In this document: piece by piece, positions 1 to 64,000 of the stretch | Layout: every line of letters begins with the position of its first letter | Numbering within the stretch: the stretch's first letter is position 1 | Program-made: the position numbers and the translations under genes | Origin: Marsupella aquatica | Taxonomy: Eukaryota > Plantae > Marchantiophyta | Direction: 5' to 3' | Length of the DNA: 64,000 nucleotides | Assembly (NCBI GenBank): GCA_973895155.1 | Contig: OZ316893.1 | Location: 14,662,645-14,726,644, forward strand | Notes under the pieces: generated by a model | What the model was told of the DNA's origin: nothing | Database searches by the model: none | What the model saw: the letters and a program-made list of their open reading frames with translations, nothing else

Positions 1-3000
1 GAGTTGTTGACCTTCCTGCTCCGAAATGTGTTACCAGATGGTAATTCAATTCCAAAAAATATGTACGAGGCTAGGAAATTGATGTCTAACCTTGGGCTGA
101 ACTATGTGTCTATTGACGCATGCCCTGATGGGTGTGTTCTCTTTCGCAAAGAGCATGCAGATAAATTGACATGCCCTCATTGTGGTAAGCACAGGTACAA
201 GAATGTAGGGAAATGTACACACCCTGCCAAGGTTCTTCGTCATTTTCCTCTCATTCCTAGACTACAACGTCTGTTTAGATGCCCTGCCATTTCCAAGCTG
301 ATGACATGGACTCCTGATAACAAGAGCAGTGATGGCCTGCAGCGTCACATTGGAGATTCCAACCATTGGAAATTTGTTGATGAGAGGTGGCCACAGTTTG
401 CTACAGAGAAGCGGAACTTTCGATTTGGTCTATCACTGGATGGAGTAAACCCATTTGGAGACAAAAACAACCGTTATTCATGTTGGCCGGTTACGCTGCT
501 AAATTACAACCTTCCCCCATGGATGACTACAAAGAGGTTTTTTGTCATGATGGTGCTGTTAATCCCTGGACCAGCTTCTGTGACCGAGCAATTCATAGAT
601 ATCATGTTGGCTCCAGCAGTGGAAGAGTGGAAGACTTTGTGGATAGAAGGGGTGTTAACCCATGATGTTCTGAAGGGGCTTCTTCGACCCAGCCCCTTTA
701 GACTGCATGCAATTTGTTTGCTGGATATAGCAGATTACCCAGGCCATGGCATCATATCTGGACGAGTGACAAAGGGCTATGTGGGGTGCACACCATGTGG
801 GAAAAATGTGACAAGTGAGTGGTCGCATGCCCTGCACAGTATGAAATTTCAGGGGCATAGAAGGTATCTGCCTGTTGATCATCCTTACAGGCACACACGG
901 TCTCAAATTGCACACTTCAACAACAAAACAGAGCTTCGTGGCCCACCACAGAGGGTCACCAGAGAGCAAGTCCTGAGGTGGGCAGCCAGGAAGGCTGATT
1001 GGGACAAGAGAAGTGCCACTGATCGAGAACCTGAGGATCCAGTGGTGAAACATGGTGTGAAAAGACAGACCTTGATGGACTTGGAGTTGGAGTACTGGAG
1101 GGTAATGTACTTAGCCTCCAGCCCCTGTATGATTGCAATTTTAGATTGGAGCAATGGTGGATTGATGTTGGTTACAATCCTCCTATGTGGTTAATTAGTG
1201 TTTCTGTTGTTGAATTCTTTGCTTTGTGGAGTGCAGGAATTCGAGCCCAGCAAACACAATGTGGACGTCATGCACATTGAGAAAAATATTTGTGAGAGCT
1301 TGCTGAAGTTCTTGTCGGGTGAGAAAGATACAGGAGCAGTTCGAGCTGATATGCAATAGAAGGGGATTCGCCCTCACCTTTGGTTGAAGCCCCATGCAAG
1401 CAATCCCAATGTACTTCTCAAGTTCCAAGCTCCCTATGTGTGCACACAGGATGAATGGAAGACATTCTTGTATAGATTGAGCTGTCTGAAAGTGCCCTCT
1501 GGCTATGCTGGTGCCTTCAAGAAGCATATTACAAAGAATAAACGTGGCAGTATGAAAACACATGACTACCATGTGTTGATGCAGCACATTCTGCCCCTAT
1601 GCCTCAGAGGTCTCATGCAGAAACCAGTCCGTAATGTCATTCTTCGACTGTGCAATGTATTTCGCCGTATATGTGTGAAAGTGTGGGATCCCCAAGGATT
1701 GGAGCAGTTGAAGCAGGATGCTGCTTATGTCCTCTGTGACTTGGAGATATACTTCCCCCCTGCTTTCTTTGATGTTATGACTCATCTCCTAATCCATGTG
1801 GTAGAAGAGCTAGGGCAGTATGGGCCAGTCAGTACCAGATGGATGTACCCTATGGAGCGATACATGAAGTTGTTGAAAGGTCATGTGAGAACATACTACA
1901 GGCCAGAGGCTTCCATGGCATTGGGGTACATTAAGGATGAGATGTTGGGATTCCTAACAGAGTACATGGCTGGGTCTGGTGAAGCTATGACAAGAGTTTG
2001 GAAATCTGGTGAAGATGATGGAGTGAGTGGCGAGGTTGTTGAAGGTGTGGGACGTGCTGTTCAGCTGCCTGTTGCGATTCGAGACAAGGCTCATTCATAT
2101 GTGCTGGCAAACACAGAGCCTATGCAACCATGGTGGAGGTGAGTGATTGAATTGACTTGCCTTTGTTGTGATGCTTCTTGTCTGTTCCAAGGGTGATCTT
2201 AGATTGTCATGTGTTGTTTAGACTAACTATGCCTGTACCTCATATTGCAGGGAATATGATATGCAAAAAGCTGCACACTCTGGGCAGCAGGATCCCTTCC
2301 CACAGTTCGAGCAGTGGATTCGGGTGACAATTCGAGAGCATAGTAGACATCACCCAGATATGGAGAAGGATTTGTATCTTCTATCTGTGCCACCACGATT
2401 GTCTATTCTGACCTACAAACGGATGAGAGCTTATGGAAATCATTATCGAGTGAGGGATGAGCAGGGTGACCATTGTGTATCATATGATTGTGGTTTGATT
2501 TCTGTGTTTGAGCAGAGAACCTCTAAAGAACAGAGGGGGTGGATGAAGATGGGTTACGTGGGGGAGTTGACCGACATTTGGGTGTTGAATTATGGTAACA
2601 CAAGTGTCCCAGTGATATTGATGAAGGGATCATGGGTGAAATCAGAGTGGCAGAGACCAAGGGCCACCATGAAGCGTGATCATGATGGGTTCTTGTTGGC
2701 CAATTTTAGGTCCAGAGTACCAGAATGGTCTGAGCCTTTTGTTTTCCCTAGCCAAGTTGAACAGGCTTTCTTTGCAGATGTGGAGGAGTCACATGGCTGG
2801 AGGGTGGTATGCCATAGCCAAGCACGGAACAGGCGGATGGATGGAAGTAAAGTAGAGTTCAGTTTGGATGACCATGCTGCATTCGAGCATCCTAGTCATG
2901 AGACTGTACTTCCAACTCGGGCAGGGACTGACTACATCCCCTTAACATTGAGAGAGACATATGATGAACCTGGGCAAATGGAATATGATGAGGTTGATGA

Positions 3001-3010
3001 TTTGCAATAG
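1..3010 (+). pseudogene. CACTA TnpD transposase (Transposase_21 + DUF4218 + DUF4216), 5'-partial, with premature stop
   Basis: Motifs DACPDGCVLF, LRHFPLIPRLQRLF, LSLDGVNPF, YNLPPW, DYP, DVMHIEKN, MKTHDYH, RWMYPMERY, EPFVFPSQVEQ. Exons <1-1101, 1237-2138, 2251-3010 with GT-AG introns; in-frame TAG at 1357-1359 (probably CAG>TAG). Confidence 0.92.
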
Positions 3011-3187
3011 GCAACAGCTGGCGATTGGCAAGTATGAGGTTGAGGATGACTACCTGCACAGAGTCACAGAACGGGAATTGTTGCCTGGAATGATGTTTAG
3101 GATAGTTGGATATGCATGAAATTGATTGATACTTTGAATTTAGTGTGCTGATTCTCCCTGTTTGGTTGTGGGTGCTGTGCAGAAGCT

Positions 3188-6100
3188 ATGGGGGAAGAGG
3201 GTGATGACATGGAGACAGACATGGGGCTTGGAGAGTGGGGTGAAGAGGAAAGATTGGATATGGATGGAGACCCAGATGCAGGGGGCTCACAGAAAAATGC
3301 ACCTATGCAAGATGCACAGGGCCCTCATCAAGTCCCAGGTAGGTGGGCAGCTAGAGAGAAATCACATAATCCATACCTTAGAAGGAGCCAGAGTTATTGG
3401 CAAGGGACGCCTGATAATTATGATGATGACTATGATGGAGTAGAAGATGGATGGGATGAATATGAACACCCAGAGCGTGGTAGAGACGGGTACAGAGGGC
3501 AATGGAAAGGTGAGGAGGATGATTGGACAAGTAAGTGCCTTGTGCTAGTGATTTTGTGATGGTAGTAGAGATTTAGCTCAATATGCACTTATCTGATGTG
3601 TAGCTAGGGCAAAGAGTTTATCTTACAGGTCCATGAGTGTGGCATGTACCTGTTGGTATGCAGACTCTGATTGGGACAATCACGAAAACAACAAAGGCCA
3701 TCCACGTTCAGATAGGAGGCAATCATTCACAGGCGGGAGAAACGCCCCTAATTCATCAAGACAAAGCAATAGGACAGGTGGTCCAGAACCATCTATGCGC
3801 CAAGGGAGAGGTAACTTGGTCATTGCAGAATTGCTCTGAAGTCCACTGTATATTTGGCAGCGGGATTTATGATTCATACTTACCTAATGTAAGTGACTGT
3901 AAATGGATCCTGTAAATGTGCAGGGACTCCAGGGAGGTTTGGACAATGCAATCCAGGCCGTGGGGGGAGATCAGGCCGTGGAGGGACCCCAGGCCGTGGG
4001 GGGACACCAGGCCGTGGAGGGACACCTAGTAGCGCTTCAGGGAGTACCAAGGCAGGAGACAGTAACAAATTTGGTAAAGTAGAAGTGAATTCCGAAGGTT
4101 GGATAACTCCCACATGTGATGGTAAGAACCGTTGGCATTCTGACCTAAGAGGAGAAGTATTGCGTTGGTTAGATTTGAGCATTACAGAGTTTAGGAGTCA
4201 GAACAAAGCTGATTGGGCTGCTATCTGCAAGGACATTCTTGAACGGTGGGAGTATGTTGGTAATGATGGTAAGGGCCCAGTTGAAGATTGCATATCAGAT
4301 TATGCAATGAGGATTTTGAAACAAGAGAGGCATAGGTTGAAAAGGATATGGATAGACAATGGTTCTAACAGGAGAATGCCACCACCCCCATCATTGGAAC
4401 TGGATCAATGGACACGGTTAATCAAAGGGTTCATGTCGGAGGCTGGACAGAGCAAGAGTGAACTGATGTCAAATGCTCGAGGCAAAGTGAAACACCTTTC
4501 ACAGGCTGGGAGAGGAAGTTATGCTCCAGTGAAAGAACAATTGGTAAGGCAGTGACATGCCTGATAGTAAGCCTCAAACTTATCATCTTGCTACCATTAT
4601 TACATTTTCATTGACAATCAACACTTGGTTTCATTCATATGTATGTTGATGTGGACTGCAGAAGAAATTGACAGGTGAAGAACCATCAGCACAAGAAGTG
4701 AGAGAGGAGTTCATGAAACAAAGGAGTGAGGTGACAAGTGTAACTTCCAAACAGGTGATTATGTTGTAATTCTGTATGTTCTGTGACTATTTGGCCTTGA
4801 GCATCAGAAAGAAATGTAGTAGGAAGTAAGCAACCAGTTCTTGGGGACAGTTATCTGAGATATGTAAGCTGTGTTATGACAGGGAACTGTTACAACTCTC
4901 ACAGAGATGTGTGAACGGTTGAAGTCATTAGAGTGTGGACTCCCTCAAGTGGAAAGTAAATTGGCTGATCGTTTGGATATTGTGGAGGCATCTGTAGCGA
5001 ACCTTCTTGCATCAGTGGAATCTAATTTCAAGCTTGTGATTGAAAAATTGGGTGGTTCCCAACCAAACAATGAGGGCAACATTGTACAAAGTGTGCCCTT
5101 GTTAACAAAAAAGGGAATTGGCAAATCTGACACAGGTATGGAAATGACACCGGCCCATTGTTCATTGTGTCCTATGTTCAAATGTTAGAAGTAAGTTTTC
5201 ATGAATTGAGTGAATGGTTTGAATGCAGGAAGAGTGGAGGCAGAGAAGGACCCTGTAATCAGTAAGCAGAAGGCAAGAAGGTTGCTGAGACAGGTAACCT
5301 GCTATGATCCAGTACATTACATTTGAAAAGTGCATGGAGTTTTGTGAAGCTTAAGCCGGTTGGAGGTAATCTTTTCTGTAAGAACTGGTTGGATGAACTG
5401 GGATCTGAAGTGACATCATGATTGATGTATCAGGTGATTCAAAGAGCAATAATGAAGAAGATGTGCCCAGTGCCTCAGTGACCATAGCCAAGGAGGTATC
5501 AGGTAAGCTGATGCTTTAAATTCCTCTATATGAATGTTGAGCAATAATTCAGTGGTTAATAGATTCAACGTGAATATTGTGGTGTGTTTATTGATCAACA
5601 GAAGCAGACATGGAGCATATGGCAATGGCAAAGAAGGGGAAGAAGGCTGTTCATAATGGTAAGGAGATAGTGACAACTTTGTGGTTGGTGACATGTACAT
5701 TTAGCACATGTGATGAGTGATTCACTTATGTTGGACATGACACTGAATTGTAGTTGATGCAGAGTTGACAGACTCTCAACCAAGTGGGAGCAGGGTGAAG
5801 CGACGTCGAAACTTGGGTGCAACATTGGATGCAAGTAAGATTGTAGATGCTTCAATTGAAGCAAGTACAATGTTGGCAGATACTGAGATGATGTCGCAGG
5901 GAAATCCTGCTACACAATCAGAAGTGTCAAATATGGATGCAGATTCTTTGAAGAAGAGTGTAGCCAATTCTCGATCACCAGCACAAAACACTCGTGCCAA
6001 AGTCATGACTCGCAACCAAGGTATGAATAATGTCATGTATAAGCCACCCAGGAAAGCCAAGAAAAATAGCCAGGGTAAGGTGGAGGTGATAGCCACAGCA

Positions 6101-6358
6101 GAGCCAGTCCATAATCTTCTATCATGGGAGGATGACTCGCAGGTATGTGTGGGTACAGGCATTTTGCGACCGGATCATGCAAAATTCCATGGCAAAGTGG
6201 TCCCGGATGACCATGTAGTAGTGTTGTTGACTACAGTGATTGTATCTGATTGTAATTTGCCATTTCCGAATAGAGACGATGATCCACCTCAGGAAATAAT
6301 TGCAGATGCAGTAGGATCTCTTGTGCTCTGGCCATCAGAGTGTGTTAGTCTGCAGTGA
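3188..6358 (+). CDS. Multi-exon TnpA-like accessory gene of CACTA-1 (exon structure approximate, intactness uncertain)
   Basis: Acidic N-terminus, GRGGTP repeats, core exon ~3924-4543 (PPPPSLELDQWTRLI...SELMSNARGKVKHLSQAGRGSY, Transposase_24-like), and C-terminal exon with the En/Spm Tnp1-type signature VGTG...KFHGKVVPDDHVVV...LPFP...DAVGSLVLWP; several short GT-AG-bounded exons between them. Confidence 0.72.
3925..4028 (+). repeat. 18-bp coding tandem repeat (CCAGGCCGTGGRGGGACA-like) encoding GRGGTP
   Basis: About 4-5 imperfect copies visible; translation PGRGGRSGRGGTPGRGGTPGRGGTP. Confidence 0.85.
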
Positions 6359-6859
6359 CTGAATGCAAGTGTAGATAGAATCATGTGAATTGTGTCACAT
6401 TTTGACATTGCCTTGGAAAGATCCAAGAAATATCTGTACCAATTTTTCCATTTGGTAAAGAGGATGAAGGAGCCGTTGTGTGTGACATTGATATTTCTGA
6501 ATTTTGTATGTATGAAACAATTGATTGATGTCAAACTATGGCTCTATGGTGATTGTCTATGATACTTGAATCTGTTTTGTATCATTTCAGTATTAGTGTG
6601 TATGGTATAGAGGAATACTTTGTGACCTTCTTTGTAGTCTATGAAGTTTGAATCTGTGAATTCATATTAGTGTACATGGTATAGAAGATGGCTTTCTGAA
6701 ACTATGTATTCTAATGTTAACATGATGAATGGTGAACTTATAGAGTGAGTTCATTCAAGTACACAATAAAACATGAATGCAATATGTTATTTGTGCACAA
6801 GAGTGGGTTCATTCCAAGTAGTATAGTGGGGTCTTCATCACTCATATCCAGTTGACATG

Positions 6860-7185
6860 AAAGACTTATACATACCCCACAAAGTATATTTAAAGACTAC
6901 CCTCCATAACCTTTTTAGTCGTTCCCAACGATTCACCATCTCAGCCCATAAAAGACTGAAAACGACTCACCAAAGCTACCCACACAAAGACTAAAATAGA
7001 CTGAAAATCCAGTCTATTAAACGACTTATAAACCAGTTCTATAAAGGACTCAGTTGATTATAGTAACAAAACATACGACTCGCAGTCCTATAAAGGACTG
7101 GAGTCCTTCCCAGTCGTTTCCAAGTCCTATACGGTACTGAATAGTCGTTTAATGGGGTCTAAATACCCCCCAGTTTCTACTAGTG
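6860..7185. repeat. Subterminal repeats and right TIR of CACTA-1
   Basis: Many direct and inverted AAAGACT/ACGACT/AGTCGT/TATAAAGGACT motifs followed by the terminal TTTCTACTAGTG. Confidence 0.8.
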
Positions 7186-9906
7186 CATACACATAGTTTA
7201 TGTGACTAAAAGCAGCCACTTCTGCCCCTAACTTCATCACTCTCTTGATTGAATCCAATGGATTTACAAGTTTCTTTCCATTGTGAATAAAATCTTGATC
7301 ATGGAGCCCATAAGCATGAGAGGTTGCTCCAACACTGATCATGGAGTGGGTTAGTAACCATCCTTCCCACCTAAGATTTTGTCTAGGGCCTGGAATTTCT
7401 CTCCCATTGTAGTCTTCTATCATTAATTTCCTTCTTCTTGAGTCCCCATCACTAGCATGGCCCAACAAAGGTCCAACAGCCTCCAAGCAATGGGTGGCCC
7501 ACATTGACTGCAATTGAATCCATTGCTCCCTGACATAATCAGCAGTAAATTGACCACATGTACCAGTGCCCATGGCACAGAGACGAGGAAACTTGTCACA
7601 CAAAGGATTTACCATAATGCACCTAGCTTGGTGCCCTACAACATTAGTGTCAAAGGCCTCTGTAATGTTATTGAAACCAGTTTCACCCTCACCCACTTTT
7701 ATTGCCAGGCCAACACCACAAGTATGATTGTCTTTTTTCCCACAAAACCCAATAAGTGTATCATCCTTAGGCTGCCACCTCACTGTCTTTTTCACACAGG
7801 TTTCATCCTCTGCCAGATAACAAGGAATAGGCCCACATATTCCAAGTTGACTCTTCAGGTTTGAGTAAACCTGAGCAATGAACTTGAATTGTGAAGCATG
7901 CATGCCAGCACGGAAGACAAACATGCCACGCTTGTCTCTTTGTAGAGTGTTCAAACTAGGACCCAAACCATTTGTCTGGAGACAGTCTACTACCCGTCTG
8001 CCACCATGTAGAAACAGTGCTTGGCATAGGAGCTTTGTTCCTTTCCTCCATCGGTGGCCTGCCTTGCTTCGATTCAAGTTAGAAGCAACATCTTGAAGCA
8101 TATCCCATAATGCTTGCCTACCTCCAAAAGCCCCTTTCTTGTGTGCTTGAACAATGGAATTACATAATTTCATTATGTCCTTCCTGTTAATTGCCTCCTT
8201 ACATATCTCTTTCAGAGATGGTTCTTTAGCTGTGAGCATAAGCAAACGGTGTTGAAACCTCCTTGCTAGTTTTCTCTCCTTCCTGATAATTCTATGATAT
8301 TTCTTTGCTTGCTCTTGGACCTCCTCAGTTGTAAGGTAATCTATCCGCCTACCTTGACCTGTCCCTCTTTGACCTCTTTTCTCAACTGCAGTTACCTCTC
8401 TGAACACCCGTAATCTAAAGTCTGTTAGACTAGGTATGGTGAAACAATGGTCACAAGTCAACTTTATAAACCCACCACCAAGCCTTGATATTCTGGTACA
8501 CGATTTATGTCTGAAGAGACCTTCAATGACACAAATTTCATCGATCTCCTCACACCACACTTTGGCCTTCACTAGGGGCTCTGAATATCATAGGCAGTCT
8601 TCTTTATGTTGATCTTTAGGATATTCTTGATAGGCCTGGACTGGTTGCCATATACCCACTCACTTTGCCATAGTCCCCAACACAACAAGGAGAGGTCATC
8701 GTTATTACCTTTGCCTTTATCGGACGATGATAGGCCAGAGGCACTGCTAGAGCCCTGTTGACTCTCCTTGACAGATAGAAACCCCTGAATGGTTTTTTGA
8801 TGTTTAGCCCTCTTATCAGCCTGACGTGGTCATCCTGCACAGCCTGAGAGAATAGTAATATTGCTACTCACTCTTTGGCTTTTAGAAACTACATTTAAAT
8901 GATTGACTCCCACACAGTGAGTCTGGAGATTGGCCTCCAGATTCCGTTGTTTGGGTATCATCACCACATGTTCACAGCAGAAAATGCAGAACAGTTTGAA
9001 CTTGTGCAACTCCATTGGCTCTCTATTGATATCACCAACAATTTTGAAAGTTTTCTGTCCAACAGACTGTGAATCATTCACAGATTCCACTATTTGAACA
9101 TGTTGTTCAAGAGTGGCTTTATCACTCAAGATAGATGCTGCAGCTCGACAACTTATCTCTACAGAGTCCAATCTTTGACCTCTGTTTTTGGCAACATTCC
9201 TGGTATGCGTGGGTGTGATCAAATGCTTATTCTTGAAGTTGGTGAAAGCATTAGTAATGCTGGCTCTGTCCATGCTACCTAACTTTGAGGCACCTTCCAC
9301 ACGAACATCACATTCACAACATTCTATCTTCCCACATGCCACATTCTCAATGTCCCATGTGTTCACCTTCCATTGATGATCCTCACATTGAATGAATTTC
9401 ATGTGATCCCTCAATTTCTCCACTTGTGTTTGCGAGACCTTGGGAAGATCTTTTGTTATACATAAAGACTTGAAACTTGCTTGAGGATCAGTCTCTACCT
9501 CTGGGGTTTCAATGTCCACAATAGGTGGACTTTCTATAATTGGCTGGTCTAGTGGTGGACCTGCCATGACAAGGTCATCCACCGACAAGCTAAAAGTGGG
9601 AGAGAGACCATTGGAAGCTTTGCTGTCTAAGAGAGGTTGATCTTCACCTCCATCCTCAAATTCATATTTGGGAATAACAATGATTTTCTTCCTACATTCA
9701 TCTATGATATGGGCTTTTTCCCATTCCACCTCCATTTGACTATTGAGATTCATATCGTAAAATTGAAACTCAAATTTAAAGAGACACAGAGTCTCTAGCT
9801 TCAATCTGGCATCGGCAAATGTGTCATCAATCTTGTAACTAATGGATCCTACAGGTTTAGGATCCACAGACACATTGTCCAATCGAAAAACAGTTGCTGA
9901 GGGCAT
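7186..9906 (-). pseudogene. Zinc-finger + P-element/THAP9-like DDE transposase gene, decayed and truncated by the CACTA-1 insertion
   Basis: ORFs 8830-9906 and 7186-8572 join through TGA 8830-8832 (likely CGA), a frameshift near 8615 and a TGA near 8588. Motifs YLAEDETCVKKTVRWQPKDDTLIGFCG, GHASDGDSRRRKLM and QDFIHNGKKLVN resemble the P-superfamily DE..IK....Y....D...GF, SD(G) and D..H..K..RN blocks; N-terminal CxxC...H...H fingers. Confidence 0.7.
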
Positions 9907-9979
9907 TTAGTCAAGTCTGCAAAAATTTCACAAAAAAAACAATCAACATCATCCTGAAATTCACTACAACATATTTTGC

Positions 9980-10460
9980 CCTTTTGCGAAGCTCATTTGA
10001 GTCCGGACACACGTTTGCGATTCTAGATGCTTCAAACCGTTGATGACTCAATACGCATCGCAATTTGCGATACTTGTGGTATCGCAACTTTGGTCTTCCA
10101 TGCGATTTGCATCGCAAACATTTTGCGAACTTTATTGTATCACAATAGTTTGCAAAACTACAGAGATTACAAAACACATTACGAAGGCTCCGTGACCGCT
10201 CCGAAAGTCCGAAACCATAGTAACATTAATGATGCGAAACAATTAGTATTGGAGGATGTTTGCGAAAAGGTTAGCTTCAAACAATTTGCGATGGGTTTGT
10301 ATGGCAAATGTGCGAAACGATGTGGATGGTAAAGGTGGGATGGTCTGGATATCGCAAAATAGTGAAGCGTATAGTATGGAATAATTGAGAAACGGTTTAA
10401 ATGGCAGAATTGCGATTTGGTTGGGATTTGTTTAGTTTCGCAAACAGTTTGCAAACGTTT
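9980..10460. repeat. TTGCGA/TCGCAA motif cluster A (upstream of P-like gene)
   Basis: About a dozen copies in both orientations, e.g. TTTTGCGAAG, TCGCAATTTGCGATA, TCGCAAACATTTTGCGAAC, TTCGCAAA. Confidence 0.8.
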
Positions 10461-10861
10461 ATGTTAGACTTGTGTGTGCATCTAGGTTAGAGTTTGAATG
10501 GGGGAGGAGGAGGGAGGGAGGTGAAAGGTGAAAGAGGGAGGAAGGGAGTTGGAAGGTGGATGAGGGACGGAGGAAGAAGGGAGTCCAAAGAGGGTTTACT
10601 AAAAATAGGAGAGACTTTAGCGAAGAGGGAGGGAGGAGAAAAAGCTATGGAGTTTTTGGAAGAGGAAGGAGAGTTTGGGTTCAAAGAGGGAGGAGGGATA
10701 AGGGAGGGAGTACCCATGTCACTTATATGCATGACCTCTTTTGAAAGTAGGAGTCCAAAATGAAAATACCTACCACACTAATGGTGTATAAAATATTAAT
10801 TAAGAAACAACATGAACAATCCATGATATAGATTTTTGGTTTAAATATCCATAAGTGTCTC

Positions 10862-13800
10862 TCATACTTGGTCACCTTCAATGTCCTCTACATCTGACAC
10901 AAAAATAGTGTCTAGCTTGTCTGAAACAATAGAACGAGACCGTGGCACATATGTGATGACAAGTGACCACTCTAGGTCTAAGGGGTATGGAACGTAGAAA
11001 CATTGCTCCAAGTGAGATGGGAAAGTAAATGGCTCTGACGTTTGCCAATGGGATGCTTGAAAACTAGTGGCACTTGTCCTCAACCGTGTAAACCCACTCT
11101 CATCTTGGAGTACAGTGCGATTATTACCAACAAGGTTCACTTTGAACCACTTGCACTTGAAGACATACTCCTCAAACTTAGATTGGTTGTCATATGAGAC
11201 CACCAAAATCTCCTCTATCTTCCCATAGTGTGGCACAACATCACGAACAATGTTCCTGTCATGTCGGCTACTCCGGGAGTCCTGACAAAACTGCCCTTGA
11301 ACTCCACAATCAAAAGTACGAGCCCTCTTCTCATCAAGGGAAGAAATCCTGAAATTAACAAGACCCATATATTGTTACTACTACACAAAAAACACTAATC
11401 ATGTTATGAGGAACCTTTCATACCAAAAGAGAAAAACACACTTATCTTAAGTAAAATGATTACTATATCTTAAGTAGTAGTACATGAATATGGAAAACAA
11501 GGTTAGGAACTAGTGAAACCTGAAGTGTCTCCCTTGGGTCCACATGGCCGTCTTGGATGTTACCACTCTCAAAGGGCCATGAACAATGGTCCGAATGTCA
11601 TTTGTCATAGTAGGAAACTGTGAGACATCTCCTCCTTGTGCCAAAATGCCATCCAACTCAACCAACTTTTCCTTCATAAACTCATGCAACTTAGGAAAAA
11701 TCCTTGCCCTTTGACTCATTCTTTTGGCATTGTCATAAAACTCCCTCCATTCATCCATGACATTGCTATTACTCAACATGAATGTATTCAACTGTGTCCA
11801 CTCTGTTGATGTAAGCATGCGTGTTTTTGTTGCTCCTGTTAAACAGTCCTCCTCTTGCCTCTCCTCCATCCAAGTACGTGGTAAAGTCCGATCAATGGTG
11901 GCCAAGATGTTACTACAATAAAACATGCTCTCTGCAGCCAAGTATCCTGTAGCTATGCTTCCCTCCACTCGTGCACGGTTACGTACATAAGCCTTCAAGA
12001 CTGACATGTAACGCTCAAGCCAGTACATACATCGACAATGAACTGGACCAACAATGGCAACCTCCCTCACAAGATGCACAAGTAAATGAACCTGACAATC
12101 AAAGAAGGAAGGAGGGAGGGCCTTCTCCAACTTGCAAACCACCTCAGCAGCCAATACCTCCATTCCAGGAATCTCTTCCACATATATCTCCTTTGAGCAT
12201 ATCCATCTCAACAAACGACCCAATGACCAAATGGCATCTTGCACTTCTTTGGTCCCCAACCCTATAATTGCCACTGGCAATATATGCTGCAATAAGCGGT
12301 GATAGTCATGTGTCTTGAGATACCGTGGCCATTTGTGATTGTCCTCCATCCCAAAAGCTTTCCTCAAATTGGCACCATAGCCTGTAGGAAACCGCATCTC
12401 CCCTATACGATTCCGGAATTCACGTCTTTGGCCAACACTAAGCACCCAAGGAGCAGAAGGACGATGTTCCAAACCTGTGGCAGGATCAACTTGTACCCAT
12501 ACATCTGGATGCATTTCCAACTCTTCACATGCCTCCCTGAAGTTAGTGTCCTTCTCCCCATAAAAATGAGCTATCAACACCTTCCCCACATTTCCCTCTA
12601 TGTGCATGGGGTCTAAAAGATGGCGGATCTTCAACTCTGACCAATAGGGCAAACTGGCTAGTATACTCCACCTCGTCAACCCAGTACCATCAAAGGTGAG
12701 GGGATCATCAGGGTCTGCCACCCTATCAGCTAGTGACTTCCAATGCCCAAAAGTTGTTGGTTCCGGAATTTCCCGCATATCACCAAGGGGCATGTCAAAG
12801 GAGGAAAATAAAAGTGGGTCAGACCTCATCTCATGCCCCATCGGAAGAAACTTTGTATGCCCAATGTAAACAATCTTCCTAAGCCATGGGGACCAAATTG
12901 CCATATCTTGCAATTGTGGACCACAGGTGGAGCAAGCTTTGTACCCCTGAGTTTGCAATCCAGAGACAAAGCCAAACCCTGGTTACACCAAAAATAAAAC
13001 CAGACTAAATGTTAGGGTTGTCACATGACAAACAAGTATATTAAAGAGCATATCAAAGAAGGGTGGCATATGGTCAAAAAGTCATCTTACCAGGATAGTC
13101 ATGCATTGTCCAACAAACTACCCCTCTCAATTTAAATACACGTGGAATGCCTCCTATATTTTTCCTGCCATCGTATGCCCACACTCCACCCCACAGTTTT
13201 TGGAGTTCTCCAATCAATAGTGCCAAATAAGTGTCAAAGTTCTTCACCTTTTTTGGACCTGGAATAATCAAAGACAGCAAGAGGAACCCCTTCTTCATGG
13301 ATAGCCATGGTGGAAGGTTGTAATTCATCACAACCACAGGCCAAACTGATGTAGGTCTTCCCTTGCCTCCAAGGGCATGAGGACTAACCCCATCAGATGC
13401 CAATCCCAACCTCACATGACGAGGATCATGTGCAAAGTCTGGCCATGTTTCCTCAATATGTTTGACTGCAGGAGAGTCAATTGGCAACCGCATAACACCA
13501 GGCTCTGATCGATGAGTCTTATGCCATACCATCAACTCTGCCAAATCAGAACACCTGTACATGTGCAACAATCGAGGAATGATGGGAAACCAACGAACAA
13601 CTTTTCTTGGCACCTTCTTTGTAATCATGTTGGGGTCATACCATGGCTCATGACATTCAGTACACTGTGTCTTCTTCTCATCGGCCCCATGAAATAACAT
13701 GCAATCATTCACACATGCATGAATGATATGATATTCCATGCCAATTGATGAGAGAACACGCTTGGCCTCCTTCCAAGTTCCTGACAACACATTGCCAGAA

Positions 13801-14275
13801 GGTAACATAAGGTCATGGCAAAGTGCAAACATATCAGATAACAAGGCATTGCTTGCCTTGTGTTTGGCCTGTAGATTCATCAACCCCAAGATAGCAGAAA
13901 GACGACTCAAACGAGCACCCTCATAGATAAGAGTTCGGGCATGTTCCTCTGCTTCCTCCCATTGGCGCTGTCCCTCAGGGGTATGTCTTGGTCGTGGATC
14001 ATTGGGGGGCACATGACCTCCTTGATCAGCAGACACCTCAGCATCATCACCAGGGATGTCAACACCAAACCAATCAACCATAAAATCATCCATGGCTCTA
14101 TCTTGGTCATCAATAACCTGTTCATATGTTCTGGGTACATTGCGATCAGGGTTGTTGCTTCCACTGTCACTTGATGAGGAATGTGACTCAGAGCCTTTCC
14201 TTCTTCCGGCATACCCATTTCCCGATATGCTGCTCTCAATCTCCGCGGTAACATATTTTGAGAGGGTCGCACATT
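10862..14275 (-). pseudogene. CACTA-2 TnpD transposase (Transposase_21, DUF4218, DUF4216); probable 1-nt frameshift near 14197
   Basis: Exons ~14275-13091, 12978-11520, 11348-10862 joined by in-phase GT-AG introns; motifs HACVNDCMLF, FPIIPRL, LASDGVSP, YNLPPW, HDYPG, DPMHIEGN, LKTHDYH, MYWLERY, EPFTFPSHLEQCFY. The first coding exon is probably the TAD exon 15569-15336. Confidence 0.88.
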
Positions 14276-14418
14276 CTAAAAACAATGCAAACAATTGAAA
14301 GTTACAAAGCAAATAGTTACAACATGTAGAAGAATATATGGGGGTGTGCAAACATGAAATAATATCGGTACTAGTGTAAATACAAAATGTGGCCAAACGC
14401 CATGTGTATGGTCATTTT

Positions 14419-15569
14419 CTAATCCCACACATAGTGAGTAAACAACTCATCACCTGAGTGAATGGTCCTAGTAGCTACAACCAGACAATGGTCATGATGA
14501 TATGTCTGGCCATAAGGGGCTGGTGGAGGACCCTCAATGAAAACCCACTCACAATTTTGCCTACGCTTGGGGCGAGTCCCCACAGTACTGTTTATGAAAC
14601 CAGCTATATTCCCAATTCGTATGGGGTCCCCATCTATCACCCGCTGCTCACTATACCTCCTAGTGTTTCCATCAAAAGTATCTAACTCCAAGGCATAAGT
14701 CTTCCACTCAGGATGTTGTGCAAGGATCATGTTCCAATGTCTTCTCTTGTAGATGGGTCCACCATAAGGAAACAACGTAGGTCCTTCTCGACCGCGTCCA
14801 CCACTACCACTCTCGGTATCCACAATGATGTCTTCACAAGCAAAAACTCCATAGCCATGTCTATCCCCAAGTGTGGAAGGTTTGATAACCCAACGTCTTC
14901 CCCAAACCTCTACCTCCTCACCATAGGAAAGCTCTTGTGGCAAACCAAGAGTCTGGGGATCCCAGTCCTTGATGATAGGAACACATTTGCCAGTAAACTC
15001 ACAATCACCCCACCTACCGGTAACCACTGCCTTGTACAAATCAGTATCCCCTTGGGGCCGTCTCTTGGAACGCTTTCTCCCTCTTGGGACAACAGGCTCA
15101 CCCCCAACTACCCTAGGACTGGAGGGGGCTGTTGCTAGACCCAAGGCTTGTGAGAATGCATTGCCTATAGCATCTAGAACACCTTGTGATGGGACATAAG
15201 GTGCTGATGCCGCAGGTCTAGGCCTACTAGATACCTATTCCACCCAAACCAAAACAAACAACGAGAGGTGTGAAATTAAAAACCTTCACCATTGCGATGT
15301 GGAAATAGGGTAGAAACTAAGGCGTAAACACTTACCACATGGGATGAGGAAGCCCCTGTTGTATGACGTCCGTAACGTCCATATCTCTCAATATGCTGGG
15401 TGCATATATAGGACTTTTGGGAAACCTGACCCACACATTTGGCACATTGGCAAAGCTGACGGGGTGGACCACGAGGAGGAGGTGCAGTCGTGTGAGGTTG
15501 AGGAGGAGGTGGTATATCTTCATCGGAGGAGGAAGAATCTGTGGTGGAGATCTCAGAAGATGAAGACAT
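14419..15569 (-). CDS. TAD + SET-domain protein (putative lysine methyltransferase), exons 15569-15336 and 15234-14419, 349 aa
   Basis: Exon 1 has CQCAKC...CTQHIERYG (CACTA transposase-associated domain pattern CxCxxC...H...G). A 101-nt phase-0 intron GTAAG...AATAG joins it in frame to an open exon with SET motifs IKPST..HGYGVFA.EDI, PYGG, IDG....GNIAGFINS, NCE, VVATRTIHSGDELFTHY. Confidence 0.85.
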
Positions 15570-15999
15570 TGCCCCTACAAAGATGTATAATTTGCAAGTT
15601 AGGGGTTATTACCAAATAACATCACAATATCAAGCTGGACAAATGTAAGTTCTCAAGTAATGATGACATGAAACCAAACACAAAAGGAACACTAAAAAAT
15701 ACCTTTCTGAGACCCAGGCTCAGCGGTGCCAATTAATAGGTCTTGTGGCTCTAAAATAATGAACCGAATCTGGAAGTATGAGAAAAGCTGCAAGTACACA
15801 AAGCGAACACCTTACATACATGTCCTCTTCATAGATAGTGGGAACCAAAATTTTTAATTACATGAATAAGCCTAACTAGACCCATCTATTTTAGTCCGTA
15901 CCTCCAGATGCCCGGGCTCTCACGATGCATACGCATTAGCTAGTATCAATTCATGCAAAAGTGCCGCACCCTGCAAGTTGTCATAGCTCCTCCTCCTTT

Positions 16000-16470
16000 G
16001 TTAGCATAAAACCCATGGAAAAACCATTAAAACCCAAAAGATCCATAAAACCCATTAAAACCCATAAAACCCATGGTAAAACAACTAAAACATTAATCTC
16101 ATCTAACCTTGCTTTGCCTTTTCCAAACCCTCACCCCCAAACCTCTGACCTATTACAAAAACCTAGACCCTCACTCCCAATCCCCTTCCTCTCTTTTGTT
16201 TTAAACCCTAAACCCTTGCTTGAACCCTAAAAGCCTACAACCATAAATGCAAACCCTGCTTAAACCCAAAATTAAAGACTTAAACCCTAAACCCAAACCC
16301 AACTTTAATCCTAAACCCTTTCCTCACTTATTAATTTTAAACCAAAACCCAACTCTTATCAAAATTAGCCTACACCCACACCATGTATAGCTTAAAAACC
16401 GGAAGGTTTGACTGGTAATCTCGCTTTTAACCCCTAACAAAACCAGCTTCATCCAAGACCCAACCCTAAC
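16000..16470. promoter_or_regulatory. AAACCC/AAACCCTA (telobox-like)-rich divergent promoter region between TAD/SET/TnpD and TnpA genes
   Basis: Numerous AAAACCC and AAACCCTAA motifs between two divergently oriented genes; promoter role is inferred. Confidence 0.4.
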
Positions 16471-16609
16471 AAACGCCGGGATTTGAAACGGCGGAATTTC
16501 TTAATTACACAAAAGGGCATAGTATAACTTACATGGCCTAAACAAAAGGAGGAGGGAAAGAATGTGAAAAAAAATTTTGCCAGGAATTGCCACGATATTG
16601 AGAACTGAC

Positions 16610-16830
16610 CTGCTTCGCAACCTGCTTCAGAATTTGGTCACATTATTTGCGAAGCACAATGTTTCACAACAGCTTCGGAAAAACAGAGCCCAAGAGCGTT
16701 TTTTCGCGTCTCTGCAGCTTTGCGAAGGCTTTGCGAAGCGTGTGGTTTTGCATTGGTTTTGGAAAGTTGAGATACTAGTTGCGAAGCAGGCTGATTCGCA
16801 AATTGCGATGCGGACTGCATCGCAAATGTG
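16610..16830. repeat. TTGCGA/TCGCAA motif cluster B (upstream of TnpA-like gene)
   Basis: TTCGCAA, several TTGCGAAG, TTCGCAAATTGCGAT, TCGCAAA. Confidence 0.8.
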
Positions 16831-16939
16831 TTTTGTCTGGGCATTCGGACCTTCCCGCCGGGTTACGAGGCCCATTCGACGTTTTTTGAAGTGAGGGAGG
16901 GCAGGAGGAGAGCTTGCGCGCGCTTGGTGTTGGATAGCT

Positions 16940-19005
16940 ATGGATTCTAGTGGAGGGCGTGGAGGGGATGGGGCAGGGGCAAGTGGGAGTGGGAGTGGGA
17001 GTGGCAATGGCAATGGAGGGAACAGGAATGAGGAGAGTAATCAATGGACGAATTTGATGGCCGAGCATCTCAATGCCACACAGCTGAGCCATTTGGATTT
17101 GAGTACACTAGCTGGGATTGCTTCTTTGAGTGCAATTCTAGGGCAAGCTTTGCAAACCGGGGTTGCAGCAGGGCAGGCTCAGAGGGAGAAAGAGGCAAAG
17201 GCTGCAGCTGAGGAGAAGGCCAGAGAGAAGAAACGAAAGAAGGAGGAGAGGGCTAAGGCAGGAGTACTCTCTCCTGCAGCCCTCAAAAATAAGAGGAGAA
17301 GGGAGGAACGAGATGAGATTCGAGCACAACGTGAGGCGCAGCGGAAAAAGGAGGAAGAGAGGAAGAAGCTGCCATTGATTGCCTTGGTTGAGGGCATTCC
17401 TACTGAGTTGGCCTACACTGGGGCAAAGAGCACTATCAGGCTTGCTGTGAGGACTAGCTTTGCATGAGGTGTTGAGTGGGGGAAACTAAGCAGAGCAGAG
17501 CAGAGGAAAGTAATGACTCAGGTCAAAGATTCATTCAGAAATGGAGCAGAGATTGATGACCAGTGGCTTGCAGATAGAATTTCGAATTCAATGTCTCAAG
17601 CACGATACCATGATAGGAGGAAGGTGAGGGCCTACCTAGCAAGCTTGCAGGAGTACAGGAACGTGAGGATGCCAGTGCAATTCACAAAGGATGTGTGGAA
17701 CGCGTTCTATAAGGTCGAGGTGCAGCTGAAAGTAGCCAAGGACCTCCAATTCTGGAAGGAGAAGGAGGCCAAGGCACTTCAGGCCGGGAAGTCAGACAAA
17801 GACCTCAAGGCATTGGCTGAGAAGGTCTCTCAGCTGCAGCACATCGTGGATGAAGTGGGGACACCACCCCAGAAGTTCATCCTTGCAGCAAACCGAGTCA
17901 GCAAATGCCCCAAGACCACACACAAGATGGGGCAAGGTGGACTTCCCAGCCTGAAAGCAACCTTCGTGAGTCCTCTCCCCTCCTCCCCTGCTTCTTTTCC
18001 TTTGCCTTCAACTGTTGTTTGCTTGCCTGCAATGCCCCTCGCTGACCTCTGCTTTACCCCTTATGGCCTCCCCTTTCGTTTTAGGTCACCCTGACACATT
18101 GCGTGCCTTAGTCATTTCTCGGATTTTTTTAAAAGCACAGTTTGCGAAACAATTGCGAAGCGGGTTGCCTTGCAATTGTTTCGCAAACTCTATTATAACC
18201 TTTTTCCCGTAAGGTTTGCGAAGCCATTGCGAAGCAATCCGATTCGCAGTCTATTTCACAAACTTAAATATATTTGAATTTGCGAAGGTGGGACTTTCGC
18301 AAAGCTTGTTTCATTTTGAAAAACGTTTAGTGTCGAGTGACAAATGTTTGTTAGGGTAATGGGGTTTTTTTCTGGTTAGGGTACCCTTTTTACCCTTTTT
18401 AGGATTCCTTTTTTGCTTAAGTACCCTTAGTTACTAACCCGGGCCCCTTATGTTTTGGTGTTTCATTTTTTTGTGGTAGTATAAGAGGTACCGCCGCAAG
18501 ATAACAACAAAGGAGATGGAGATAGGGGCAGAGCATGGGGCCAGACATCTCTTTGAGTTGGTTGATGCAGAGTTGGCTAGTGTGAGTGATTTGTAGTACC
18601 CTTTCTAAACCCGCACCCATTCCATTTATAAGGTTTATACATTTTTCCTATTAACCCTAAACCCGAATTAACCTTGTGACATGGAAGCAGGATAAGGAGG
18701 AGCAGGAGGGGAGTGAGGATAGCAGTGAGGAGGATAGCGGCGCTGATGATGGGGACACTACCGGGGCCACCACGAGTGGGTCCAGAGGGGCAGGGAGTGT
18801 TGCCACACCTAGCACACCAGGAGACCAGGAGGATGATGATGAGGATGATGACGATGATGAGGATGAGCCAGATGGGGAGGAGCAACAGGCACCACCACCA
18901 CCGCCACCACCACCACCACCCCCCTCCCATCCAGCTTGTCCCGCCCAAAGCAAGAAGGACAAGGGAAAGAGGCCAGCAAAGAGGAGTAGGCGAGCTCCAT
19001 TCTAG
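16940..19005 (+). pseudogene. TnpA-like accessory gene of CACTA-2; exons ~16940-17965, 18480-18581, 18691-19005; in-frame TGA at 17465
   Basis: ORFs 16940-17467 and 17513-18094 are in the same frame across one TGA (likely CGA); basic coiled-coil, helical core, KTTHKMGQGG (En/Spm Transposase_24-like H..G..G), acidic/Pro-rich last exon; GTGAG donors and TAG/CAG acceptors. Confidence 0.62.
18130..18305. repeat. TTGCGA/TCGCAA motif cluster C (intron of TnpA-like gene)
   Basis: TTTGCGAAACAATTGCGAAG, TTCGCAAAC, TTTGCGAAG, TTGCGAAG, TTCGCAAAG. Confidence 0.8.
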
Positions 19006-19219
19006 AGGATGCAGATGTAGTTCACTCCATATGGCATATGGATTAGTCAAAGGACAGTGTCTTGGTATTTGATACCCCATAGGGTTTTAGAAAACCCTAA
19101 TTTTTGTACATTCAGGGATTTTTGGCATATATAAAGTTTTGCTTTGGTATCTTCATGTGGAGCAATAAGACCCCAACCCAATTATGAACCCAAATATACA
19201 AAACCCAGCCCTCAAACTA

Positions 19220-19792
19220 TCCTTGCGAAACACATGCGAACGCCATACTATCGCAAACTTGCCATACATTGAGTATTGGAACATTGCGATACTTTTGGTT
19301 CCGCAATTGTGCGACACCCTGACTGACGCAGTTATGCGATACCATATGAATGGCAACGGAATTGTCAAGACAACAGCTTCGCAAATAAGTTATGGTTTAG
19401 AGCGCGTCGCAAACCGATAAAGAGTCTGTCGAGATCGCATAAATGTGATTTATGTGCGATAAAATAAGTTTCGCAGTGTGCGAAGGTGTTGCAAAGGGGT
19501 TGCGAAAGTCCGATTGCGAAGCTGTGGGTTTCAAAGAATGCGAAAGGGTTGTGATGCGTAGCGTTTCGCAAACGCTGGAATTTCATAATTTGGTCCTTTG
19601 TTAGTTGCGATGGGACAGGGTTCGCAAAAGGGGTTGGTAGTGTTGTAGTGATTGTTTCATGGGATAGACTTTCCATTGAAAGAGAATATTTTCTATAGAC
19701 ACAGACCTAAAGAGAACCCAATGATTTGAAGACCATATTCACAGGACCAATCCCAAGAGAGCCTTGCCCCATCCCGGCCATTTCTCCTAGTG
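19220..19792. repeat. Subterminal TTGCGA/TCGCAA cluster D and TIR of CACTA-2
   Basis: Dense motif copies in both orientations at 19220-19630, then terminal TTTCTCCTAGTG. Confidence 0.85.
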
Positions 19793-22700
19793 ACTGGCTG
19801 GTAAGAGCCATGCAGCTTTCTCCGACTATAGTCGGGTGGGAAGGGACGTACCCTTTGCTGGCAAGGACTCCTGCTTCAATGTAAGCACAAGAAGGTATGG
19901 GATCTGCAAATGTCCAATTGTGCTAGACATGTGCAGTCGGGGCCAGGCCCTCCACTCCAATCCCTCTCCTCCAACATGGTGTACCCTGTAAATTAATTCA
20001 TTGACTCACTCAAAAAAGTTCTGACTTAGAGCATACACCTTGGACCACCCAAACTATATGACTGGCTCTAACTCTCATTGCCATTGGTGATCAAATCCAA
20101 GCCCCCCCTCTCCCAGGCAACCTGCCTCTCCTTCAAGGAGCGCTAGACAACTGGTGATAAAATCCAGTAGTCTCCACCAGGGGCATTACTTCCCTGGGGT
20201 CTCACTTGAATTCAAGAAACCTGCAAACCCACACTTGCAATAGCAAAAAGACAAAACTGAAAGGAAAACATAAAGAACATATCTGTCTACTCTTACCATA
20301 GTTTGCCAAATGCCAACATACCTTGTCGTTAAAGCTCATACTCAAGTCCAAAATGCAAGGAAGAAAAATGAGGTAGCAAAAAACTGGAGATTAATAGGTG
20401 ACCACTAACCTCTCTGGCCCTGCTCCAAGTACTCTGTTGAATACCCAACCAAGTTTTACTGCAGAGCAACTGCTGACCACACGAACAACATCAGAGGACA
20501 AAAACTAAAAAATCATGTCGAGAGAGCATTAGATGCAGTTTACATTTGAGTACACACCTAAACAACAAGAAAAGGCAACCCCTTCTTAAAAAAACCGGAG
20601 CAAGAATTGAATTACTTAATCAAATGATTCAATGAGAACTTGCCCCAAGGGAGAATCCCACAGCAAGCACCCGTCCTCTAGATCACAGCTCTCCTTCTAG
20701 GTTACAAAATGCTGCAGGGCAATGATAAAGATATTGTAAAATATCTACTGTAGCAACCCAACTACCATGCAACAATCCAACTACCATGCAACAGCTCTAC
20801 AATGCCATAAATAAACTGGGGGCAATAAGGGAGGCAATAGGGAGACACTGCCGGTACAGTAGTCAAGGGAGTCAAGGGACTGTTTTGGAGCGGCTTGTGA
20901 GGGACACCAATCAGTAAGTAGTGCTCGAGACTGATTTCACGCAGACGGGCACAAATTCATCCAGGACAGCAAGCCACCTCCTCGCTTGACTTCCCAACTT
21001 GAGAGTTGAGAGAGCTAGAGAACGTGGGAAGCTAGAGAACGAGGCTAGGGGAGAAAGAGTAGATTCACTAAATGAGTCTGCAAAATGTTGTCATCAACTA
21101 GGAGGTTCCACCTGTCAAATGAATGGAGGAGGCAGTTGGGTAGTGCGACTCACGCTTAGCCTTCCCAGCTCTGGCTCATTCCTATACTCCATTTCAACGA
21201 ACATGCCATTTCAGTCACATCCCGACTCCTGCAGGCCTCATCGACATTTCAATATTCATTGGCGAAGGTGTTGTTATGTTGCCATCTCTGAAGCTTGCCG
21301 TAATTGATTAACCATAGTTTCCCGACCTTAATTTCTTGTGTCCCGTGCACTGGCCGTCGTAATGTATAATTACCTGCACAAAATTGGTTCCAGTTTCGGG
21401 AAATAGGTTAGACACAGTTATTTCTGCTACCCACTAACAAAAGCTTTGTACAATTGAACGACAGAGTGCAGTTATACAACATATGTATTTGCTGCAAAAA
21501 AGCCGATCCACTTATCTAGGAATAATAGATCGTTGTCTACATGAATGGATTCAATCAGTATCTGGAACCTACGCCAGGGAGCGCTGGTATTGTCGACGAG
21601 GTGAGTTCACCATGATGAAAACCAGGTCGGATTCGCTGCAGGGAGTCAGAATTAGGTCCTCCTCCGCCAATGATTAGTTATCGTGCTTGTCCATGAGATC
21701 TACTATGAAGGCCGCCTTCAATCAACGTAAGTGTTCACATCCTATGGACGGTATGTACTCTCATCTTTGTTGTCCATTAAGCTTGGTGCCCTACGTCGTT
21801 GGCAATTGTGCATTTCATCGGGCACTTTATACTTGTGGCTAGCAATTCGAACTGAATTTCAAGATAATATGGGCATGCAAGATCGTGTCGAAAACATGAC
21901 TGTGTGGAGGTGCACGTCGCTATTACATAGAATAAATTTGTAGAATTGCTGCATTAAGGTACCCGCTATTTCTCCAGTTCATTGTGCATGTGGCAACTCA
22001 AACTACTTCAACACGATTCAATAGCAGAGCCTGTTGGGAATTGCTTCATACTCTTCGGAACTCTTGACCCCAGGTAGGAATTACAATTCAAAGGTTTCGT
22101 TAGATCAATGACGAAATCAAAGTCGAGAAAACTGAGAACGGGCTACAGGATACAACAGCGATTCCTGACTAGAACATTGTGGTAACCATTCTTGAAGACC
22201 CCATTTGAACAGATTTTTGACTTTCGGAGTCACTTGTCTACCATACGAAGACTTTGGTGACTAGTTGTTGCAAATCCTCAGAGCTAAAACGTTTTAAAGG
22301 TGGTGCCACTGAAAGAAGCTGGCTCATTGTCACAGGCGAGAAAATGCCGTGCAATACAAGTGAAACCATTCAAAGGAGTAAGAACAATAAAGAGCAACAT
22401 TGCAAACGCAGTCAAACTATTTCAAATGATACATTCTAACGAGTTTCATTTGGTCTCTCTAGTTTAGAGATTGAGCACAGTTCCACCAAAATAACGTCAC
22501 TTATTAGGCAACTCCAAGAGCATTACCCGAAAGCTGTAACAACTAGTTGTATACAGCCATTATCATTCCTCTCTTTCAACGGATAGATAGAACCAACTAT
22601 TGTCCCCGTAAATATCTTCTGCCCTTGCCTTGCGCAAAAATGCCGCTTCAAGACCGCGTGAGCTCCTCCTTCCTAATGGTCCCTCGCCCACTTCCCCCCA

Positions 22701-24270
22701 CCTCCCCTTTGCTTCCTCAACCCAAAAATGAACCCACCACTGCAAAAATATGAGAAGCGCAAAAATCAAGCTCGCAAATACGGCCCCAAAAACTCGAAAA
22801 CGAACGAGATCAGCTCAATCAACCCGAGCACCAGCCCGAAATCAAATCACTGCGGACCCACACTCTTTTACCACCAACCCAACCCCGGCCACTCCACCCA
22901 GCCCAGCCCAGCCAATTTGGTCTCTCCCGCGAATCTCTCCAGTCTCAATGCTTCGCTTCCATTTGTGCCGGCAGCCCAAGTCTGCCGAGCTGCTGTTATT
23001 AGGAAATTTGTAAACAAGAAAATTAAGTCAATTCCTTTTGCTGATCGTTCACTCGTAATTAAATGCCTACTTCCCCAAGACTAGTCTTCAATAGGAAATA
23101 ACTGCCCAAGATTTTGTGTGACATAATTTATGTTCTGAAAGTTCCACGTTCCCTATAAGAAACTGGGTATTGTGAGTACTTGAACAATCACAATCCATTG
23201 CACGTTACCTCAATGTTCGCTGAATGTTGAAGAGAAATAGTAGCTAGTGGAACCGTGGACCGTCCTGATTACGTGGATTCACGGACACATGCTCGGACAC
23301 ATGTGGGATTCCTTTCGTGCCTGAATGTCCGTCGTTGTATTTGAGCATCAGCAGGTTCTTGGCAGTAGCGATGAAACTCAGAAAACAATGTGCACTCTGC
23401 AAGGGCTACGTACGGTAGTCAAAAGCGAACTGGAACAAGATCATCTACGATCAAAACAGGCAGAGAAAGGCGAGGAGTCAACAAAACCTCAGAATTGGCT
23501 AAGGCTGGGCACAAAGAAGAGTTTCTTCGAGGGAATGCAGTACAAGAAGAACGGCTCTCAATAGAGAATGCTGCCAAGAAAGCTCAAGAATTGCAGGAGG
23601 AGCTGAGAAAGGTTCACTAGTGGCATTACCTCAGCAATGTGGAAACACTTGTTCACAAAAGATATGGGACGAGACGGCCAAGCAAGAAATGAAGCCATGT
23701 GCAGAGGTTGTTGGTTTGGTGCAGGGGCCAAACTGTCGAGACATGGATGCTAGCCCACACCCAGCCATTATTGTCCTAGAACCAAAGGCTCCCTTGTTTT
23801 ACTGTCAGCGAATATCGGATTTTCCTCTCAGTGATGGAGACAAATTCTCGTGGTGGACGTTGTCCGAGGTGGAACTGTGGACCTCGCTCTTCACCAGAAA
23901 GTTGGTTCAGAATGGAGTAACAAAGTTTGAGAAGTAGCTTCCAGCTTCGATGGGCTCTGCGGTGGAGTCTGCTCGAGATAGAACATAGACCCGGGCATAG
24001 ACCCCTCCAAACTACAATCCAGGCATGAAAATCAATCACCAAATTTAGAATACTGACAATTCTCTAATTGCATTTTGAGAGCAGCCAGTGCAAATCATCA
24101 GGCACAAGAGCAGTTGATCAAGAACGATGCTAATCAAGAAAGATCCAAGACACCTCCAAGAAAAGATGTTCAAAAGAACAATCTACCAAAGAGAAGTCTC
24201 TTGTGAATCCAGTATTGACGATAGAGACTTTCAAAGGAAAATATTGACAGTTACATAGAGCAGTAAATAT

Positions 24271-24446
24271 GAGGACCATCCCCTACCTTCCTAAGCAGCG
24301 TGGTCTTCCTTCCAAGAATGCTCTTCTTCGTCCCTTCGAAGTGGCGCCAGCATCAGTACGAGGACCATCCCCTACCTTCCTAAGCAGCATGGTCTTCCTT
24401 CCAAGAACGCTCTTCCTCGTCCCTTCGAAGTGGCGCCAGCATCAGT
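24271..24446 (+). repeat. 89-bp tandem duplication
   Basis: GAGGACCATCCCCTACCTTCCTAAGCAGC...GTGGCGCCAGCATCAGT present twice, starting at 24271 and 24360. Confidence 0.9.
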
Positions 24447-24870
24447 CTTCCAAGAAGGTGCCAACATCCCCAACATCATGTTCAAACACTCCCCATCATC
24501 AGTTCAAACACTCCCTCGATCTATAGCTCAATACCAATAAAACAAATCTCAGCCGTCTAATAAATTCTCCAAAAGTGTACTTATTATAGGCACGTATTGA
24601 GGCACATATTAAACCATGTCCACTCTACAATATCTAGACATGTGTAGCAATCCGGCACTGATGTGTGGCAAGCCCATATTAGGTACCCTTGCAAAATGCG
24701 ACTTGAGATATTTTTTTAATAACCCCTACATTCATTATAATCAAAAGCATCATTAAATAGGGGCTTCTTAGTTTGTAAACAATTATAACAATTAGTCAAA
24801 AATGGGATTAAAAAACCCCTTGAGATGTTCGCACGAGGGGTCCCGTATTAGTTAAGCTAAGGGCCCAGGG

Positions 24871-25890
24871 TGCAGGGTATTGGTGGCCCACAATGCACAA
24901 GGACACCTATAATTTTATTAAATCATGTGATCCGTGCCAGAGAGTAGGGAAACCCACTGCATCTTCTAAGTGGCCCCTAACTCCCATTCTTCCCTTGGCA
25001 CCTTTTGAAAAGTGGGGTATAGACTTCATTGGCCCCATTTCCCCAGCTGCTCGTCGGAGTCGTAGTAAGTATATCATTCTTGCAACTGATTATGCCACCA
25101 AGTGGGTGGAGGCTAAAGCAACCAGGAAGAATGATGCGAACACTGTTGCGGCATTTCTATTTGAGCATATTATCACTCGCTTTGGCTGTCCCCTAGAACT
25201 GGTGAGTGACCGTGGCCTGCACTTCCTAAATTCCACTATTGAGTTGATCACGGATTTATACCTCATTAAGCACCGCAAGACTACTCCATATAATCCACGG
25301 GCGAATGGCTTGACCGAACGAGCTAATGGGATTATGGGAAAGATCTTAAATAAAATGGTGGCATCTCACAAGACTGACTGGGATGTAAAATTGCATTATG
25401 GGCTTTGGGCTTACCGTACTGCCAAAAAGATTACAACCCTTCGAACCCCATTTTATTTAACTTATGGGGTTGATAGTATTATCCCTATTGAGTTTTCCAT
25501 TCCTACTGAGAGATTACTTATTCCTGAGAGATTCACTCCTGAAGCAAGTCTAGAGAGTCGGTTTGTTGATATTACTAAATTAGAAGAACATCGAATTTTA
25601 GCTTTAAAACATACTGCTGTAGTACAAGAACAACGGAAACACTCTTATGATAAAAAGCTTAAACATGTTAAGTTAGCTGATAATGATTTAGTGTTAGTTT
25701 TTGATTCACGCTACATGCTTTTTCCGGGTAAATTACATACCCATTGGATAGGCCCTTCTAGAATTGAGAAATAATGGCCCAATGGTTTCGTATCCTTAAC
25801 CACTTTAGATGGATACCCCTTAGATACTAGAATTAATGGCTTTAGATTAAAGCAATATCACTTGTCTTCCACTCATGAGGACATGTCGTA
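24871..25890 (+). pseudogene. Ty3/Gypsy integrase (3' part of pol)
   Basis: GYWWPTMHKD...CDPCQR zinc-finger end, FEKWGIDFIGP, ATDYATKWVEA, VSDRGLHF, YNPRANGLTERAN, TPFYLTYG, GKLHTHWIGP; stop at 25772-25774; 5' end cut at a TIR-like GGGCCCAGGG. Confidence 0.93.
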
Positions 25891-25990
25891 GTTTGAGTGG
25901 AGGGCTAGGTTAGGAATATTTCATACCTGCAAGGAATATTAGTATGGAATGGCTTAGAATAGTAGATTATGCTCGGGAAATTTTTAAATT

Positions 25991-26140
25991 TGTGGACGCT
26001 TCCTGAAGCGTCCACACTAGAGAGCCAGATCTGTGGGCCGCTTTCTGAAGTGTCCATGAGATAATACGACACTTTTGGGAGGCGTCCGCCTGCTGACTCG
26101 GGATTTCCGTCCGGATTTGGGCCGCTTTCTGAAGCGTCCA
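25991..26140. repeat. Cluster 1 of palindromic GGACGCTT-YCTG-AAGCGTCC repeats
   Basis: TGTGGACGCTTCCTGAAGCGTCCACA at 25991-26016 plus two or three degenerate copies. Confidence 0.85.
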
Positions 26141-26626
26141 GCATAAGTTAGGAATTTCTGAACATTCTCGAGTACGGTGATGGATTGTGACATCTAACGG
26201 GTCGAAGAAGAGAAACGGCGAGTGGTCCAAGAAGCCAAGTTCAGTAGCGCTCACTACTGATGGTTGACATAGAGGAGGCGGAGGCCCTGATTGAAGTAAG
26301 AGTGGAGCTGCGACAGAGGAAATTGCAGATTGAGCGATGGCGGAAATAGAGCTAGATGTCACTGCGCGTCCGATAGTTGTTGTGATACCATTGAGTATAC
26401 ATGATCGAAGGCGATTCAGAGAAGATTTGACGACTATGGGCTTGAAGAATCTCTTGAAGTTTCCTTGGAGTATTTGCGAATTTAGCTTGATCGATTGAGG
26501 CAAATGGGACGGAGAGGAAGGACCGGAAATACGCGCGAGGCCAAGCAATTGGAATGAGGAGCTCATTTCATCAATTTATTCGACTCCGAGCGTAGGCCAA
26601 GGATTACAGAAAGTAGAAGGCGAACC

Positions 26627-26913
26627 CTCGGGGGGTTGACTATCAAAAATCTTAGGAACCACGTGCAATCCAAAATAGGTATTTTTTATAGAAATTAACT
26701 AAATTTTTAAAAAGCGTAGGAAGCAAAAGAAGGTATTATAGACCAATATTTATAGAATATTCTCTAATATATACCTTTTATAAAGTAAAATAGGTCATTA
26801 ATATTGAAAATAGAGAATGTTTTTGAAATATTCCCATTATAAAATAGGTGTATTTATATTAGGCTAGGATCGCACGTGGTACCCTAAAATATACACTAAG
26901 TTAACCCCCCTAG
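26627..26913. mobile_element. 287-bp MITE with 14-bp TIR and 8-bp TSD
   Basis: TIR CTCGGGGGGTTGAC / GTTAACCCCCCTAG, inner inverted ACCACGTGCAATCC / GGATCGCACGTGGT, TSD GGCGAACC at 26619-26626 and 26914-26921. Confidence 0.9.
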
Positions 26914-28454
26914 GGCGAACCTAGGGCGTACGTTGAATCTCTGTTCTATCCGGGAACATTCAAGAGGCGAAATGGCTGGGTGGTGGCAGATTGCATGAAG
27001 CGCGATTGCAGCATTTATTTCGTTTTCTCTCCCCTATTTTTCATCCTGAGAGTCAAACGCGCATTACCTTGTCATTTGTGGCCACTGTGATTTTTTCCGT
27101 GGAACAGAGGAAGACCATTAATTGGACCCAAATTCTACATAGAGTGATCCATGCGCAGGTGAAGAATTTCAGAAATTGAGTAAGAGAGAGGAAGCTGAGA
27201 AAGGTGCAAATGACTCCCTACTTCGCGCATATTTATTACAAGAAGCGATGCCTACTACCGACAGAGAAAAGGATCTATCAAAATTTGAGGATTAAGGTGA
27301 GAGAGGACGTGAGTTGTCGATCAGAGGAGCAGCTCAACAATTCTCAGGATACCCTGAATGCATTGTGTACTTTACTAGATTGTGAGGAGGCTGAGTTGCT
27401 ACCGAATGTCCGTAACTTGGTTGAAGCACACGAGCAGACCACTCAAGATCCAGAGAAGGAATCCCCTACAGTTGCCGAGGAGCTAGATGACAGATTTATT
27501 GGAGCTGGAGCACGACCTATGCATGAAATTGAAGAAGAATTGATGGACGAGGCCCAGCTCAATTCACAGTGTGAGAATCTCAGTCCTTTGAATAAACCGG
27601 AGGAAACAACTCAGGAACCGGAGACAGCTGAAGAATCACCAGGTGAAGCTCCAATTTTACCTTCTTTTGCAGAAGATAGTGTACTGGATGAGTTACCATG
27701 TCTATCCCCATCTCTAGCTGCAGAAGGACAGGATGCTTTAGCTTCATTATAGGACTACCAATCGGATGAGTACTCCAATAGAAGCCCACAACCACTTCTG
27801 TAGGACGTCCTTGGATTCCCCCAAGACATTCAACATTTAGAGATACCACGTTTTGATGTCCCAATAAGTGATGGTGAGGATGCAATTGTAGAGACTGATG
27901 ATGAGGAGGATGTCCCCTTTTTACGAAGACCTGAACGAGATGATTCCAGTCAGCAGGACGTCAGTACTATGGTGGCAGTACCATTGGACATTTCGAAAGA
28001 CTTAGCTGAGAGATTAAGTCAAATTTCCCGGTTACCCTCAGTACAAATGGACTATGATGGTCCGGAACACAGTCCTGTAGCAACACCTCATCATACATCT
28101 GCTCCAATCAATTTTGAGAGAGGCACTTCTGTATACACTCCATCTGCAGCTTCTATATCTCGAGCTCCAGATGAGTATCCAGTCACTTATAGGCATAAAC
28201 CATGGAAGAGATTACGGAGAGCTAGAGATTCGGTGGAATTGTATGCTGCTGAAGATTCCGTTGAAGCTTAGATAGAAGCACGGGAGAACCATGCTCATCG
28301 GCAGGAACCACATGAAGATCGAGGTCAGACACCTGCCTACTCAGAGGAGTTACAGCTAGAAAATGAGTTACCAAGTGCAGAATTTACAGGTGGAGAGATC
28401 CCGGAGCTAGCACAGACTACCATTGCACCTTCGTCTCCTGAGACTCCACCCTGT

Positions 28455-29119
28455 CCCTGGGCCCCCAGCCTTTGTAAACTAAAGAGGTATACGTGCGTAC
28501 ACCCCCCTCCCTAGTACCCCTTATTATTTTTGGAAGCCTATAAAAATTTCTCTTGTTATTCTTAAAAACTTAATTTTGGAGAATAAATCTGCCCCTTTGA
28601 GATATTATAATTTCACATTTTACACCATTTATGAAAGCCTTGAAAAGTTATAAATTCATCATGTGCAAACGGTTCTAAAATTGACGGGAGTGTTTTGGAA
28701 GGGTTTTGGGTACATATATTTTTGTGTTCGTGACCCTTTAACCCCAAACTTCAACTTTGGGGCATTTCTGAACCGCAGGGCAGGGTAGTCAAGGTTCAAA
28801 AGCTCCAAAGTCCTAAACTACTCTGAATCATAGATGTTGCAAGCATAATTATATGTCATATACACATGTTCCAATAAAGGGTGGCCACAAGGACCAATCC
28901 TATTGTGACGCGTGTCACATCCATATTACATCACCTCTTGAAGCATATTAACTTGGGCGACATTTATATAAGCCTACATTAGTTAGAAAGGGTTCTTTGA
29001 ATAAAACCATCCCTTGATATTTCTAAGCCAATTATAAAAATTAATCTCAAATCAGATTTTTTGCACCTTTCATCCGTTCGCACGTCCAACCCATTATTAA
29101 TAATGCTGGGGGCCTAGGG
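28455..29119. mobile_element. 665-bp non-autonomous TIR element with 8-bp TSD
   Basis: TIR CCCTGGGCCCCCAGC / GCTGGGGGCCTAGGG; TSD CACCCTGT at 28447-28454 and 29120-29127; AT-rich interior. Confidence 0.9.
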
Positions 29120-29954
29120 CACCCTGTCCGCCTGCTAAGGAGTCTGTCATTCCTTCCAAAACTCCAGGAGTTATTTTTTGATGGAAAGGAGCACCCAGTG
29201 ATGGGAGTGGGGATGAAGCAGATCCTAGAATTATTCAAATTCCACCACGATTGGGGCGAACGATCGAGTGTCCACCCCCTAACCCTATTCCCAATCTTGC
29301 TTCTATTAACTCTTGGACCAAGACAGAATATCGTGCAGCCTTCAGACATTTGGAACTCGAGAGTATCAGACAACAACAACAGATTTTACCAGGGATATGT
29401 CCTGCAGATATACGTACTGTGATTCCTACGTATAAATTTCCCAAAGTTGTTCCACCTATAGATAAGGGCAGGAGACCTAAATTCTTTGAGTGTGAAATCT
29501 GGTGTCGGGTGTATACCCTTCGACGAGCCCTTTGTCCTTTTCCTCCTATATCTCCAAAACATCCATGGCCTTATAGTTACTATGTCTGGGTCTCTCACGA
29601 TGGATTTGCAATTCAGTATAAGTATGAGAAGGATCTTATTAAACTGAGAGAGCAGCTAAAGAGAAACCAACTACATTCATCTTCCCGTACTCAAGGATCC
29701 CAAGCTATTAGAGGACTTGCTCGGTTACCTCTACTCGACCCTTGGCCTCCAATGTAATTTGACAACTCCGCATTAGTAAAGAGCAATTTTGTTATATCAG
29801 CAGAAGAACTTCAGACGAGTATGATCAAGTATATTATTCCACTTCTTGTGCGGACACAACGAATTTCGAGTGGAGGGCTATGTAGAAAGGGGACTTTTGT
29901 TGAAATATGTCAATAAGGGCAAATTCAGAATTTTTCAAACCTTTTTGGGCAAAA

Positions 29955-30745
29955 GACGACGCTTTCTGAAGCGTCCACTCCAATAGGACGCTTAATTCAA
30001 GTGTCTGTATTCCATGCAAGGACGCTTTCTGAAGCGTCCCCAGTCCAAAGAGAAAGAAAGCCCAATACAGCTGAGGCGTCCATATGTGACGCCAGCCAGC
30101 CAGACGCGACACCTTTCTGAAGCGTCTGTTGGTGAAGAAGTAACTATACGGACCCAGAAGAGTGAAGGTAGCGACGCTTTGAAATACAGCCGCTAAGTGA
30201 GGACGCTTTCTGAAGCGTCCGCCACCCAACCAGCTGTACTCCAACACTCTGCAATCCACCCGACACCACGACGCTTTCTGAAGCGTCCACATGAGGAGCG
30301 ACATTTTCTGAGGCGTTCGCTACCCCAAAGGCGATATCGACACTGCGACGCCCACGGAAGCGTCCCGCCCGAAGACCAGAAGCCGGACGCTACAACTCAA
30401 AATCCAGCCAACACTCTCTAAAGCGTCCACAAAAGTCCTTTGGACGCTTCCTGAAGCGTCCACTATGTTCCCGACACTTAGAAATATTTTCAGTTTTCGC
30501 ACTTTTATAACACCGCGTCACTTTTACCGATTTATTTGAGGCACTTGGGGATCTTAGAAAAGTCTGAAACTTCGTCAGCATAGAGATTATATGTAGTAGA
30601 GTATCCTAGAAAAGTTTCAACTCATTCCGACTTTTAGTTTAGAAGTTAAAATTAGATTAAGATCACTATTTATTAGTTTTACCAAAAAACACCGACGCTT
30701 TACAAAACCTTCACTCAAACCTTGACGCTTTCTGAAGCGTCCATT
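29955..30745. repeat. Cluster 2 of palindromic GACGCTTTCTGAAGCGTCC repeats in the Gypsy 3' non-coding/LTR region
   Basis: About 9-10 copies (near 29958, 30020, 30113, 30201, 30270, 30303, 30413, 30442, 30724) with irregular spacing. Confidence 0.85.
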
Positions 30746-31595
30746 GCATTTCCCACACTTTACTTTTTTCATCTTTTCTAGGATTATCTTTTAAATATTT
30801 GAGGTTTGAAAGGTCATGCCTTTTCAGCTAAAAACCTTTACCTATAAAACCTCACGGTTTACTCATTTCAAGGGGGCACAATTTTATTCAGATATCAAAA
30901 TTCTGGATAGTTTCCCTCCTTCCATTGTAACAAGAGAGTCTTGTATGGAAGTAAAATATATGTTATGTGTTGTGTGAGTGAATTCAGAAGATGCCCTCTG
31001 TGCCTGAATTACAATCACAGTCTTTTGAGATTCATGTCGAATTCACTGCTAGACTTGCTCAGATGAGATTTGCTAGCCAATTTGAGAATCAATGCTGGAT
31101 TGAGAGAAGCAAAAATTCCATTTTCATAGTAGCTAGTATCATTCATGTACTCTGGTATATTCACTAGTGATTGATTGAAATTGCGCATCGCTAATAATCA
31201 ATCCATGTTGACGGCATAATAGTGGATATCTTAGTACCTGTAATCAGAAAACTACTCTGGCTTTGGTGAGTAGAAATCTTTCAATCAGTATTGTTATGGA
31301 TTTAAGGAGAGTTCAGATGAGTTTAGAGAGATTTCATTTGTATACAATAAGACCATAGTCCTTTTTGAAGGAGTGGCAATATCAAATTGATAATTATCTC
31401 ACTGAATTGAAACTTATCTTTATTCATAACTCAGGAGGTTTCCCTTGCTTGTGTTGTGTTAGTTTATTTAATTTTTCTATAAGGAAAAGTTGAGCTATAT
31501 AGAGTAAGAGGCTCTAAACCTCTCAAAATTACTATATCATTCAATCTATTCCAATCTGTTCCTAAAAGGATCAAATTCTGAGTTTATAAAGATAT

Positions 31596-32557
31596 TTGGT
31601 TACTTTTGTGTTCTTACGGCTTACGACAGGAATCCCATGTCAAGTTGTTGGACTTGGATCTGTAAGATTTCAGATGTTTGATGGTGCTATGAGAACGTTG
31701 AGAAATATGAGACATATTCCCACCATGATGAAATTTTTTATTTCACTTGGAGTTTTAGAAGCAAATGGCCATCAATGGAGTTCTGCTAATGGTGTTCTTC
31801 AGGTTTCTTTAGGTATTCCCTTAACTTCACATTTCAAGTAATCATCGGCTTTCTCTCCTATGGATGTTGTGGAGAAAGGTCTGATGGCTAAGATTCCTTA
31901 TGAGAAGACAGTAGGCAGTCTGATGTATTTGATAACTTGTACTAGGCCTGACTTGGCCCTAGCAATGGGCAAGGTTAGTAGATTCATGTCAAATCCAGGG
32001 AAGGTACATTGGGAAGCTGTGAAATGGATTCTCAGGTATCTCAAGGGTACACAGGACTATGGATTACTATTTGATAACAGATCAGATAGAACGTTAGTTG
32101 GCTATGTAGATTCTGACTATGGAGGCTGTCTGGATACAAGGAGGTCTACAACTGGTTTGTTTTTACTCTTGGAGGAGGATGTATCAGTTGGAAATTTACC
32201 TTGCAAAAGTGTATATCTCAGTCTACTACAGAAGCAGAGTAGGTTGCAGCAGCAAAAGCAGCAAAGGAAGCAATTTGGTTGGATAAGTTGATCGCGGAGA
32301 TGGATTTAGAGCATGGCAAAATGACTCTAAACTGTGATAGTCAGAGTGCTCTTCACTTGGCTGCTAACCAGGTGATGGATAGCAGGGTGAAGCACATTGA
32401 TATCAGATACCATTTTATCAGGCAAACAGTGTCTGATAAAACTTTTGAGCTAGTCAAGATTGATGGAAAGCTCAATCCCGCTGATGCCTTTACCAAAGTG
32501 ATTCCTTTGGAGAGTTTCTCAAGACACCTTGCTACTTTGCAGGTTTTGCAGTTGTAG
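31596..32557 (+). pseudogene. Ty1/Copia pol relic with large internal deletion (protease-region fragment joined to RT C-terminus and RNase H)
   Basis: PCQVVGLGSVRFQMFDG...LRNMRHIP...FISLGVLE, then IPYEKTVGSLMYLITCTRPDLA...HWEAVKWILRYLKGT, GYVDSDY, CDSQSALHLAAN...RVKHIDIRYHFIR; frameshift near 32160. Confidence 0.92.
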
Positions 32558-32764
32558 TGCAAGTAGAGTTATTTAACAATGTGTGACTATTTGTATATGG
32601 ATTACTCATTCCTGTTTGGCTACGGCTTAGTTCTAGTTAACCCTTAGTTAACCCTTGTGGTTTTTAGGGGGAGACCTGGTTTGGTGATTGTCTAGAACTT
32701 CCCGCTGAGGATTCCATATGGTAGCATTTAGTCCAGTCCCCAAGACAAGAGTCAAGGGGGAGTT

Positions 32765-33070
32765 TGTTAGATATTGCTCTAGTCTTGTGACTCATGAGCT
32801 AACCACAGTTAGTCTAACTCGGGTTAGGACTTAGCTAATGTTAGCGGTAGTGCTGTTGTGCATATAGCCAGGGCTGATGCCAGACCCTGGTGGAACTTAG
32901 GCTCATTGTTATGGAGCTAGTTGAGAGATAGGGAGAGCTTGTGCTGTGGATGCTTGGTATATGGCCGGTCGGCCTAGAGTGCAGTAAAGCTCTTGTGTGT
33001 TCCCGTGGACGTAGCCTCATGTGGAGGTGAACCACGTATCTCTCTGTGTCAACTATTGTGCGTTGGATGG
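32765..33070 (+). mobile_element. Copia 3' LTR (right boundary uncertain)
   Basis: PPT CAAGGGGGAG at ~32753-32762 followed by TGTTAG; contains CCCGTGGACGTAG...GGTGAACCACGTA typical of plant Copia LTRs; homologous to 45985-46288. Confidence 0.65.
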
Positions 33071-33827
33071 TTCATGGGCTTGCCGTTGCGAATGTCGTCT
33101 ATGCTCAACATGCAGAAGGAGTTGCCTCTATAAGCATACTAGGAATCCAATAGCAGCTGTGAATGGCCCTTCAATTGTCGATGCAATACTTGCAAGATGA
33201 GTCTCTTCTTCCATAACAGTGTCGACTATTGCAAACAGTTGTGGTGGAATAACACTAGTGAAGTTTGCGCAAAGATAGAAAGAACCTCAGGATTTCAATA
33301 AATCAGTGAACGTACACAATGCAGAAAGTACTTTGAGCCGGATGATAGTATTCCGTGTAATGCTAAAAGAAGGGATGTCCATAAAGCACTCCACAGCAAA
33401 AACTGAGCAATCCTTGGAACATGAAATACTTATCGCAAGAGCAATAACATATCCGCCAACAGCAACAAAGTATCATCAACGCATCCACCGGCAGCAATCT
33501 GGGCACTAAATTGACAGCAGCAGTGCAACCATAGACCTCCCACAGCACATCGACCTCCCACAACACATTGACCTCGCGCATCGACCAGGAGCACAAATCA
33601 ACCAGCATCAAAGACAAACACAAGAGCCCTCGTCTTCTTATAAGGGCAACAGATGTGGAGCACATTATGCCAGCACTGTCCGATCCAGCAGCGCAAGTGC
33701 CTGCCAATCTCAGCCCTTCATACAATTTTTACGACCCTATCTACTCCAACATTTGAATTTGATCCATCCGGATGACAAGATTGAATCTGCTCCGTCGAAA
33801 ATTACACAACCAAAAGCCCTTAACGCC

Positions 33828-33944
33828 AATTAGGGGCTCGGCCCTTCCCATAATGGGGTAGGGCCTATGCATATGCGTGGGCCCACGGGCCTCCACATAT
33901 GCTCGACCTTATACCCCATTATGGAGTGGGTAGAGCCCCTTAAT
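33828..33944. repeat. ~115-bp fold-back (hairpin) MITE-like element
   Basis: AGGGGCTC..CCC..CCATAATGGGGTA...GCATATG arm pairs with CATATGC...TACCCCATTATGG..GGG..GAGCCCCT arm. Confidence 0.75.
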
Positions 33945-34347
33945 CCTATACATAAGGATGGCCTGAGCTGGGGTTCTAGATTGAACCCTCTTCTCTTCCC
34001 AGATTGCTCAGAAAAGTTTGTTGGTTACTCTTGTTAGTTCTTATTCACTTTCTGGTCATAGTATTACAGTTTAGTAATCCTGTTCCGAGTCCATACATTA
34101 TCTTGTGCATAATTTTTGTCCCAAAAAAGATATTCCCTAGTAAGAGATTGTGGGAATAACAAATACAAGAGACATACTAGATGGACCTTTAAATTGAGAA
34201 GTGTTACTCAATGAACCCTATGAAGGCGTACAAGATTGACCATTGATTTAAGGTACATCAAAGGTTTGGATCACTCATGGGGTCCATGAAGTAAAGTTTT
34301 TCATTTTGTGTCCATCAAGAATATCTGTCTAACAAATACCTCCCAAA

Positions 34348-34479
34348 ACGCTTACACACTAATTTATGTAACCTAGATTATGAGAATAATAGATAGCTCT
34401 TAAAATGGTTAAATACGCTTACACACTAATCTATGTAACCTAGGATTATGAGAATAGTAGATACCTCTTAAAATGGTTA
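34348..34479 (+). repeat. ~67-bp tandem duplication
   Basis: ACGCTTACACACTAAT.TATGTAACCTAG...CTCTTAAAATGGTTA present twice. Confidence 0.85.
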
Positions 34480-34785
34480 CATATTCGGAACCTTGCATTC
34501 CGTACACAAATTATGTACGAATCCGAAAGATTCCATTGAAAAGCGTCTCGTTGTCCGGTCTCCAGCAGCGCAACAAAGGGGACGACGCTGAAAGCGACAC
34601 AGAGGCAGGTGGCGACCCAAAAAGCAAGCAGAAAGCGACACATCGAAAGCGCATCACACTAGTGAATTGCCTTTGCTTCACTTCGCTTCGCTTCAGGGGC
34701 GGCAATATTTTATAGACCCCCAGTACAGTCCTCGGCGAAGGCGCAGCAGCACTCCTCCGACACAACACAACAGTACAAGTCCGTA

Positions 34786-34865
34786 GCAGAGCAGAGTAGA
34801 GGAGAGCCGAGCCGAGCCGAGCCGAGCCGAACAGAGCAGAGCAGAGCAGAGCAGAGCCGAGCCGA
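34786..34865 (+). repeat. (GAGCC)n/(GAGCA)n pentanucleotide microsatellite in the probable 5' UTR
   Basis: GAGCCGAGCCGAGCC...GAGCAGAGCAGAGCA just downstream of TTTTATA (~34708). Confidence 0.85.
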
Positions 34866-35524
34866 TTCCGAATTTGAGGCTACTTTGCTGGAGCATTGGT
34901 ACTTCAATTGAAACGACAGCAGCTGCGGCAGCAACTGTCACGATGGGCGGAAGATCGGCACCGAGGGCCGCCGCGTTGGTTTGGGGATGGTGGCGATGCG
35001 ATGGAGGAAGGTGCTGGAAGTGTACAGCCGGAATGCCCGGAGGGGCGAGGGGTCTGTGGTGATGCGGCAATCTGTCATGTCAATTGTGATGGAGCTCATG
35101 AGTAATCGTTGCAGGAGGATTGGTGTCGGAGATGGTGACATTGATGTGATTGGCGGACGGCTGAGGGTGGAGAACATGGAGATTAGGGCGTGAGAAGAAC
35201 CTCGGGAACGTCATTTGTTTGGTTAGATTTTTTGTTTGCGAATGTGCTGAATCTACATTCTTGGCTGAATTGATGTGGCGTCTTCTCGGCTCATGAGAGT
35301 TGAGATTGAACCGGAGAGTAGTTGAGAGGAAGCAGCTTTTCTACAGGCGATGGTGTTGTACGGTTTGAGAGGTTTTTAGAATTGAACTGTGCTTCGAGGC
35401 TGAAGAGATTCAAAGGGGCAAGGGGCAAACTTCTGGGGAAGCCATTGAGCCGGAATGAATTTTAGGGTCCATCACCGGAAATGGAGGAGGGGGTGACTTT
35501 GTGCGGCATGAGACTCCGTTGCGA

Positions 35525-38310
35525 ATGACGGAATTTGGAGGTGCTGAGAGTTCTGGGGCTGCTAAGCGGCTGAGAGTGGAGGCAGAAGAGGAGGCAGTGG
35601 CAGAGGCTGGAGCGGTGCAACATCGGCAAGCCGTGAGGATGGTGAATTTCGAGTTTGCCTACAATAATCCCCACTTCTCTGACCGACTTCTACATCTGCA
35701 AGTTTGCTCTCCGACAGGTGCTCAGGTGCCTCTCTTTGCCATTCCTGCAAATAGTCTCCACTCTTCCCTACGCCACCTCCCATTCAAAGGGCTCCCTCCA
35801 TCCCTGTTTTCTATATTGTCTTCACCATACAACAATGTTTGTAGATTCTACTGTAGGTTCAGGGCGGAGGGGTGAATTTGCTGTTTTATTTGCGGAAGAT
35901 TCCCCTTTTTTGCTGTGGACTTTCTACATACACAAACTTAGCCATTTACTCGTTAGTTTCGGGTTGTCAAGGTATCTCACGTTTACTTTCTTTGCAACCT
36001 GTACCTTCCAATCAGAGGTCAAGGCTTTGCCATTTTGTGCCTCACCTCATGGAGGTGACAGAGCAATGAGATCTACCTCAAGCTTGAACTGATCAGTACA
36101 TTAATTATTGTTCTAGATTTGCGAAGAAAGGGGAATGCATTTCTTAGGGAGAGCATATTGGTCGTTACCAGACGCAACACGACTGATTTCTAAACCTGGC
36201 ACACTTAAATTCAAGAATTTCCCTCGGGGTCCCTCCAAGGGACCCAGTTGTCTTCTACGTGTTCAGCCATTAACGTAACGAGTCAGAGAATGGACGCAGA
36301 ATAATCGCTCGTCAAATGTACATTTCTGATTTGGAAGATGGATGTGGCATGGTTGAATGCCGAATGCAATCAGCAGTAGAAGGGGGAACATGCTCTTTAT
36401 CCAATGTCAACCCAAAGGATGGAGAGATGCGAACGGTAAATGGGCTCCATGAACAGTGCTCATAGTTGACACACCCGACTCGCAAATGATTCCAATTTTC
36501 TCTGCTTGAAAGTTGATACCTCTGAATGAAAGGTGAAAAAGTTTGAAACCTCTGGGCAAATAGACCATAACTACACGGGGGCCACTCAGAAAAGTGGCAT
36601 TTGTACTTGACACAATATATGGCTCGCTTGTCTTAAATTTGTCCCGGTAATACAGCATGATCGTGAGTTTGTCAAGTTTTTAAGCTTCGCTACCTGTGCA
36701 TTGCCTCAATTTTAATCTAGTACTGTTCTTCAATTAAATCCAGGGCCATAAAGGAGAAGGAGCGGAGAATGTTGAAGAGAAGAAAATGCAGGTTGAAAAG
36801 ATCCACGTGAGCTCCGTGCTTCTAGCAGCTCACTCGGACTATTTCATGAGGCTCTTTTCAAACGGAATGAGTGAATCCAGTGGCATTGCAACCGTTCAAA
36901 TTACTGAAGATGGTAGGGTTTCCGTCAACCATGTCCTGTCTTCTCTCTCGTTTCGTATTTCCCGATCTTTTTATGTGGTTTGGTGCTTCGCTTCGGTGGC
37001 GGATTTCACATTTTCGCGATCCGCCATTGTATTAATAAGTGTCTGATTCTTTAAGATCCGAGGGCTTTGCAGAGAGGCGAGGACTACAAGAGCTTATACG
37101 GTATATGTACACTGGCGGTTTGGCAGAACCAGCAGATGCCGAGGCGACTGTGACTTTATTGGGTTTGGCTGACCGCTTTGCGATCTCATCTTGTATGGAG
37201 CCTCTCGCTGAAGCTCTGAAACGATTTCCAAGCAATCTACATGACTGCCTCCTTGTCTTGGGGCTTCCTGACTCCCTGAAGTTAGACAAAGCGGTACAGC
37301 CAGTTGTGGAGCAATGTCGGAACTATCTTGCAAAACAATTTCAGGATGTGATTTTGAAATTTGAGGACTTCCTCTCTCTCAGCGTTGAGGGCGTGAAAGT
37401 TGTGTTGGACAGTGATGCGCTCAATGTATCATATGAGGAGGAGGTGTTTCAGATTCTGCTTAGGTGGCTTGAGAAGAATTTTCAAGACGTAGAAGAACAA
37501 AAGCAAGTGATGGAGGAGATTATAGAGGTGGTGAGGTTTCCTTGGATGACCGGAGATTTCCTCGCAGATGTTGTGACACCACATCCACTAATGCAAAGTG
37601 CTAAATGCCGTAACCTCATCACGGAGGCTGTGACATTCAAGAGTTTTACTCACTCCAGACAGCAGCAGATGATCTGGAATAAAACTAATCACAACCGGTA
37701 TCGTTATCGAAACCTTCTCATCCTGGAAAATTTCTGGGGCCACTCCAAGACTTACACTACCAAGCTTAGTGATGACAGCTGCCAGGTCTTCTTTGAGTTT
37801 CCTCTTGAGCTGGTTATTTGTACTGGCGAAACTTTTCAGTCAAGACCCTTCTACTTGGGCAACAAATACCAATTTTATCTGGAGGCTCGGCATGGCCAGG
37901 TGAAAACTTCTTACAATCAGCAACTAACGTGCTTCATAAGTTTGGGGATTCCACCTTGCTGCTCTTTGTTTAAGTCATCTCAATCACGACATTGCACGCT
38001 CCATTACAAAATCGCAATGAAGAGAGACTATCCTCAGGGCTATGATGTAAAGCAGAGTGGTTCCCTTGACCTGACTGCCACAGAGGTCGCCGGGACATGT
38101 ATTACCTTTACAGACTTCTTCTCAGGTTGGTTTATTGAGCGTGGTTTCAGTTTTCCTCGATGGAATTTAACCATAAACGGCCCTGTGTTTCTTCGATTGG
38201 ATCTGAAACTTGTCTTTGAAGATCCGGAGCCCCAACGAGAAGTCACGGATAGAGGGTTTGAAACTGATGACACACCTTTGGACAAACTTTCAATAACCTC
38301 TCAATTTTGA
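35525..38310 (+). CDS. BTB/POZ-BACK domain protein, LRB/POB1-like CUL3 substrate adaptor; exons 35525-35725, 36744-36912, 37073-38310 (535 aa)
   Basis: NFEFAYNNPHFSDRLL, IHVSSVLLAAHSDYFMRLFSNGMSES, ELIRYMY, LLGLADRF, DALNVSYEEEVF, VRFPWM, QSRPFYLG match the plant LRB/POB1 family; intron phases (0 and 1) are consistent and the spliced CDS is open. Confidence 0.9.
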
Positions 38311-39804
38311 GGACTAGACAAAAGCCGATCTTTATCCACGGCTTCTAGTTTTGACTAGACGTGATGCTTTCTGTATGAGTACCCTGGGTTTGTTATGTAA
38401 AGGGTTTGGAATAAGGTTGCGGCTTGAGTTTAGGTATTCGATTAGAATTTAGGGTATCTTCTGCTAGTTGGTCTGAAGTCAATTGCATCGATCTTGCATT
38501 ACATCCGGATACCTCATCATCATTGGCAAATGAAACCGGAGGAGTTTTTGCTCAGGGTTCTGGTTCTCAGGCTTCACGATGTGCCGTAGGTTCAGCCAAA
38601 GCTGACTGGTTTTTGTACCAACTTTTGCCTCGGAGCCATGATCCTTCCATTGCTAGATGATGGTAGCAGCATAGATAGTGGGAGATTCTGGAAGTGGATA
38701 GTGAGCAACAACTGGACGGCATGGATTCTTTGCAAGCAAGGTATAATCGAGGGGGACTAAATATGATGTTGTGACATTTGTCATACATTGGAATTTAGTT
38801 TGACCTTGAGAAACGAGAGGGCATTTCACGTCTTCAGAAACTGCCGAATATTTCAAAAACGAGCCTTAGGGTCTTTTCGATCTTGGTCATTTTGAATTCT
38901 CATTTCCACATTCCAGACAACATGCTGGTGGGATTTATTACGTATCACCGTGTGGTTCTCTTTGCTTTGGTATGGTCTGTTTCTTCTCATTCTTTCCTCC
39001 GATGTGTGCTTCTAGTGAAAGCGTGATTTGTTCTTTCTCCAGTTTGCGGGGTTGCAACAGGTATGAGTTTCATCGAAATAGATCGACGGTTTAAGCTGTT
39101 TTGTGACTTTCAGGGCACACAGAAACTATACATGTTTGAAGAGAGCTACGATCATTAGCCATACGCCAGGAAATATGCCTCATCCAACACATCTAAAAGT
39201 TTGCAAGCTTCACTTCGTACTTCTGATAATACGTAACTATCAAAATCTTCGTCTTTTCCTGGAGCTTTATGGCATGACAGGGGATCTAATAATTGGTGGC
39301 GCATTGTCTTCATATGGGCTGGCTGGTTCCTCCCTGAATTTTATGGATTCATTAATACTACCTAGTACTCATTCAAGTCAAACACAAATAAAGAAACAAT
39401 GATTGTTGGCTTGATAAGGATCTGACAGTTGTAATGCACTTGAATGGAAAGTAGAAATCAAGTGCTATTATTCGAGGCTGGATGGCACTACGGAGACAAT
39501 CAGCACATATCTAAATTGTCTGTCGCAACCGTTTTCCTTTCAAGATTGGAAAGGCAAGTTGTTCAATCGGGATTAATTTTGGTTTGTTTTTGTATGAGTG
39601 AATTGTATGCTGTTCCATACTTGTGGTGCTTCAGTCTTCCAAGAGGGTTGTAGGGACCAATGGAAGGGAGGTAAAACCATACCTATGCAATCTATCCCCA
39701 AATGGCGTTACAAGAAAGGAAAGTGTTATGCATGATTGTATCATAGTCGTGGGCTAGCCAAGCGATATTGCGCGTGGCTTACTGCAAGGGATCGATGCCA
39801 TTTA

Positions 39805-39880
39805 TTTGTGTGATCATCAGTGTCGCCATTTACTTGTGCGATCATCAGTGTCGCCATTACTTTTGTGATCATCAGTGTCT
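39805..39880 (+). repeat. Three ~29-bp tandem repeats
   Basis: TTGTG.GATCATCAGTGTCGCCATT unit, three copies. Confidence 0.85.
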
Positions 39881-42800
39881 CAACTGTACCCGTACGACTA
39901 TAACCTGACTTTGCCTCTAGAAGGTAAATGAGAAGGCTGAACATCTCTCAATGTAAACACAGGCAGTTGCCCAAAAGGCTAGAACCCAAGAAGAGGTGCC
40001 CAGTCCATACAACTGGCCCGTTGTGTACACAATAGGTGAGAACAAGAGGAATGGGTGACCACTCTCTAGTATTTCCCGTTTCACTGTCTCTTCCACATCC
40101 TGTAAGACCAGAGATCTTACTATGGGGCTTCTCTGGCCAAAATATAAACTCTGGATCTGAAAGACGGCTAGAGCTTGAACTGTACACGTCCAGCCTAAAC
40201 TGGATGAATGCGGCCTTGGCTGAATGTGGTTGCTTTCCACGTGTGGCCCTGGCTGAATTGTCCAAGCTTCTCTGGGAAAGCTAATCTGGACCCTCCGTAG
40301 TCCACAGTATTTAACAGCAAAAGCATGAGGTTACTATCAGAGAAGTAGCAGATGGTCAGCCAGGACAAAGTCCACCTTGAATGGTCTGCACCAACTAGAG
40401 AAGTTCAATGAAAACAGTGAGTCTTCTCAACAATTCAGAATATTCAAGCTAGGGTAGTATATACCCGTGCTGCCCCTTTCCATTCCTCTCCCAAATTTTC
40501 AGAGAGAATCCACACCACTTCTCAAAACAATTACAAGCCACAAACTACAGGAAATCAACCTAGAATAGCTGGGATTGGCCTTGCGCTGGACTACTCCTTC
40601 AACAAGTGGCTAAAACTCTCAGCAGTCAGCAGAAGCCAGAGCAAAAGCCCTTGTGGAGTGGTGCATGGCAACTTAATGAATCTCCCACATTTGTCACTTT
40701 TACCCTGGTGAATATGCAGGTGGCTTTGAATGGCCCACATTGTTCCGATGTGCATGTGTACACATGGAGCTCAATTAGAGATTGTAGTATCTAAGATCTG
40801 GATGAAACACCTGGAGCAGAATAAGACATTGTGAGACTCTAAGAGATCTGGATGAAACACCTCACTTTGTTAGTAAGAACGTCCCCAGGGGGCCATAACA
40901 CGTCAACAAGTGTCCAGATGGATTTTAACTTCAATAAAGTAGAAATGGTCAACCAAATGACGCTTTTTGCATCCCCTTCATCCACTTGGAGCAAACGGAT
41001 TACTCAAGAACTGTAGAAAAGGCCACCAAAATATGCACCTTTTATTTCCTCCTTCAATGGAGGGGACATGGACCTCCAGTGTTTGCTAAAATGCTTGGAT
41101 ATGAATTTTGCAACCTGGATGGACTGAAGCCAAAGCCTCTTTTCTGCTCATATAGCACATTTTACACCAACAAGTGAAATGTGCAAGAAAATCTGACAAG
41201 ATTTATCTTTGGAAATTTACTGGGTTTTTTCTTTCAATGAAATTTGACAATATTAGGTTCATTGGAAAGATCTTTCCAAACCAATTCTAACTAACCTCAA
41301 ACAATCATGAGATTCCCTTGGATATGCAGGGAGATACTTGATGTCAACGTTAGCTCTCAAAAACTTTTGGAAATGCAAAATATGGGTAGTGAAAGATAGA
41401 GTAAATTTAGAAATCATGAAAACAAGAGATATTAGACTGGTTGGAAAGATATTCCAAGCTTCTAAGAGCCCAAGGAAAGCCAATTCCATTGGATATGAAG
41501 GGAGAAATTGATTGTCCCCACTAAAACTGGAAATTAGTTTGAGGACCCCTTGGTCATGTAAGTTTGATGCTATTCAACAAGTTAGAGCACATGAAGAGTT
41601 GCATTTGGGAATATGTTTGAATTGGAGATGGGAGGAAACAAAGAGTAGCTTATTCATGGTAGTAGTAGTCCATGCACAAGGTTCCCTTGGTACTCCTATG
41701 GTTATACAGTACATGTAACATTCCAATCATAGAGTACATGTAAAATGTTATAGAAGCCAAACGGTTGCTTTCTTGCTTGTGGTATTCCTTTATCTATAAT
41801 AGCCAAAAGGCTTCGTATGTTCACTTGGTATTACTCTGCATATACAGTCCATGTACCATTCCAATCATAGAGTCCATGCAAATGTCATAGAGACCAAAGG
41901 GTATTATGTTCCTCTGGACTCCTCTATCCATAGAATGTTATAGAGGCCAATTCAAAAGGTTTGGTATGTTCCCTTGGTTTCTTATTACCTTTCAACCCAT
42001 GGTTATTTCCAAAAATATTGCTAATTAAATTGAAAAATCATACCATTTACTGGGAAACACTGATATATCAATCAAAACCAACTCAAAGGTTATTTCTTTT
42101 ACCCCCTTTTCACCCTTTCTTTGTTTATTTGTAATGTTACTTTTTAAATTTCCATTGTTTTTACGTTGACAAGGTCTAAGTATTTTTCTTTGACTTGCCT
42201 CAAACTCATATATTCATGTTTGCTTCTTCTTGCATAACAAACAGTTCTTGGTTATGACCAATATGCACATGCTTCCAAAATTTGCTTCTAGGGATTTTGG
42301 AAGGAGTTTCCTGTGGGGTGTCGATTAGTGAAGATGTAAAAGAGTTCAAGGTCCATGGGGTTACATAGTTCACTGGCTCCATGGGGTTAGATGGCTCAGT
42401 CGCTCAGTCTATAAGATCAACATTTTGTTAAAACTTTTTGTTTTGAGGGTAATATCATGTGAAACCCCATAGAAAGGAAACACTCAGCCACAATATTTGA
42501 ACCCAAGACCTATCAGTCACAACTCAGTGAGTTACCTCACAGCATGCCTCTGTGGGGCTTGATGAGATCATTTTTGAGTTGTGGTAACTACACATCAAAC
42601 AACAGCAGCTCCATACATAGAAGCAACAACACCCCTTGGGAATCACTCGTTGTATTATTAGAAGGGGATGTGAACAAATGAAGGTTATTTTTAATCTTGT
42701 CGGCTAATAATTATAATTAACACTTATACTAAAAACATTAAAAAATTCAATTTTGATAGCAAAAATTATTATTTGTTTAGCAAGGTATTTAAAAACTTGT

Positions 42801-43937
42801 CAATGTTGTGTAATAAATAATAAAAGGGTTTTTGAATTGAATTTATTTTGGAATTGAATTTTTTGAATTTAATGTATTTGTTTTCACATGATTTAGTGGT
42901 TTTTACACTAATTTATTTCAAAGAAAATAACACTAACTAATATAAAAGAACAATTAGATTTATTGTGGTGAAAAAGCTCGATGCATAGAAGCAATAACAC
43001 CAAGTAATATAAGAAAACAATTAGGTTCATTGTGGTGGAAAATGAGTTCCAACTGTGGGCACTTGCCAAGTAGCACACTACACCCTATGCTCCAGCATTA
43101 TCTCCAATTACCGCCAGACATCCTTTTCCTGTCATGGACTCATGGTAAGTAACTCCATTGTGGTCTACTGAGAATAATGAGAGGGCATACCAACAATGCA
43201 AACAGGCACTGAACCTTGGACGTGGTGCGATCAGCACCCTGACTGCTAGTGATGGTGGCAGCACCTCATTCAGCATTATACTATCATCATCTTGACCTGC
43301 TGATGATGGTGGCGGCTCCCTTACTACCATTTTAACATAGTTGTGACCAGGTTTTGTAAAATTATTTTAACTTGCTTCTAGACTGTTGTGGGTGACCAAT
43401 TTCACTTTAGCCAAAAAAATTATCAGTCTACTTTTGAGGCTAAAAAGAAATCTCAATGTATTTTTGAATGGTATTCAGCTGATACCTAGCCAGAACATGT
43501 GCTCAGGGCCAAGTTCAACTGAAAACACTATTTTACACTATTTTCCGAGTCAATTTCAGTCTGGAATTTAGTTTCCTTGCCATTTCCTGAAACTGCCCAC
43601 ATAGTTTTCCAGCCCACCTTCTTTGAAACTTCACATTTTTGCAGCACCAAATAATAACCAATTGTTTTTTTGGGTGATCCTAAATACCACTACGCTACTC
43701 TCTGGTTACAGTTCCCTTCAGGGTGGACTCCTTCAAGTCTAGCTGACTTGACCATTGACCTGATCAGACAACACCAACCCAGAACTTTGGGGGCAGGGTC
43801 TTGTTTACTTGGTCCTTCCCCTCAAAACTATCAAGATCAGCCTGGCCTTGTGTGCGTCAGGAGGTAGGGGATGGTTGGGTTGGTGTCCTCTTGGGGGGAG
43901 GGGGGATTCACTAAGTGTAATTCCTACAAGTTTTCTA

Positions 43938-44319
43938 CACTGTTCACCTTAATTAGTGTGACTAACACTAATTCGAGAGCGCCCATTTTCAGGGTCTACT
44001 CGTGAATTAGTGTTAGTCACACTAATTTTGTGCTAACATTATATTCGCGCACATGAATTAGTGTTACTATGGTCTTAAAAGTGGCAAAATACAAAGGAAA
44101 AAACTATTTTAAAAAATCCACAACAATTAGTGTTACTTTGGACTAGAGATCATCCGTTTTTTACAAGCAATTTAAACTAAACTGAAAAAAATTCATTTTG
44201 AAAACCGATAAAAATTAGTGTTACTTGGACTCAAAATCATTTTTACCAAAATTAGTGTTAGTAACACTAATTTTGTACTAACACTAATTCTTGCATAACA
44301 CTAATTACGGTGAACAGTG
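43938..44319. mobile_element. Tc1/mariner-type MITE, TA TSD
   Basis: TA|CACTGTTCACCTTAATTAGTGT ... ACACTAATTACGGTGAACAGTG|TA; many internal AATTAGTGTTA/TAACACTAATT repeats. Confidence 0.88.
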
Positions 44320-44329
44320 TAGTTGAACC

Positions 44330-44900
44330 CCAAGCAGATTGCCAGCAACGATATTGGGTACACACTCTCTGCTTCATTTCCCCTAAGTACCCTCACTCAC
44401 TTCTATTTCTTTGGCCAAAAGCTCTTGCCTGAAAACATCATGCTTACCTGACTTGCAACGAAGGTTCCATTTTGAGATGAACTTCAATAAATACAAAGTC
44501 CATTAATGAAGGAGCCAAGGTTTGGAAACTCTGCCATAGGCATAAAACAGTACTCCACATCAGCATTTGCTTGGGTCAGCTGCCTGATTTGTAGACACAA
44601 GCTATATTTAAGTGAAGCCAACTGTAGCCATTTATACTCATTATAAGGTCCAGATACTATCTCAGAGGGAATCAAAATAAGAAGTGAACTCTCTTGTAAA
44701 GTGACCCTAAGAAGAATTGGGCTTCCAACCTTCCAAAGAGATGCGAAATTCTCCATTTCAATTGGCAACCTGGATTTTGTGTGTGGACAAGGAATCAATG
44801 TTCCTCCTTGCTTGAAGAAGAACCAATATTGAGGAGAATCCAAGTATTTGGTACTACATTTTCTTGTCTGGAGTTATTAACTCATTGACATAGATGGATC
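44330..44900 (-). pseudogene. Degenerate L1/LINE ORF2 fragment (tentative)
   Basis: Trp-rich decayed reading frames resembling plant L1 C-terminal regions; no intact catalytic motif seen. Confidence 0.3.
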
Positions 44901-45984
44901 AAAATAAATAAATCATTGCTGAATGATTCTGACTTTTCAGTTACAATATTCTTTTGGAGAGGTATTAATATTTATTTAAAAAAATCCTATCAAACAAGAT
45001 ATTAATTACTGAAGTGGCTCAAACATTATAGAGAAAGAAACTATATTCCCAAGAAAGTTAGACTTCAATTGGAGCTCACGCACATTACGCCCAATTACTG
45101 TAGTTCTTTTCTAATGTTTCAAAGGTTGCGACACCCAACCTTGCCAACAACCCTCCAAGAACAATATGCTGCACTGACTCTCGCTAAGCCTCATTGCAAG
45201 CAAAACAAACACTAATGTGTATGTCCCTTATCTTTCCTTCTTGCCTGTCTTAACATTGTCCTTTTTCCTGTCTTTGATGCTCTTGTTTTTGTTTCCCCCT
45301 CCCTTGCTTTGATGCGTTTAGTTGCTGGTGTAACCTTTGTCTGTTTGTCTTTGCCCTCTGTGTTGTTTTCTATTACTTAGGTGCTTTGAGGGCTGTCGTT
45401 ACTTATAGTGACTGACAATATGGATGCACATTGATGCAGCCATTCCCCGACCCTGACATTGATATATAAATTACAAGCTGTGAATGAAGCCAGATGTGGA
45501 ACAGATGTTGGGCTACTGGTAGAGCAGCGGAGTGGGGCCAAGCATATGTGAATTTCAAATCTGGTAAGCCACAAGCTTCTTTCAACATACCCCCCCCCCA
45601 CACACACACACAATGTGGGGGTTAATTCATTTTGACACTAAGAAAATTCACGAAAGCTAACCTTTTGCAGGCAGGAGACGAAGAGGTCGGGGTTGCAGGC
45701 AGGACGTGACCGAGGCTTGCTGATGAACTTCAATATTATCCTTCGCACTGAATTTGCCTTTTACGAATTGCTGGTGTCCTGTCTCCTCTATGACTGCACC
45801 GGCATGTACTTCCTATTAGTTGGCAAAAAATGTCATCCAATTTAGAAAAATGGCATTGAACTACCTCAGGCACCCTGTAAAACAAGTTACTGATATAAAT
45901 GGATTGTGTGATAATTATTTTAAAAACTTTATTTCTTGATGTATATGTTGAGCATAGACAAAAATTGCAACGGTAAGCACATGA

Positions 45985-46288
45985 CACATCCAACGCGCAA
46001 GTAGTCAACACAAGAGATACGTGGTTCACCTCCTCGAGACTACGTCCACGGGAACACACAAGAGAGCTTCACTGAACTCTAAGCCCGCCGGCTAAACCAA
46101 GTCTCCAAAGTGTAAGCTCTCCTCATCTCTCAAGTGACTCTGTTACAATGAGCCTAAGTTTCACTTATCCAAGCAAACATCGTTTGGCATATAGTGTGCA
46201 TCCTAGTTAACCTAACCACGTCTACGACTATGGTTAGCCTAACTACGGTTACATGTCATAACCCTAGACCTTGAGTAAATACCTAACT
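45985..46288 (-). mobile_element. Isolated Copia LTR fragment related to 32765-33070
   Basis: GAGATACGTGGTTCACCTCC...CTACGTCCACGGGAACACACAAGAG is the reverse complement of the 32990-33045 segment. Confidence 0.75.
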
Positions 46289-48392
46289 GTATACCCTGTT
46301 GAGATCTATTAGTGTATTCTGATTTTGTGTGACTACATCTTTTGATTTTGTGTGACTTTATCATCTTATGAAACTGAAGCATCTATATATAGCATGTTCA
46401 TCCTGGAATATCTTTTTTTGTCTTGTAGTGTAGTCATTCATTTAATTTTATTTATGATAAAAGAAGAGGGTAGATGTAAAATACATATTAAGAAAATAAT
46501 ATCCTATAATTAAGAGTGAATGAGAGAATACATAAAACCATAAATATACATGCAACGAAAAACACATAATGACCAAGGAAAGTACTGAGGTACTCAAGAG
46601 TTGTGCACGTAAGGTACCTATTTCACTTGCTTCTAAGTAATGACAATCAACTCCTTTAAAACCATAAATTTTGTAAAGGAAACCATTAGGGGACTTAGTA
46701 CACCACATGTGCACATGGTTCAAATCATTCTCACTCTCATGGTAAAAGATAAAATTCACTAAAAGGGATTGAAAAGGAAAAATTAAACAGTTATGAGGGG
46801 AGCCAAAATAAATTCAAAATAGTCTAAGTTAACTAAAATTAAAAGGGGTCCAAAAGTTAATTCAAAATCTAATTAATACAAATGATTCATCTTGTTAAGG
46901 CACATTAAAACCTAAATAACCCAAAATCTGCATAAGACAAAATATGAAAGTTAGATTCACCATATAGGAGTGTCAATTATGAAACTGAAGCTTCTATATA
47001 TAGAGGGCAACATCTGACAAGGTGCTCAAATGGACCACCCAAACCCACATGGACCACTCTAACACATTGCTTCTTACTCAATAGCAACTTTTCCTGGTAC
47101 GAAGGCTCTTTGTGTGAGTGCTACTTTTTACTCAATGGCACATTTCCAGTACTCATCTCTTTGGGTGTCCAAAAGTGCTTAGTGGCCTGGACTTTTTCCC
47201 TCCATTGGTTCCAATAAAATGTAACTTAGATTTCCAATGAAAAAGTGAAAAGCTTTTTTTTCTCGATTGGTTGAAATATATTGTATCTTAGATTTCCAAT
47301 CCAAAAAGTGCACAGTGCTCAGTTGGTCGGAGTCTTTAATTAGGTCAGACATTGTGGTCCATTGGAGCATCTACTGCTGTATTGGGGCCAAAAGTTGTTA
47401 TGAAGAATCACAGCCAAACAATTGCACCATTTATTTCATGTGTATTATGCTTTGTTTTGGCCTTGGAATAGTTACATTGAATCCTAAACATTACAAGATC
47501 AACAGGTGGCGAGAGGGTAATCCAAAAGAACAAACCCCATGGAACCCTTGCCCCTCCATAGCAACTGATGGAAAAGGGAAAGCGAGATGACCTAGCAGTA
47601 GAGGGGCAGACAAAGTACCACAATATGAAAGCAAAAATAAAGTTTAGGAGGGGAAACATGCCTTGTTCTCCTTTGTCTCAAATGGCTTACTTCACTCATC
47701 TAGGGTGAGGCAAACTCCAATATAGTAAAACAAATTAGAAACGAGAGATATACTTAGTGGACCTCCAAATGCAACTTTCTCTCTTAATGGACCAAAAGTT
47801 TCCCACGCCCTCCCAATGGACCCCAAAGTTTAGATTCTCTCCCAATGGACCTCCGGGCCCACTCCGTACAGGCATGTTCTTATGAAACAGCTTACCATGC
47901 AGTTCGAGTCCACTACATACCCTCTGGAAACCGTGGTTGGTCATGTGTAGTCGGCCGTCAATAACGTCGCAGTCCACAAGCGTTGTAGCCCTGGTGGCAA
48001 TCGAGCTCCGCTCAGCACCATGGCAGTTTTTGTGAATACAGTATGACTATTGTATTCAAAACAATAATTGAACGAGTTTGCGGTGGCATTGGAGCCTTCG
48101 TGCCCGGCCTCACAAGATTTCAGAATACATTGTCACTTTAGTGTTCAAGATACAAAGGAAATAGTTTATTGGAGCTTGCAACAGCCGGCAAGCCGTACCT
48201 CCCCGAACCTCCTTGCTTTTATGAAGACATTGTCCATAATGTGTACAAATCTTAAAGGAATAATTTTCAAAATTCAAATGTGCCCGCCCTTTATGGAACC
48301 CTTTCGGAACCTGTTTTGTTGTCATTTGGTTTGTTTTGTTGTCATTTGTCACCCTAAACTCAACACCTCTCGTCCCGCCAAGAAACCACGGA

Positions 48393-51365
48393 AATGCAGC
48401 AGCAGCAGTGGTAAGAAGACGGAAGGTGCGTCATGGATTCGATTGCGGTCGACTGCCAAGCTAAGATGGCAAATGACGAAGCAGCGCAAAAAGAATCAAC
48501 TGAAGGTGGACTATTGCGTTTCAGTTCTAGGGAAGAAGGAGCCATCGGTTCCATCGAAATCGGTGCTTGTTCGTCTCATTAAGGTCTACCACATTCGTTC
48601 GAAGGAGAAGAGTGGCTGGGGCTGCTTGGTAGACGACAGTTTCTTTGAGATGTTACAGGAGCATGTCAGCTCTGCTCCTATCACCAATGCTGTGTATCAC
48701 TGGGCCGAGCATGTGCTGCAATTGCCTGCTCAGTTGCCTGTGGATCGAAAGTTGCATGCTTTGCAGGTTGATTGTCGACTATTACAGGTACTTTTTCCGC
48801 TGAGAGATGTCCCTGCCCAGTCTGTCCAACCTTCAACAAGTGAGGAGAGTAGAGAACTCATTGTTGCAGACGCCTTGGAGTTTTTGAGGAAGAAAAGGGA
48901 AAGTCTATTGTGGAAAGTACGTCGGAGCAAAAGAAATTGATTTTGACCATGCCTATCCAGACTATGTGAAGTGGAAAAAGGAGTAGAAGCATCTGTCAAT
49001 TGCCACAGCCGGTCGGAATTGTGTGAAAGATTACACAGGTGATGGCATGTCACAAGAAGAAGTAGAGGCAGCGGTACGTAACACAATCATTTTACTTACC
49101 TTTGCATTGTTGTGTATACTTCGCGCACAATGTTTACACCAGTTTTCATATTGCAGGCTGGAGTTCACGAAGTGTGGGTTGATACCTCAGATGAGGAGGG
49201 GTACGAGCCCACCCCTGACAAGTGGGGATTAGATTATCATGAGTCCTCTCATGAAGAAGACGCAGCAGAGGTATAGTTCCTCTTCCCCTTCTGCCAATGA
49301 TTTTTTCTGAATCTGCAGAGTTTGACAACATTGACCGGAATGTCTACGAAACTTCAGGTTACTTTGAATGACGAAGCTGAAGCCAAAGAATTAGGGAAGA
49401 AAGGAAAGCCACGCAGGAAGCCAAACAAACTCAAGAAGCAACCTCCACAGAAAATTACGCCTCCTGTTGACACTCAGGAAGCCGATGAGGTAAAATTTGC
49501 ACTTCCAATGTAATTATCCCATTTGTATACCGTGATATCAATGTATGCACGAGTGTATGCACGATGGTTTAGTGCTCTTAGCCCGAGTATTGCTTTTTCA
49601 GGTTCCTCCCAACAAAGGAGCCGAAGCCAACCAATCAAAGCGGAAAACAAAAAGAACCAAGAAATCTATAGAGCCACCACCGAACGGCAACACCACCCTT
49701 CCCGTAGATTCTCAGCAAGCTGACCAGGTAACGTTTACAGATGAAAGTTCTTTGCAACATGTGTAAACAGTGTGGAGAACGTTTCTTGTTTTATCAACAC
49801 TGCAAGTTCAAGAGTAGGACATTATGTTGAATACCATGATGTTAATGTATACTCACTGTTTGAATGCGCCTGTACCCTGAGTACTGCATTTTAGGTTCCT
49901 GAATCCCATGAAGGACCTACACCCGAACAATCTGTAGAGCCACCACCGAACGGCAACACCACCCTTCCCATAGATTCTCAGCAAGCTGACCAGGTAATGT
50001 TTACAGATGAAAGTTCTTTGCAATATCTGTAAATAGTGTGGAGAACATTTCCTGTTTTATCAACACTGCAAGTTCAAGAGTAGGACACCAATGTTATGTT
50101 GTATACCATGATGTTAATGTATACTTACTGTTTGAATGTGCCTATACTCCGAGTACTGCATTTTAGGTTTTTGAATCCCATGAAGGACCAACACCCAAAC
50201 AATCTGTAGAGCCACCACCGAACGGCAACACCACCCTTCCCGTAGATTCTCAGCAAGCTGACCAGGTAACGTTTATAGATGAAAGTTCTTTGCAACATCT
50301 GTAAACAATGTGGAGAACGTTTCCTGTTTTATCAACACTGCAAGTTCAAGAGTAGGACACCAATGTTATGTTGTATACCATGATGTTAATGTATACTTAC
50401 TATTTGAATGTGCCTGTACTCCGAGTACTGCATTTTAGGTTCCTGAATCCCATGAGGGACCTACACCCGAACAATCTAAGAGGAAATCAAAGAGAACCAA
50501 GAAATCTGTACAACCACAGAAGCCCGCGCCTGAGGTAAGTGTGTTTTCAATAGGCCAAGGAGGAACATTCCAGGGTAGACAGTGGTAAAAATGTATTCTA
50601 TGTGTACTTATTTGATTTAAACATGCAATCACCTTAGTTTGCAATGACAGGGACCAAAGGAAGGGGAGCAAGCAACGGCACCCCCGGAGACAGAAAAAAG
50701 TGAACCTAGACGTTCAAAGAGGAAGCAAACAACTGCTCCCACCGAAGAGAAAATTGCCCAAACAAAAAGAAAGACCAGAACTAAACCAAGGTAAGTACAA
50801 ATCATTGTGTACTATGTGGCCATATTGTATAGGGACTAAACACAGGATTCGCTTGATACTGATTTCAGCCTTACAATTGCAGGATTCATCTAAACAAGTC
50901 CAGGATGTCAATGCACACCCAGCACCAGAGGGAGGCAACACTATTGAAACTCAGGGTACCGCCCTTCCACCGAATGTGTCTGCAATCCCATCAGGAGAGA
51001 TGACTGCACCGGTAGGGAGCACACCTTTTGTAATTGACTTTGGTGGCATGATTGATTGGTAAGATGTGTTTCTTTGCTGATTTCTTTCATATGTGAATTT
51101 GCAGGAGTACCAGAAACCACCTGATGTGCAACCAGACCCATATGCAAGTAGACGTCAGAGAAAATTGACAGTTCGTGGGCCATTGGGCAAGGCGCAAAGT
51201 GAATTTGTAATCCCGGGGTCTGTACCACAAGAGGTCACTGTGCAGGAGGACGATATTTTGGATTCCTTGCACGCATCACAAATTCTCCAAAACTGTAGCC
51301 AGGCTGATGTTACCTCTTTTCACAAGGCAATCGATAAAATGATTAGTAATGTGGATGAAGTTTAG
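48393..51365 (+). pseudogene. Second, convergent multi-exon gene of the MULE (mudrB position, unknown product), decayed
   Basis: Large first exon with frameshifts/stops followed by about 10 short GT-AG-bounded Lys/Pro/Gln-rich exons, last exon ending SFHKAIDKMISNVDEV*. Confidence 0.55.
49663..50478 (+). repeat. Three tandem copies (266-272 bp) of an exon+intron unit
   Basis: Units start at 49663, 49929 and 50201; they create 99-bp phase-0 exons (e.g. 49895-49993, VPESHEGPTPEQSVEPPPNGNTTLPIDSQQADQ). Confidence 0.92.
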
Positions 51366-51554
51366 GGTACAATTAGCAATATCCCAGGGATAGTCTAGGG
51401 TACCTACCCTGTTTTGTCACCAATGTGTTCATGATAATAAATATGAAATGTTCCTGCATTTCTTGCTCTCTTTCAAGACTATATAACATGATCTGTTCCA
51501 AAAATGGTCATAGTAGATCTGTGTCTGGGATACAATATTTATGTTGTATTCACA

Positions 51555-52030
51555 TTTTCTCTGACTTTACGACGAAGACGCCCCACTGTCGAATCCTTCC
51601 CACTGACTAAGACGCCCCCCGTCGAAGCCCAAATGGACAAAACCTACGGAATTTGAACACAGAAAACCCTTTTTCATGTATACGATTTGGACATTGTATT
51701 CAGATTTCACACTTGGAAAAAAAAATTGTCCCTCCGACTTTACGAACACGCCCTCCGCCAAAGCCTGCCCAAATGGACAAAACCTACGGAATTTGAACAC
51801 AAAAAACCTTTTTTCATGTATACGATTTGGACATTGTATTCAGATTTCACACTTGGAAAAAAAATTTGTCCCTCTGACTTTACGAACGTGCCCTCCGCCG
51901 AAGTCTGCCCAAATGGACAAAACCTATGGAGTCTCAACATAGAAATACCTTTTTCATGTATACACTTTGCACGTTGTATTCATAATTCACAGTTACAAAA
52001 AAATTCATTCACTTGAACTTTACAAAGACA
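51555..52030 (+). repeat. 140-bp tandem repeats between the convergent MULE genes
   Basis: CCCAAATGGACAAAACCTA at 51628, 51768 and 51908. Confidence 0.92.
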
Positions 52031-52279
52031 GTCGGGCCTAAATGGAAAAAAAACATGCCATATTCAACACTTTAATAATCATACAGCACATGCACCATGG
52101 AAGGCGTACTCAGACCTAACAATTGCAAATAAAAGGCTTCACTCCTCATTGGATGGAATACAACATCCACTTTGTAACAATTTGAACTCATTCAAGGTAG
52201 TGTTTAGGTCCATGCACAAATGTGCCCTACTACCATCTAACTTCCCAATATAGTGAATAGTAGACTGTGATGTATATGT

Positions 52280-55200
52280 CTATTCTGTGATATCTAATTC
52301 ATGAGGTAGCCCAAAATAAGGGCAATTATCAGCAGCTTCTTCAACAAGTTCAGTGATGCGCCGTGCCCACTCATAATCCAAGGAGTTTTGAATGCGTGGA
52401 TTGGAAGGCATAGTACCACTGCCTATTGTTGGTGCTCCAACAGTGACAAGCCACTCACTTTCTCCAGCATTGTTCACATTGTCATGCTCTTCCCCTTCCA
52501 CCTACGCATTACAATAACACTAGAATAAGTAAACAAATTCTTATGAAACTAGGACTTTTATATGGACCTTCTCTGTCTTGCAACATTATAACATTTCGTA
52601 CCTGCTCATCATCTTCAGTTGCTTGGGCAACTGAAACTTCTTTGCAAGATTGTTTGTTGTGGCCAACCTTTTCGCACCTGCTGCACGTACACTTTACATT
52701 ACCCCGCTTCCTTTTCTTAGGTAGGATCTCAACCATTGGGAGGCCACTCGCAGAGTTTGCACTTGGAAACGGAATGCCTCTCTCATTGTCATCATCCATT
52801 GGATATCTGAGACACAGCCTTCCTGTTGGATCAAGATGGAGGTCCTCCCCATTCCCTAAAGCCCTGGAACGAGTTTCCCCATGAATTCTTACCATTCTAT
52901 GTCGCCCATTCACTATAGCAGGCTCTGGAGCATGACAACTTAAGCTCAATGGAAGGTGAGTGGAAACAAAGCTAGGTAATACACCATCATAAATTAAAAC
53001 CAAAGACTGTGTCCGCCAACATTTATGAAAATGCCTAGCCGGATTCTTTCCTGTTTCATCATCCCATGCCAGCATATGTTGGCATGGCCAAACCATCTCC
53101 TGCAGCTCCATGCAAGTGCACTTTGGTTTTGGTGACAAAGTGACAAGATACTCCTCACTCCCTGTTGTAGTCTGAATTTTGGCACTGGATTGACCATCAC
53201 TGAATACATGTAGCATGACAGTATGAAATATGAAGCGTGAGACAATCCATCCTCCACATGTGGTGAAAATGTTTGTTACAAAAGGAAAAGAAAGAGCCAA
53301 TTTGCACCTGGAATTGTTGGAAGTTCTGCAAGTTGGTATTGTATCATAGTTGTGTTGGTTTTGACAGTGGTTCTTGTCTACATGCAACCTCTATTCTCCT
53401 GTCTTTAAACTTTTGTTGAATGTACACCCAAAGAGCCACCAACAACTTTCCAGGTGCTAGCAGACGGAATGGTAATAATCCAGAATTTGCTTGCTCGGTT
53501 GGATTACTTGTGACCTTACCCATGCGAGGGAGTGGGAATGCATGCCTGACATAACATTTCACATCCAGACCGCGGATGTAATGTGCTGCATCAACTCCCT
53601 TGTCGGCTATCAATGAACCAGACAGTTGATCTAACACAGACTCATATCTGAATTGAAAGAGACAGAATACATGAGTGACAATGTTTACAGAGACAAAATA
53701 CATCAAGCACAATGTCAAAATTTATAGAATACATCAAGCACAATGTCTGAATAGACAAATTGCTTTCATATTGGTCCTAGTGAGTGTATTTACTTACTGG
53801 TGCACATCATTGGCATAGACACATCCGTAGAAGAATTCACTTGCTGTTCTACCATGCCTGGTCTTCACATTTGCCCTCAAATGATTTGCGCACTGTGCAT
53901 GGATCTTTCCTACTGTCCAAAAATAATAAATTAGATTTTGTACTCCAGTTAGCACAGTATCATCATAACTCTCAAATTTGACAGAATTAAGCAATCTAAG
54001 TGTGGAAGGGTGTTACCTGGCCAAATCTGACTTACAGCAGCAGTGAGACCCTTTTGACGATCTGACATGATGACAATGTCTTGACTACCAATGCCATATA
54101 CAGCTCTGTCCATTAATTCTAGAAACCAAAGCCAGTTCTCTATGTTTTCAACTGGTGCTACTCCATAGCAAAGTATGACACCGTTTGAGTTCCCATCCAG
54201 GCATGTAGCTAAAATAGTTGAGTTGGATATTTTCTATTCTTGGTGTGACAAGCATCTAAACTAACCATCGGCTGAGTATAGTTAAGTGCTTTCCTGGTGG
54301 CAGATGGACATATGAATGCTCTACAAAAAATGGTGGAGTCCTCCATAGTGCACCAATGTGCAACACAGCCAGGGTCTGTCTCCCGAATCCTGTCAATCAA
54401 TGCTGGGATCATCTGAAAAGATGATTTCTGTGAGCCAGCGGTCCAATGCCCTACAAGATCTTTGCCCCGCCACATTTGCTGGTAGTTACTTCCTCGCTTG
54501 TAGTCACCTTGGAAACCAGACAGCAATTCCTTCACAGGCATTTTCAGATTTCTGATGATTCTTGGAGCCAATGTTACCCCCAACCATGCAGACTTGTGAG
54601 TAGGAGCTCTCCACTTGTGAATGTGAGCAGCACAAGTATGTGTTAGTTCACATACAGTGATAATATGACCCCCACCCTTCACTCTACTGCAATGTACTCT
54701 GAAAGGACATACCTCCTCTAAGTAAAGCAAGTCTTCTGGTCCTGGTTGAGAGGGCTTAGATCTGGAGAACTGTCCACAAGCTCCAGTTGCAGATGGCTTC
54801 CTAGTTTTCTGTTGACCAGGTTTACGTGGGTGTTGCGAACCAGGTAACCAAACGCTATTGTGTTGGACTATGGACTTTGGTCTGTTGTGCACAACTCTTC
54901 CTTGTGTAGACAAAACAGTATTTCTGTGCACAGTTTGTTGTACAGATATAGGTGCATTTTGATGCACGGATTGTTGTGTAGATAATGACACATTTGTCTG
55001 CATGGTGTTCGCTTGAATGGCTGAAAGCGGTGCACGAGGTTGCTGACAAGCAAGAGTGATCTGATTAATGGCATTATGAAATTGACGATCTTCAATCTGC
55101 AAAACCCCATGATTGTACACACCAAGAATTTGAGCAAGTGATTGTAGGATGTCCCAAAATAAAAAAAGGTGTGGCATTGGTAGCAGTGGCAGCGGTAGCA

Positions 55201-55640
55201 CACACCTCTGCTTGACTACAATATCTATTCTCTTGTTGTGTAGTTTGCTGCAATGTCTGAGACCTTGGTCCTTTCGATCGTCTTCCACTCCAATGGCCAT
55301 ATGTCCTATGAAACTCATGCTCACCTTCTGACTCTTCATCCTCTTCCTCAGATTGAAGTTGCCACTGGTTTGGTTCCTCCGTAGCATGTGAACCAATGTT
55401 GTCATTGTCACCATGGTCATCACAAGTTGCCTCATCATCGACTACCTGTTTCGATCTAGCAATCTTTCCAAACCTGCATACACGAATACATCGATTTGCA
55501 AACGTCTTGTATCTGGACATGGCTCGACCATTCATCACAACCAGAGAATCTAGGCACCGATCAAACTCTTCAAAGCTATTGAAGTGCTCTCCCAACTTGA
55601 TTCGAGCAGCCTCTACTGCCATTGTAACAGAGGAAGACAT
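52280..55640 (-). pseudogene. MURA-like Mutator transposase (MuDR DBD, DDE, SWIM zinc finger, CCHC knuckle), frameshifted
   Basis: LGEHFNSFEEF, CPFRVHC...HTC, SLDACHTKNRKY, MSDRQKGL, HAQCANHLRAN, TSNPTEQANS, CTCMELQEMVWPCQH, CSRCEKVGHNKQSC; 1-nt deletion in the A-run at 54211-54214. Confidence 0.9.
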
Positions 55641-56936
55641 GTCATCACGTTAATATGTATACAATGACATCAATGTTCATGTGCGGAAGCTACATGCCTG
55701 GATGGGAACTCAAACGGTGTCATACTTTCAAATCACATTGGACTGACACACATTGTATGAAAATAAGAAATGTCCAGACAATCTGATGGCACCTTCTTCA
55801 GCAGTTCTGCCATCCAATATCCTCGGGGGGTTCTCAACATTCTTTTGAGCCCTCTGACGTTCTTGTGTGTCTTGTGTTCGTGCGCTCTCATGATAGGGGA
55901 CATTGACTTCCCAAACATCACCTCTGGTCCACAAATGCATTGAGTCATTGTCCTCCATGCCTGACACTGTCCCTCTAAGCGTACTGTACACATTAGGGGA
56001 GTGGAAACACTCATGACCCTGCCGTGCGAGCTCACGCGCAAAGCATGTGCACAAAAAAAGTGTCGTGTGAAATGACAGGAACGTGCAAAAGTTCTGTAAC
56101 ATGTCAATGATTTGGCGGGTCATCCTCTGAAAACATTATCCACCCTGTATTCTATTCAAGATATAAGCATGTTTAGCTTTTCCGCGCCTAAGCCAACGGT
56201 TACTCCAAACCCTAATTTGTTTAACTATATATAATCTAATACAATTTTTTATACATGGCTGTAAATGTCTACACTGCTTTGTATATGTTGTGGTTGCACT
56301 ATGCTTGGTTCATCCAACATTGTGGTCATTGTATACAGTGATGTCAATGTATACATTCATGATCTAACTATGAGGCTCTATTTCATTGTGCGGCCGCACA
56401 ACATAAGGTTTGTTTGACATCACGGTTCATGTTTGTATGCATTGTTGTCAATGTCTACATTGCGGGATACATTGATTCACTCGGAACTGCAATCGTAGTC
56501 GACCGCATTCGGCGACGCGGTCGGACACTGAAGAACAATAGAACATGTTGCGTTTTACAATGACAATCTCGCGTTATAAGAACTGCACAATGTGTTAGAA
56601 GAACATATCACACGAAATGGTACCTCTGGTGGGCCCAGAGTCCACTGGGAGGGCGTGGGAAACTTTTGGTCCATTAAGAGAGAAAGTTGCATTTGGAGGT
56701 CCACTAAGTATATATCTCATTAGAAACAGAACTCCCCGAGACTAGGATAACAGGGGGATCCTGAATGTCAAAGTTAGCTACTCAAAACCTTTCAGAAGCA
56801 CCAAGTGTGGACAATGAGAGACAGAGTAAATCTAGAAATCCATAACTCTTTCAAGTATTCATTTAAACTAGAGATATTAGACAGATTGCAAAGATGTTTC
56901 TAGATGCTTCTAGCCCAAGGAAAGCCAATTCTACTA

Positions 56937-57291
56937 CACTGTTCACCGTAACTAGTGTGACTAACACTAATTTGAGAGCTTTCATTTTCAGGGTTTACTC
57001 GTGAATTAATGTTAGTCACACTAATTTTGTGCTAGCATTATTTTTGCACACATGAATTGGTGTTATTGTGGTCTTCAGAGTGGAAAAATAGACAAAAAAA
57101 ATTATTTTGAAAAATACATAACAATTAGTGTTACTTTGGATTCAAGATCATCTATTTTTTACAAGCAATTTAAACTAAAGTGAAAAATAATTATCTTGAA
57201 AATTGACAAAAATTAGTGTTAGTTGAACTCAGAATCATTTTTTATTACACTAATTTTATACTAACATTGATTCTTGCATGACACTAATTAT
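56937..57291. mobile_element. Second copy of the Tc1/mariner MITE (right TIR degraded)
   Basis: TA|CACTGTTCACCGTAACTAGTGTGACTAACACTAA..., collinear with 43938-44319. Confidence 0.85.
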
Positions 57292-57968
57292 AGCAAATAC
57301 TCTAGATATCAACAAAACTAAAGGTCAATCATTAGTGATGAAAATTATTTGAATATGAGAAGGTAATCAATGAGTGAAGGTATCACCATCCATGGGGTTG
57401 CATGGTCCCCAAGTCCATGGGACCATCATTTTCACTTTACCAAGAATATGATTGAGAATAGAATCTATTCTAATACAGCGCAATCAAAACTGAAACCTCT
57501 TCTTTGACTAACTGAGGGCATAACTCAAGTGAGGGGTGCACACAACAAACACGGAAATAATATGGAATACTCATCTCTATTTAAGGAGGGAATAATAAGG
57601 CTAGCTCAAAAATGATGGACCAATGCCGTGCACTACAGAGGACTTTCCACAGATCAAGGAGGGATTCTAGGTTCCGTGGAGACCCAACCCAACGGCTTCC
57701 TTAAATCTTGGGCGCCCTCAACAAGCGATCGTCAAATAGCATACGAATATGAGAATCGTCCAAGGAATATCCCAAGTCGCACAAAACGCTGGTACAGAAC
57801 CGCAGGATCTGGAGCGCTTCGAGTCATCACTGCAGTCGTCAAAGGATTATCCCAAGTCCTCCAGGGGACCGATGGTACAGAGCTGCAGCCTGCAGGATGG
57901 GCAACAATTGAAATACTTATTACTGCAGTCCCAAATCTCGCTTGTAACGTTTCCTCACGATATTAGAG

Positions 57969-58104
57969 GCCTCAAGATATTATTATTGTCTTAAAACCAC
58001 TTGAATAGTTGAATGGGATACGCAAAGAAGCACTGTGCCTCAAGATATTATTATTGTCTTAAAACCACTTGAATAGTTGAATGGGATACGCAAAGAAGCA
58101 CTGT
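57969..58104 (+). repeat. Perfect 68-bp tandem duplication
   Basis: GCCTCAAGATATTATTATTGTCTTAAAACCACTTGAATAGTTGAATGGGATACGCAAAGAAGCACTGT twice. Confidence 0.92.
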
Positions 58105-60415
58105 ACAGGAAGTATGGATATACTTTATACGGAGAACATTCTCTTGCAGTTGCCAGACTGCAGTATTATTGCTTTTTGGTATTTTTATTGGCTGTTTTTG
58201 TTTTTACCCTTTCCGGCTTTCTCCTCTCCCTTTCACATTCAATCTATGTGAAGTTTTATTATTATTATTATTTTTAAATTTTTTTTTAAAAATTATGTGA
58301 AGGGTTACGGTTGATCTTTGTATTTTAGACAACTGGCCCTGATTATCCGTTATTTGTATATTAAAGAACTTGAATAGAGGTAAGTACTAAATTTTTTTTA
58401 CCAAAATATATATTTTATTCACATTTTTTGAATGATAAGAAAATTATTTACATATCATCATTTTAATAATGATATATAAGATATGGTATTCTTTTCTATG
58501 CAGATCTCTTTTTATGCACATATGTTATGGTGGAGCCATATAATACATTTTGAATACAAAAATATACATGATACCATTTGACATATCATAATCATGAATT
58601 TTTTCATTCACATGATGAGCCACTGAACTATGGTCTAGAGGTTTCATTCTAGAAACCTAGTTCCCAACTTTAGCTTATAGTTGACACTTTATAAATAAGA
58701 TTTTCATCTCTCCACGGTAGCCAAAGAAGATGCTAGGGATATTCTTTATGGCTTTATTAATTTCAAATTTTCATAATTCCTAGATTGAACCATGAGATTC
58801 TGGTTAATGGGGTCTGTTGCTAGGTAAGAAATTGGCGCTAATAGAACTTCAAAAACCTAGCATTTGTCCCCAAGATTGGCAAAGATTTTTTAGCAAGGTG
58901 GAATATAGCAATTTTTTGCAACAAAGGATGCCAAAACCCCCCTACTTAAATCCAGTGACCAAAATCTCTCTGGTACTGGCATGGATCAAGGTTGTAGCTG
59001 CTCCAAAACATTTGAAGACTCAGAAGGAAGCTTAATGCCCACAGGATGTTCAGGGTTTATGGCTTGTAACCCCCTCCAGTCCTTGGATTACCCTACATTA
59101 AAAACCACTTGGGATATTTTCTCAAGAGGCATGTGTTATAAGCATTTTATAACACACAGGCCAGTCTGCCAGATCTGTTATGACGAGCTCCTGTTGCGAA
59201 GGAAAGGTTCAACCGTAGACTCTTATCTAGGTTTTCTTCACAAATTATGAGCCACTGTAGATGTAATGCATCCCAGCTAGTTTTTTCTGGTGGGGAAGTG
59301 TGAATGGTGAGCTTCAATGTACTCCCATGTTTGGTGTCTTTTCCCCCTTCCCTCATAGAAAAATCACCTGCCCTGCACATATGCTGAATTCTACTAGTAA
59401 TTATTTAATTGTTGATTTCTTTTATGAGGTTTTTTTATCTTGTATCCGTTTTTTTGGTGGATATGGAAACTTTAAAATGCAAATGTGTTTACTGCAGTAG
59501 ATGCAAGAGAACAATCTAGATGGCTGCAAAGCCCAGGACAGTAGTACTCAGAAGTTTTGGGCAAAGTACAATGAGGTTCAAGAAAACAGAACAAACAACC
59601 CAAAGAATTGTCAAATAGCATCTAATTTGTTGTTTTGTGGATATCTGCAAACACATTTGAGTTGGTTGAAACAAAGGTCCAATTACCAAAAAGGGCCAAA
59701 CAAAGTAAAATGGAGAAAGGCTAAAGAGGTCCAAAGAGGACAACCCCGTCACAAAAGCAGAAGGCAAATGCAAACTTGCCAAACCAAGAAAGATTAAAAA
59801 CTAAGACATAAAAAATCTATCATTCCAATTGCTTGATGATGAAGGCACTTTCTTTGGAAGTGATGTGGTTGGTCCTTGATCAATTAAAAACATGAAAAAA
59901 CTAGATGAAGGTGAGACGGCAACAAATGTATTTAAGTTCATTGGGGAAGGAAGAACACAAACCTGAGGGGCCAAACAAACAACGGGGGAGTGTTACAACG
60001 CCGCCCAACAACTTTGATTGATTGTAACCAATGAAGAGTTAGCATTTTCTTTGTGGATACTTGCCCCACTGTTTTCAAAGTGCAGTGATTGATTTTTTTG
60101 GTTTAGATTTGAACCCAAAGATTACTTTCAGCTTGGTCTTTGTATGTGCGTGTGGTGGGTGGGGAAGGGGGGCCTTGGATTGTGCGGGGCCAGGCATCGA
60201 CTCAATCATGAATAAAAGTACCCACAGTTGCACAGTTTTCATTTCTCATATATAGAATATATTTTTGGTGTCCCGTTTTGAGATCACGTATTTCTCACTT
60301 AACAGAACCACAACCCAACCTTGGTGGGAGTCCAACAACCATATCTGAAGGTGTAGTTGACATATACTTGAAAATGCTTAAGATGCTCAATACAACTAAC
60401 CCCACTATGTGATAT

Positions 60416-60442
60416 AAACCCTAAACCCTAAACCCTAAACCC
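60416..60442 (+). repeat. Short interstitial plant telomeric repeat (CCCTAAA)n
   Basis: AAACCCTAAACCCTAAACCCTAAACCC. Confidence 0.9.
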
Positions 60443-60479
60443 TTCACCTACCTCCTACTTTAGATTCCAGCGGTCCTAA

Positions 60480-61290
60480 TTGTATCTGTTCTGACTTGCC
60501 TGGCCCTTCTCATAGTAAACACCACTATGATCATAGAAGTCCAGGTCTTTTTTATTTATTAAATATTTTTTTAGAAGTCCAAGATATAAGCTTACCTTTG
60601 CCTAATTTTCTAAAACTAAAGGAAAACTATCCCTTGAGTAGTTTCATATGTTCTTGCGTGGCTCTTCTCCACACCAGATGTAAATGGGTTCTGTCGAGGT
60701 CCAGAACCAGGAACAAATTGCTCATTGCTTGCTGATGAGGAACCACTTTGGGAAATACCAATGACCTCTAAATTCTATCGTTGGCCTCACTCATTGACAA
60801 TGTTCTGAAAAACAATTGTGGGGGGCTGTTTCTAAAGTTCTAGAAAGGTTATTGGTCACCCCTAAAAAAGACCAACAACCAAGGTTTCGCACAAGTTTGG
60901 TGGATCCCGGTGGCCTCTCTCTCTTCACAGAACGAGGCTCTAGAAATATCTTTTCATTCTTTGGATATCACCTGGATTTTGTGGACTTCGAATGGCTGGG
61001 AGAGAATCTGATGATACCATCGAATACCAAATTTGACACTCTCCAACGTTAGCTAACGGTGGTCTTTGCTTAGTCACACATCAGTTCCCCAAAATATCAG
61101 TTTATTATTATCACAAACTTTCTTACTCAAGCTTCCCAGTTCCCCATTGGCGTGCTGGTCTTCTTTACTTCCACACATTTCATTCCATTCTCTTTGCACT
61201 TGTCCTCCTCCATATATGAATAATCCATTTTCTAAAAACCAAATGTTGGTCCACCATCTGGGAGGGACCATGTCAATTATTAAACATTAT
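60480..61290 (-). pseudogene. Degenerate L1/LINE ORF2 fragment (tentative)
   Basis: Decayed frames such as MVPPRWWTNIW...LSKKVCDNNKLIFWG, similar in character to the post-RT region of plant L1. Confidence 0.3.
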
Positions 61291-62899
61291 CTTGAATTCA
61301 GGTACTGTAGTGTAGTTTCTCTGTGTGAATGGTATTGGTTAAAGCACCGCCACTAAAGCAAACAAGGAGCGGTTGCCAGACGTCGTGTGCAGAACTCCCA
61401 GTTTTAGTGGGAGTGGTAGATAGCACTTTAAATCCAAAAAGGAAGGAAAAAGTACTTTGGATCATTAGCCGGTATTTCTGTTTACGAGTAAAATACAATG
61501 CTGGAATGTTCCTCAGAAATACGGCAATTTCCGGAGAAATTCCATCCGGCAAATCGGGGAATCTGTGAAAAGACATTAAACAATTCTGATCGTCGATTCA
61601 CATCCAACGGTTACATGGGATTTCGAGCAAATCATTTGATCCCAAAACAAGGCGGAACTACAGGGCCATGCTTTACCTCATTTTGTTGGTCCCAAAAGTT
61701 GGTATAGTAGGTACAATTACTTACTACTTTAAACAGTGCGGTCCATTGGAGTATAATTTTCACCAAATTTCAAACTAGAAAACAACATACCTTCGAACCA
61801 TAGAACAATCAACTCTATAATTCCGTTCCAATCAGTGTTTATTTTGTTGATACAAAGAAAATAAGGGGGCAAAATAGCCAAAATCTATCTGGTTATAGTA
61901 GGGTTTGTCACATTGTCAACTACCCTTAGAATGTTAATCAAGGACAATGTTTCAATCAGGTTGTGAACTGTTGATTTCTGACAGACTAGTGCATTTATTT
62001 GGACAACTTAGGGATCTTTGTTCAATATTGGATTTTCCCTGATTTCTTATCTATTATATATTTTTGAGATCATTTGCTCCATTTCTAACAAGCACCAATA
62101 TGATCAAAAGTTCTAAACCAACTATCAACGAACATTCACTTTTGTGAACTACTCTTTGAGTAGGTTGTGGACATGAGTGAACTTCCACTTTTTTTCTTTT
62201 TCTTTTTGGTTTTTGGGGAAAGGGGGCGAGACCCCAGAAACAACTTTGGGGTTCGGTTTGATTAGGTTTTTTTTTTTGCCTGTGAATAAAGTGAACTTAC
62301 ACTTTTGGCAAGTATGCTTCAGTTTTGTGAAGAATGTGTCACGTAATTTGGGCATGAGGAGCAACTTATCATTGGGAACTGCATAAAACTGGCAGCAAAC
62401 AACAGGAGCCCATTTTCAGGTCAGATTTAAGTCCAAACCAAAAGAGCTGCTGCTGGAAGCTAATTAGATGCTTGAGCCACTATATCCAAGTTTTCAAAAT
62501 CCATCCGGTCTTCAGAGTAAACCCCTCTGTGCCTCCAGACCTTATTTCACTTTCCTCAAGATCAGGAAAAATTTAACCATAATTTCAGTTCTAGTAATAT
62601 TTACTAATAAACATTTGGTGAGTCCCATCCTATGTCCCTCCTTAGTCCTTGACGCCCTTTCTGATGTTTCTCTTATACTTTTGGGTGGACGGAGTAAAAT
62701 TTTAGTACAACTTTGGATAATGAATTATAAATTTCTCCTCAACTCTACGAAAAAATATGAAATCTCGTATTACAGTAGGTCTTTGAATGTATCTTTCAAT
62801 TGCAATAATAGCCTCTCAGACTTCGAGCTAAAGTACTCTTTTCTCGGGGTTACCAAACAACAAAAATACAAAAAAATAAATCCCGCATTCCATCATTCC

Positions 62900-63704
62900 C
62901 TGCCCTGCAAAAACTGCGGGGGGCGACCTCGCACGCCATCGACCACGGCATAGAAAACAGACGAGACCGAGCGAGCGGGGCGGAAGTGGGGTCGGTGCGG
63001 GCCGGCGGGGACTGATCGGCGACGGTCGATTCGGGGCCGCCGATGACAACAACAGCACCAGTAGGGAGTAGCTCCGAGTCCCCGAGTCGCCCGACGGCGA
63101 GTGGTTTGCCGTTCCGATCTCTCAGGAAGCTTTCACCGGCCTAGATGATTACTGGTACACGCCTCGTTGTTTCGTCTTTCGTGTTTCAGGCAGGCAGGCC
63201 GGCGGCCGGAAGGGGCACGGGGCAGGGAGCGGATCGAGTGAGTGAGAGGTCGAGCAATTCGATGGGCGAGAAGACACTGTTGATCGCTTGAGCGGAATTG
63301 AAGGTCGCCTCCCGGATTCGGAGGTGGAAGAAGAAGAAGAAGAGGAGGGCGTCGAGCAATTGAACGAGCAATTGAGTGGAGCGAGAGTGAGCACTGGAGC
63401 GGAATTGAATTTTGTTTCTCAGAGTCGGCGGAGGAGGAAGAAAGAAGAAGGAGAAGAAGAAGCAGCGGAGGGCGTCGAGCAATTCAGCGAGCAGTAAGTT
63501 GAATGAGCGAGAGGAAGGGCAGTTGAGCGGTGGAATTGGATGTTGCCTCTCGGAGTCGGAGGAGGCCGAAGGGGAGGACGGAATTGAATTGCAGGTTCGA
63601 TACGGAGGGGCAAAGGTAAGGGACTGTGGTGGTACGACGTTCCGTCGTTTGTTGCTGTCAATCTCGTCGTCAGCGTATGTCCTCCGAATTGGGGCTTTGG
63701 AGTT

Positions 63705-63743
<39 letters not shown>

Positions 63744-64000
63744 CGGTGTTGGTCGAAAGGTCGGTCGTTCCCAGCTTTCGCAAGGCCGTTTCGTTCCGCT
63801 CCCCGACGGGTCCTGTTCGTTTGCTGTTTGGGTTGTTTTTTTTGGTGTGCTCTCGTGCGGTGACATGCTGTGGCGGGTTGTCGAAGTGGCTGAGAGAGAG
63901 AGAGGGCAATTGAAGTTGATGGTGAGGGCGGTGTGTGATTTGCGCAGGGAATTAGGGGTAATTCTGAAAAGTTCCGTCTCGTTGTTGTTGTGGTGTTTGT
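62900..64000 (+). promoter_or_regulatory. CpG-rich promoter/5' UTR-like region of an adjacent gene, with (GA)n microsatellite at ~63707-63741
   Basis: Abrupt CpG enrichment, GA repeats, imperfect GTCGAGCAATT repeats; no convincing CDS inside the window. Confidence 0.5.

Follow-up and report, generated by a model that had tools for sequence, protein, structure and literature searches.

A CACTA transposon family of bryophytes appears to make, besides its transposase, a predicted lysine methyltransferase whose chromatin marks would serve the family's own activity; we give this reading a probability of about one half. The methyltransferase would be encoded by a SET-domain exon in the first intron of the transposase gene, one transcript would give two proteins, and the chromatin mark would favor the element's own activity. 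A TnpA-type protein would bind arrays of the motif 5′-TTGCGA and leave them locally unmethylated, like TnpA in Arabidopsis Spm1, and the SET protein would reach the family's own copies through the zinc finger shared with the transposase or through the TnpA-type protein. The copy studied is a decayed, 9.7-kb, cut-and-paste element at positions 9962-19650 of a 64,000-nucleotide stretch of Marsupella aquatica DNA (the window). Its features and those next to it are as follows; L004, L007, L011 and L022 are related loci.

7186-9906, minus strand: broken P-element-like transposase gene, outside the element and belonging to another mobile element
9959-9961: left target-site duplication, ATT, identical to 19651-19653
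9962-9971, plus strand: left terminal inverted repeat (CACTACAACA), the perfect 10-bp inverse of 19641-19650
9984-10443: left subterminal TTGCGA array, 12 copies (0.5 expected); CpG observed/expected (o/e) 1.0 outside the exact motif
10862-11348, minus strand: last TnpD exon (DUF4216; Pfam, splice sites read from the sequence)
11520-12978, minus strand: TnpD exon (end of Transposase_21, DUF4218; Pfam, splice sites read from the sequence)
13091-14275, minus strand: first own exon of TnpD (Transposase_21), phase-0 acceptor
14419-15234, minus strand: SET exon, 271 codons and a stop of its own, with a phase-0 acceptor; it sits in the intron that separates the TAD-like exon from TnpD
15336-15569, minus strand: shared first coding exon, TAD-like, 78 codons, phase-0 donor
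16615-16825: internal TTGCGA array, 8 copies, separating the two divergent genes; present at this position also in L004, L007, L011 and L022
16940-17965, plus strand: exon 1 of the divergent second gene (putatively TnpA-like, by position)
18142-18302: TTGCGA array, 7 copies, lying in the second gene's intron 1, as it does in L004, L007 and L011
18480-19005, plus strand: exons 2 (18480-18581) and 3 (about 18691-19005, placed from the sequence and homolog tails) of the second gene
19223-19627: right subterminal TTGCGA array, 10 copies, arranged in the same way inside the CACTACAAC end of L007
19641-19653, minus strand: right terminal inverted repeat (19641-19650) and ATT duplication (19651-19653)

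The ends at 9962 and 19650 are the only pair of CACTA ends flanking TnpD that combine a 10-bp inverted repeat with an equal 3-bp duplication. Both inverted ends begin with CACTAC, ATT is duplicated on both sides, and a further 12-mer containing the motif lies at a nearly equal offset in both ends. The related locus L007 has a second end of the same type, which likewise starts with CACTA. The initial annotation had drawn the element at 7186-19792, with a CACTA terminal repeat at 19792. These borders were rejected, as they show neither a paired repeat nor a duplication: at 7185 another CACTA has its right end, and the CTAGTG at 19787-19792 lacks both a partner and an adjoining motif. With CACTA inverted ends, a 3-bp duplication, TnpD domains and subterminal short repeats, the element is of the CACTA/EnSpm type. 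This distinguishes it from the SET-bearing HarbingerS and MuDR elements, which have Harbinger or Mutator transposases and ends. Relatives were found in peat mosses and liverworts.

The SET exon scored 27.3 bits against the Pfam SET profile (cut-off 22.4). Joined to the shared exon at 15336-15569, it gives a predicted open protein of 349 amino acids. The shared exon is in phase with both the TnpD exon and the SET exon with its separate stop, which makes alternative splicing likely. The phase-0 donor, the two phase-0 acceptors and the SET stop are all conserved. From these features, the zinc-finger exon quite likely has two alternative splice partners, the SET exon, where the 349-residue product would end, and, beyond it, TnpD. 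Gene predictions made independently from Calypogeia and Sphagnum have the same spliced zinc-finger-SET protein, and predictions from Riccia (27-46% identity) have SET joined to the zinc finger or to Transposase_21. An in-frame SET-TnpD fusion was dismissed as the usual form, because the conserved stop of the SET exon has no donor ahead of it. The fused database predictions presumably stem from damaged copies or from gene callers.

The shared exon encodes a zinc-finger-like motif (CxCxxC...H), whose Cys/His residues are kept in 12 of 135 homolog predictions. We call this exon TAD-like (transposase-associated domain) by eye, since PF13963, the N-terminal transposase-associated domain, gave no Pfam match in it or in the homologs scanned. 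In TnpD, Transposase_21, DUF4218 and DUF4216 all scored above their Pfam cut-offs.

Among 27 related loci retrieved, 26 came from one young family, so just three DNA lineages are independent. The first TnpD exon lies downstream of SET in all 15 loci where the SET end is complete and followed by 250 nt or more. Upstream, the TAD-like exon is present in 9 of the 10 loci with at least 288 nt, and the divergent gene in 3 of the 4 with at least 2.2 kb. Six of the 27 loci are SET fragments with neither TAD nor TnpD adjoining. Two Calypogeia sequences, P0001 and P0270, were not used as one locus; their contigs have equal lengths, but their accessions are about 280 apart.

The SET reading frame is open, as first annotated, and the lesions reported in the other genes were confirmed in the sequence. 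A 1-nt deletion in a linker near 14110-14215 shifts the frame of the first own exon of TnpD in this copy: the distance from acceptor to conserved anchor is 182 nt here versus 183 or 168 nt in 11 of 11 pattern-matching loci. The second gene (16940-19005) has an in-frame TGA at 17465-17467, where homologs read Arg. At 2 lesions in about 1540 codons of these two genes, 349 codons are expected to stay clean about 6 times in 10; the open SET frame of one copy is therefore weak evidence. Between lineages, purifying selection was seen. For the SET core, dN/dS among the three lineages was 0.20 (95% CI 0.11-0.30), 0.21 and 0.24, and for TnpD 0.11-0.14. Within the young family the ratio was 0.84 for SET versus 0.54-0.55 for TnpD, and stops occurred at similar frequency (11 in 4365 SET codons, 24 in 6036 TnpD codons). 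The between-lineage ratios and the exon order kept in relatives support the view that the SET exon is a selected, family-wide component of this CACTA, as first proposed, and not a one-off or neutral capture.

The structure model of the SET protein had a pLDDT of 91 and matched SET domains at Z 12.4-11.3 and rmsd 2.3-3.0 (best match, 2.5 over 124 residues). Profile matches to solved structures were weak (best E 2e-4), and a single-sequence PDB search gave no match. In 48 aligned homologs, GxG is kept in 45-46, the Tyr/Phe of FPYxG in 48, the SAM-motif Asn in 42 (Gln in 5), the motif-III Asn in 48 and the Tyr at the catalytic position in 43; we assume that GxG, (F/Y)xG, the SAM-site Asn and ELxxxY have the roles that they have in other SET domains. 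In the NH(S)C motif, Ser replaces the usual His in 46 of the 48. The post-SET cysteine cluster is absent and the protein ends three residues past the catalytic-position Tyr, so the SAM pocket may be incomplete. Since the canonical NH(S)C motif and the post-SET cap are lacking, we do not file the protein in the SET1, SUV39, SET2 or EZ classes. The SET protein probably binds SAM and is active. More tentatively, it would methylate a histone lysine on copies of its own family, to which the zinc finger of the shared exon or the TnpA-type protein would bring it.

Structure matches to COMPASS, PRC2, SET8 and SET7/9 lie within one Z unit of each other; no histone class is favored, and on this model the target lysine cannot be told from the fold. 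In Pfam scans of the window protein and of full-length homologs, SET was the only domain found, with no recognized chromatin-reader, pre-SET or post-SET domain. Such a protein, with a first exon in common with the transposase, could be an active methyltransferase that tunes stability or activity by acting on the element's transposase, on its second protein or on a silencing factor of the host. This appears unlikely, as the top structural neighbors are nearly all histone methyltransferases and a basic stretch, read by eye, may be a nuclear signal. Also rather improbable is a catalytically dead SET protein that would bind nucleosomes or histone tails, or act as a decoy, for example in steering insertion or in shielding copies from a host methyltransferase. 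The His-to-Ser change and the missing post-SET cap would agree with this, as would the PR-type and other SET domains among the fold neighbors that we take to be inactive. However, across 26-45% identity no residues are kept better than the SAM-contacting Gly and Asn and those at the two tyrosine positions, and a solved SET effector crystallized with an H3 peptide likewise lacks that His in a printed alignment.

The four non-coding clusters of one CpG motif proved real: 12, 8, 7 and 10 copies of TTGCGA versus 0.4-0.5 expected. The whole element has 39 copies versus 2.4 expected, with a maximum of 7 in 200 shuffles. The 12- and 10-copy arrays sit within 500 bp of the element ends. CpG is not depleted near the arrays (o/e 0.6-1.3 versus 0.15-0.31 in coding parts), also when the exact motif is masked; the values around the arrays may be inflated by near-copies of the motif. 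The array core, TCGCAAA, is the core of the Arabidopsis TnpA-Spm1 target; of the full Arabidopsis 10-mer the element has a single copy. By analogy, the arrays are best read as putative TnpA-type binding sites and subterminal repeats, which is likely. Two of them being subterminal repeats and their core matching the Arabidopsis TnpA target, the arrays need no SET. They are no evidence for the proposed motif-guided recruitment of SET. In Arabidopsis, TnpA can bring about local demethylation by itself, and H3K9me stays (available text of bioRxiv 10.64898/2026.08.24.746577), so SET is not required for that step.

The second gene encodes a conserved, all-helical protein (model pLDDT 54), with an acidic, proline-rich tail from exon 3. 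It gave no match to Pfam or to a TnpA profile or fold, including tandem HTH and Transposase_24. Following the Spm analogy, it fairly probably encodes a TnpA-type protein that would bind the TTGCGA arrays at the ends and near promoters and keep them locally unmethylated. TnpA-like proteins are said to appear restricted to flowering plants (available text of bioRxiv 10.64898/2026.08.24.746577); our results suggest that TnpA-type motif systems reach back to bryophytes.

A repressive mark of H3K27 or H3K9 type, serving self-restraint or the silencing of host defense genes, is quite improbable. The EZH2, ATXR5, G9a and SUVH folds score equal to COMPASS/MLL, and DNA transposons of green plants are reported to bear H3K27me3 as a preferred mark (PMC11982613, whose available parts held nothing on SET-bearing elements), but the arrays look hypomethylated over the long term, which fits better with activation. 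A host SET fragment captured neutrally (Pack-CACTA) would suit the ratio of 0.84 and the ordinary stop frequency in the young family but this reading is largely refuted by the between-lineage ratios, by SET at the same position in elements 40% apart, by the lack of flanking domains of host SET families in all 51 homologs scanned, and by 97 matches in 1.84 billion proteins, none of which was near-identical and host-type. A viral or bacterial origin gained no support: a search for close relatives found none in viral contigs or bacterial genomes. The SET tree was confined to this SET family.

The two-protein reading can be extended to an old bryophyte CACTA lineage in which a TnpA-type protein on TCGCAA arrays would recruit the zinc-finger-SET isoform to place an activating histone methyl mark on the family's own copies; we regard this extension as rather doubtful. 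If true, no earlier case would be known in land plants of a histone writer that a transposon encodes and that has a defined address. The family offers a small (349 amino acids), well-folded candidate enzyme in transformable plants, a candidate address in the TCGCAA arrays, and a candidate switch in alternative splicing versus the transposase. Whether transposons write their own histone marks becomes directly testable.

VANC proteins bind in a sequence-specific way and are not SET enzymes. VANDAL elements likewise have short motif arrays in non-coding DNA and a proposed self-directed relief of silencing (available text of PMC5735166). They belong to the Mutator superfamily, whereas in the bryophyte CACTA motif binding is better assigned to the putative product of the second gene. 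Arabidopsis Spm1 and Spm3 and maize En/Spm are, like our element, CACTA elements with terminal motif clusters and the TCGCAAA core (available text of bioRxiv 10.64898/2026.08.24.746577). As described there, Spm TnpA-TnpD systems also make accessory proteins by alternative splicing or from separate genes and have local CG hypomethylation at motif clusters. The main text of that paper does not mention SET or methyltransferases, whereas in our element the TnpD gene would have a SET protein as its alternative product, and, unlike in Arabidopsis and maize Spm, arrays are also internal.

The initial annotation knew of no SET-encoding CACTA, which was too strong a claim of novelty. SET-carrying transposons are already published: HarbingerS and oomycete MuDR (Repbase Reports 2014, cited in PMC12730594), Helitrons with captured SET (cited in bioRxiv 10.1101/2025.02.11.637652), and a red-algal lineage of the EnSpm superfamily. 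The first three are DNA transposons that encode SET as well, in other superfamilies and hosts. The red-algal Plavaka PAG2 is closer: it belongs to the EnSpm/CACTA superfamily, lies beside repeat arrays, and its SET is proposed to modulate the element's own chromatin (available text of bioRxiv 10.1101/2025.02.11.637652). However, PAG2 is a separate gene in a three-gene cassette of the Plavaka lineage and has an N6-adenine methylase fused to SET, while the bryophyte element has a lone SET exon, with SET the only domain found, and a first exon in common with a plant-type TnpD. Our literature search found no paper on a bryophyte CACTA layout with a SET exon in the transposase gene. In the available text of the literature cited, the tested anti-silencing factors, VANC and TnpA, are DNA binders, and transposon SET genes are reported without a functional test.

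The P-element-like gene had also been placed inside the element; the element being 9962-19650, the gene at 7186-9906 is outside. It was rejected as cargo on this ground, and none of the 27 loci holds it, though few extend that far. The SET element is inserted into the region upstream of this gene, which carries one stop, one frameshift and one cut end, the cut being made at 7185 by the second CACTA. Profile searches of Pfam and PDB gave no match for it, including for a P/THAP9-type RNase H core; as a lead only, Atlas features of a homolog point to TNP-like/THAP9 clusters at 0.91-0.92.

The SET exon is a real, selected part of a bryophyte-type CACTA family. It lies on the minus strand of the window, between two exons of the same transposon copy:

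15336-15569, minus strand: zinc-finger exon of 78 codons (TAD-like, CxCxxC...H), phase-0 donor at its end
15234-14419, minus strand: SET exon, phase-0 acceptor and its own stop
14275, minus strand: phase-0 acceptor of the first TnpD exon

For the SET exon, 42 near-length homologues and 97 matches among 1.84 billion representative proteins were found; all named members among these and 30 that were looked up came from Sphagnum, Calypogeia or Riccia, which makes a bryophyte the likely host of the window sequence. The placement between TAD and TnpD that the initial annotation proposed to check was examined in 27 related metagenome loci. The TnpD exon was present in 15/15 loci where the SET end was complete and the sequence ran on for 250 nt or more, and the zinc-finger exon in 9/10 with enough upstream DNA (the exception begins within the intron). 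Of the four loci with at least 2.2 kb, three carried the divergent second gene. Six of the 27 were truncated SET pieces without zinc-finger or TnpD neighbours, and in the two examined 3′ the sequence runs into unrelated DNA; the remaining loci, too short, were left out of these counts. In the 5′ part of its SET exon (110-340), locus L013 carries a small insertion that has inverted repeats and a target duplication.

Riccia predictions at 27-46% identity fuse SET with a zinc finger or with Transposase_21, and finger-linked members occupy distant branches of the SET tree (69 of 135 sequences, partial ones left out); the SET/zinc-finger association is therefore old. A distant Calypogeia fissa member, P0114, has different N-terminal Cys/His fingers without the TAD-like motif; it may represent either a further carrier or a copy that has been domesticated.

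Selection was estimated as dN/dS by a Nei-Gojobori script. A ratio near 1, which the initial annotation regarded as evidence against its proposal, was not seen between lineages: the SET core gave 0.20 (CI 0.11-0.30) for the window versus L001, 0.21 for the window versus L003 and 0.24 for L003 versus L001, and TnpD gave 0.11-0.14. Against this, 26 of the 27 loci form one young family with pooled ratios of 0.84 for SET and 0.54-0.55 for TnpD and with stops in both, which is decay after insertion. SET dS (0.8; window 14419-15030 versus L001) was below TnpD dS (1.1-1.6) in the same pair. The window SET core is 85% identical to Calypogeia and 76% to Sphagnum. For the low dS and the 76% moss/liverwort identity, exon exchange, silent-site constraint and horizontal transfer are candidate explanations.

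The phase-0 donor, both phase-0 acceptors and the SET stop are conserved across related loci, which suggests that the zinc-finger exon is likely spliced alternatively. It would join the SET exon and end at SET's own stop, giving a predicted open protein of 349 aa, or would join the first TnpD exon at 14275. Gene predictions in Calypogeia fissa and Sphagnum yield the same zinc-finger/SET product. The lesions noted earlier in TnpD and the divergent gene were confirmed, as a 1-nt deletion (182 nt versus 183 or 168 in 11/11 matching loci) and a TGA where homologues carry Arg. The SET frame is indeed open, but at this lesion rate its integrity in one copy means little.

The SET model had a pLDDT of 91, and all 288 Foldseek matches at E 0.001 or better were SET domains. 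The top Z scores (12.4-11.3) were common to COMPASS, PRC2, SET8, SET7/9, NSD2 and a bacterial effector, so that the substrate cannot be read from the fold. Conserved in 42-48 of 48 aligned sequences were the motif-I glycines, the FPYxG aromatic, the Asn of the SAM site, the motif-III Asn and the Tyr at the catalytic position. The usual His is replaced by Ser, and the post-SET cap is absent from the family protein. Domains of host SET families were absent from all 51 scanned homologues, and searches for close viral or bacterial relatives found none. Putative histone writing on the family's own copies is the function we prefer.

PMC12730594 cites Repbase Reports for SET genes in HarbingerS elements and in MuDR elements of Phytophthora. 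According to bioRxiv 2025.02.11.637652, Plavaka elements of red algae, which belong to the EnSpm superfamily, have an accessory gene that combines a methylase with SET; Helitrons are also mentioned there. VANC is related prior art (PMC5735166). The statement that no SET-encoding CACTA is known is too strong in view of the red-algal EnSpm lineage; for plant TnpD-type CACTAs, literature searches yielded no published account of a SET exon, although Repbase and bioRxiv supplements or figures may hold one.

The ends of the element were sought by scanning the window for all pairs of CACT(A/G) and (T/C)AGTG with an inverted repeat and a target duplication. Just one pair around TnpD, 9962/19650, combined a 10-bp inverted repeat with a 3-bp duplication that matched. 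ATT flanks both ends, and a further 12-mer containing the motif TTGCGA lies at nearly equal offset in each. The terminus of L007, a related locus, likewise starts with CACTACAAC, and the motif array recurs inside it. The element had been placed at 7186-19792; this boundary was rejected because the scan gave no partner end for the hexamer at 19787-19792, and because position 7185 is where a different CACTA (1-7185), with its own subterminal motif, ends on the right. The SET element is therefore 9689 bp long, with the P-element-like gene outside.

That gene (minus strand), which had been counted as part of the element, has its ATG at 9906, 56 bp outside the left end, and is unrelated to the SET element. 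Its reported lesions are present: a stop, a frameshift and a cut at 7185. Homologues are common in liverworts and in a fern; the P-like label rests on an Atlas lead and found no support in Pfam or PDB profile searches. About 140 bp (19651-19792) separate the right end of the SET element from the CTAGTG hexamer; without the inserted element, this stretch would sit some 200 bp upstream of the P-like start codon, and it may form the end of the gene's host element. The CACTA that cuts this gene, unrelated to the SET element, encodes TnpD on the plus strand (weak Transposase_24 match, 3893-4555), has its right end at 7180-7185 with the subterminal motif ACGACT/AGGACT, and extends leftward beyond the window.

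The four clusters of TTGCGA noted earlier are real, with 39 copies in the SET element versus 2.4 expected and 20 in the other 54 kb of the window. Two of them are subterminal, one at each end; a third separates the divergent genes, and the fourth sits within an intron of the second gene. Relatives hold clusters at the same places although the surrounding DNA barely aligns. Around the arrays, CpG observed/expected was 0.6-1.3 with the exact motif masked, versus 0.15-0.31 in coding parts; this retention is possibly a footprint of lasting local hypomethylation, to which near-copies of the motif may contribute. In Arabidopsis, according to a 2026 preprint (10.64898/2026.08.24.746577), TnpA-Spm1 binds CCVTCGCAAA clusters and causes local CG demethylation via host glycosylases. 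Its TCGCAAA core is shared by our arrays and occurs 24 times in the SET element, whereas the full 10-mer occurs once. Because of this core, the arrays are best read as likely TnpA-type sites, and they lend no support to a guidance of SET to them. The second gene had no TnpA match in profile, Pfam or fold searches.

Elsewhere in the window, a 382-bp element (43927-44319) that contains many CACTAAT repeats and is bounded by 11-bp CACTG inverted ends has a second copy, 83% identical, at 56926-57290; it is likely a non-autonomous CACTA-like miniature. A retrotransposon integrase (Pfam rve, 24824-25774) and a copia-like piece recognized by eye (31842-32291) were also seen, as was a Mutator-like gene that is broken and matches SWIM weakly (52509-56135). 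The sole clear host gene seen was of the BTB/BACK type (Pfam BACK, 35459-38310).

Follow-up and report, generated by a model that had tools for sequence, protein, structure and literature searches.

The stretch of Marsupella aquatica DNA analyzed here (64,000 nucleotides; hereafter the window) very probably contains a defunct element of the P superfamily. The element is likely an independent cut-and-paste transposon and has taken two CACTA insertions, one ending at position 7185 and the other spanning 9962–19650. Its P-like transposase pseudogene (7186–9906, minus strand) equals residues 1–929 of a protein of ~1,500 amino acids and is cut short by the first of these elements, CACTA-1. The gene begins with an ATG at 9906 and runs to 7187 on the minus strand in three frames, 9906–8833, 8829–8575 and 8587–7187. 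Its best protein match is a 1,529-residue protein of the liverwort Calypogeia fissa (P0001, E 3e-206), with which it is collinear over residues 1–929 at an identity of 47% in the N-terminal half and 62–65% in the core. Alignment with this protein locates a premature in-frame stop at 8830–8832 and a frameshift zone at 8588–8602 (both minus strand) and, with stop, frameshift and the cut made by CACTA-1, the window gene is a dead copy.

The EDETCVKK..RWQPKDDTLIGF, SDGD and QDFIHNGKKLVN blocks quoted in a preliminary description of this DNA are present in the minus-strand gene (9906–7187), and the two putative catalytic aspartates that it took to be retained are indeed there. The first (EDET; codon 7807–7805, minus strand) aligns with Asp230 of the P transposase in the profile, and the second (SDGD; codon 7450–7448, minus strand) is an aspartate in all 70 of 70 family rows. 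The D(2)H motif, which marks the start of the insertion domain, occupies 7283–7294 on the same strand, with its Asp and His codons at 7294 and 7285. Because the CACTA end at 7185 cuts the frame just past D(2)H, the catalytic glutamate and ~600 C-terminal residues are absent from the window copy.

That the gene encodes a P-type transposase, as first proposed from the letters of the window, is supported by predicted fold, profile, language-model neighbors and motif conservation. We used an AlphaFold model (mean pLDDT 72) of P0007, a relative that is 44% identical to the window core. Foldseek matched this model to the Drosophila P transposase structure 6p5a with an E of 6.6e-11 and a TM of 0.72 (RAG1, 3.8e-5), and VIA gave a Z of 23.5 and an rmsd of 3.6 over 404 of 442 aligned residues; the next best family was Transib, at Z 10.4, and RAG1 and Hermes also fell well below 6p5a. 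The match of the predicted model covers the HTH, the RNase H and the insertion domain, at a structural identity of only 13–15%. A 70-sequence profile ranked 6p5a first among PDB sequences (E 0.0012), with the family's QDxxH aligned to D339-x2-H342, and searches of the PDB sequences with the window core and with a 24-row profile did not find the P transposase. The nearest clusters to the core in the ESM Atlas were mostly from Basidiomycota (scores 0.96–0.97), and P-transposase clusters scored 0.95–0.96.

Among ungapped family rows the catalytic triad is conserved throughout (first Asp 68/68, second Asp 70/70, Glu 69/69), and in the D(2)H motif that follows the second Asp the aspartate is kept in 68 and the histidine in 70 of 70 rows. 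Pfam was far less sensitive: its P models were passed by none of the 23 nearest relatives (window core, E 0.16) and the P-HTH model PF12017 by one of 42 further relatives, with sub-threshold PF21787 and PF21788 hits falling at the expected places. The same scans of the window and its relatives returned no KDZ row, although Pfam barely detects this family. The evidence thus supports placing the lineage in the P superfamily, with a predicted P-type HTH, split RNase H and helical insertion domain, in which it resembles the Drosophila P transposase (6p5a/6pe2) and THAP9. It also shares with the P element and THAP9 the DDE triad, the D(2)H motif as defined in PMC3698922, an 8-bp target site duplication (TSD), within the 7–8 bp of the superfamily, and short terminal inverted repeats (TIRs), the values for P being those given in PMC7776569 and PMC3698922. 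In three distant members (P0019, P0121 and P0122), additional Tudor, SAP or C1 domains at the C-terminus pass the Pfam cut-offs.

The family departs from the P element and THAP9 at its N-terminus, where the THAP domain is missing and a predicted ubiquitin-like domain and two C2H2-like fingers stand in its place. No THAP domain was seen in Pfam scans of the window and relatives, or by pattern in the window N-terminus. A model of the N-terminal 358 residues of the window protein (pLDDT 80) consists of a β-grasp domain, a linker and two C2H2-like repeats. The β-grasp domain (residues 1–80; 9667–9906, minus strand; pLDDT ~95) gave a best VIA Z of 8.3 (rmsd 2.6, 70 aligned), with most rows ubiquitin-like, and Foldseek returned no hit for it at E ≤ 0.001; we treat the predicted ubiquitin-like fold as a lead and not as proof of kinship. 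The two repeats (CxxC..H-x5-H; 8899–9321, minus strand) would bind zinc and DNA. The only matches to the zinc-finger region were to a ribosome-hibernation-factor-like fold (Z ~7), which we read as a common arrangement and set aside, and an ESM Atlas search with the N-terminal part gave no usable hit.

In the family, the full-length protein of ~1,500 residues has an extra C-terminal part compared with the P element and THAP9, and its catalytic core carries a Cys/His insert between the first two aspartates. These are 119 residues apart in the family compared to 73 in the fly enzyme, and near-invariant C303, H309, C311 and C365 lie between them. Eight residues that contact GTP in the P transposase are listed in PMC7776569. 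When mapped through a weak stretch of the alignment (i-Evalue 63), the equivalent of D528 is Asp in 60 of 69 rows and that of S409 is Ser in 31 of 69; through the same weak stretch, the equivalents of K385, K400, F443 and N447 are mostly changed and that of D444 is Asp in 12 of 69. Most GTP-contact residues therefore appear changed relative to the P element, as far as this weak alignment allows them to be paired.

The P superfamily has CA..TG termini, and the ends of this family start instead with C-[TCA]-N-GGGGG. As the predicted fold, the DDE triad, D(2)H and the TSD agree with the P superfamily, and the THAP domain and the CA..TG termini are lacking, we file the lineage as a divergent variant of that superfamily and not within the fly P family. 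THAP domains are described as confined to animals in PMC7776569, so their absence is no criterion for non-animal members.

According to the preliminary description, the transposase gene rode inside a CACTA element. The nesting is the reverse: CACTA elements landed in and beside the P-like gene. CACTA-1 (1–7185, plus strand; TnpD at 1–3010 and a TnpA-like frame at 3893–4555) is inserted in the P-like catalytic domain, its right end at 7185 and its left end beyond the window. CACTA-2 (9962–19650) is complete and flanked by an ATT duplication, and comprises TnpD (10862–14411, minus strand), a SET-domain ORF (14419–15234, minus strand) and a TnpA-like ORF that had no match in a Pfam scan. A scan for CACTA ends found the first 10 bp identical at 9962 and 19650, with ATT on both sides, and the subterminal 6-mer occurs 12 times in 9962–10461 and 10 times in 19151–19650 compared to once in 7186–9961. 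The P-like ATG sits 55 bp outside the CACTA-2 end at 9962. Because CACTA-2 extends from 9962 to 19650 with its ATT duplication, the P-like gene is excluded from it; the interval between 9906 and the TnpD stop at 10862, in which the preliminary description saw no TIR belonging to the gene, contains the start of the CACTA TIR at 9962, which with the ATT TSD separates the gene from TnpD.

Contigs from four public runs (X1, X3, X4 and X5), aligned over window positions 5500–24500, recorded the empty CACTA-2 site. In X1 and X3, which come from two studies, a joint leads from 9958 to 19651 and skips 9,692 bp, with three letters that fit both sides; it is seen in one contig per run, its 27-letter short side is 85% alike and it belongs to an error-prone class. 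The joint was not listed for X4 or X5 among the four runs, and one run may be the source of the window itself. The join at 19651 means that the upstream region of the P-like gene continues past CACTA-2 on the minus strand from 19651, perhaps as far as 24870, a weakly supported candidate end. In X4 a contig begins exactly at 9962 (10 differences in 1,000 bases), as expected of a young, multi-copy CACTA-2 with varied flanks, and the summed contig depth, a rough measure, is 610–12,218 over the CACTA-2 core compared to 255–448 over the P-like gene.

The SET-domain ORF between TnpD and the TnpA-like ORF (PF00856, E 5e-6) is deeply covered by contigs in all four runs and looks like the real CACTA passenger here; carried by a young transposon, a gene of histone methyltransferase type could influence silencing. 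A literature search on the combination of CACTA and SET found nothing.

These observations bear on the reading under which the P-like transposase was captured as cargo of CACTA-2 or forms a composite element with it. It draws on the position of the gene, on the strand of TnpD and less than 1 kb from the TnpD stop, and on the fact that CACTA-2 does bear a passenger-like SET ORF, but a CACTA TIR and TSD stand between the gene and TnpD, the site is empty in two of the four runs, and, by the rough measure of contig depth in X4, the CACTA-2 core is covered much more deeply than the gene. Nor are homologues always linked to CACTA, a point raised in the preliminary description: among 51 related loci from a metagenome scan, several of them near-duplicates of one another, none was hit when ten CACTA proteins of the window served as queries (E ≤ 1e-3). 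Flanks of 2 kb or more are available on one side for 21 of these loci, and the other 30 have less than 2 kb on both sides. CACTA/EnSpm elements are neighbors only, and neither their ends, nor their 3-bp TSD, nor the Transposase_21, DUF4218 and DUF4216 domains belong to the P-like gene. Since a homologue, L001, carries TIRs of its own and an 8-bp TSD, which the preliminary description had itself named as evidence against cargo, the cargo reading is refuted in its own terms and we consider it extremely unlikely.

L001 provides the best view of the family's own ends, with perfect 26-bp TIRs (192–6287), a perfect 8-bp TSD and a single frame of 1,520 codons between them. An inverted-repeat scan that took in 31 loci found TIRs together with a TSD in this one; in L003 a comparable pair of TIRs lacks a TSD. 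Within the window a 287-bp MITE (26627–26913) has G-rich TIRs, of whose first 15 bases 13 match, and a perfect 8-bp TSD, GGCGAACC. A profile of eight homologue ends, none from the window, ranked 26914–26848, the end of this MITE, first in the window (E 0.0023), and the 8-mer at its flanks occurs only twice in the 64 kb, once at each MITE end. The ends resemble those of the family's autonomous elements, and by this resemblance the MITE may belong with them. Common to the family ends are a run of G bases, the motif ACT and, 35–37 bp inside, a CGTGC-like motif; both TSD-anchored elements, L001 and the MITE, begin with CTC or CTA followed by the G run, and a CA start is found in two of the 12 listed ends. 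Because contigs that differ by ~11–14% from the P-like gene occur in three runs (X1, X3 and X4), the family is multi-copy.

The ends of the window copy itself are less clear. Its 3′ end lies beyond the window, and TIR and TSD are known from L001 and the MITE and not from this copy. A regular expression for the G run, modeled on the end of L001, detected no TIR in the window sequence upstream of the P-like gene, and a G run at 20102–20108, considered as a 5′ end, was dropped as it was scored by no end profile. Position 24870 is a weak candidate for the 5′ end. The L003 end aligns there with a score of 45 compared to a maximum of 34 in 30 shuffles, and the position is the sole match in the window to a pattern that was written after seeing it and that fits three of the eight training ends; a Gypsy integrase profile match that starts just past it also speaks for the position. 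Against it, no end-profile hit fell there at E ≤ 20. Contigs aligned on 19655–23654 revealed no element boundary. Directly past CACTA-2, 19655–20200 is a high-copy repeat fragment with many divergent relatives in the four runs, and other copies of the 19655–23654 region lack 23010–23330 and further stretches.

The remainder of the window is rich in other repeats. The MITE sits within a Gypsy-type element (24878–30760) in which a fragment of the integrase precedes a palindrome-like 20-mer, present at least nine times, and more ORF fragments, and fragments resembling, by eye, a Copia-type reverse transcriptase/RNase H lie at 31842–32557 on the plus strand. Long inverted repeats at 32890–33111 and 45945–46164, 13 kb apart with a BTB-BACK gene (37039–38310) between them, represent a pair of MITE copies in opposite orientation or else an element that carries a gene. 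Two related MITE-like repeats of ~400 bp (43927–44322 and 56926–57305) have internal palindromes and are ~85% alike. The region 47740–56721, an 82-nt inverted repeat pair (96%) around disrupted ORFs that match SWIM weakly (E 0.0027), is probably a Mutator-like element, and within it lies a 41-nt perfect inverted repeat at 54170–54210 and 55688–55728.

A profile search recovered 902 clusters at E ≤ 1e-30 among 1.84 billion representatives, and no relative of the P-like gene was found in viral contigs. Among the best 120 of 125 relatives, the named organisms are the liverworts Calypogeia and Riccia sorocarpa, the fern Adiantum nelumboides and the coral Desmophyllum; no seed plant is named among these 120, in a search over the 7,996 best word-sharing candidates. 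We built a tree of 76 rows by a quick method, with SH-aLRT supports and without bootstrap, leaving out P0104 and P0301 as too short. In it the window groups with Calypogeia (100) and every named plant row falls in one 18-row clade (SH-aLRT 98; organism names are lacking for 12 of the 18 rows), the fern group being placed next to the liverworts. The host BTB-BACK gene of the window is 91% identical to the Calypogeia protein and 68% to that of Ceratodon, which points to a leafy liverwort as the probable host. In both comparisons available, the transposase has kept less identity than the host gene (Calypogeia, 65% versus 91%; Adiantum, 39% versus 63%). The plant lineage thus looks old and, as we infer from these sequence comparisons, vertically inherited. 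Loss in seed plants would follow from their absence among these relatives.

We saw no sign that the lineage arrived recently by horizontal transfer from an animal, a fungus or an alga, for which the preliminary description had suggested a check of taxonomic distribution. Relatives do exist in a coral and the nearest Atlas clusters are mostly from Basidiomycota, but the coral protein is only 26–34% identical, the plant rows form one clade that tracks host groups, and the transposase is more diverged than the host gene, and we judge such an arrival to be very unlikely; a much older transfer, into an ancestor of the land plants, may have taken place. We give similarly little credence to a single-copy plant gene domesticated from a P transposase, like THAP9, and pseudogenized here. 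Long intact ORFs in several hosts and the window copy, on which no TIR is proven, would suit a domesticated gene, but it is hard to reconcile with the several divergent copies per run, the many partial paralogues in Riccia and Adiantum, the TIRs and TSD of L001 and the MITE in the window.

A larger, though still minor, share of our belief goes to a sister superfamily, related to P and working without GTP, to which the G-rich ends, the lack of THAP, the Cys/His insert and the altered GTP pocket would belong. The low structural identity to 6p5a, the wider spacing of the first two aspartates, the near-invariant cysteines and histidine between them and the changed equivalents of K385, K400, F443, N447 and, in most rows, D444 all speak for such a separation. 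Against it, the predicted fold match spans the HTH, RNase H and insertion domain, the 8-bp TSD and D(2)H are kept, the D528 equivalent is Asp in most rows, and the mapping of the GTP residues comes from the weak alignment stretch; a separate superfamily is, on balance, unlikely. Within the P superfamily, where we place the family, a more specific history can be proposed tentatively, and we think it somewhat improbable in its full form: an ancient P clade, mobile in land plants since before the liverwort–fern split and lost in seed plants, in which THAP was replaced by the ubiquitin-like domain and tandem zinc fingers, a Cys/His metal site was gained in the RNase H, the ends became G-rich and transposition proceeded without GTP.

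Intact members would consist of one ORF of ~1,500 residues between short G-rich TIRs, the layout seen in L001, encoding an enzyme with a predicted P-type HTH, split RNase H and helical insertion and the conserved D-D-E triad. The HTH and the two zinc fingers may take the place of THAP in binding the ends, perhaps at the CGTGC-like motif seen 35–37 bp inside each end. Judging by the fold, the element would be excised and reinserted with an 8-bp stagger, in keeping with the 8-bp TSD seen twice; PMC7776569 gives a 17-nt staggered donor cleavage as a feature of the P superfamily. MITEs such as 26627–26913, which share these ends, may be mobilized in trans.

Green algae also host the P superfamily. 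By neighbor score, not alignment, the nearest language-model neighbors are the P-like transposases of Basidiomycota in the ESM Atlas (0.96–0.97), which likewise lack a common Pfam family and which we take to be those labeled 'P-Fungi'; P elements in fungi are listed as single occurrences in PMC5751038. GingerRoot, a DNA transposon described in PMC6839031, has a like host pattern, being known from non-seed plants and from aquatic animals, corals among them, and not found in flowering plants, but differs in its integrase-like transposase, 6-bp TSD, 100–150-bp TIRs and reported absence from ferns. The lists of plant DNA-transposon superfamilies in PMC9033089 and PMC6839031 name hAT, CACTA, Mutator, PIF/Harbinger, Tc1/mariner, Helitron and Sola, and P is absent from them. 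Our search of papers found no description of land-plant P elements, and the lineage may already be filed in Repbase or Dfam. Host ranges for P are given in the figures and supplements of bioRxiv 10.1101/2021.09.26.461848, which may list plant hosts.

P-type transposons would thereby join those recognized in land plants, and a lineage of P type whose autonomous elements and MITEs occur in liverworts and ferns would lengthen the list of plant superfamilies and explain repeats that Pfam leaves unnamed. As a P enzyme that lacks THAP and whose GTP pocket seems altered, the transposase of this family lends itself to mechanistic comparison, and a GTP-free lineage, if such it is, would provide a natural experiment on the GTP requirement of the fly enzyme. 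The window copy itself is dead, and the family may yet possibly yield a native transposon tool for non-seed plants.

Follow-up and report, generated by a model that had tools for sequence, protein, structure and literature searches.

Why should a short CpG-containing motif, TTGCGA/TCGCAA, gather in four blocks of non-coding DNA, to which element do these blocks belong, and what might they serve? In the window, by which we mean the whole 64 kb stretch of DNA analysed, the hexamer occurs 59 times; 39 of these sites lie between 9962 and 19650, against 4.9 expected there from an order-2 Markov model, and 37 of the 39 fall in four clusters (Table 1), for which dinucleotide shuffles gave means of 0.3–0.6 hexamers per cluster and a maximum of 4 (2000 shuffles each). 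The clusters named in the original prediction are thus real. All four belong to a single CACTA element, two as its subterminal and two as internal arrays. On balance, and partly by analogy with known systems, we take them to be likely docking sites for dimers of the element's own predicted TnpA-like protein, with the internal two likely serving control of the element's own transcription.

Table 1. Features of the CACTA element and its left neighbour, in window positions.
Feature	Position	Strand	Remarks
P-like transposase gene belonging to an older host element, not part of the CACTA element	7186–9906	-	outside TIR and target site duplication, flanked by the CACTA element
Left target site duplication copy, ATT	9959–9961	.	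3 bp
Left TIR, CACTACAACA	9962–9971	+	10/10 match to right end
Cluster 1, left subterminal array	9984–10443	.	12 hexamers, 3 dimer sites
TnpD-type CACTA transposase, three open frames (Transposase_21, DUF4218, DUF4216)	10862–14411	-	exon limits predicted
SET-domain frame, between TAD-like exon and TnpD exons	14419–15234	-	PF00856
TAD-like (CxCxxC) first coding exon	15336–15569	-	joined to SET in annotated relatives
Cluster 2, internal array, predicted shared promoter	16598–16825	.	8 hexamers, 4 dimer sites
TnpA-like gene, predicted exons 16940–17965, 18481–18580, 18691–19005	16940–19005	+	TnpA assignment putative
Cluster 3, internal array, TnpA-like intron 1	18142–18302	.	7 hexamers, 3 dimer sites
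Cluster 4, right subterminal array	19223–19627	.	10 hexamers, 4 dimer sites
Right TIR (TGTTGTAGTG on +)	19641–19650	-	inverse of left TIR
Right target site duplication copy, ATT	19651–19653	.	3 bp

Limits and genes of the element

All four clusters are housed in one 9.7-kb element (9962–19650) with the hallmarks of the CACTA (En/Spm) superfamily: a short TIR beginning CACTA at 9962 with its inverse ending at 19650, a 3-bp target site duplication on both sides, subterminal repeats at either end that run in both orientations (clusters 1 and 4), and a TnpD transposase recognized by Pfam (PF02992, 3e-37; PF13960, 1e-32; PF13952, 1e-7). The right end was identical in 16 of the 25 relatives that reach it. 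An empty-site joint (9958>19651, 27 letters on the shorter side) was found in runs X1 and X3, and it skips 9692 positions, i.e. the 9689 of the element plus 3. Runs with small shares (X6–X9 and X11) were left out of the analysis.

These limits bear on the P-like gene (PF21787 as a lead, scoring 0.96, with that family on 53% of its cluster), which had been regarded as an integral part of the element on account of the motifs in front of it. That view is ruled out by the TIR and target duplication, by the empty-site joint and by the truncation of the P-like reading frame at 7185, where a second, adjoining CACTA element ends; the latter has its genes head-to-tail and carries its own motif at its end only. 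The two P-like frames had no match in 80 related loci, a weak test since almost none of these reaches the left end, and comparison of the P-like and SET frames with PDB sequences gave no useful match. Given the element limits, cluster 1, which starts 22 bp inside the left TIR, is an ordinary left subterminal array with the P-like gene outside, and not an internal block 5-prime of that gene; clusters 2 and 3 are truly internal and non-coding, as had been proposed.

Within the element, the TnpD/SET and TnpA-like genes lie head-to-head, a layout also seen in relatives, and the region between them is predicted to be a shared promoter. The SET frame (PF00856, E=5e-6; 27.3 bits, cut-off 22.4) has 44 homologues, the best at 72%, while the TAD-like exon, for which Pfam gave no match, is presumably spliced to TnpD. 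A TGA at 17465–17467 is the only stop within exon 1 of the TnpA-like gene and confirms one of the CGA>TGA-type stops suspected earlier: across the 71 loci where this codon was found it reads CGA in 57, TGA in 9, CAA in 4 and AGA in 1.

The TnpA-like gene is so called with some reserve. PF03004 (Transposase_24) had no match in the window frames, in 21 alignment members or in 19 distant hits, the profile comparison with the TnpA-like frame of the neighbouring CACTA element gave no match, and neither Pfam, PDB sequences, fold searches nor the ESM Atlas (best 0.78) supported the identity. TnpA proteins are characterized by two tri-helical HTH motifs in tandem, spaced by about 45 residues; the protein model of one relative (P0047) contains one confident three-helix unit (residues 142–159, 171–182 and 193–218) and additional helical groups at lower confidence, and long helices dominated the results of the fold searches. 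The gene thus shows neither Transposase_24 nor similarity to a known TnpA, which lowers the case for membership and not that for analogy, because proteins known to be of TnpA type need not resemble one another.

A paired site at the ends and in the interior

The motif recurs as an inverted pair, TTGCGA-N11-TCGCAA. With at most one mismatch this pattern, which was chosen after the data were seen, has 14 matches in the window, all 14 within the clusters (0.04 expected). Exact pairs of the pentamer core (spacing classes 15 and 26) number 8, where 5000 permutations gave 0.47 on average and 5 at most, and the best-class test of spacing gave p=3e-4. Inverted pairs had been predicted, and in this orientation they stand; the literal TCGCAA-N-TTGCGA form occurs only twice. 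Tandem repeats touching the clusters amount to four short 11-bp doublets (2–2.6 copies), with none in cluster 3, and a tandem-repeat origin of the clusters is not seen in this copy. Some relatives show local duplications.

Of the 37 clustered hexamers, 15 are internal (clusters 2 and 3), 1.3–6.7 kb away from one end or the other. Cluster 2 lies 115 bp before the ATG of the TnpA-like gene, at distances of 6.7 kb and 2.8 kb to the element ends, and cluster 3, which has 9 hexamers in the majority contig and 7 in this copy, begins 177 bp after the donor, inside the transcribed region. Since ends and interior carry the same motif with the same 11-bp spacer, the internal arrays might enhance transposition as additional TnpA-like sites that help to unite the ends, and have no role in transcription, and a TnpA4:TnpD2 model bridging distant DNA has been proposed (PMC13547354). 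We consider this quite unlikely, as in each of the three lineages compared the two internal arrays flank the first exon of the TnpA-like gene, and the other non-coding stretches (the TnpD introns, the later TnpA intron and 15.6–16.6 kb) hold 1 pentamer altogether.

At least two motifs were present in the promoter of 36/36 relatives, in the intron of 71/72 and in the subterminal region of 21/26, against 0/59 and 0/80 for the exon controls; the region limits were drawn after a first look at the relatives, and the counts amount to about three independent observations, as 79 of the 80 loci belong to one lineage. Once stripped of motifs, the array DNA of three lineages gave alignment scores of 16–22 (shuffle maxima 23–27), whereas exon 1 does align between the same lineages (115–293). 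The 11-bp-spaced pair is thus kept though the DNA between the motifs no longer aligns, and the proposal that the clusters are binding platforms under selection gains from this conservation: they look so in sequence.

The same persistence speaks against functionless relics, that is, ends of nested or fused elements, for which we see very little probability. A TIR-like word, GGTGTAGTG, does follow cluster 2 in Sphagnum-type relatives, and some [CG]TAGTG word occurs in 22/29 promoter stretches, some of them within the coding start. Yet neither the window nor the stretch of locus L013 has the word after cluster 2, CACTACAA was found beside the clusters in 0/29 and 0/70 cases and TTGTAGTG in 0/29 and 1/70, no element TIR lies beside clusters 2 and 3 and no TIR pair with a target duplication was seen there, and the most mutable bases persist though all the surrounding DNA has turned over. 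The functionless-relic reading is largely refuted, though the clusters may have begun as relics and been co-opted later.

Who reads the site is a separate matter. Lineages whose TnpA-like proteins share no more than about 55–67% identity have the motif in unchanged form, although Spm and VANC systems reportedly co-diverge fast, and with the TnpA assignment itself putative, a host factor, or the element's own TAD-SET or TnpD protein, might bind it in place of the TnpA-like protein. We hold this to be decidedly improbable, since within the 64 kb the dimer site occurs nowhere but in this element and occupies both of its subterminal regions, where TnpA sites are known to lie.

CpG content and decay of the arrays

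It had been suggested that the blocks keep their CpGs in an otherwise depleted element. The ratio of observed to expected CpG (o/e) is indeed 1.41, 1.08, 1.49 and 1.43 in clusters 1–4, against 0.33 in the rest of the element. Outside the motif, the ratio in the two internal clusters falls to 0.36 (5 against 13.7 expected), the same as in coding DNA, so the suggestion holds for the motifs and not for the DNA between them: the motif by itself accounts for the CpG excess of the internal clusters. Over all four clusters non-motif o/e is 0.53 (22 against 41.2; elsewhere 0.36–0.37), and 16840–16940 reaches 1.09 without an exact motif, which would suit unmethylated islands whose CpGs survive by escaping methylation; a slight regional effect may exist at the ends and promoter. 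As an account of the clusters this is scarcely credible, and a regional CpG island was rejected for the internal ones, because in relatives the CpGs of motifs and of exons turn into TpG/CpA equally often (5.4 and 5.4 C>T steps per site) and in this copy cluster 3 has lost 2 of 13 CpGs and the exon 2 of 9, two motifs having gone this way. The earlier idea that the clusters are kept unmethylated is thus not supported. The equally fast decay of cluster and exon CpGs points to selection in the active lineage rather than to lasting protection from methylation.

A possible mode of self-control and its known counterparts

Under the favoured reading of the arrays as dimer docking sites, the two genes would be transcribed outward from the middle of the element, so that their promoter would lie kilobases from the ends, out of reach of terminal sites. 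TnpA-like dimers would bind the arrays that bracket the first exon of the TnpA-like gene. If Arabidopsis TnpA-Spm1 is a guide, they might thereby open up a promoter that had been methylated and activate the two genes, with the terminal arrays serving transposition. Most copies would be methylated and losing sites, and motif CpGs would be kept because copies with intact arrays alone would found new bursts.

The same binder might have the opposite effect, the internal arrays, chiefly the intron one, acting as a TnpA-like roadblock or repressor in a negative feedback. Cluster 3 lies where transcription would run into it, the cluster CpGs show no protection, and maize TnpA, a positive and negative self-regulator (PMC2613891), blocks RNA polymerase when on subterminal sites. 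We regard repression as unlikely, since cluster 2 precedes both genes, where an activator is expected, and TnpA-Spm1, which shares the core, activates (bioRxiv 10.64898/2026.08.24.746577). The intron array suits a roadblock as well as an activator, and the two effects can coexist.

A wider proposal, rather doubtful as a whole, is a bryophyte CACTA clade with a self-contained anti-silencing switch, in which TnpA-like dimers read the internal arrays that surround a two-way promoter at the centre, where a transposon-borne SET enzyme writes a histone mark. If this were true, one TnpA motif would have been kept between bryophytes and Arabidopsis and be combined here with a VANC-like internal layout, and TnpA-type self-regulation would date to the base of land plants. 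The sharply defined site TTGCGA-N11-TCGCAA makes binding, dimer spacing and the effect on methylation directly testable.

The SET-domain gene brought to light here sits inside a plant CACTA element, and our literature search found no published SET-bearing element of this kind. SET genes on cut-and-paste transposons are known from the HarbingerS and MuDR families of Phytophthora (as cited in PMC12730594); unlike these, the present one belongs to a land-plant CACTA and is fused to a TAD-like exon.

The original prediction had likened the internal arrays to VANC targets. VANC motifs of VANDAL (MuDR) elements lie in introns, intergenic and terminal non-coding regions, spread via tandem-repeat growth and change fast (PMC5735166, PMC10398659). 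Clusters 2 and 3 resemble them as short motifs in internal non-coding DNA; here, however, the superfamily is CACTA, the motifs are spaced pairs in non-repeated DNA and one motif is kept across lineages. Neither long tandem repeats and their accumulation nor a VANDAL/MuDR setting with a VANC protein was found, the seven frames of the element that were scanned gave no VANC-type Pfam match, and the core is that of a TnpA motif; a VANC-type target is not supported.

Like maize En/Spm and Arabidopsis EN/SPM2, 5, 6 and 9, the element combines a TnpD transposase, an accessory gene and subterminal repeats. In maize these repeats are read by TnpA, which regulates its own element (PMC2613891). A single spliced gene yields both TnpA and TnpD or, in the Arabidopsis split-gene EN/SPM2, 5, 6 and 9, two genes stand head-to-tail (PMC13547354); here the genes are arranged head-to-head on either side of a central array, and the TnpD unit includes a SET frame.

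A close counterpart is Arabidopsis Spm1, whose TnpA-Spm1 (KAKUSEI) has the ChIP motif CCVTCGCAAA, gains specificity from clusters of at least four motifs, and binds and hypomethylates the termini only, internal methylation being largely unchanged; TnpA-like proteins are apparently restricted to flowering plants (bioRxiv 10.64898/2026.08.24.746577). The core TCGCAAA occurs 24 times in our element (consensus about GYWTCGCAAA) and the full Arabidopsis 10-mer once; the sites are likewise densely clustered. The shared 7-bp core may be convergent, since Arabidopsis Spm motifs differ among families; its presence in a likely bryophyte family suggests that this mode of self-control is much older, and its placement inside an element whose promoter has moved suggests that the platforms follow promoter position. 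Both are CACTA/Spm elements with a clustered TCGCAAA-core motif dense at both termini; unlike Arabidopsis Spm1, with sites confined to the termini, the present element has half of its arrays inside, 11-bp-spaced pairs and a likely bryophyte host.

Limits and contents of the CACTA element

The element begins with CACTACAACA and ends with its inverse (10 of 10 letters matching), ATT flanks both ends, and all four tested features of CACTA membership were found. The empty-site joint (9958 to 19651), which skips 9692 bases, i.e. the element plus one target duplication, is present in contigs of two runs, each from a different study; the shorter side of this joint is 27 letters at a likeness threshold of 85, and the window itself may derive from sequencing run X1. 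X1 contigs covering the element match it at ~99% and have about ten times the depth of those at 21-22.5 kb, which suggests a young multi-copy family, this depth not being a copy number. Because the TIRs and ATT set the limits of the element, clusters 1 and 4 are ordinary subterminal arrays.

Features of the window by position
Feature	Position	Strand
Second CACTA	1-7185	
ACGACT motif copies (six)	6917-7143	
P-like transposase gene	7186-9906	-
CACTA element	9962-19650	
Cluster 1 (subterminal)	9984-10443	
SET-domain frame and TAD-like exon	14419-15569	-
Donor-like GTAAGT	~16533	-
Cluster 2 (predicted shared promoter)	16598-16825	
Cluster 3 (TnpA-like intron 1)	18142-18302	
Cluster 4 (subterminal)	19223-19627	
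Integrase frame	24824-25774	
CpG-rich patches (two)	25994-26145, 29958-30745	
423-codon frame	37039-38310	+
82-nt inverted repeat (96%)	47740-56721	
41-nt inverted repeat (perfect)	54170-55728	

Read on the minus strand, the element has TnpD in three frames, a SET frame and a TAD-like exon; its plus strand carries a gene of three exons, labelled TnpA-like. The SET and TnpA-like frames have named homologues from Sphagnum and Calypogeia. The TnpA-like protein gave no match by Pfam, profile comparison, ESM Atlas or fold search. Its label, the weak link of our reading, is a putative one drawn from where the gene lies, from a confidently predicted three-helix unit in the modelled protein of a relative, and from a W...H-x-x-G-x-G pattern known from TnpA proteins. 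The SET-domain frame has the TAD-like exon on one side and the TnpD exons on the other, and annotated TAD-SET proteins in Sphagnum and Calypogeia show 57-72% identity across the whole query, a moss-liverwort identity that may reflect strong constraint or transfer. The usual SET core residues are NH, a position that reads NS/NT here.

The P-like gene, originally taken to be an integral part of the element, lies outside its left TIR, and its reading frame is cut off by the right end of the second CACTA (TTTCTACTAGTG), so that this assignment falls. Other copies of its apparent multi-copy host element are ~88-90% alike, and the gene apparently belongs to an older element struck by two CACTA insertions. 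The second CACTA encodes TnpD and then a TnpA-like protein, head to tail, and has its own motif (ACGACT) solely near its right end. Elsewhere in the window, the 41-nt inverted repeat flanks frames that are MULE-like by eye and is nested within the 82-nt repeat, and the 423-codon frame resembles, also by eye, a host BTB/BACK-domain gene.

Density and spacing of the motif

There are 59 copies of the hexamer TTGCGA/TCGCAA in the whole 64-kb window, and within the element it is the top enriched 6-mer (39 copies vs 4.9 expected); 37 of these 39 fall in the four clusters (12, 8, 7 and 10), against a maximum of four sites per cluster under 2000 dinucleotide shuffles of each. The clustering noted at first thus holds, as does the CpG excess (observed/expected 1.1-1.5 in the clusters vs 0.33 in the remaining 8.3 kb of the element), but the inverted pair quoted as an example was found only twice.

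Sites within the clusters are regularly spaced rather than scattered. The TTGCGA-N11-TCGCAA class (15 from CpG to CpG) comprised eight pentamer-core pairs (permutation mean 0.47, maximum 5 in 5000) and the class one helical turn longer comprised five (vs 0.46), with p = 3e-4 for the best class after correction for choosing it. Allowing at most one mismatch, this pattern, chosen after seeing the data, gave 14 pairs in 64 kb (0.04 expected), all inside clusters 1-4 (3, 4, 3 and 4). For the 15 internal sites the consensus is GCTTCGCAAA (G 80%, C 73%, T 87%), tighter than for the 22 terminal sites; the related metagenome locus L013 is concordant with it, and three Sphagnum-type loci agree less well. 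A further array of a CpG-containing motif lies 3' of an integrase frame, in a retrotransposon-like element distinct from the CACTA: two CpG-rich patches that together hold nine near-palindromes GACGCT-N4-GAAGCGTCC.

Persistence and decay of the internal arrays

A scan of metagenome contigs confirmed at least 178 relatives among 600 candidates, and the best 80 were used below. Among these, 79 share at least 86% identity with a protein named from Sphagnum; a third lineage (67%) is represented by L013. Motifs peak, as in the window, at -1500 to -1050, +60 to +300 and +880 to +1560 from the exon-1 donor. At least two motifs occurred in these regions, the limits of which were set after motif positions had been seen, in 36/36, 71/72 and 21/26 loci, compared with 0/59 and 0/80 for exon 1, 2/40 for exons 2-3, 1/19 upstream and 0/23 beyond the end. 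The 11-bp-spacer pair is again the commonest class (36/36, 68/72 and 20/26 loci), the right TIR directly follows the third cluster in 16 of 25 sufficiently long loci, and a TAD exon lies upstream, head to head, in 17. In some relatives (L014, L047 and L052) the promoter cluster upstream of the TnpA-like gene is doubled or tripled.

By blastn, alignment of the window with these 80 loci is nearly confined to coding DNA. For one representative per lineage, motif-stripped promoter and intron DNA scored no better than 200 shuffles, and exon 1 alignments scored 115-293. Array position, motif and spacing have outlasted the surrounding DNA, and the internal clusters are conserved among copies as expected. 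That they are relic ends is very improbable: no element TIR was found beside clusters 2 or 3, although the Sphagnum-type lineage has a TIR-like word after cluster 2.

The clusters had also been proposed to be kept unmethylated. Among CpGs that differ from the motif by two or more changes, the observed/expected ratio is 0.36 in the internal clusters (5 vs 13.7), as in coding DNA (0.36) and other non-coding DNA (0.37), and 0.53 across all four clusters. Unmethylated islands are the least credible reading of all. Sphagnum-type copies were aligned with L013 excluded (75, 44 and 27 rows; 68, 42 and 25 without near-duplicates; 1, 11 and 5 further rows removed at <85% likeness); C>T or G>A changes had a rate of 0.094 across the 66 motif positions, against 0.114 for the other CpG positions of the clusters (58) and 0.095 for those of the exon (22) (motif vs exon, p 0.82). 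A tree of 66 copies required 5.38 steps at intron-cluster and 5.44 at exon CpG positions (T/A positions, 0.58 and 0.27), which contradicts the proposal. Set against the majority contig of four runs (excluding two rows that belong to a minor related contig), the copy in the window shows 13 differences over 701 places; nine of these are C>T or G>A, eight with a CG or CHG context, and two abolish cluster 3 motifs. Since cluster CpGs decay as exon CpGs do, we infer from mutation, a test blind to any brief opening of active copies, that inserted copies are probably methylated in the clusters as elsewhere. The arrays would persist because a still-transposing lineage retains them.

A candidate role and its known counterparts

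Cluster 2 lies 115 bp upstream of the TnpA-like ATG, adjoins a donor-like GTAAGT, and is 6.7 and 2.8 kb from the element ends. We lean, by a little over even chances, towards internal arrays that would bring the TnpA-like protein, as a dimer, to the central promoter and first intron, where it would reopen and drive that promoter. The terminal-only motif of the head-to-tail neighbour is one case in favour. Repression sites are an unlikely alternative, a role in transposition enhancement is slightly less likely, and occupation by another binder has a smaller chance again.

In maize En/Spm, as in the Arabidopsis families, the promoter is at the 5' end, among terminal sites. The two genes of the window element face apart, unlike maize En/Spm and Arabidopsis families, in which both proteins are described as coming from one gene or head-to-tail genes (PMC2613891, PMC13547354). 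Arabidopsis TnpA-Spm1 is reported to bind CCVTCGCAAA clusters at Spm termini and to bring about terminal CG hypomethylation via ROS1/DML2/DML3, activating the element, with internal methylation mostly unaltered (bioRxiv 10.64898/2026.08.24.746577). The core TCGCAAA is shared with the M. aquatica element (24 times there), but the 5' flank differs. A literature search outside most subscription journals and Repbase listed nothing on internal TnpA arrays or head-to-head CACTA genes, and no SET-bearing plant CACTA (for SET-bearing DNA transposons, compare PMC12730594); maps of other Spm-family motifs in the TnpA-Spm1 preprint could show internal sites. What remains is a real, testable variant: two conserved internal arrays of a putative TnpA-type dimer site, placed at the predicted promoter in the middle of the element. 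The internal layout of motifs resembles that described for VANC/VANDAL (PMC5735166, PMC10398659), while two tested features of a VANC-type target, as the arrays had been interpreted, are lacking. By analogy, the element appears to regulate itself in the manner of TnpA/Spm, with its motifs laid out internally in VANC-like fashion.

Follow-up and report, generated by a model that had tools for sequence, protein, structure and literature searches.

The window, by which we mean the whole 64,000-nucleotide stretch of Marsupella aquatica DNA that was analysed, contains a complete CACTA (En/Spm) element. The terminal inverted repeat CACTACAACA was found at 9962 and 19650 with an ATT target duplication on either side, and an empty site in which 9958 is joined to 19651 was recovered in contigs of runs X1–X3. 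Assignment to CACTA rests on the terminal inverted repeats, the 3-bp target duplication, a TnpD-type transposase and subterminal repeated motifs, the motif TGCGA[AT] being clustered at both element ends (50 of its 76 copies in the window lie inside the element). On the minus strand, two non-coding blocks are followed by exon 1, a 101-nt intron, an exon encoding a SET domain, a 143-nt spacer and the TnpD exons, and an accessory gene runs divergently on the plus strand. The features were as follows.

9962–19650, unstranded: complete CACTA (En/Spm) element, 9,689 bp, with CACTACAACA ends, ATT flanks and an empty site
9962–9971, plus strand: terminal inverted repeat downstream of TnpD; target duplication ATT at 9959–9961
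19641–19650, minus strand: terminal inverted repeat at the other end; target duplication ATT at 19651–19653
16940–19005, plus strand: accessory gene in divergent orientation, resembling TnpA in position only; exon limits fixed to 17966
16401–16900, unstranded: internal TGCGA[AT] cluster between the divergent genes, 8 copies
15902–15937, minus strand: likely 3' part of a non-coding 5'-UTR exon, ending AG/GTA (slash, exon boundary); shared with loci L001 and L004
15703–15787, minus strand: likely second non-coding 5'-UTR exon (CAG/ ... AG/GTAT); boundaries aligned in the window, L001, L004 and L005
15336–15569, minus strand: exon 1, coding part, 78 aa; ATG at 15569, Ser/Pro-rich start, CxCxxC..CxxH..G zinc-knuckle, TAD-like core
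15334–15335, minus strand: phase-0 donor GT of exon 1 (GTAAGT)
15235–15335, minus strand: intron 1a, 101 nt, ending at acceptor 1 (TAG); TAG in 25 of 28 anchored loci
14419–15234, minus strand: SET exon, 271 codons plus stop; PF00856, with GYGVF at 127, PYGG at 156, FINS at 213 and ELFTHY at 263
14276–14418, minus strand: spacer, 143 nt, 67% A+T, 42% T, ending at acceptor 2 (TTTTTAG)
13091–14275, minus strand: TnpD exon 2 (NVRPSQNMLPRRL ... Transposase_21); this copy lacks one base between 14198 and 14197
11520–12978, minus strand: TnpD exon 3, rest of Transposase_21 plus DUF4218 (Pfam)
10862–11348, minus strand: TnpD last exon, DUF4216; stop at 10864–10862

Sister contigs were ~99% alike to the window element, which differed from them by several private changes, namely an in-frame TGA at 17465–17467 in the divergent gene (T>C at 17465 in the sister contigs, giving CGA), a loss of 3 nt at 11846, and gains of 4 nt at 15731 and 6 nt at 16982. 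Because the changes are private and the sisters so similar, the window element is most simply regarded as a decayed copy of a young family. An earlier reading made from the sequence only had proposed that one extra base near 14197 was needed for the spliced frame to run into TnpD and that sister copies should be searched for it; one G was indeed present behind 14197 in sister contigs from all four close runs (X1–X4), and a net +1 was also seen in more diverged subfamilies (runs X3, X4 and X12). By this comparison, the window TnpD is frameshifted by a private one-base loss, and the missing base may be an assembly error. As the window stands, exon 1 joined to acceptor 2 gives a frame that closes after 200 codons; when the break is read with an N, exon 1 plus TnpD is stop-free over 1,121 codons, and in locus L014 the TnpD exon is open for 410 codons from acceptor 2. 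TnpD showed purifying selection (dN/dS 0.12–0.15).

Several features outside the element were also recorded. Two long minus-strand ORFs beside the insertion (7127–8587 and 8830–9906) had no Pfam match and carry the acidic motifs AEDET and SDGDSRRRK, resembling, by eye, another DDE transposase; the CACTA element is located 5' of these ORFs, and this flank appears to be multi-copy in the runs. A second CACTA element on the plus strand (1–7000), cut by the window start, has DUF4218, DUF4216 and a weak Transposase_24 match. Elsewhere in the window were an LTR-type integrase region (24824–26575), a BTB/BACK gene (37039–38310), a SWIM-finger ORF (52509–53390) and 41-nt perfect inverted repeats around an ORF without a Pfam match (54170–55728).

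Within the element, the divergent gene recurred, alike in position and orientation, in 10 of 35 related loci, where it was ~55% conserved. It matched no Pfam family above cut-off, and its identification as TnpA gained no support from sequence, with neither a Transposase_24 match nor any likeness to the ORF of the other CACTA element. Its head-to-head arrangement with the transposase differs from that of Arabidopsis elements, which are described as head-to-tail. A second internal cluster of 8 TGCGA[AT] copies (17901–18400) lies inside this gene. The upstream blocks at 15937–15902 and 15787–15703 were tried as a coding extension of exon 1, which was rejected because of stops and of frame-breaking gaps between families; their splice signals are kept and their frame is not, an unusual degree of conservation for non-coding DNA.

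Recomputation reproduced every coordinate of the earlier reading; exon 1 (15569–15336) measured 234 nt and ended in the phase 0 that had been claimed, followed by the expected GTAAG donor. Its designation as a transposase-associated domain (TAD) held for the CxCxxC..H..G core and not for the Pfam model, as PF13963 gave no match at E ≤ 0.1. Exon 1 was also compared with an angiosperm TnpD N-terminus profile built from 77 of 82 N-termini, a test that is partly circular because this very Cys/His pattern had guided the trimming of the profile; within that limit, residues 38–66 scored 10.4 bits over 29 residues (E = 0.074), the exon 1 frame ranked first among 1,286 window frames, and hhalign gave a probability of 57% (P = 1e-4). 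On this evidence exon 1 has the TAD core only, and the TAD match is weak and partial. The core residues of the finger were invariant in 12 of 12 sequences, and exon 1 was under purifying selection (dN/dS 0.12–0.15). Among the matches listed, 74 of 117 angiosperm TnpD homologs carried CxCxxC..H...G in their first 300 residues, and 46 of the 243 proteins compared carried the finger. The distance from finger to HAC was 224 in the window element vs. 158–210 in angiosperms (n = 62), and no finger motif was present between SET and the TnpD body.

The SET exon matched Pfam PF00856 with 27.3 bits (cut-off 22.4; E = 5e-6), the Pfam SET model was matched by 21 of 25 aligned homologs (E ≤ 1), and dN/dS values of 0.23–0.25 indicated purifying selection. 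Splicing to acceptor 1 (AG 15236–15235) had been predicted to yield an in-frame 349-aa protein, and we obtained the same open product, with its stop at 14421–14419. SET methyltransferases are marked by GxG, YxG, ELxxxY and the NH(S/C) cofactor motif; of these, GYG (127–129), YGG (157–159) and ELFTHY (263–268) were conserved in the SET homologs. Asn215 (SET-exon numbering) was kept in at least 90% of alignment rows, the His of the NH motif was replaced by Ser (NS), and no post-SET cysteine cluster followed the domain in the SET exon. A structure model of SET was of low confidence (pLDDT 57.5); with it, all Foldseek matches listed were SET proteins (best E = 3.5e-3), and the best structural Z was 4.3 (rmsd 4.2, 101 aligned residues). 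A model of this quality does not allow a substrate to be named.

Among 42 matches to the SET exon, the named homologs came from Calypogeia fissa at 73% identity, Sphagnum at 58–66% over nearly the full length and Riccia sorocarpa at 40%, which by themselves place the host among the mosses or liverworts. A PDB sequence search with the SET profile gave no match at E ≤ 1, and relatives were found in none of 10 viral contig candidates and in one of 27 prokaryote genome candidates, a 35-residue match that was taken as chance.

A metagenome scan, with motif anchoring applied to all loci, yielded 35 loci from 99 candidates at ~50–78% protein identity, nearly all of them copies of one peat-moss-like family (about 70% identical in protein), plus L001, and so not independent events. 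In consequence, acceptor 2 was compared at the DNA level between two families only, and this comparison was supplemented by Riccia protein models. The order finger, SET, TnpD, together with the divergent gene, recurred in related loci. The donor GT was kept in 21 of 21 loci (GTAAGT in 18), acceptor 1 read TAG in 25 of 28 anchored loci (the exceptions being two G>A changes and one anchor in the wrong intron), and acceptor 2 read TAG in 18 of 20, with one G>A and one locus, L017, that retains the AG with one codon deleted. Conservation of the splice sites among copies, the lack of which would by its own terms have refuted the sequence-only reading, was thus borne out across the metagenome loci. 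Intron 1a varied among families in sequence and in length (101, 111 and 116–118 nt) and kept phase 0, and the spacer measured 136–147 nt in related loci. In Calypogeia fissa and six Sphagnum species, public gene models place the link between exon 1 and SET at this very junction; exon 1 joined to the LPRRL exon was seen in none of the 243 proteins compared. A run search listed no RNA run, and contigs of the eight runs compared contained no joint at 15336>15234 or 15336>14275, a result that does not bear on expression. Two other splicing outcomes were dismissed: retention of intron 1a, which meets a stop at codon 98, and a CT..AC joint (15203>15330) in one X3 contig, which differs in its ends, is interrupted by unknown letters and was attributed to a diverged copy.

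At acceptor 2, TTGTTTTTAG ends at 14276 and the following phase-0 frame reads NVRPSQNMLPRRLRAAYREMGMPEEG before departing from the TnpD frame, as had been proposed. Its AG belongs to an in-frame TAG in both the window and the peat-moss-like family, so no upstream frame reads through into TnpD, and none of the four ATGs in the spacer is in the TnpD frame. In ungapped comparison of the window with L014, identity was 17 of 57 nt before the TAG (a figure that understates the intron) and 48 of 60 nt after acceptor 2; over the seven codons that precede the next Met it was 14 of 21 nt (Fisher P = 0.004, a small ungapped test). These codons, NVRPSQN in the window and NIRPSED in L014, differ mostly by silent changes (dN/dS 0.16, on 7 codons only). 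At the TnpD start, the three Riccia models have the residues VPDFEILPRRL, VPDIEMLPRRL and FSQLSRRH.

Taken together, the comparisons support well the earlier proposal that SET is an alternative last exon, served by one first coding exon and two phase-0 acceptors, and we strongly infer the two junctions 15336>15234 and 15336>14275. The reading we prefer, to which we give a probability of about 0.7, is that exon 1 is spliced either to SET or past SET to TnpD, and that the resulting finger-SET protein likely marks the chromatin of the element.

Each arm of this choice has a rival in which exon 1 serves only one partner. If exon 1 belonged to TnpD only, SET would be a nested gene without a finger, made either from its own start or after a 5'-UTR exon had been joined to acceptor 1. 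Such a product is possible in the peat-moss-like family, where codon 4 of the SET exon is a Met and serves as the start of many gene models; L001 and several homologs also have a Met about six codons or fewer past acceptor 1, and it is here that many 263-aa models begin. In the window family, however, no Met occurs in the SET exon before codon 169, which is in mid-domain and past both GxG and YxG, and no in-frame ATG occurs in intron 1a, so the window SET needs exon 1, which by these frames is its sole ATG-bearing phase-0 source. This want of a start codon in a second, diverged family appears to us the strongest argument at the DNA level for the finger-SET junction and, with the non-coding nature of the upstream blocks and the phase-0 agreement of acceptor 1 with exon 1 across families, it makes the nested gene improbable. 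We consider it quite improbable, too, that exon 1 belongs to SET only and that a TnpD without a finger begins with the Met of MLPRRL, the eighth codon past acceptor 2. That Met recurs in the peat-moss-like family and in one of the Riccia models as well as in the window, and the public models link exon 1 to SET and, among the 243 proteins compared, never to the LPRRL exon; but the Met is missing in two of the three Riccia models, the seven codons before it are conserved with synonymous changes, most angiosperm TnpDs have the finger (74 of 117 among the matches listed), and the gap from SET to acceptor 2 is only 143 nt.

The remaining alternatives concern the SET product itself. A fused protein of finger, part of SET and TnpD, made through a donor inside the SET exon, is suggested by four public gene models (P0028, P0192, P0050 and P0051) and by a consensus GTGAGT at 14552, which also occurs at the matching place in L002. 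This donor, however, is in phase 1 and leads to an immediate stop when joined to acceptor 2; of the 20 GT sites that lie in phase 0 within the SET exon, none agrees with the consensus at as many as 4 of 6 positions, the four models use differing acceptors, and three of them lose the conserved ELFTHY end that all full homologs keep before their stop. We regard this fusion as very improbable for the family at large, while P0051 (Riccia sorocarpa), modelled as a full SET-TnpD fusion, may be a true one. SET also precedes TnpD in the diverged Riccia sorocarpa family to which P0051, P0050 and P0042 belong. An explanation that accepts both isoforms holds that SET is catalytically dead and acts by binding or as a dominant-negative regulator of TnpD. 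Inactive SET domains with such changes at the NH motif and post-SET region are known, and the window SET reads NS and lacks the post-SET zinc cluster; active PR/SET enzymes likewise lack the His, and the conservation of GxG, YxG, the Asn and the terminal Tyr is what would be expected if cofactor binding and catalysis were kept. A dead enzyme seems to us unlikely, if deserving of real weight, and we lean slightly towards the finger-SET protein being an active predicted lysine methyltransferase.

Under the preferred reading of one exon 1 shared by two products, transcription would begin at a single promoter upstream of 15940, between the divergent genes and beside the TGCGA[AT] cluster, and the transcript would carry two non-coding 5' exons and exon 1 ahead of two alternative 3' splice sites. 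Splicing at acceptor 1 would make SET the last coding exon of the 349-aa finger-SET protein. Cleavage and polyadenylation would then most likely fall in the 143-nt spacer, where no clear polyadenylation signal was found, and would remove acceptor 2; the spacer would be at once the 3' UTR of the SET product and the 3' end of the long intron. Use of acceptor 2 would skip SET inside a 1,060-nt intron and give the 1,121-aa transposase. As the acceptor 1 form loses acceptor 2 and the acceptor 2 form skips SET, the products would be mutually exclusive per transcript. The finger-SET protein would most likely methylate chromatin lysines at copies of the element and keep them expressible, an anti-silencing role that we find plausible at somewhat less than even odds; that the shared finger does the targeting, tethering the methyltransferase to the transpososome or to element DNA as the sequence-only reading suggested, is a more tentative idea.

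Alternative splicing of the maize En/Spm element produces both TnpA and TnpD, and changes from a spliced to a split-gene layout or back have been described (PMC13547354; 10.64898/2026.08.24.746577). As far as the available text of these sources goes, maize En/Spm and Arabidopsis ENSPM3/7 share with the window a CACTA transposase gene, a second product made by alternative splicing and domains split over exons. Those elements make, as their second product, TnpA, an HTH protein that binds DNA and is encoded 3' of TnpD, whereas in the window the second product would be a SET protein whose exon lies 5' of the catalytic exons and which would have its N-terminal coding finger in common with the transposase; the window element also has a separate divergent gene. 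The maize parallel drawn earlier is loose, given the SET product and a divergent gene in the accessory role. CACTA transposase introns have been reported in flowering plants (PMC4158355, the available part of which does not mention moss).

SET-domain genes have been found in other transposons, namely as captured genes in HarbingerS and MuDR elements of Phytophthora (cited in PMC12730594) and in Helitrons (cited in bioRxiv 10.1101/2025.02.11.637652). These resemble the window in being DNA transposons with a SET-domain gene and differ in belonging to other superfamilies and hosts and in carrying SET as an accessory gene, no shared exon being mentioned in the available text. Closer to CACTA, the gene PAG2 of red-algal Plavaka, of the EnSpm lineage, has a SET domain (bioRxiv 10.1101/2025.02.11.637652), so that Plavaka and the window element are both EnSpm/CACTA-superfamily elements with SET; according to the portion available, PAG2 is a separate gene combining DNA-methylase and SET in elements of 17–19 kb, whereas the window element is 9.7 kb long, has a TnpD of the plant type and carries SET inside its transposase gene. 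The VANDAL protein VANC and TnpA, which are anti-silencing factors, serve as a model for the proposed role in that each is an element-encoded helper near short repeated motifs; in the descriptions available, both bind DNA, lack a SET domain and have demonstrated activity, whereas the role in the window is inferred. In SETMAR, SET is joined to a transposase, and in CSB-PGBD3 an alternative last exon inside an intron gives a fusion; both are host genes with a captured transposase exon. In the window, by contrast, a mobile element owns the SET exon and keeps SET out of the transposase.

Our literature search, which left Repbase Reports, supplements and most subscription papers outside its scope, returned no land-plant CACTA element with SET or a shared TAD exon, and no described function for the transposase-associated finger. 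SET-carrying transposons and En/Spm alternative splicing are both known, and their combination had no match in this search. A more doubtful extension is that the element represents a bryophyte-wide CACTA lineage that modifies its own chromatin: the splice choice would hand the finger either to the transposase or to a catalytically active histone methyltransferase, which the finger would deliver to the same element DNA or transpososome, and splicing would then decide between marking and jumping.

Known plant anti-silencing proteins such as VANC and TnpA bind DNA, and the sources available to us included no histone-modifying enzyme among them. A SET domain under purifying selection in active-looking CACTA families of mosses and liverworts is a candidate for a transposon that writes chromatin marks. 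The shared exon would also offer a handle on the transposase-associated finger, since one stretch of 78 residues would work with two catalytic partners that are unrelated to each other.
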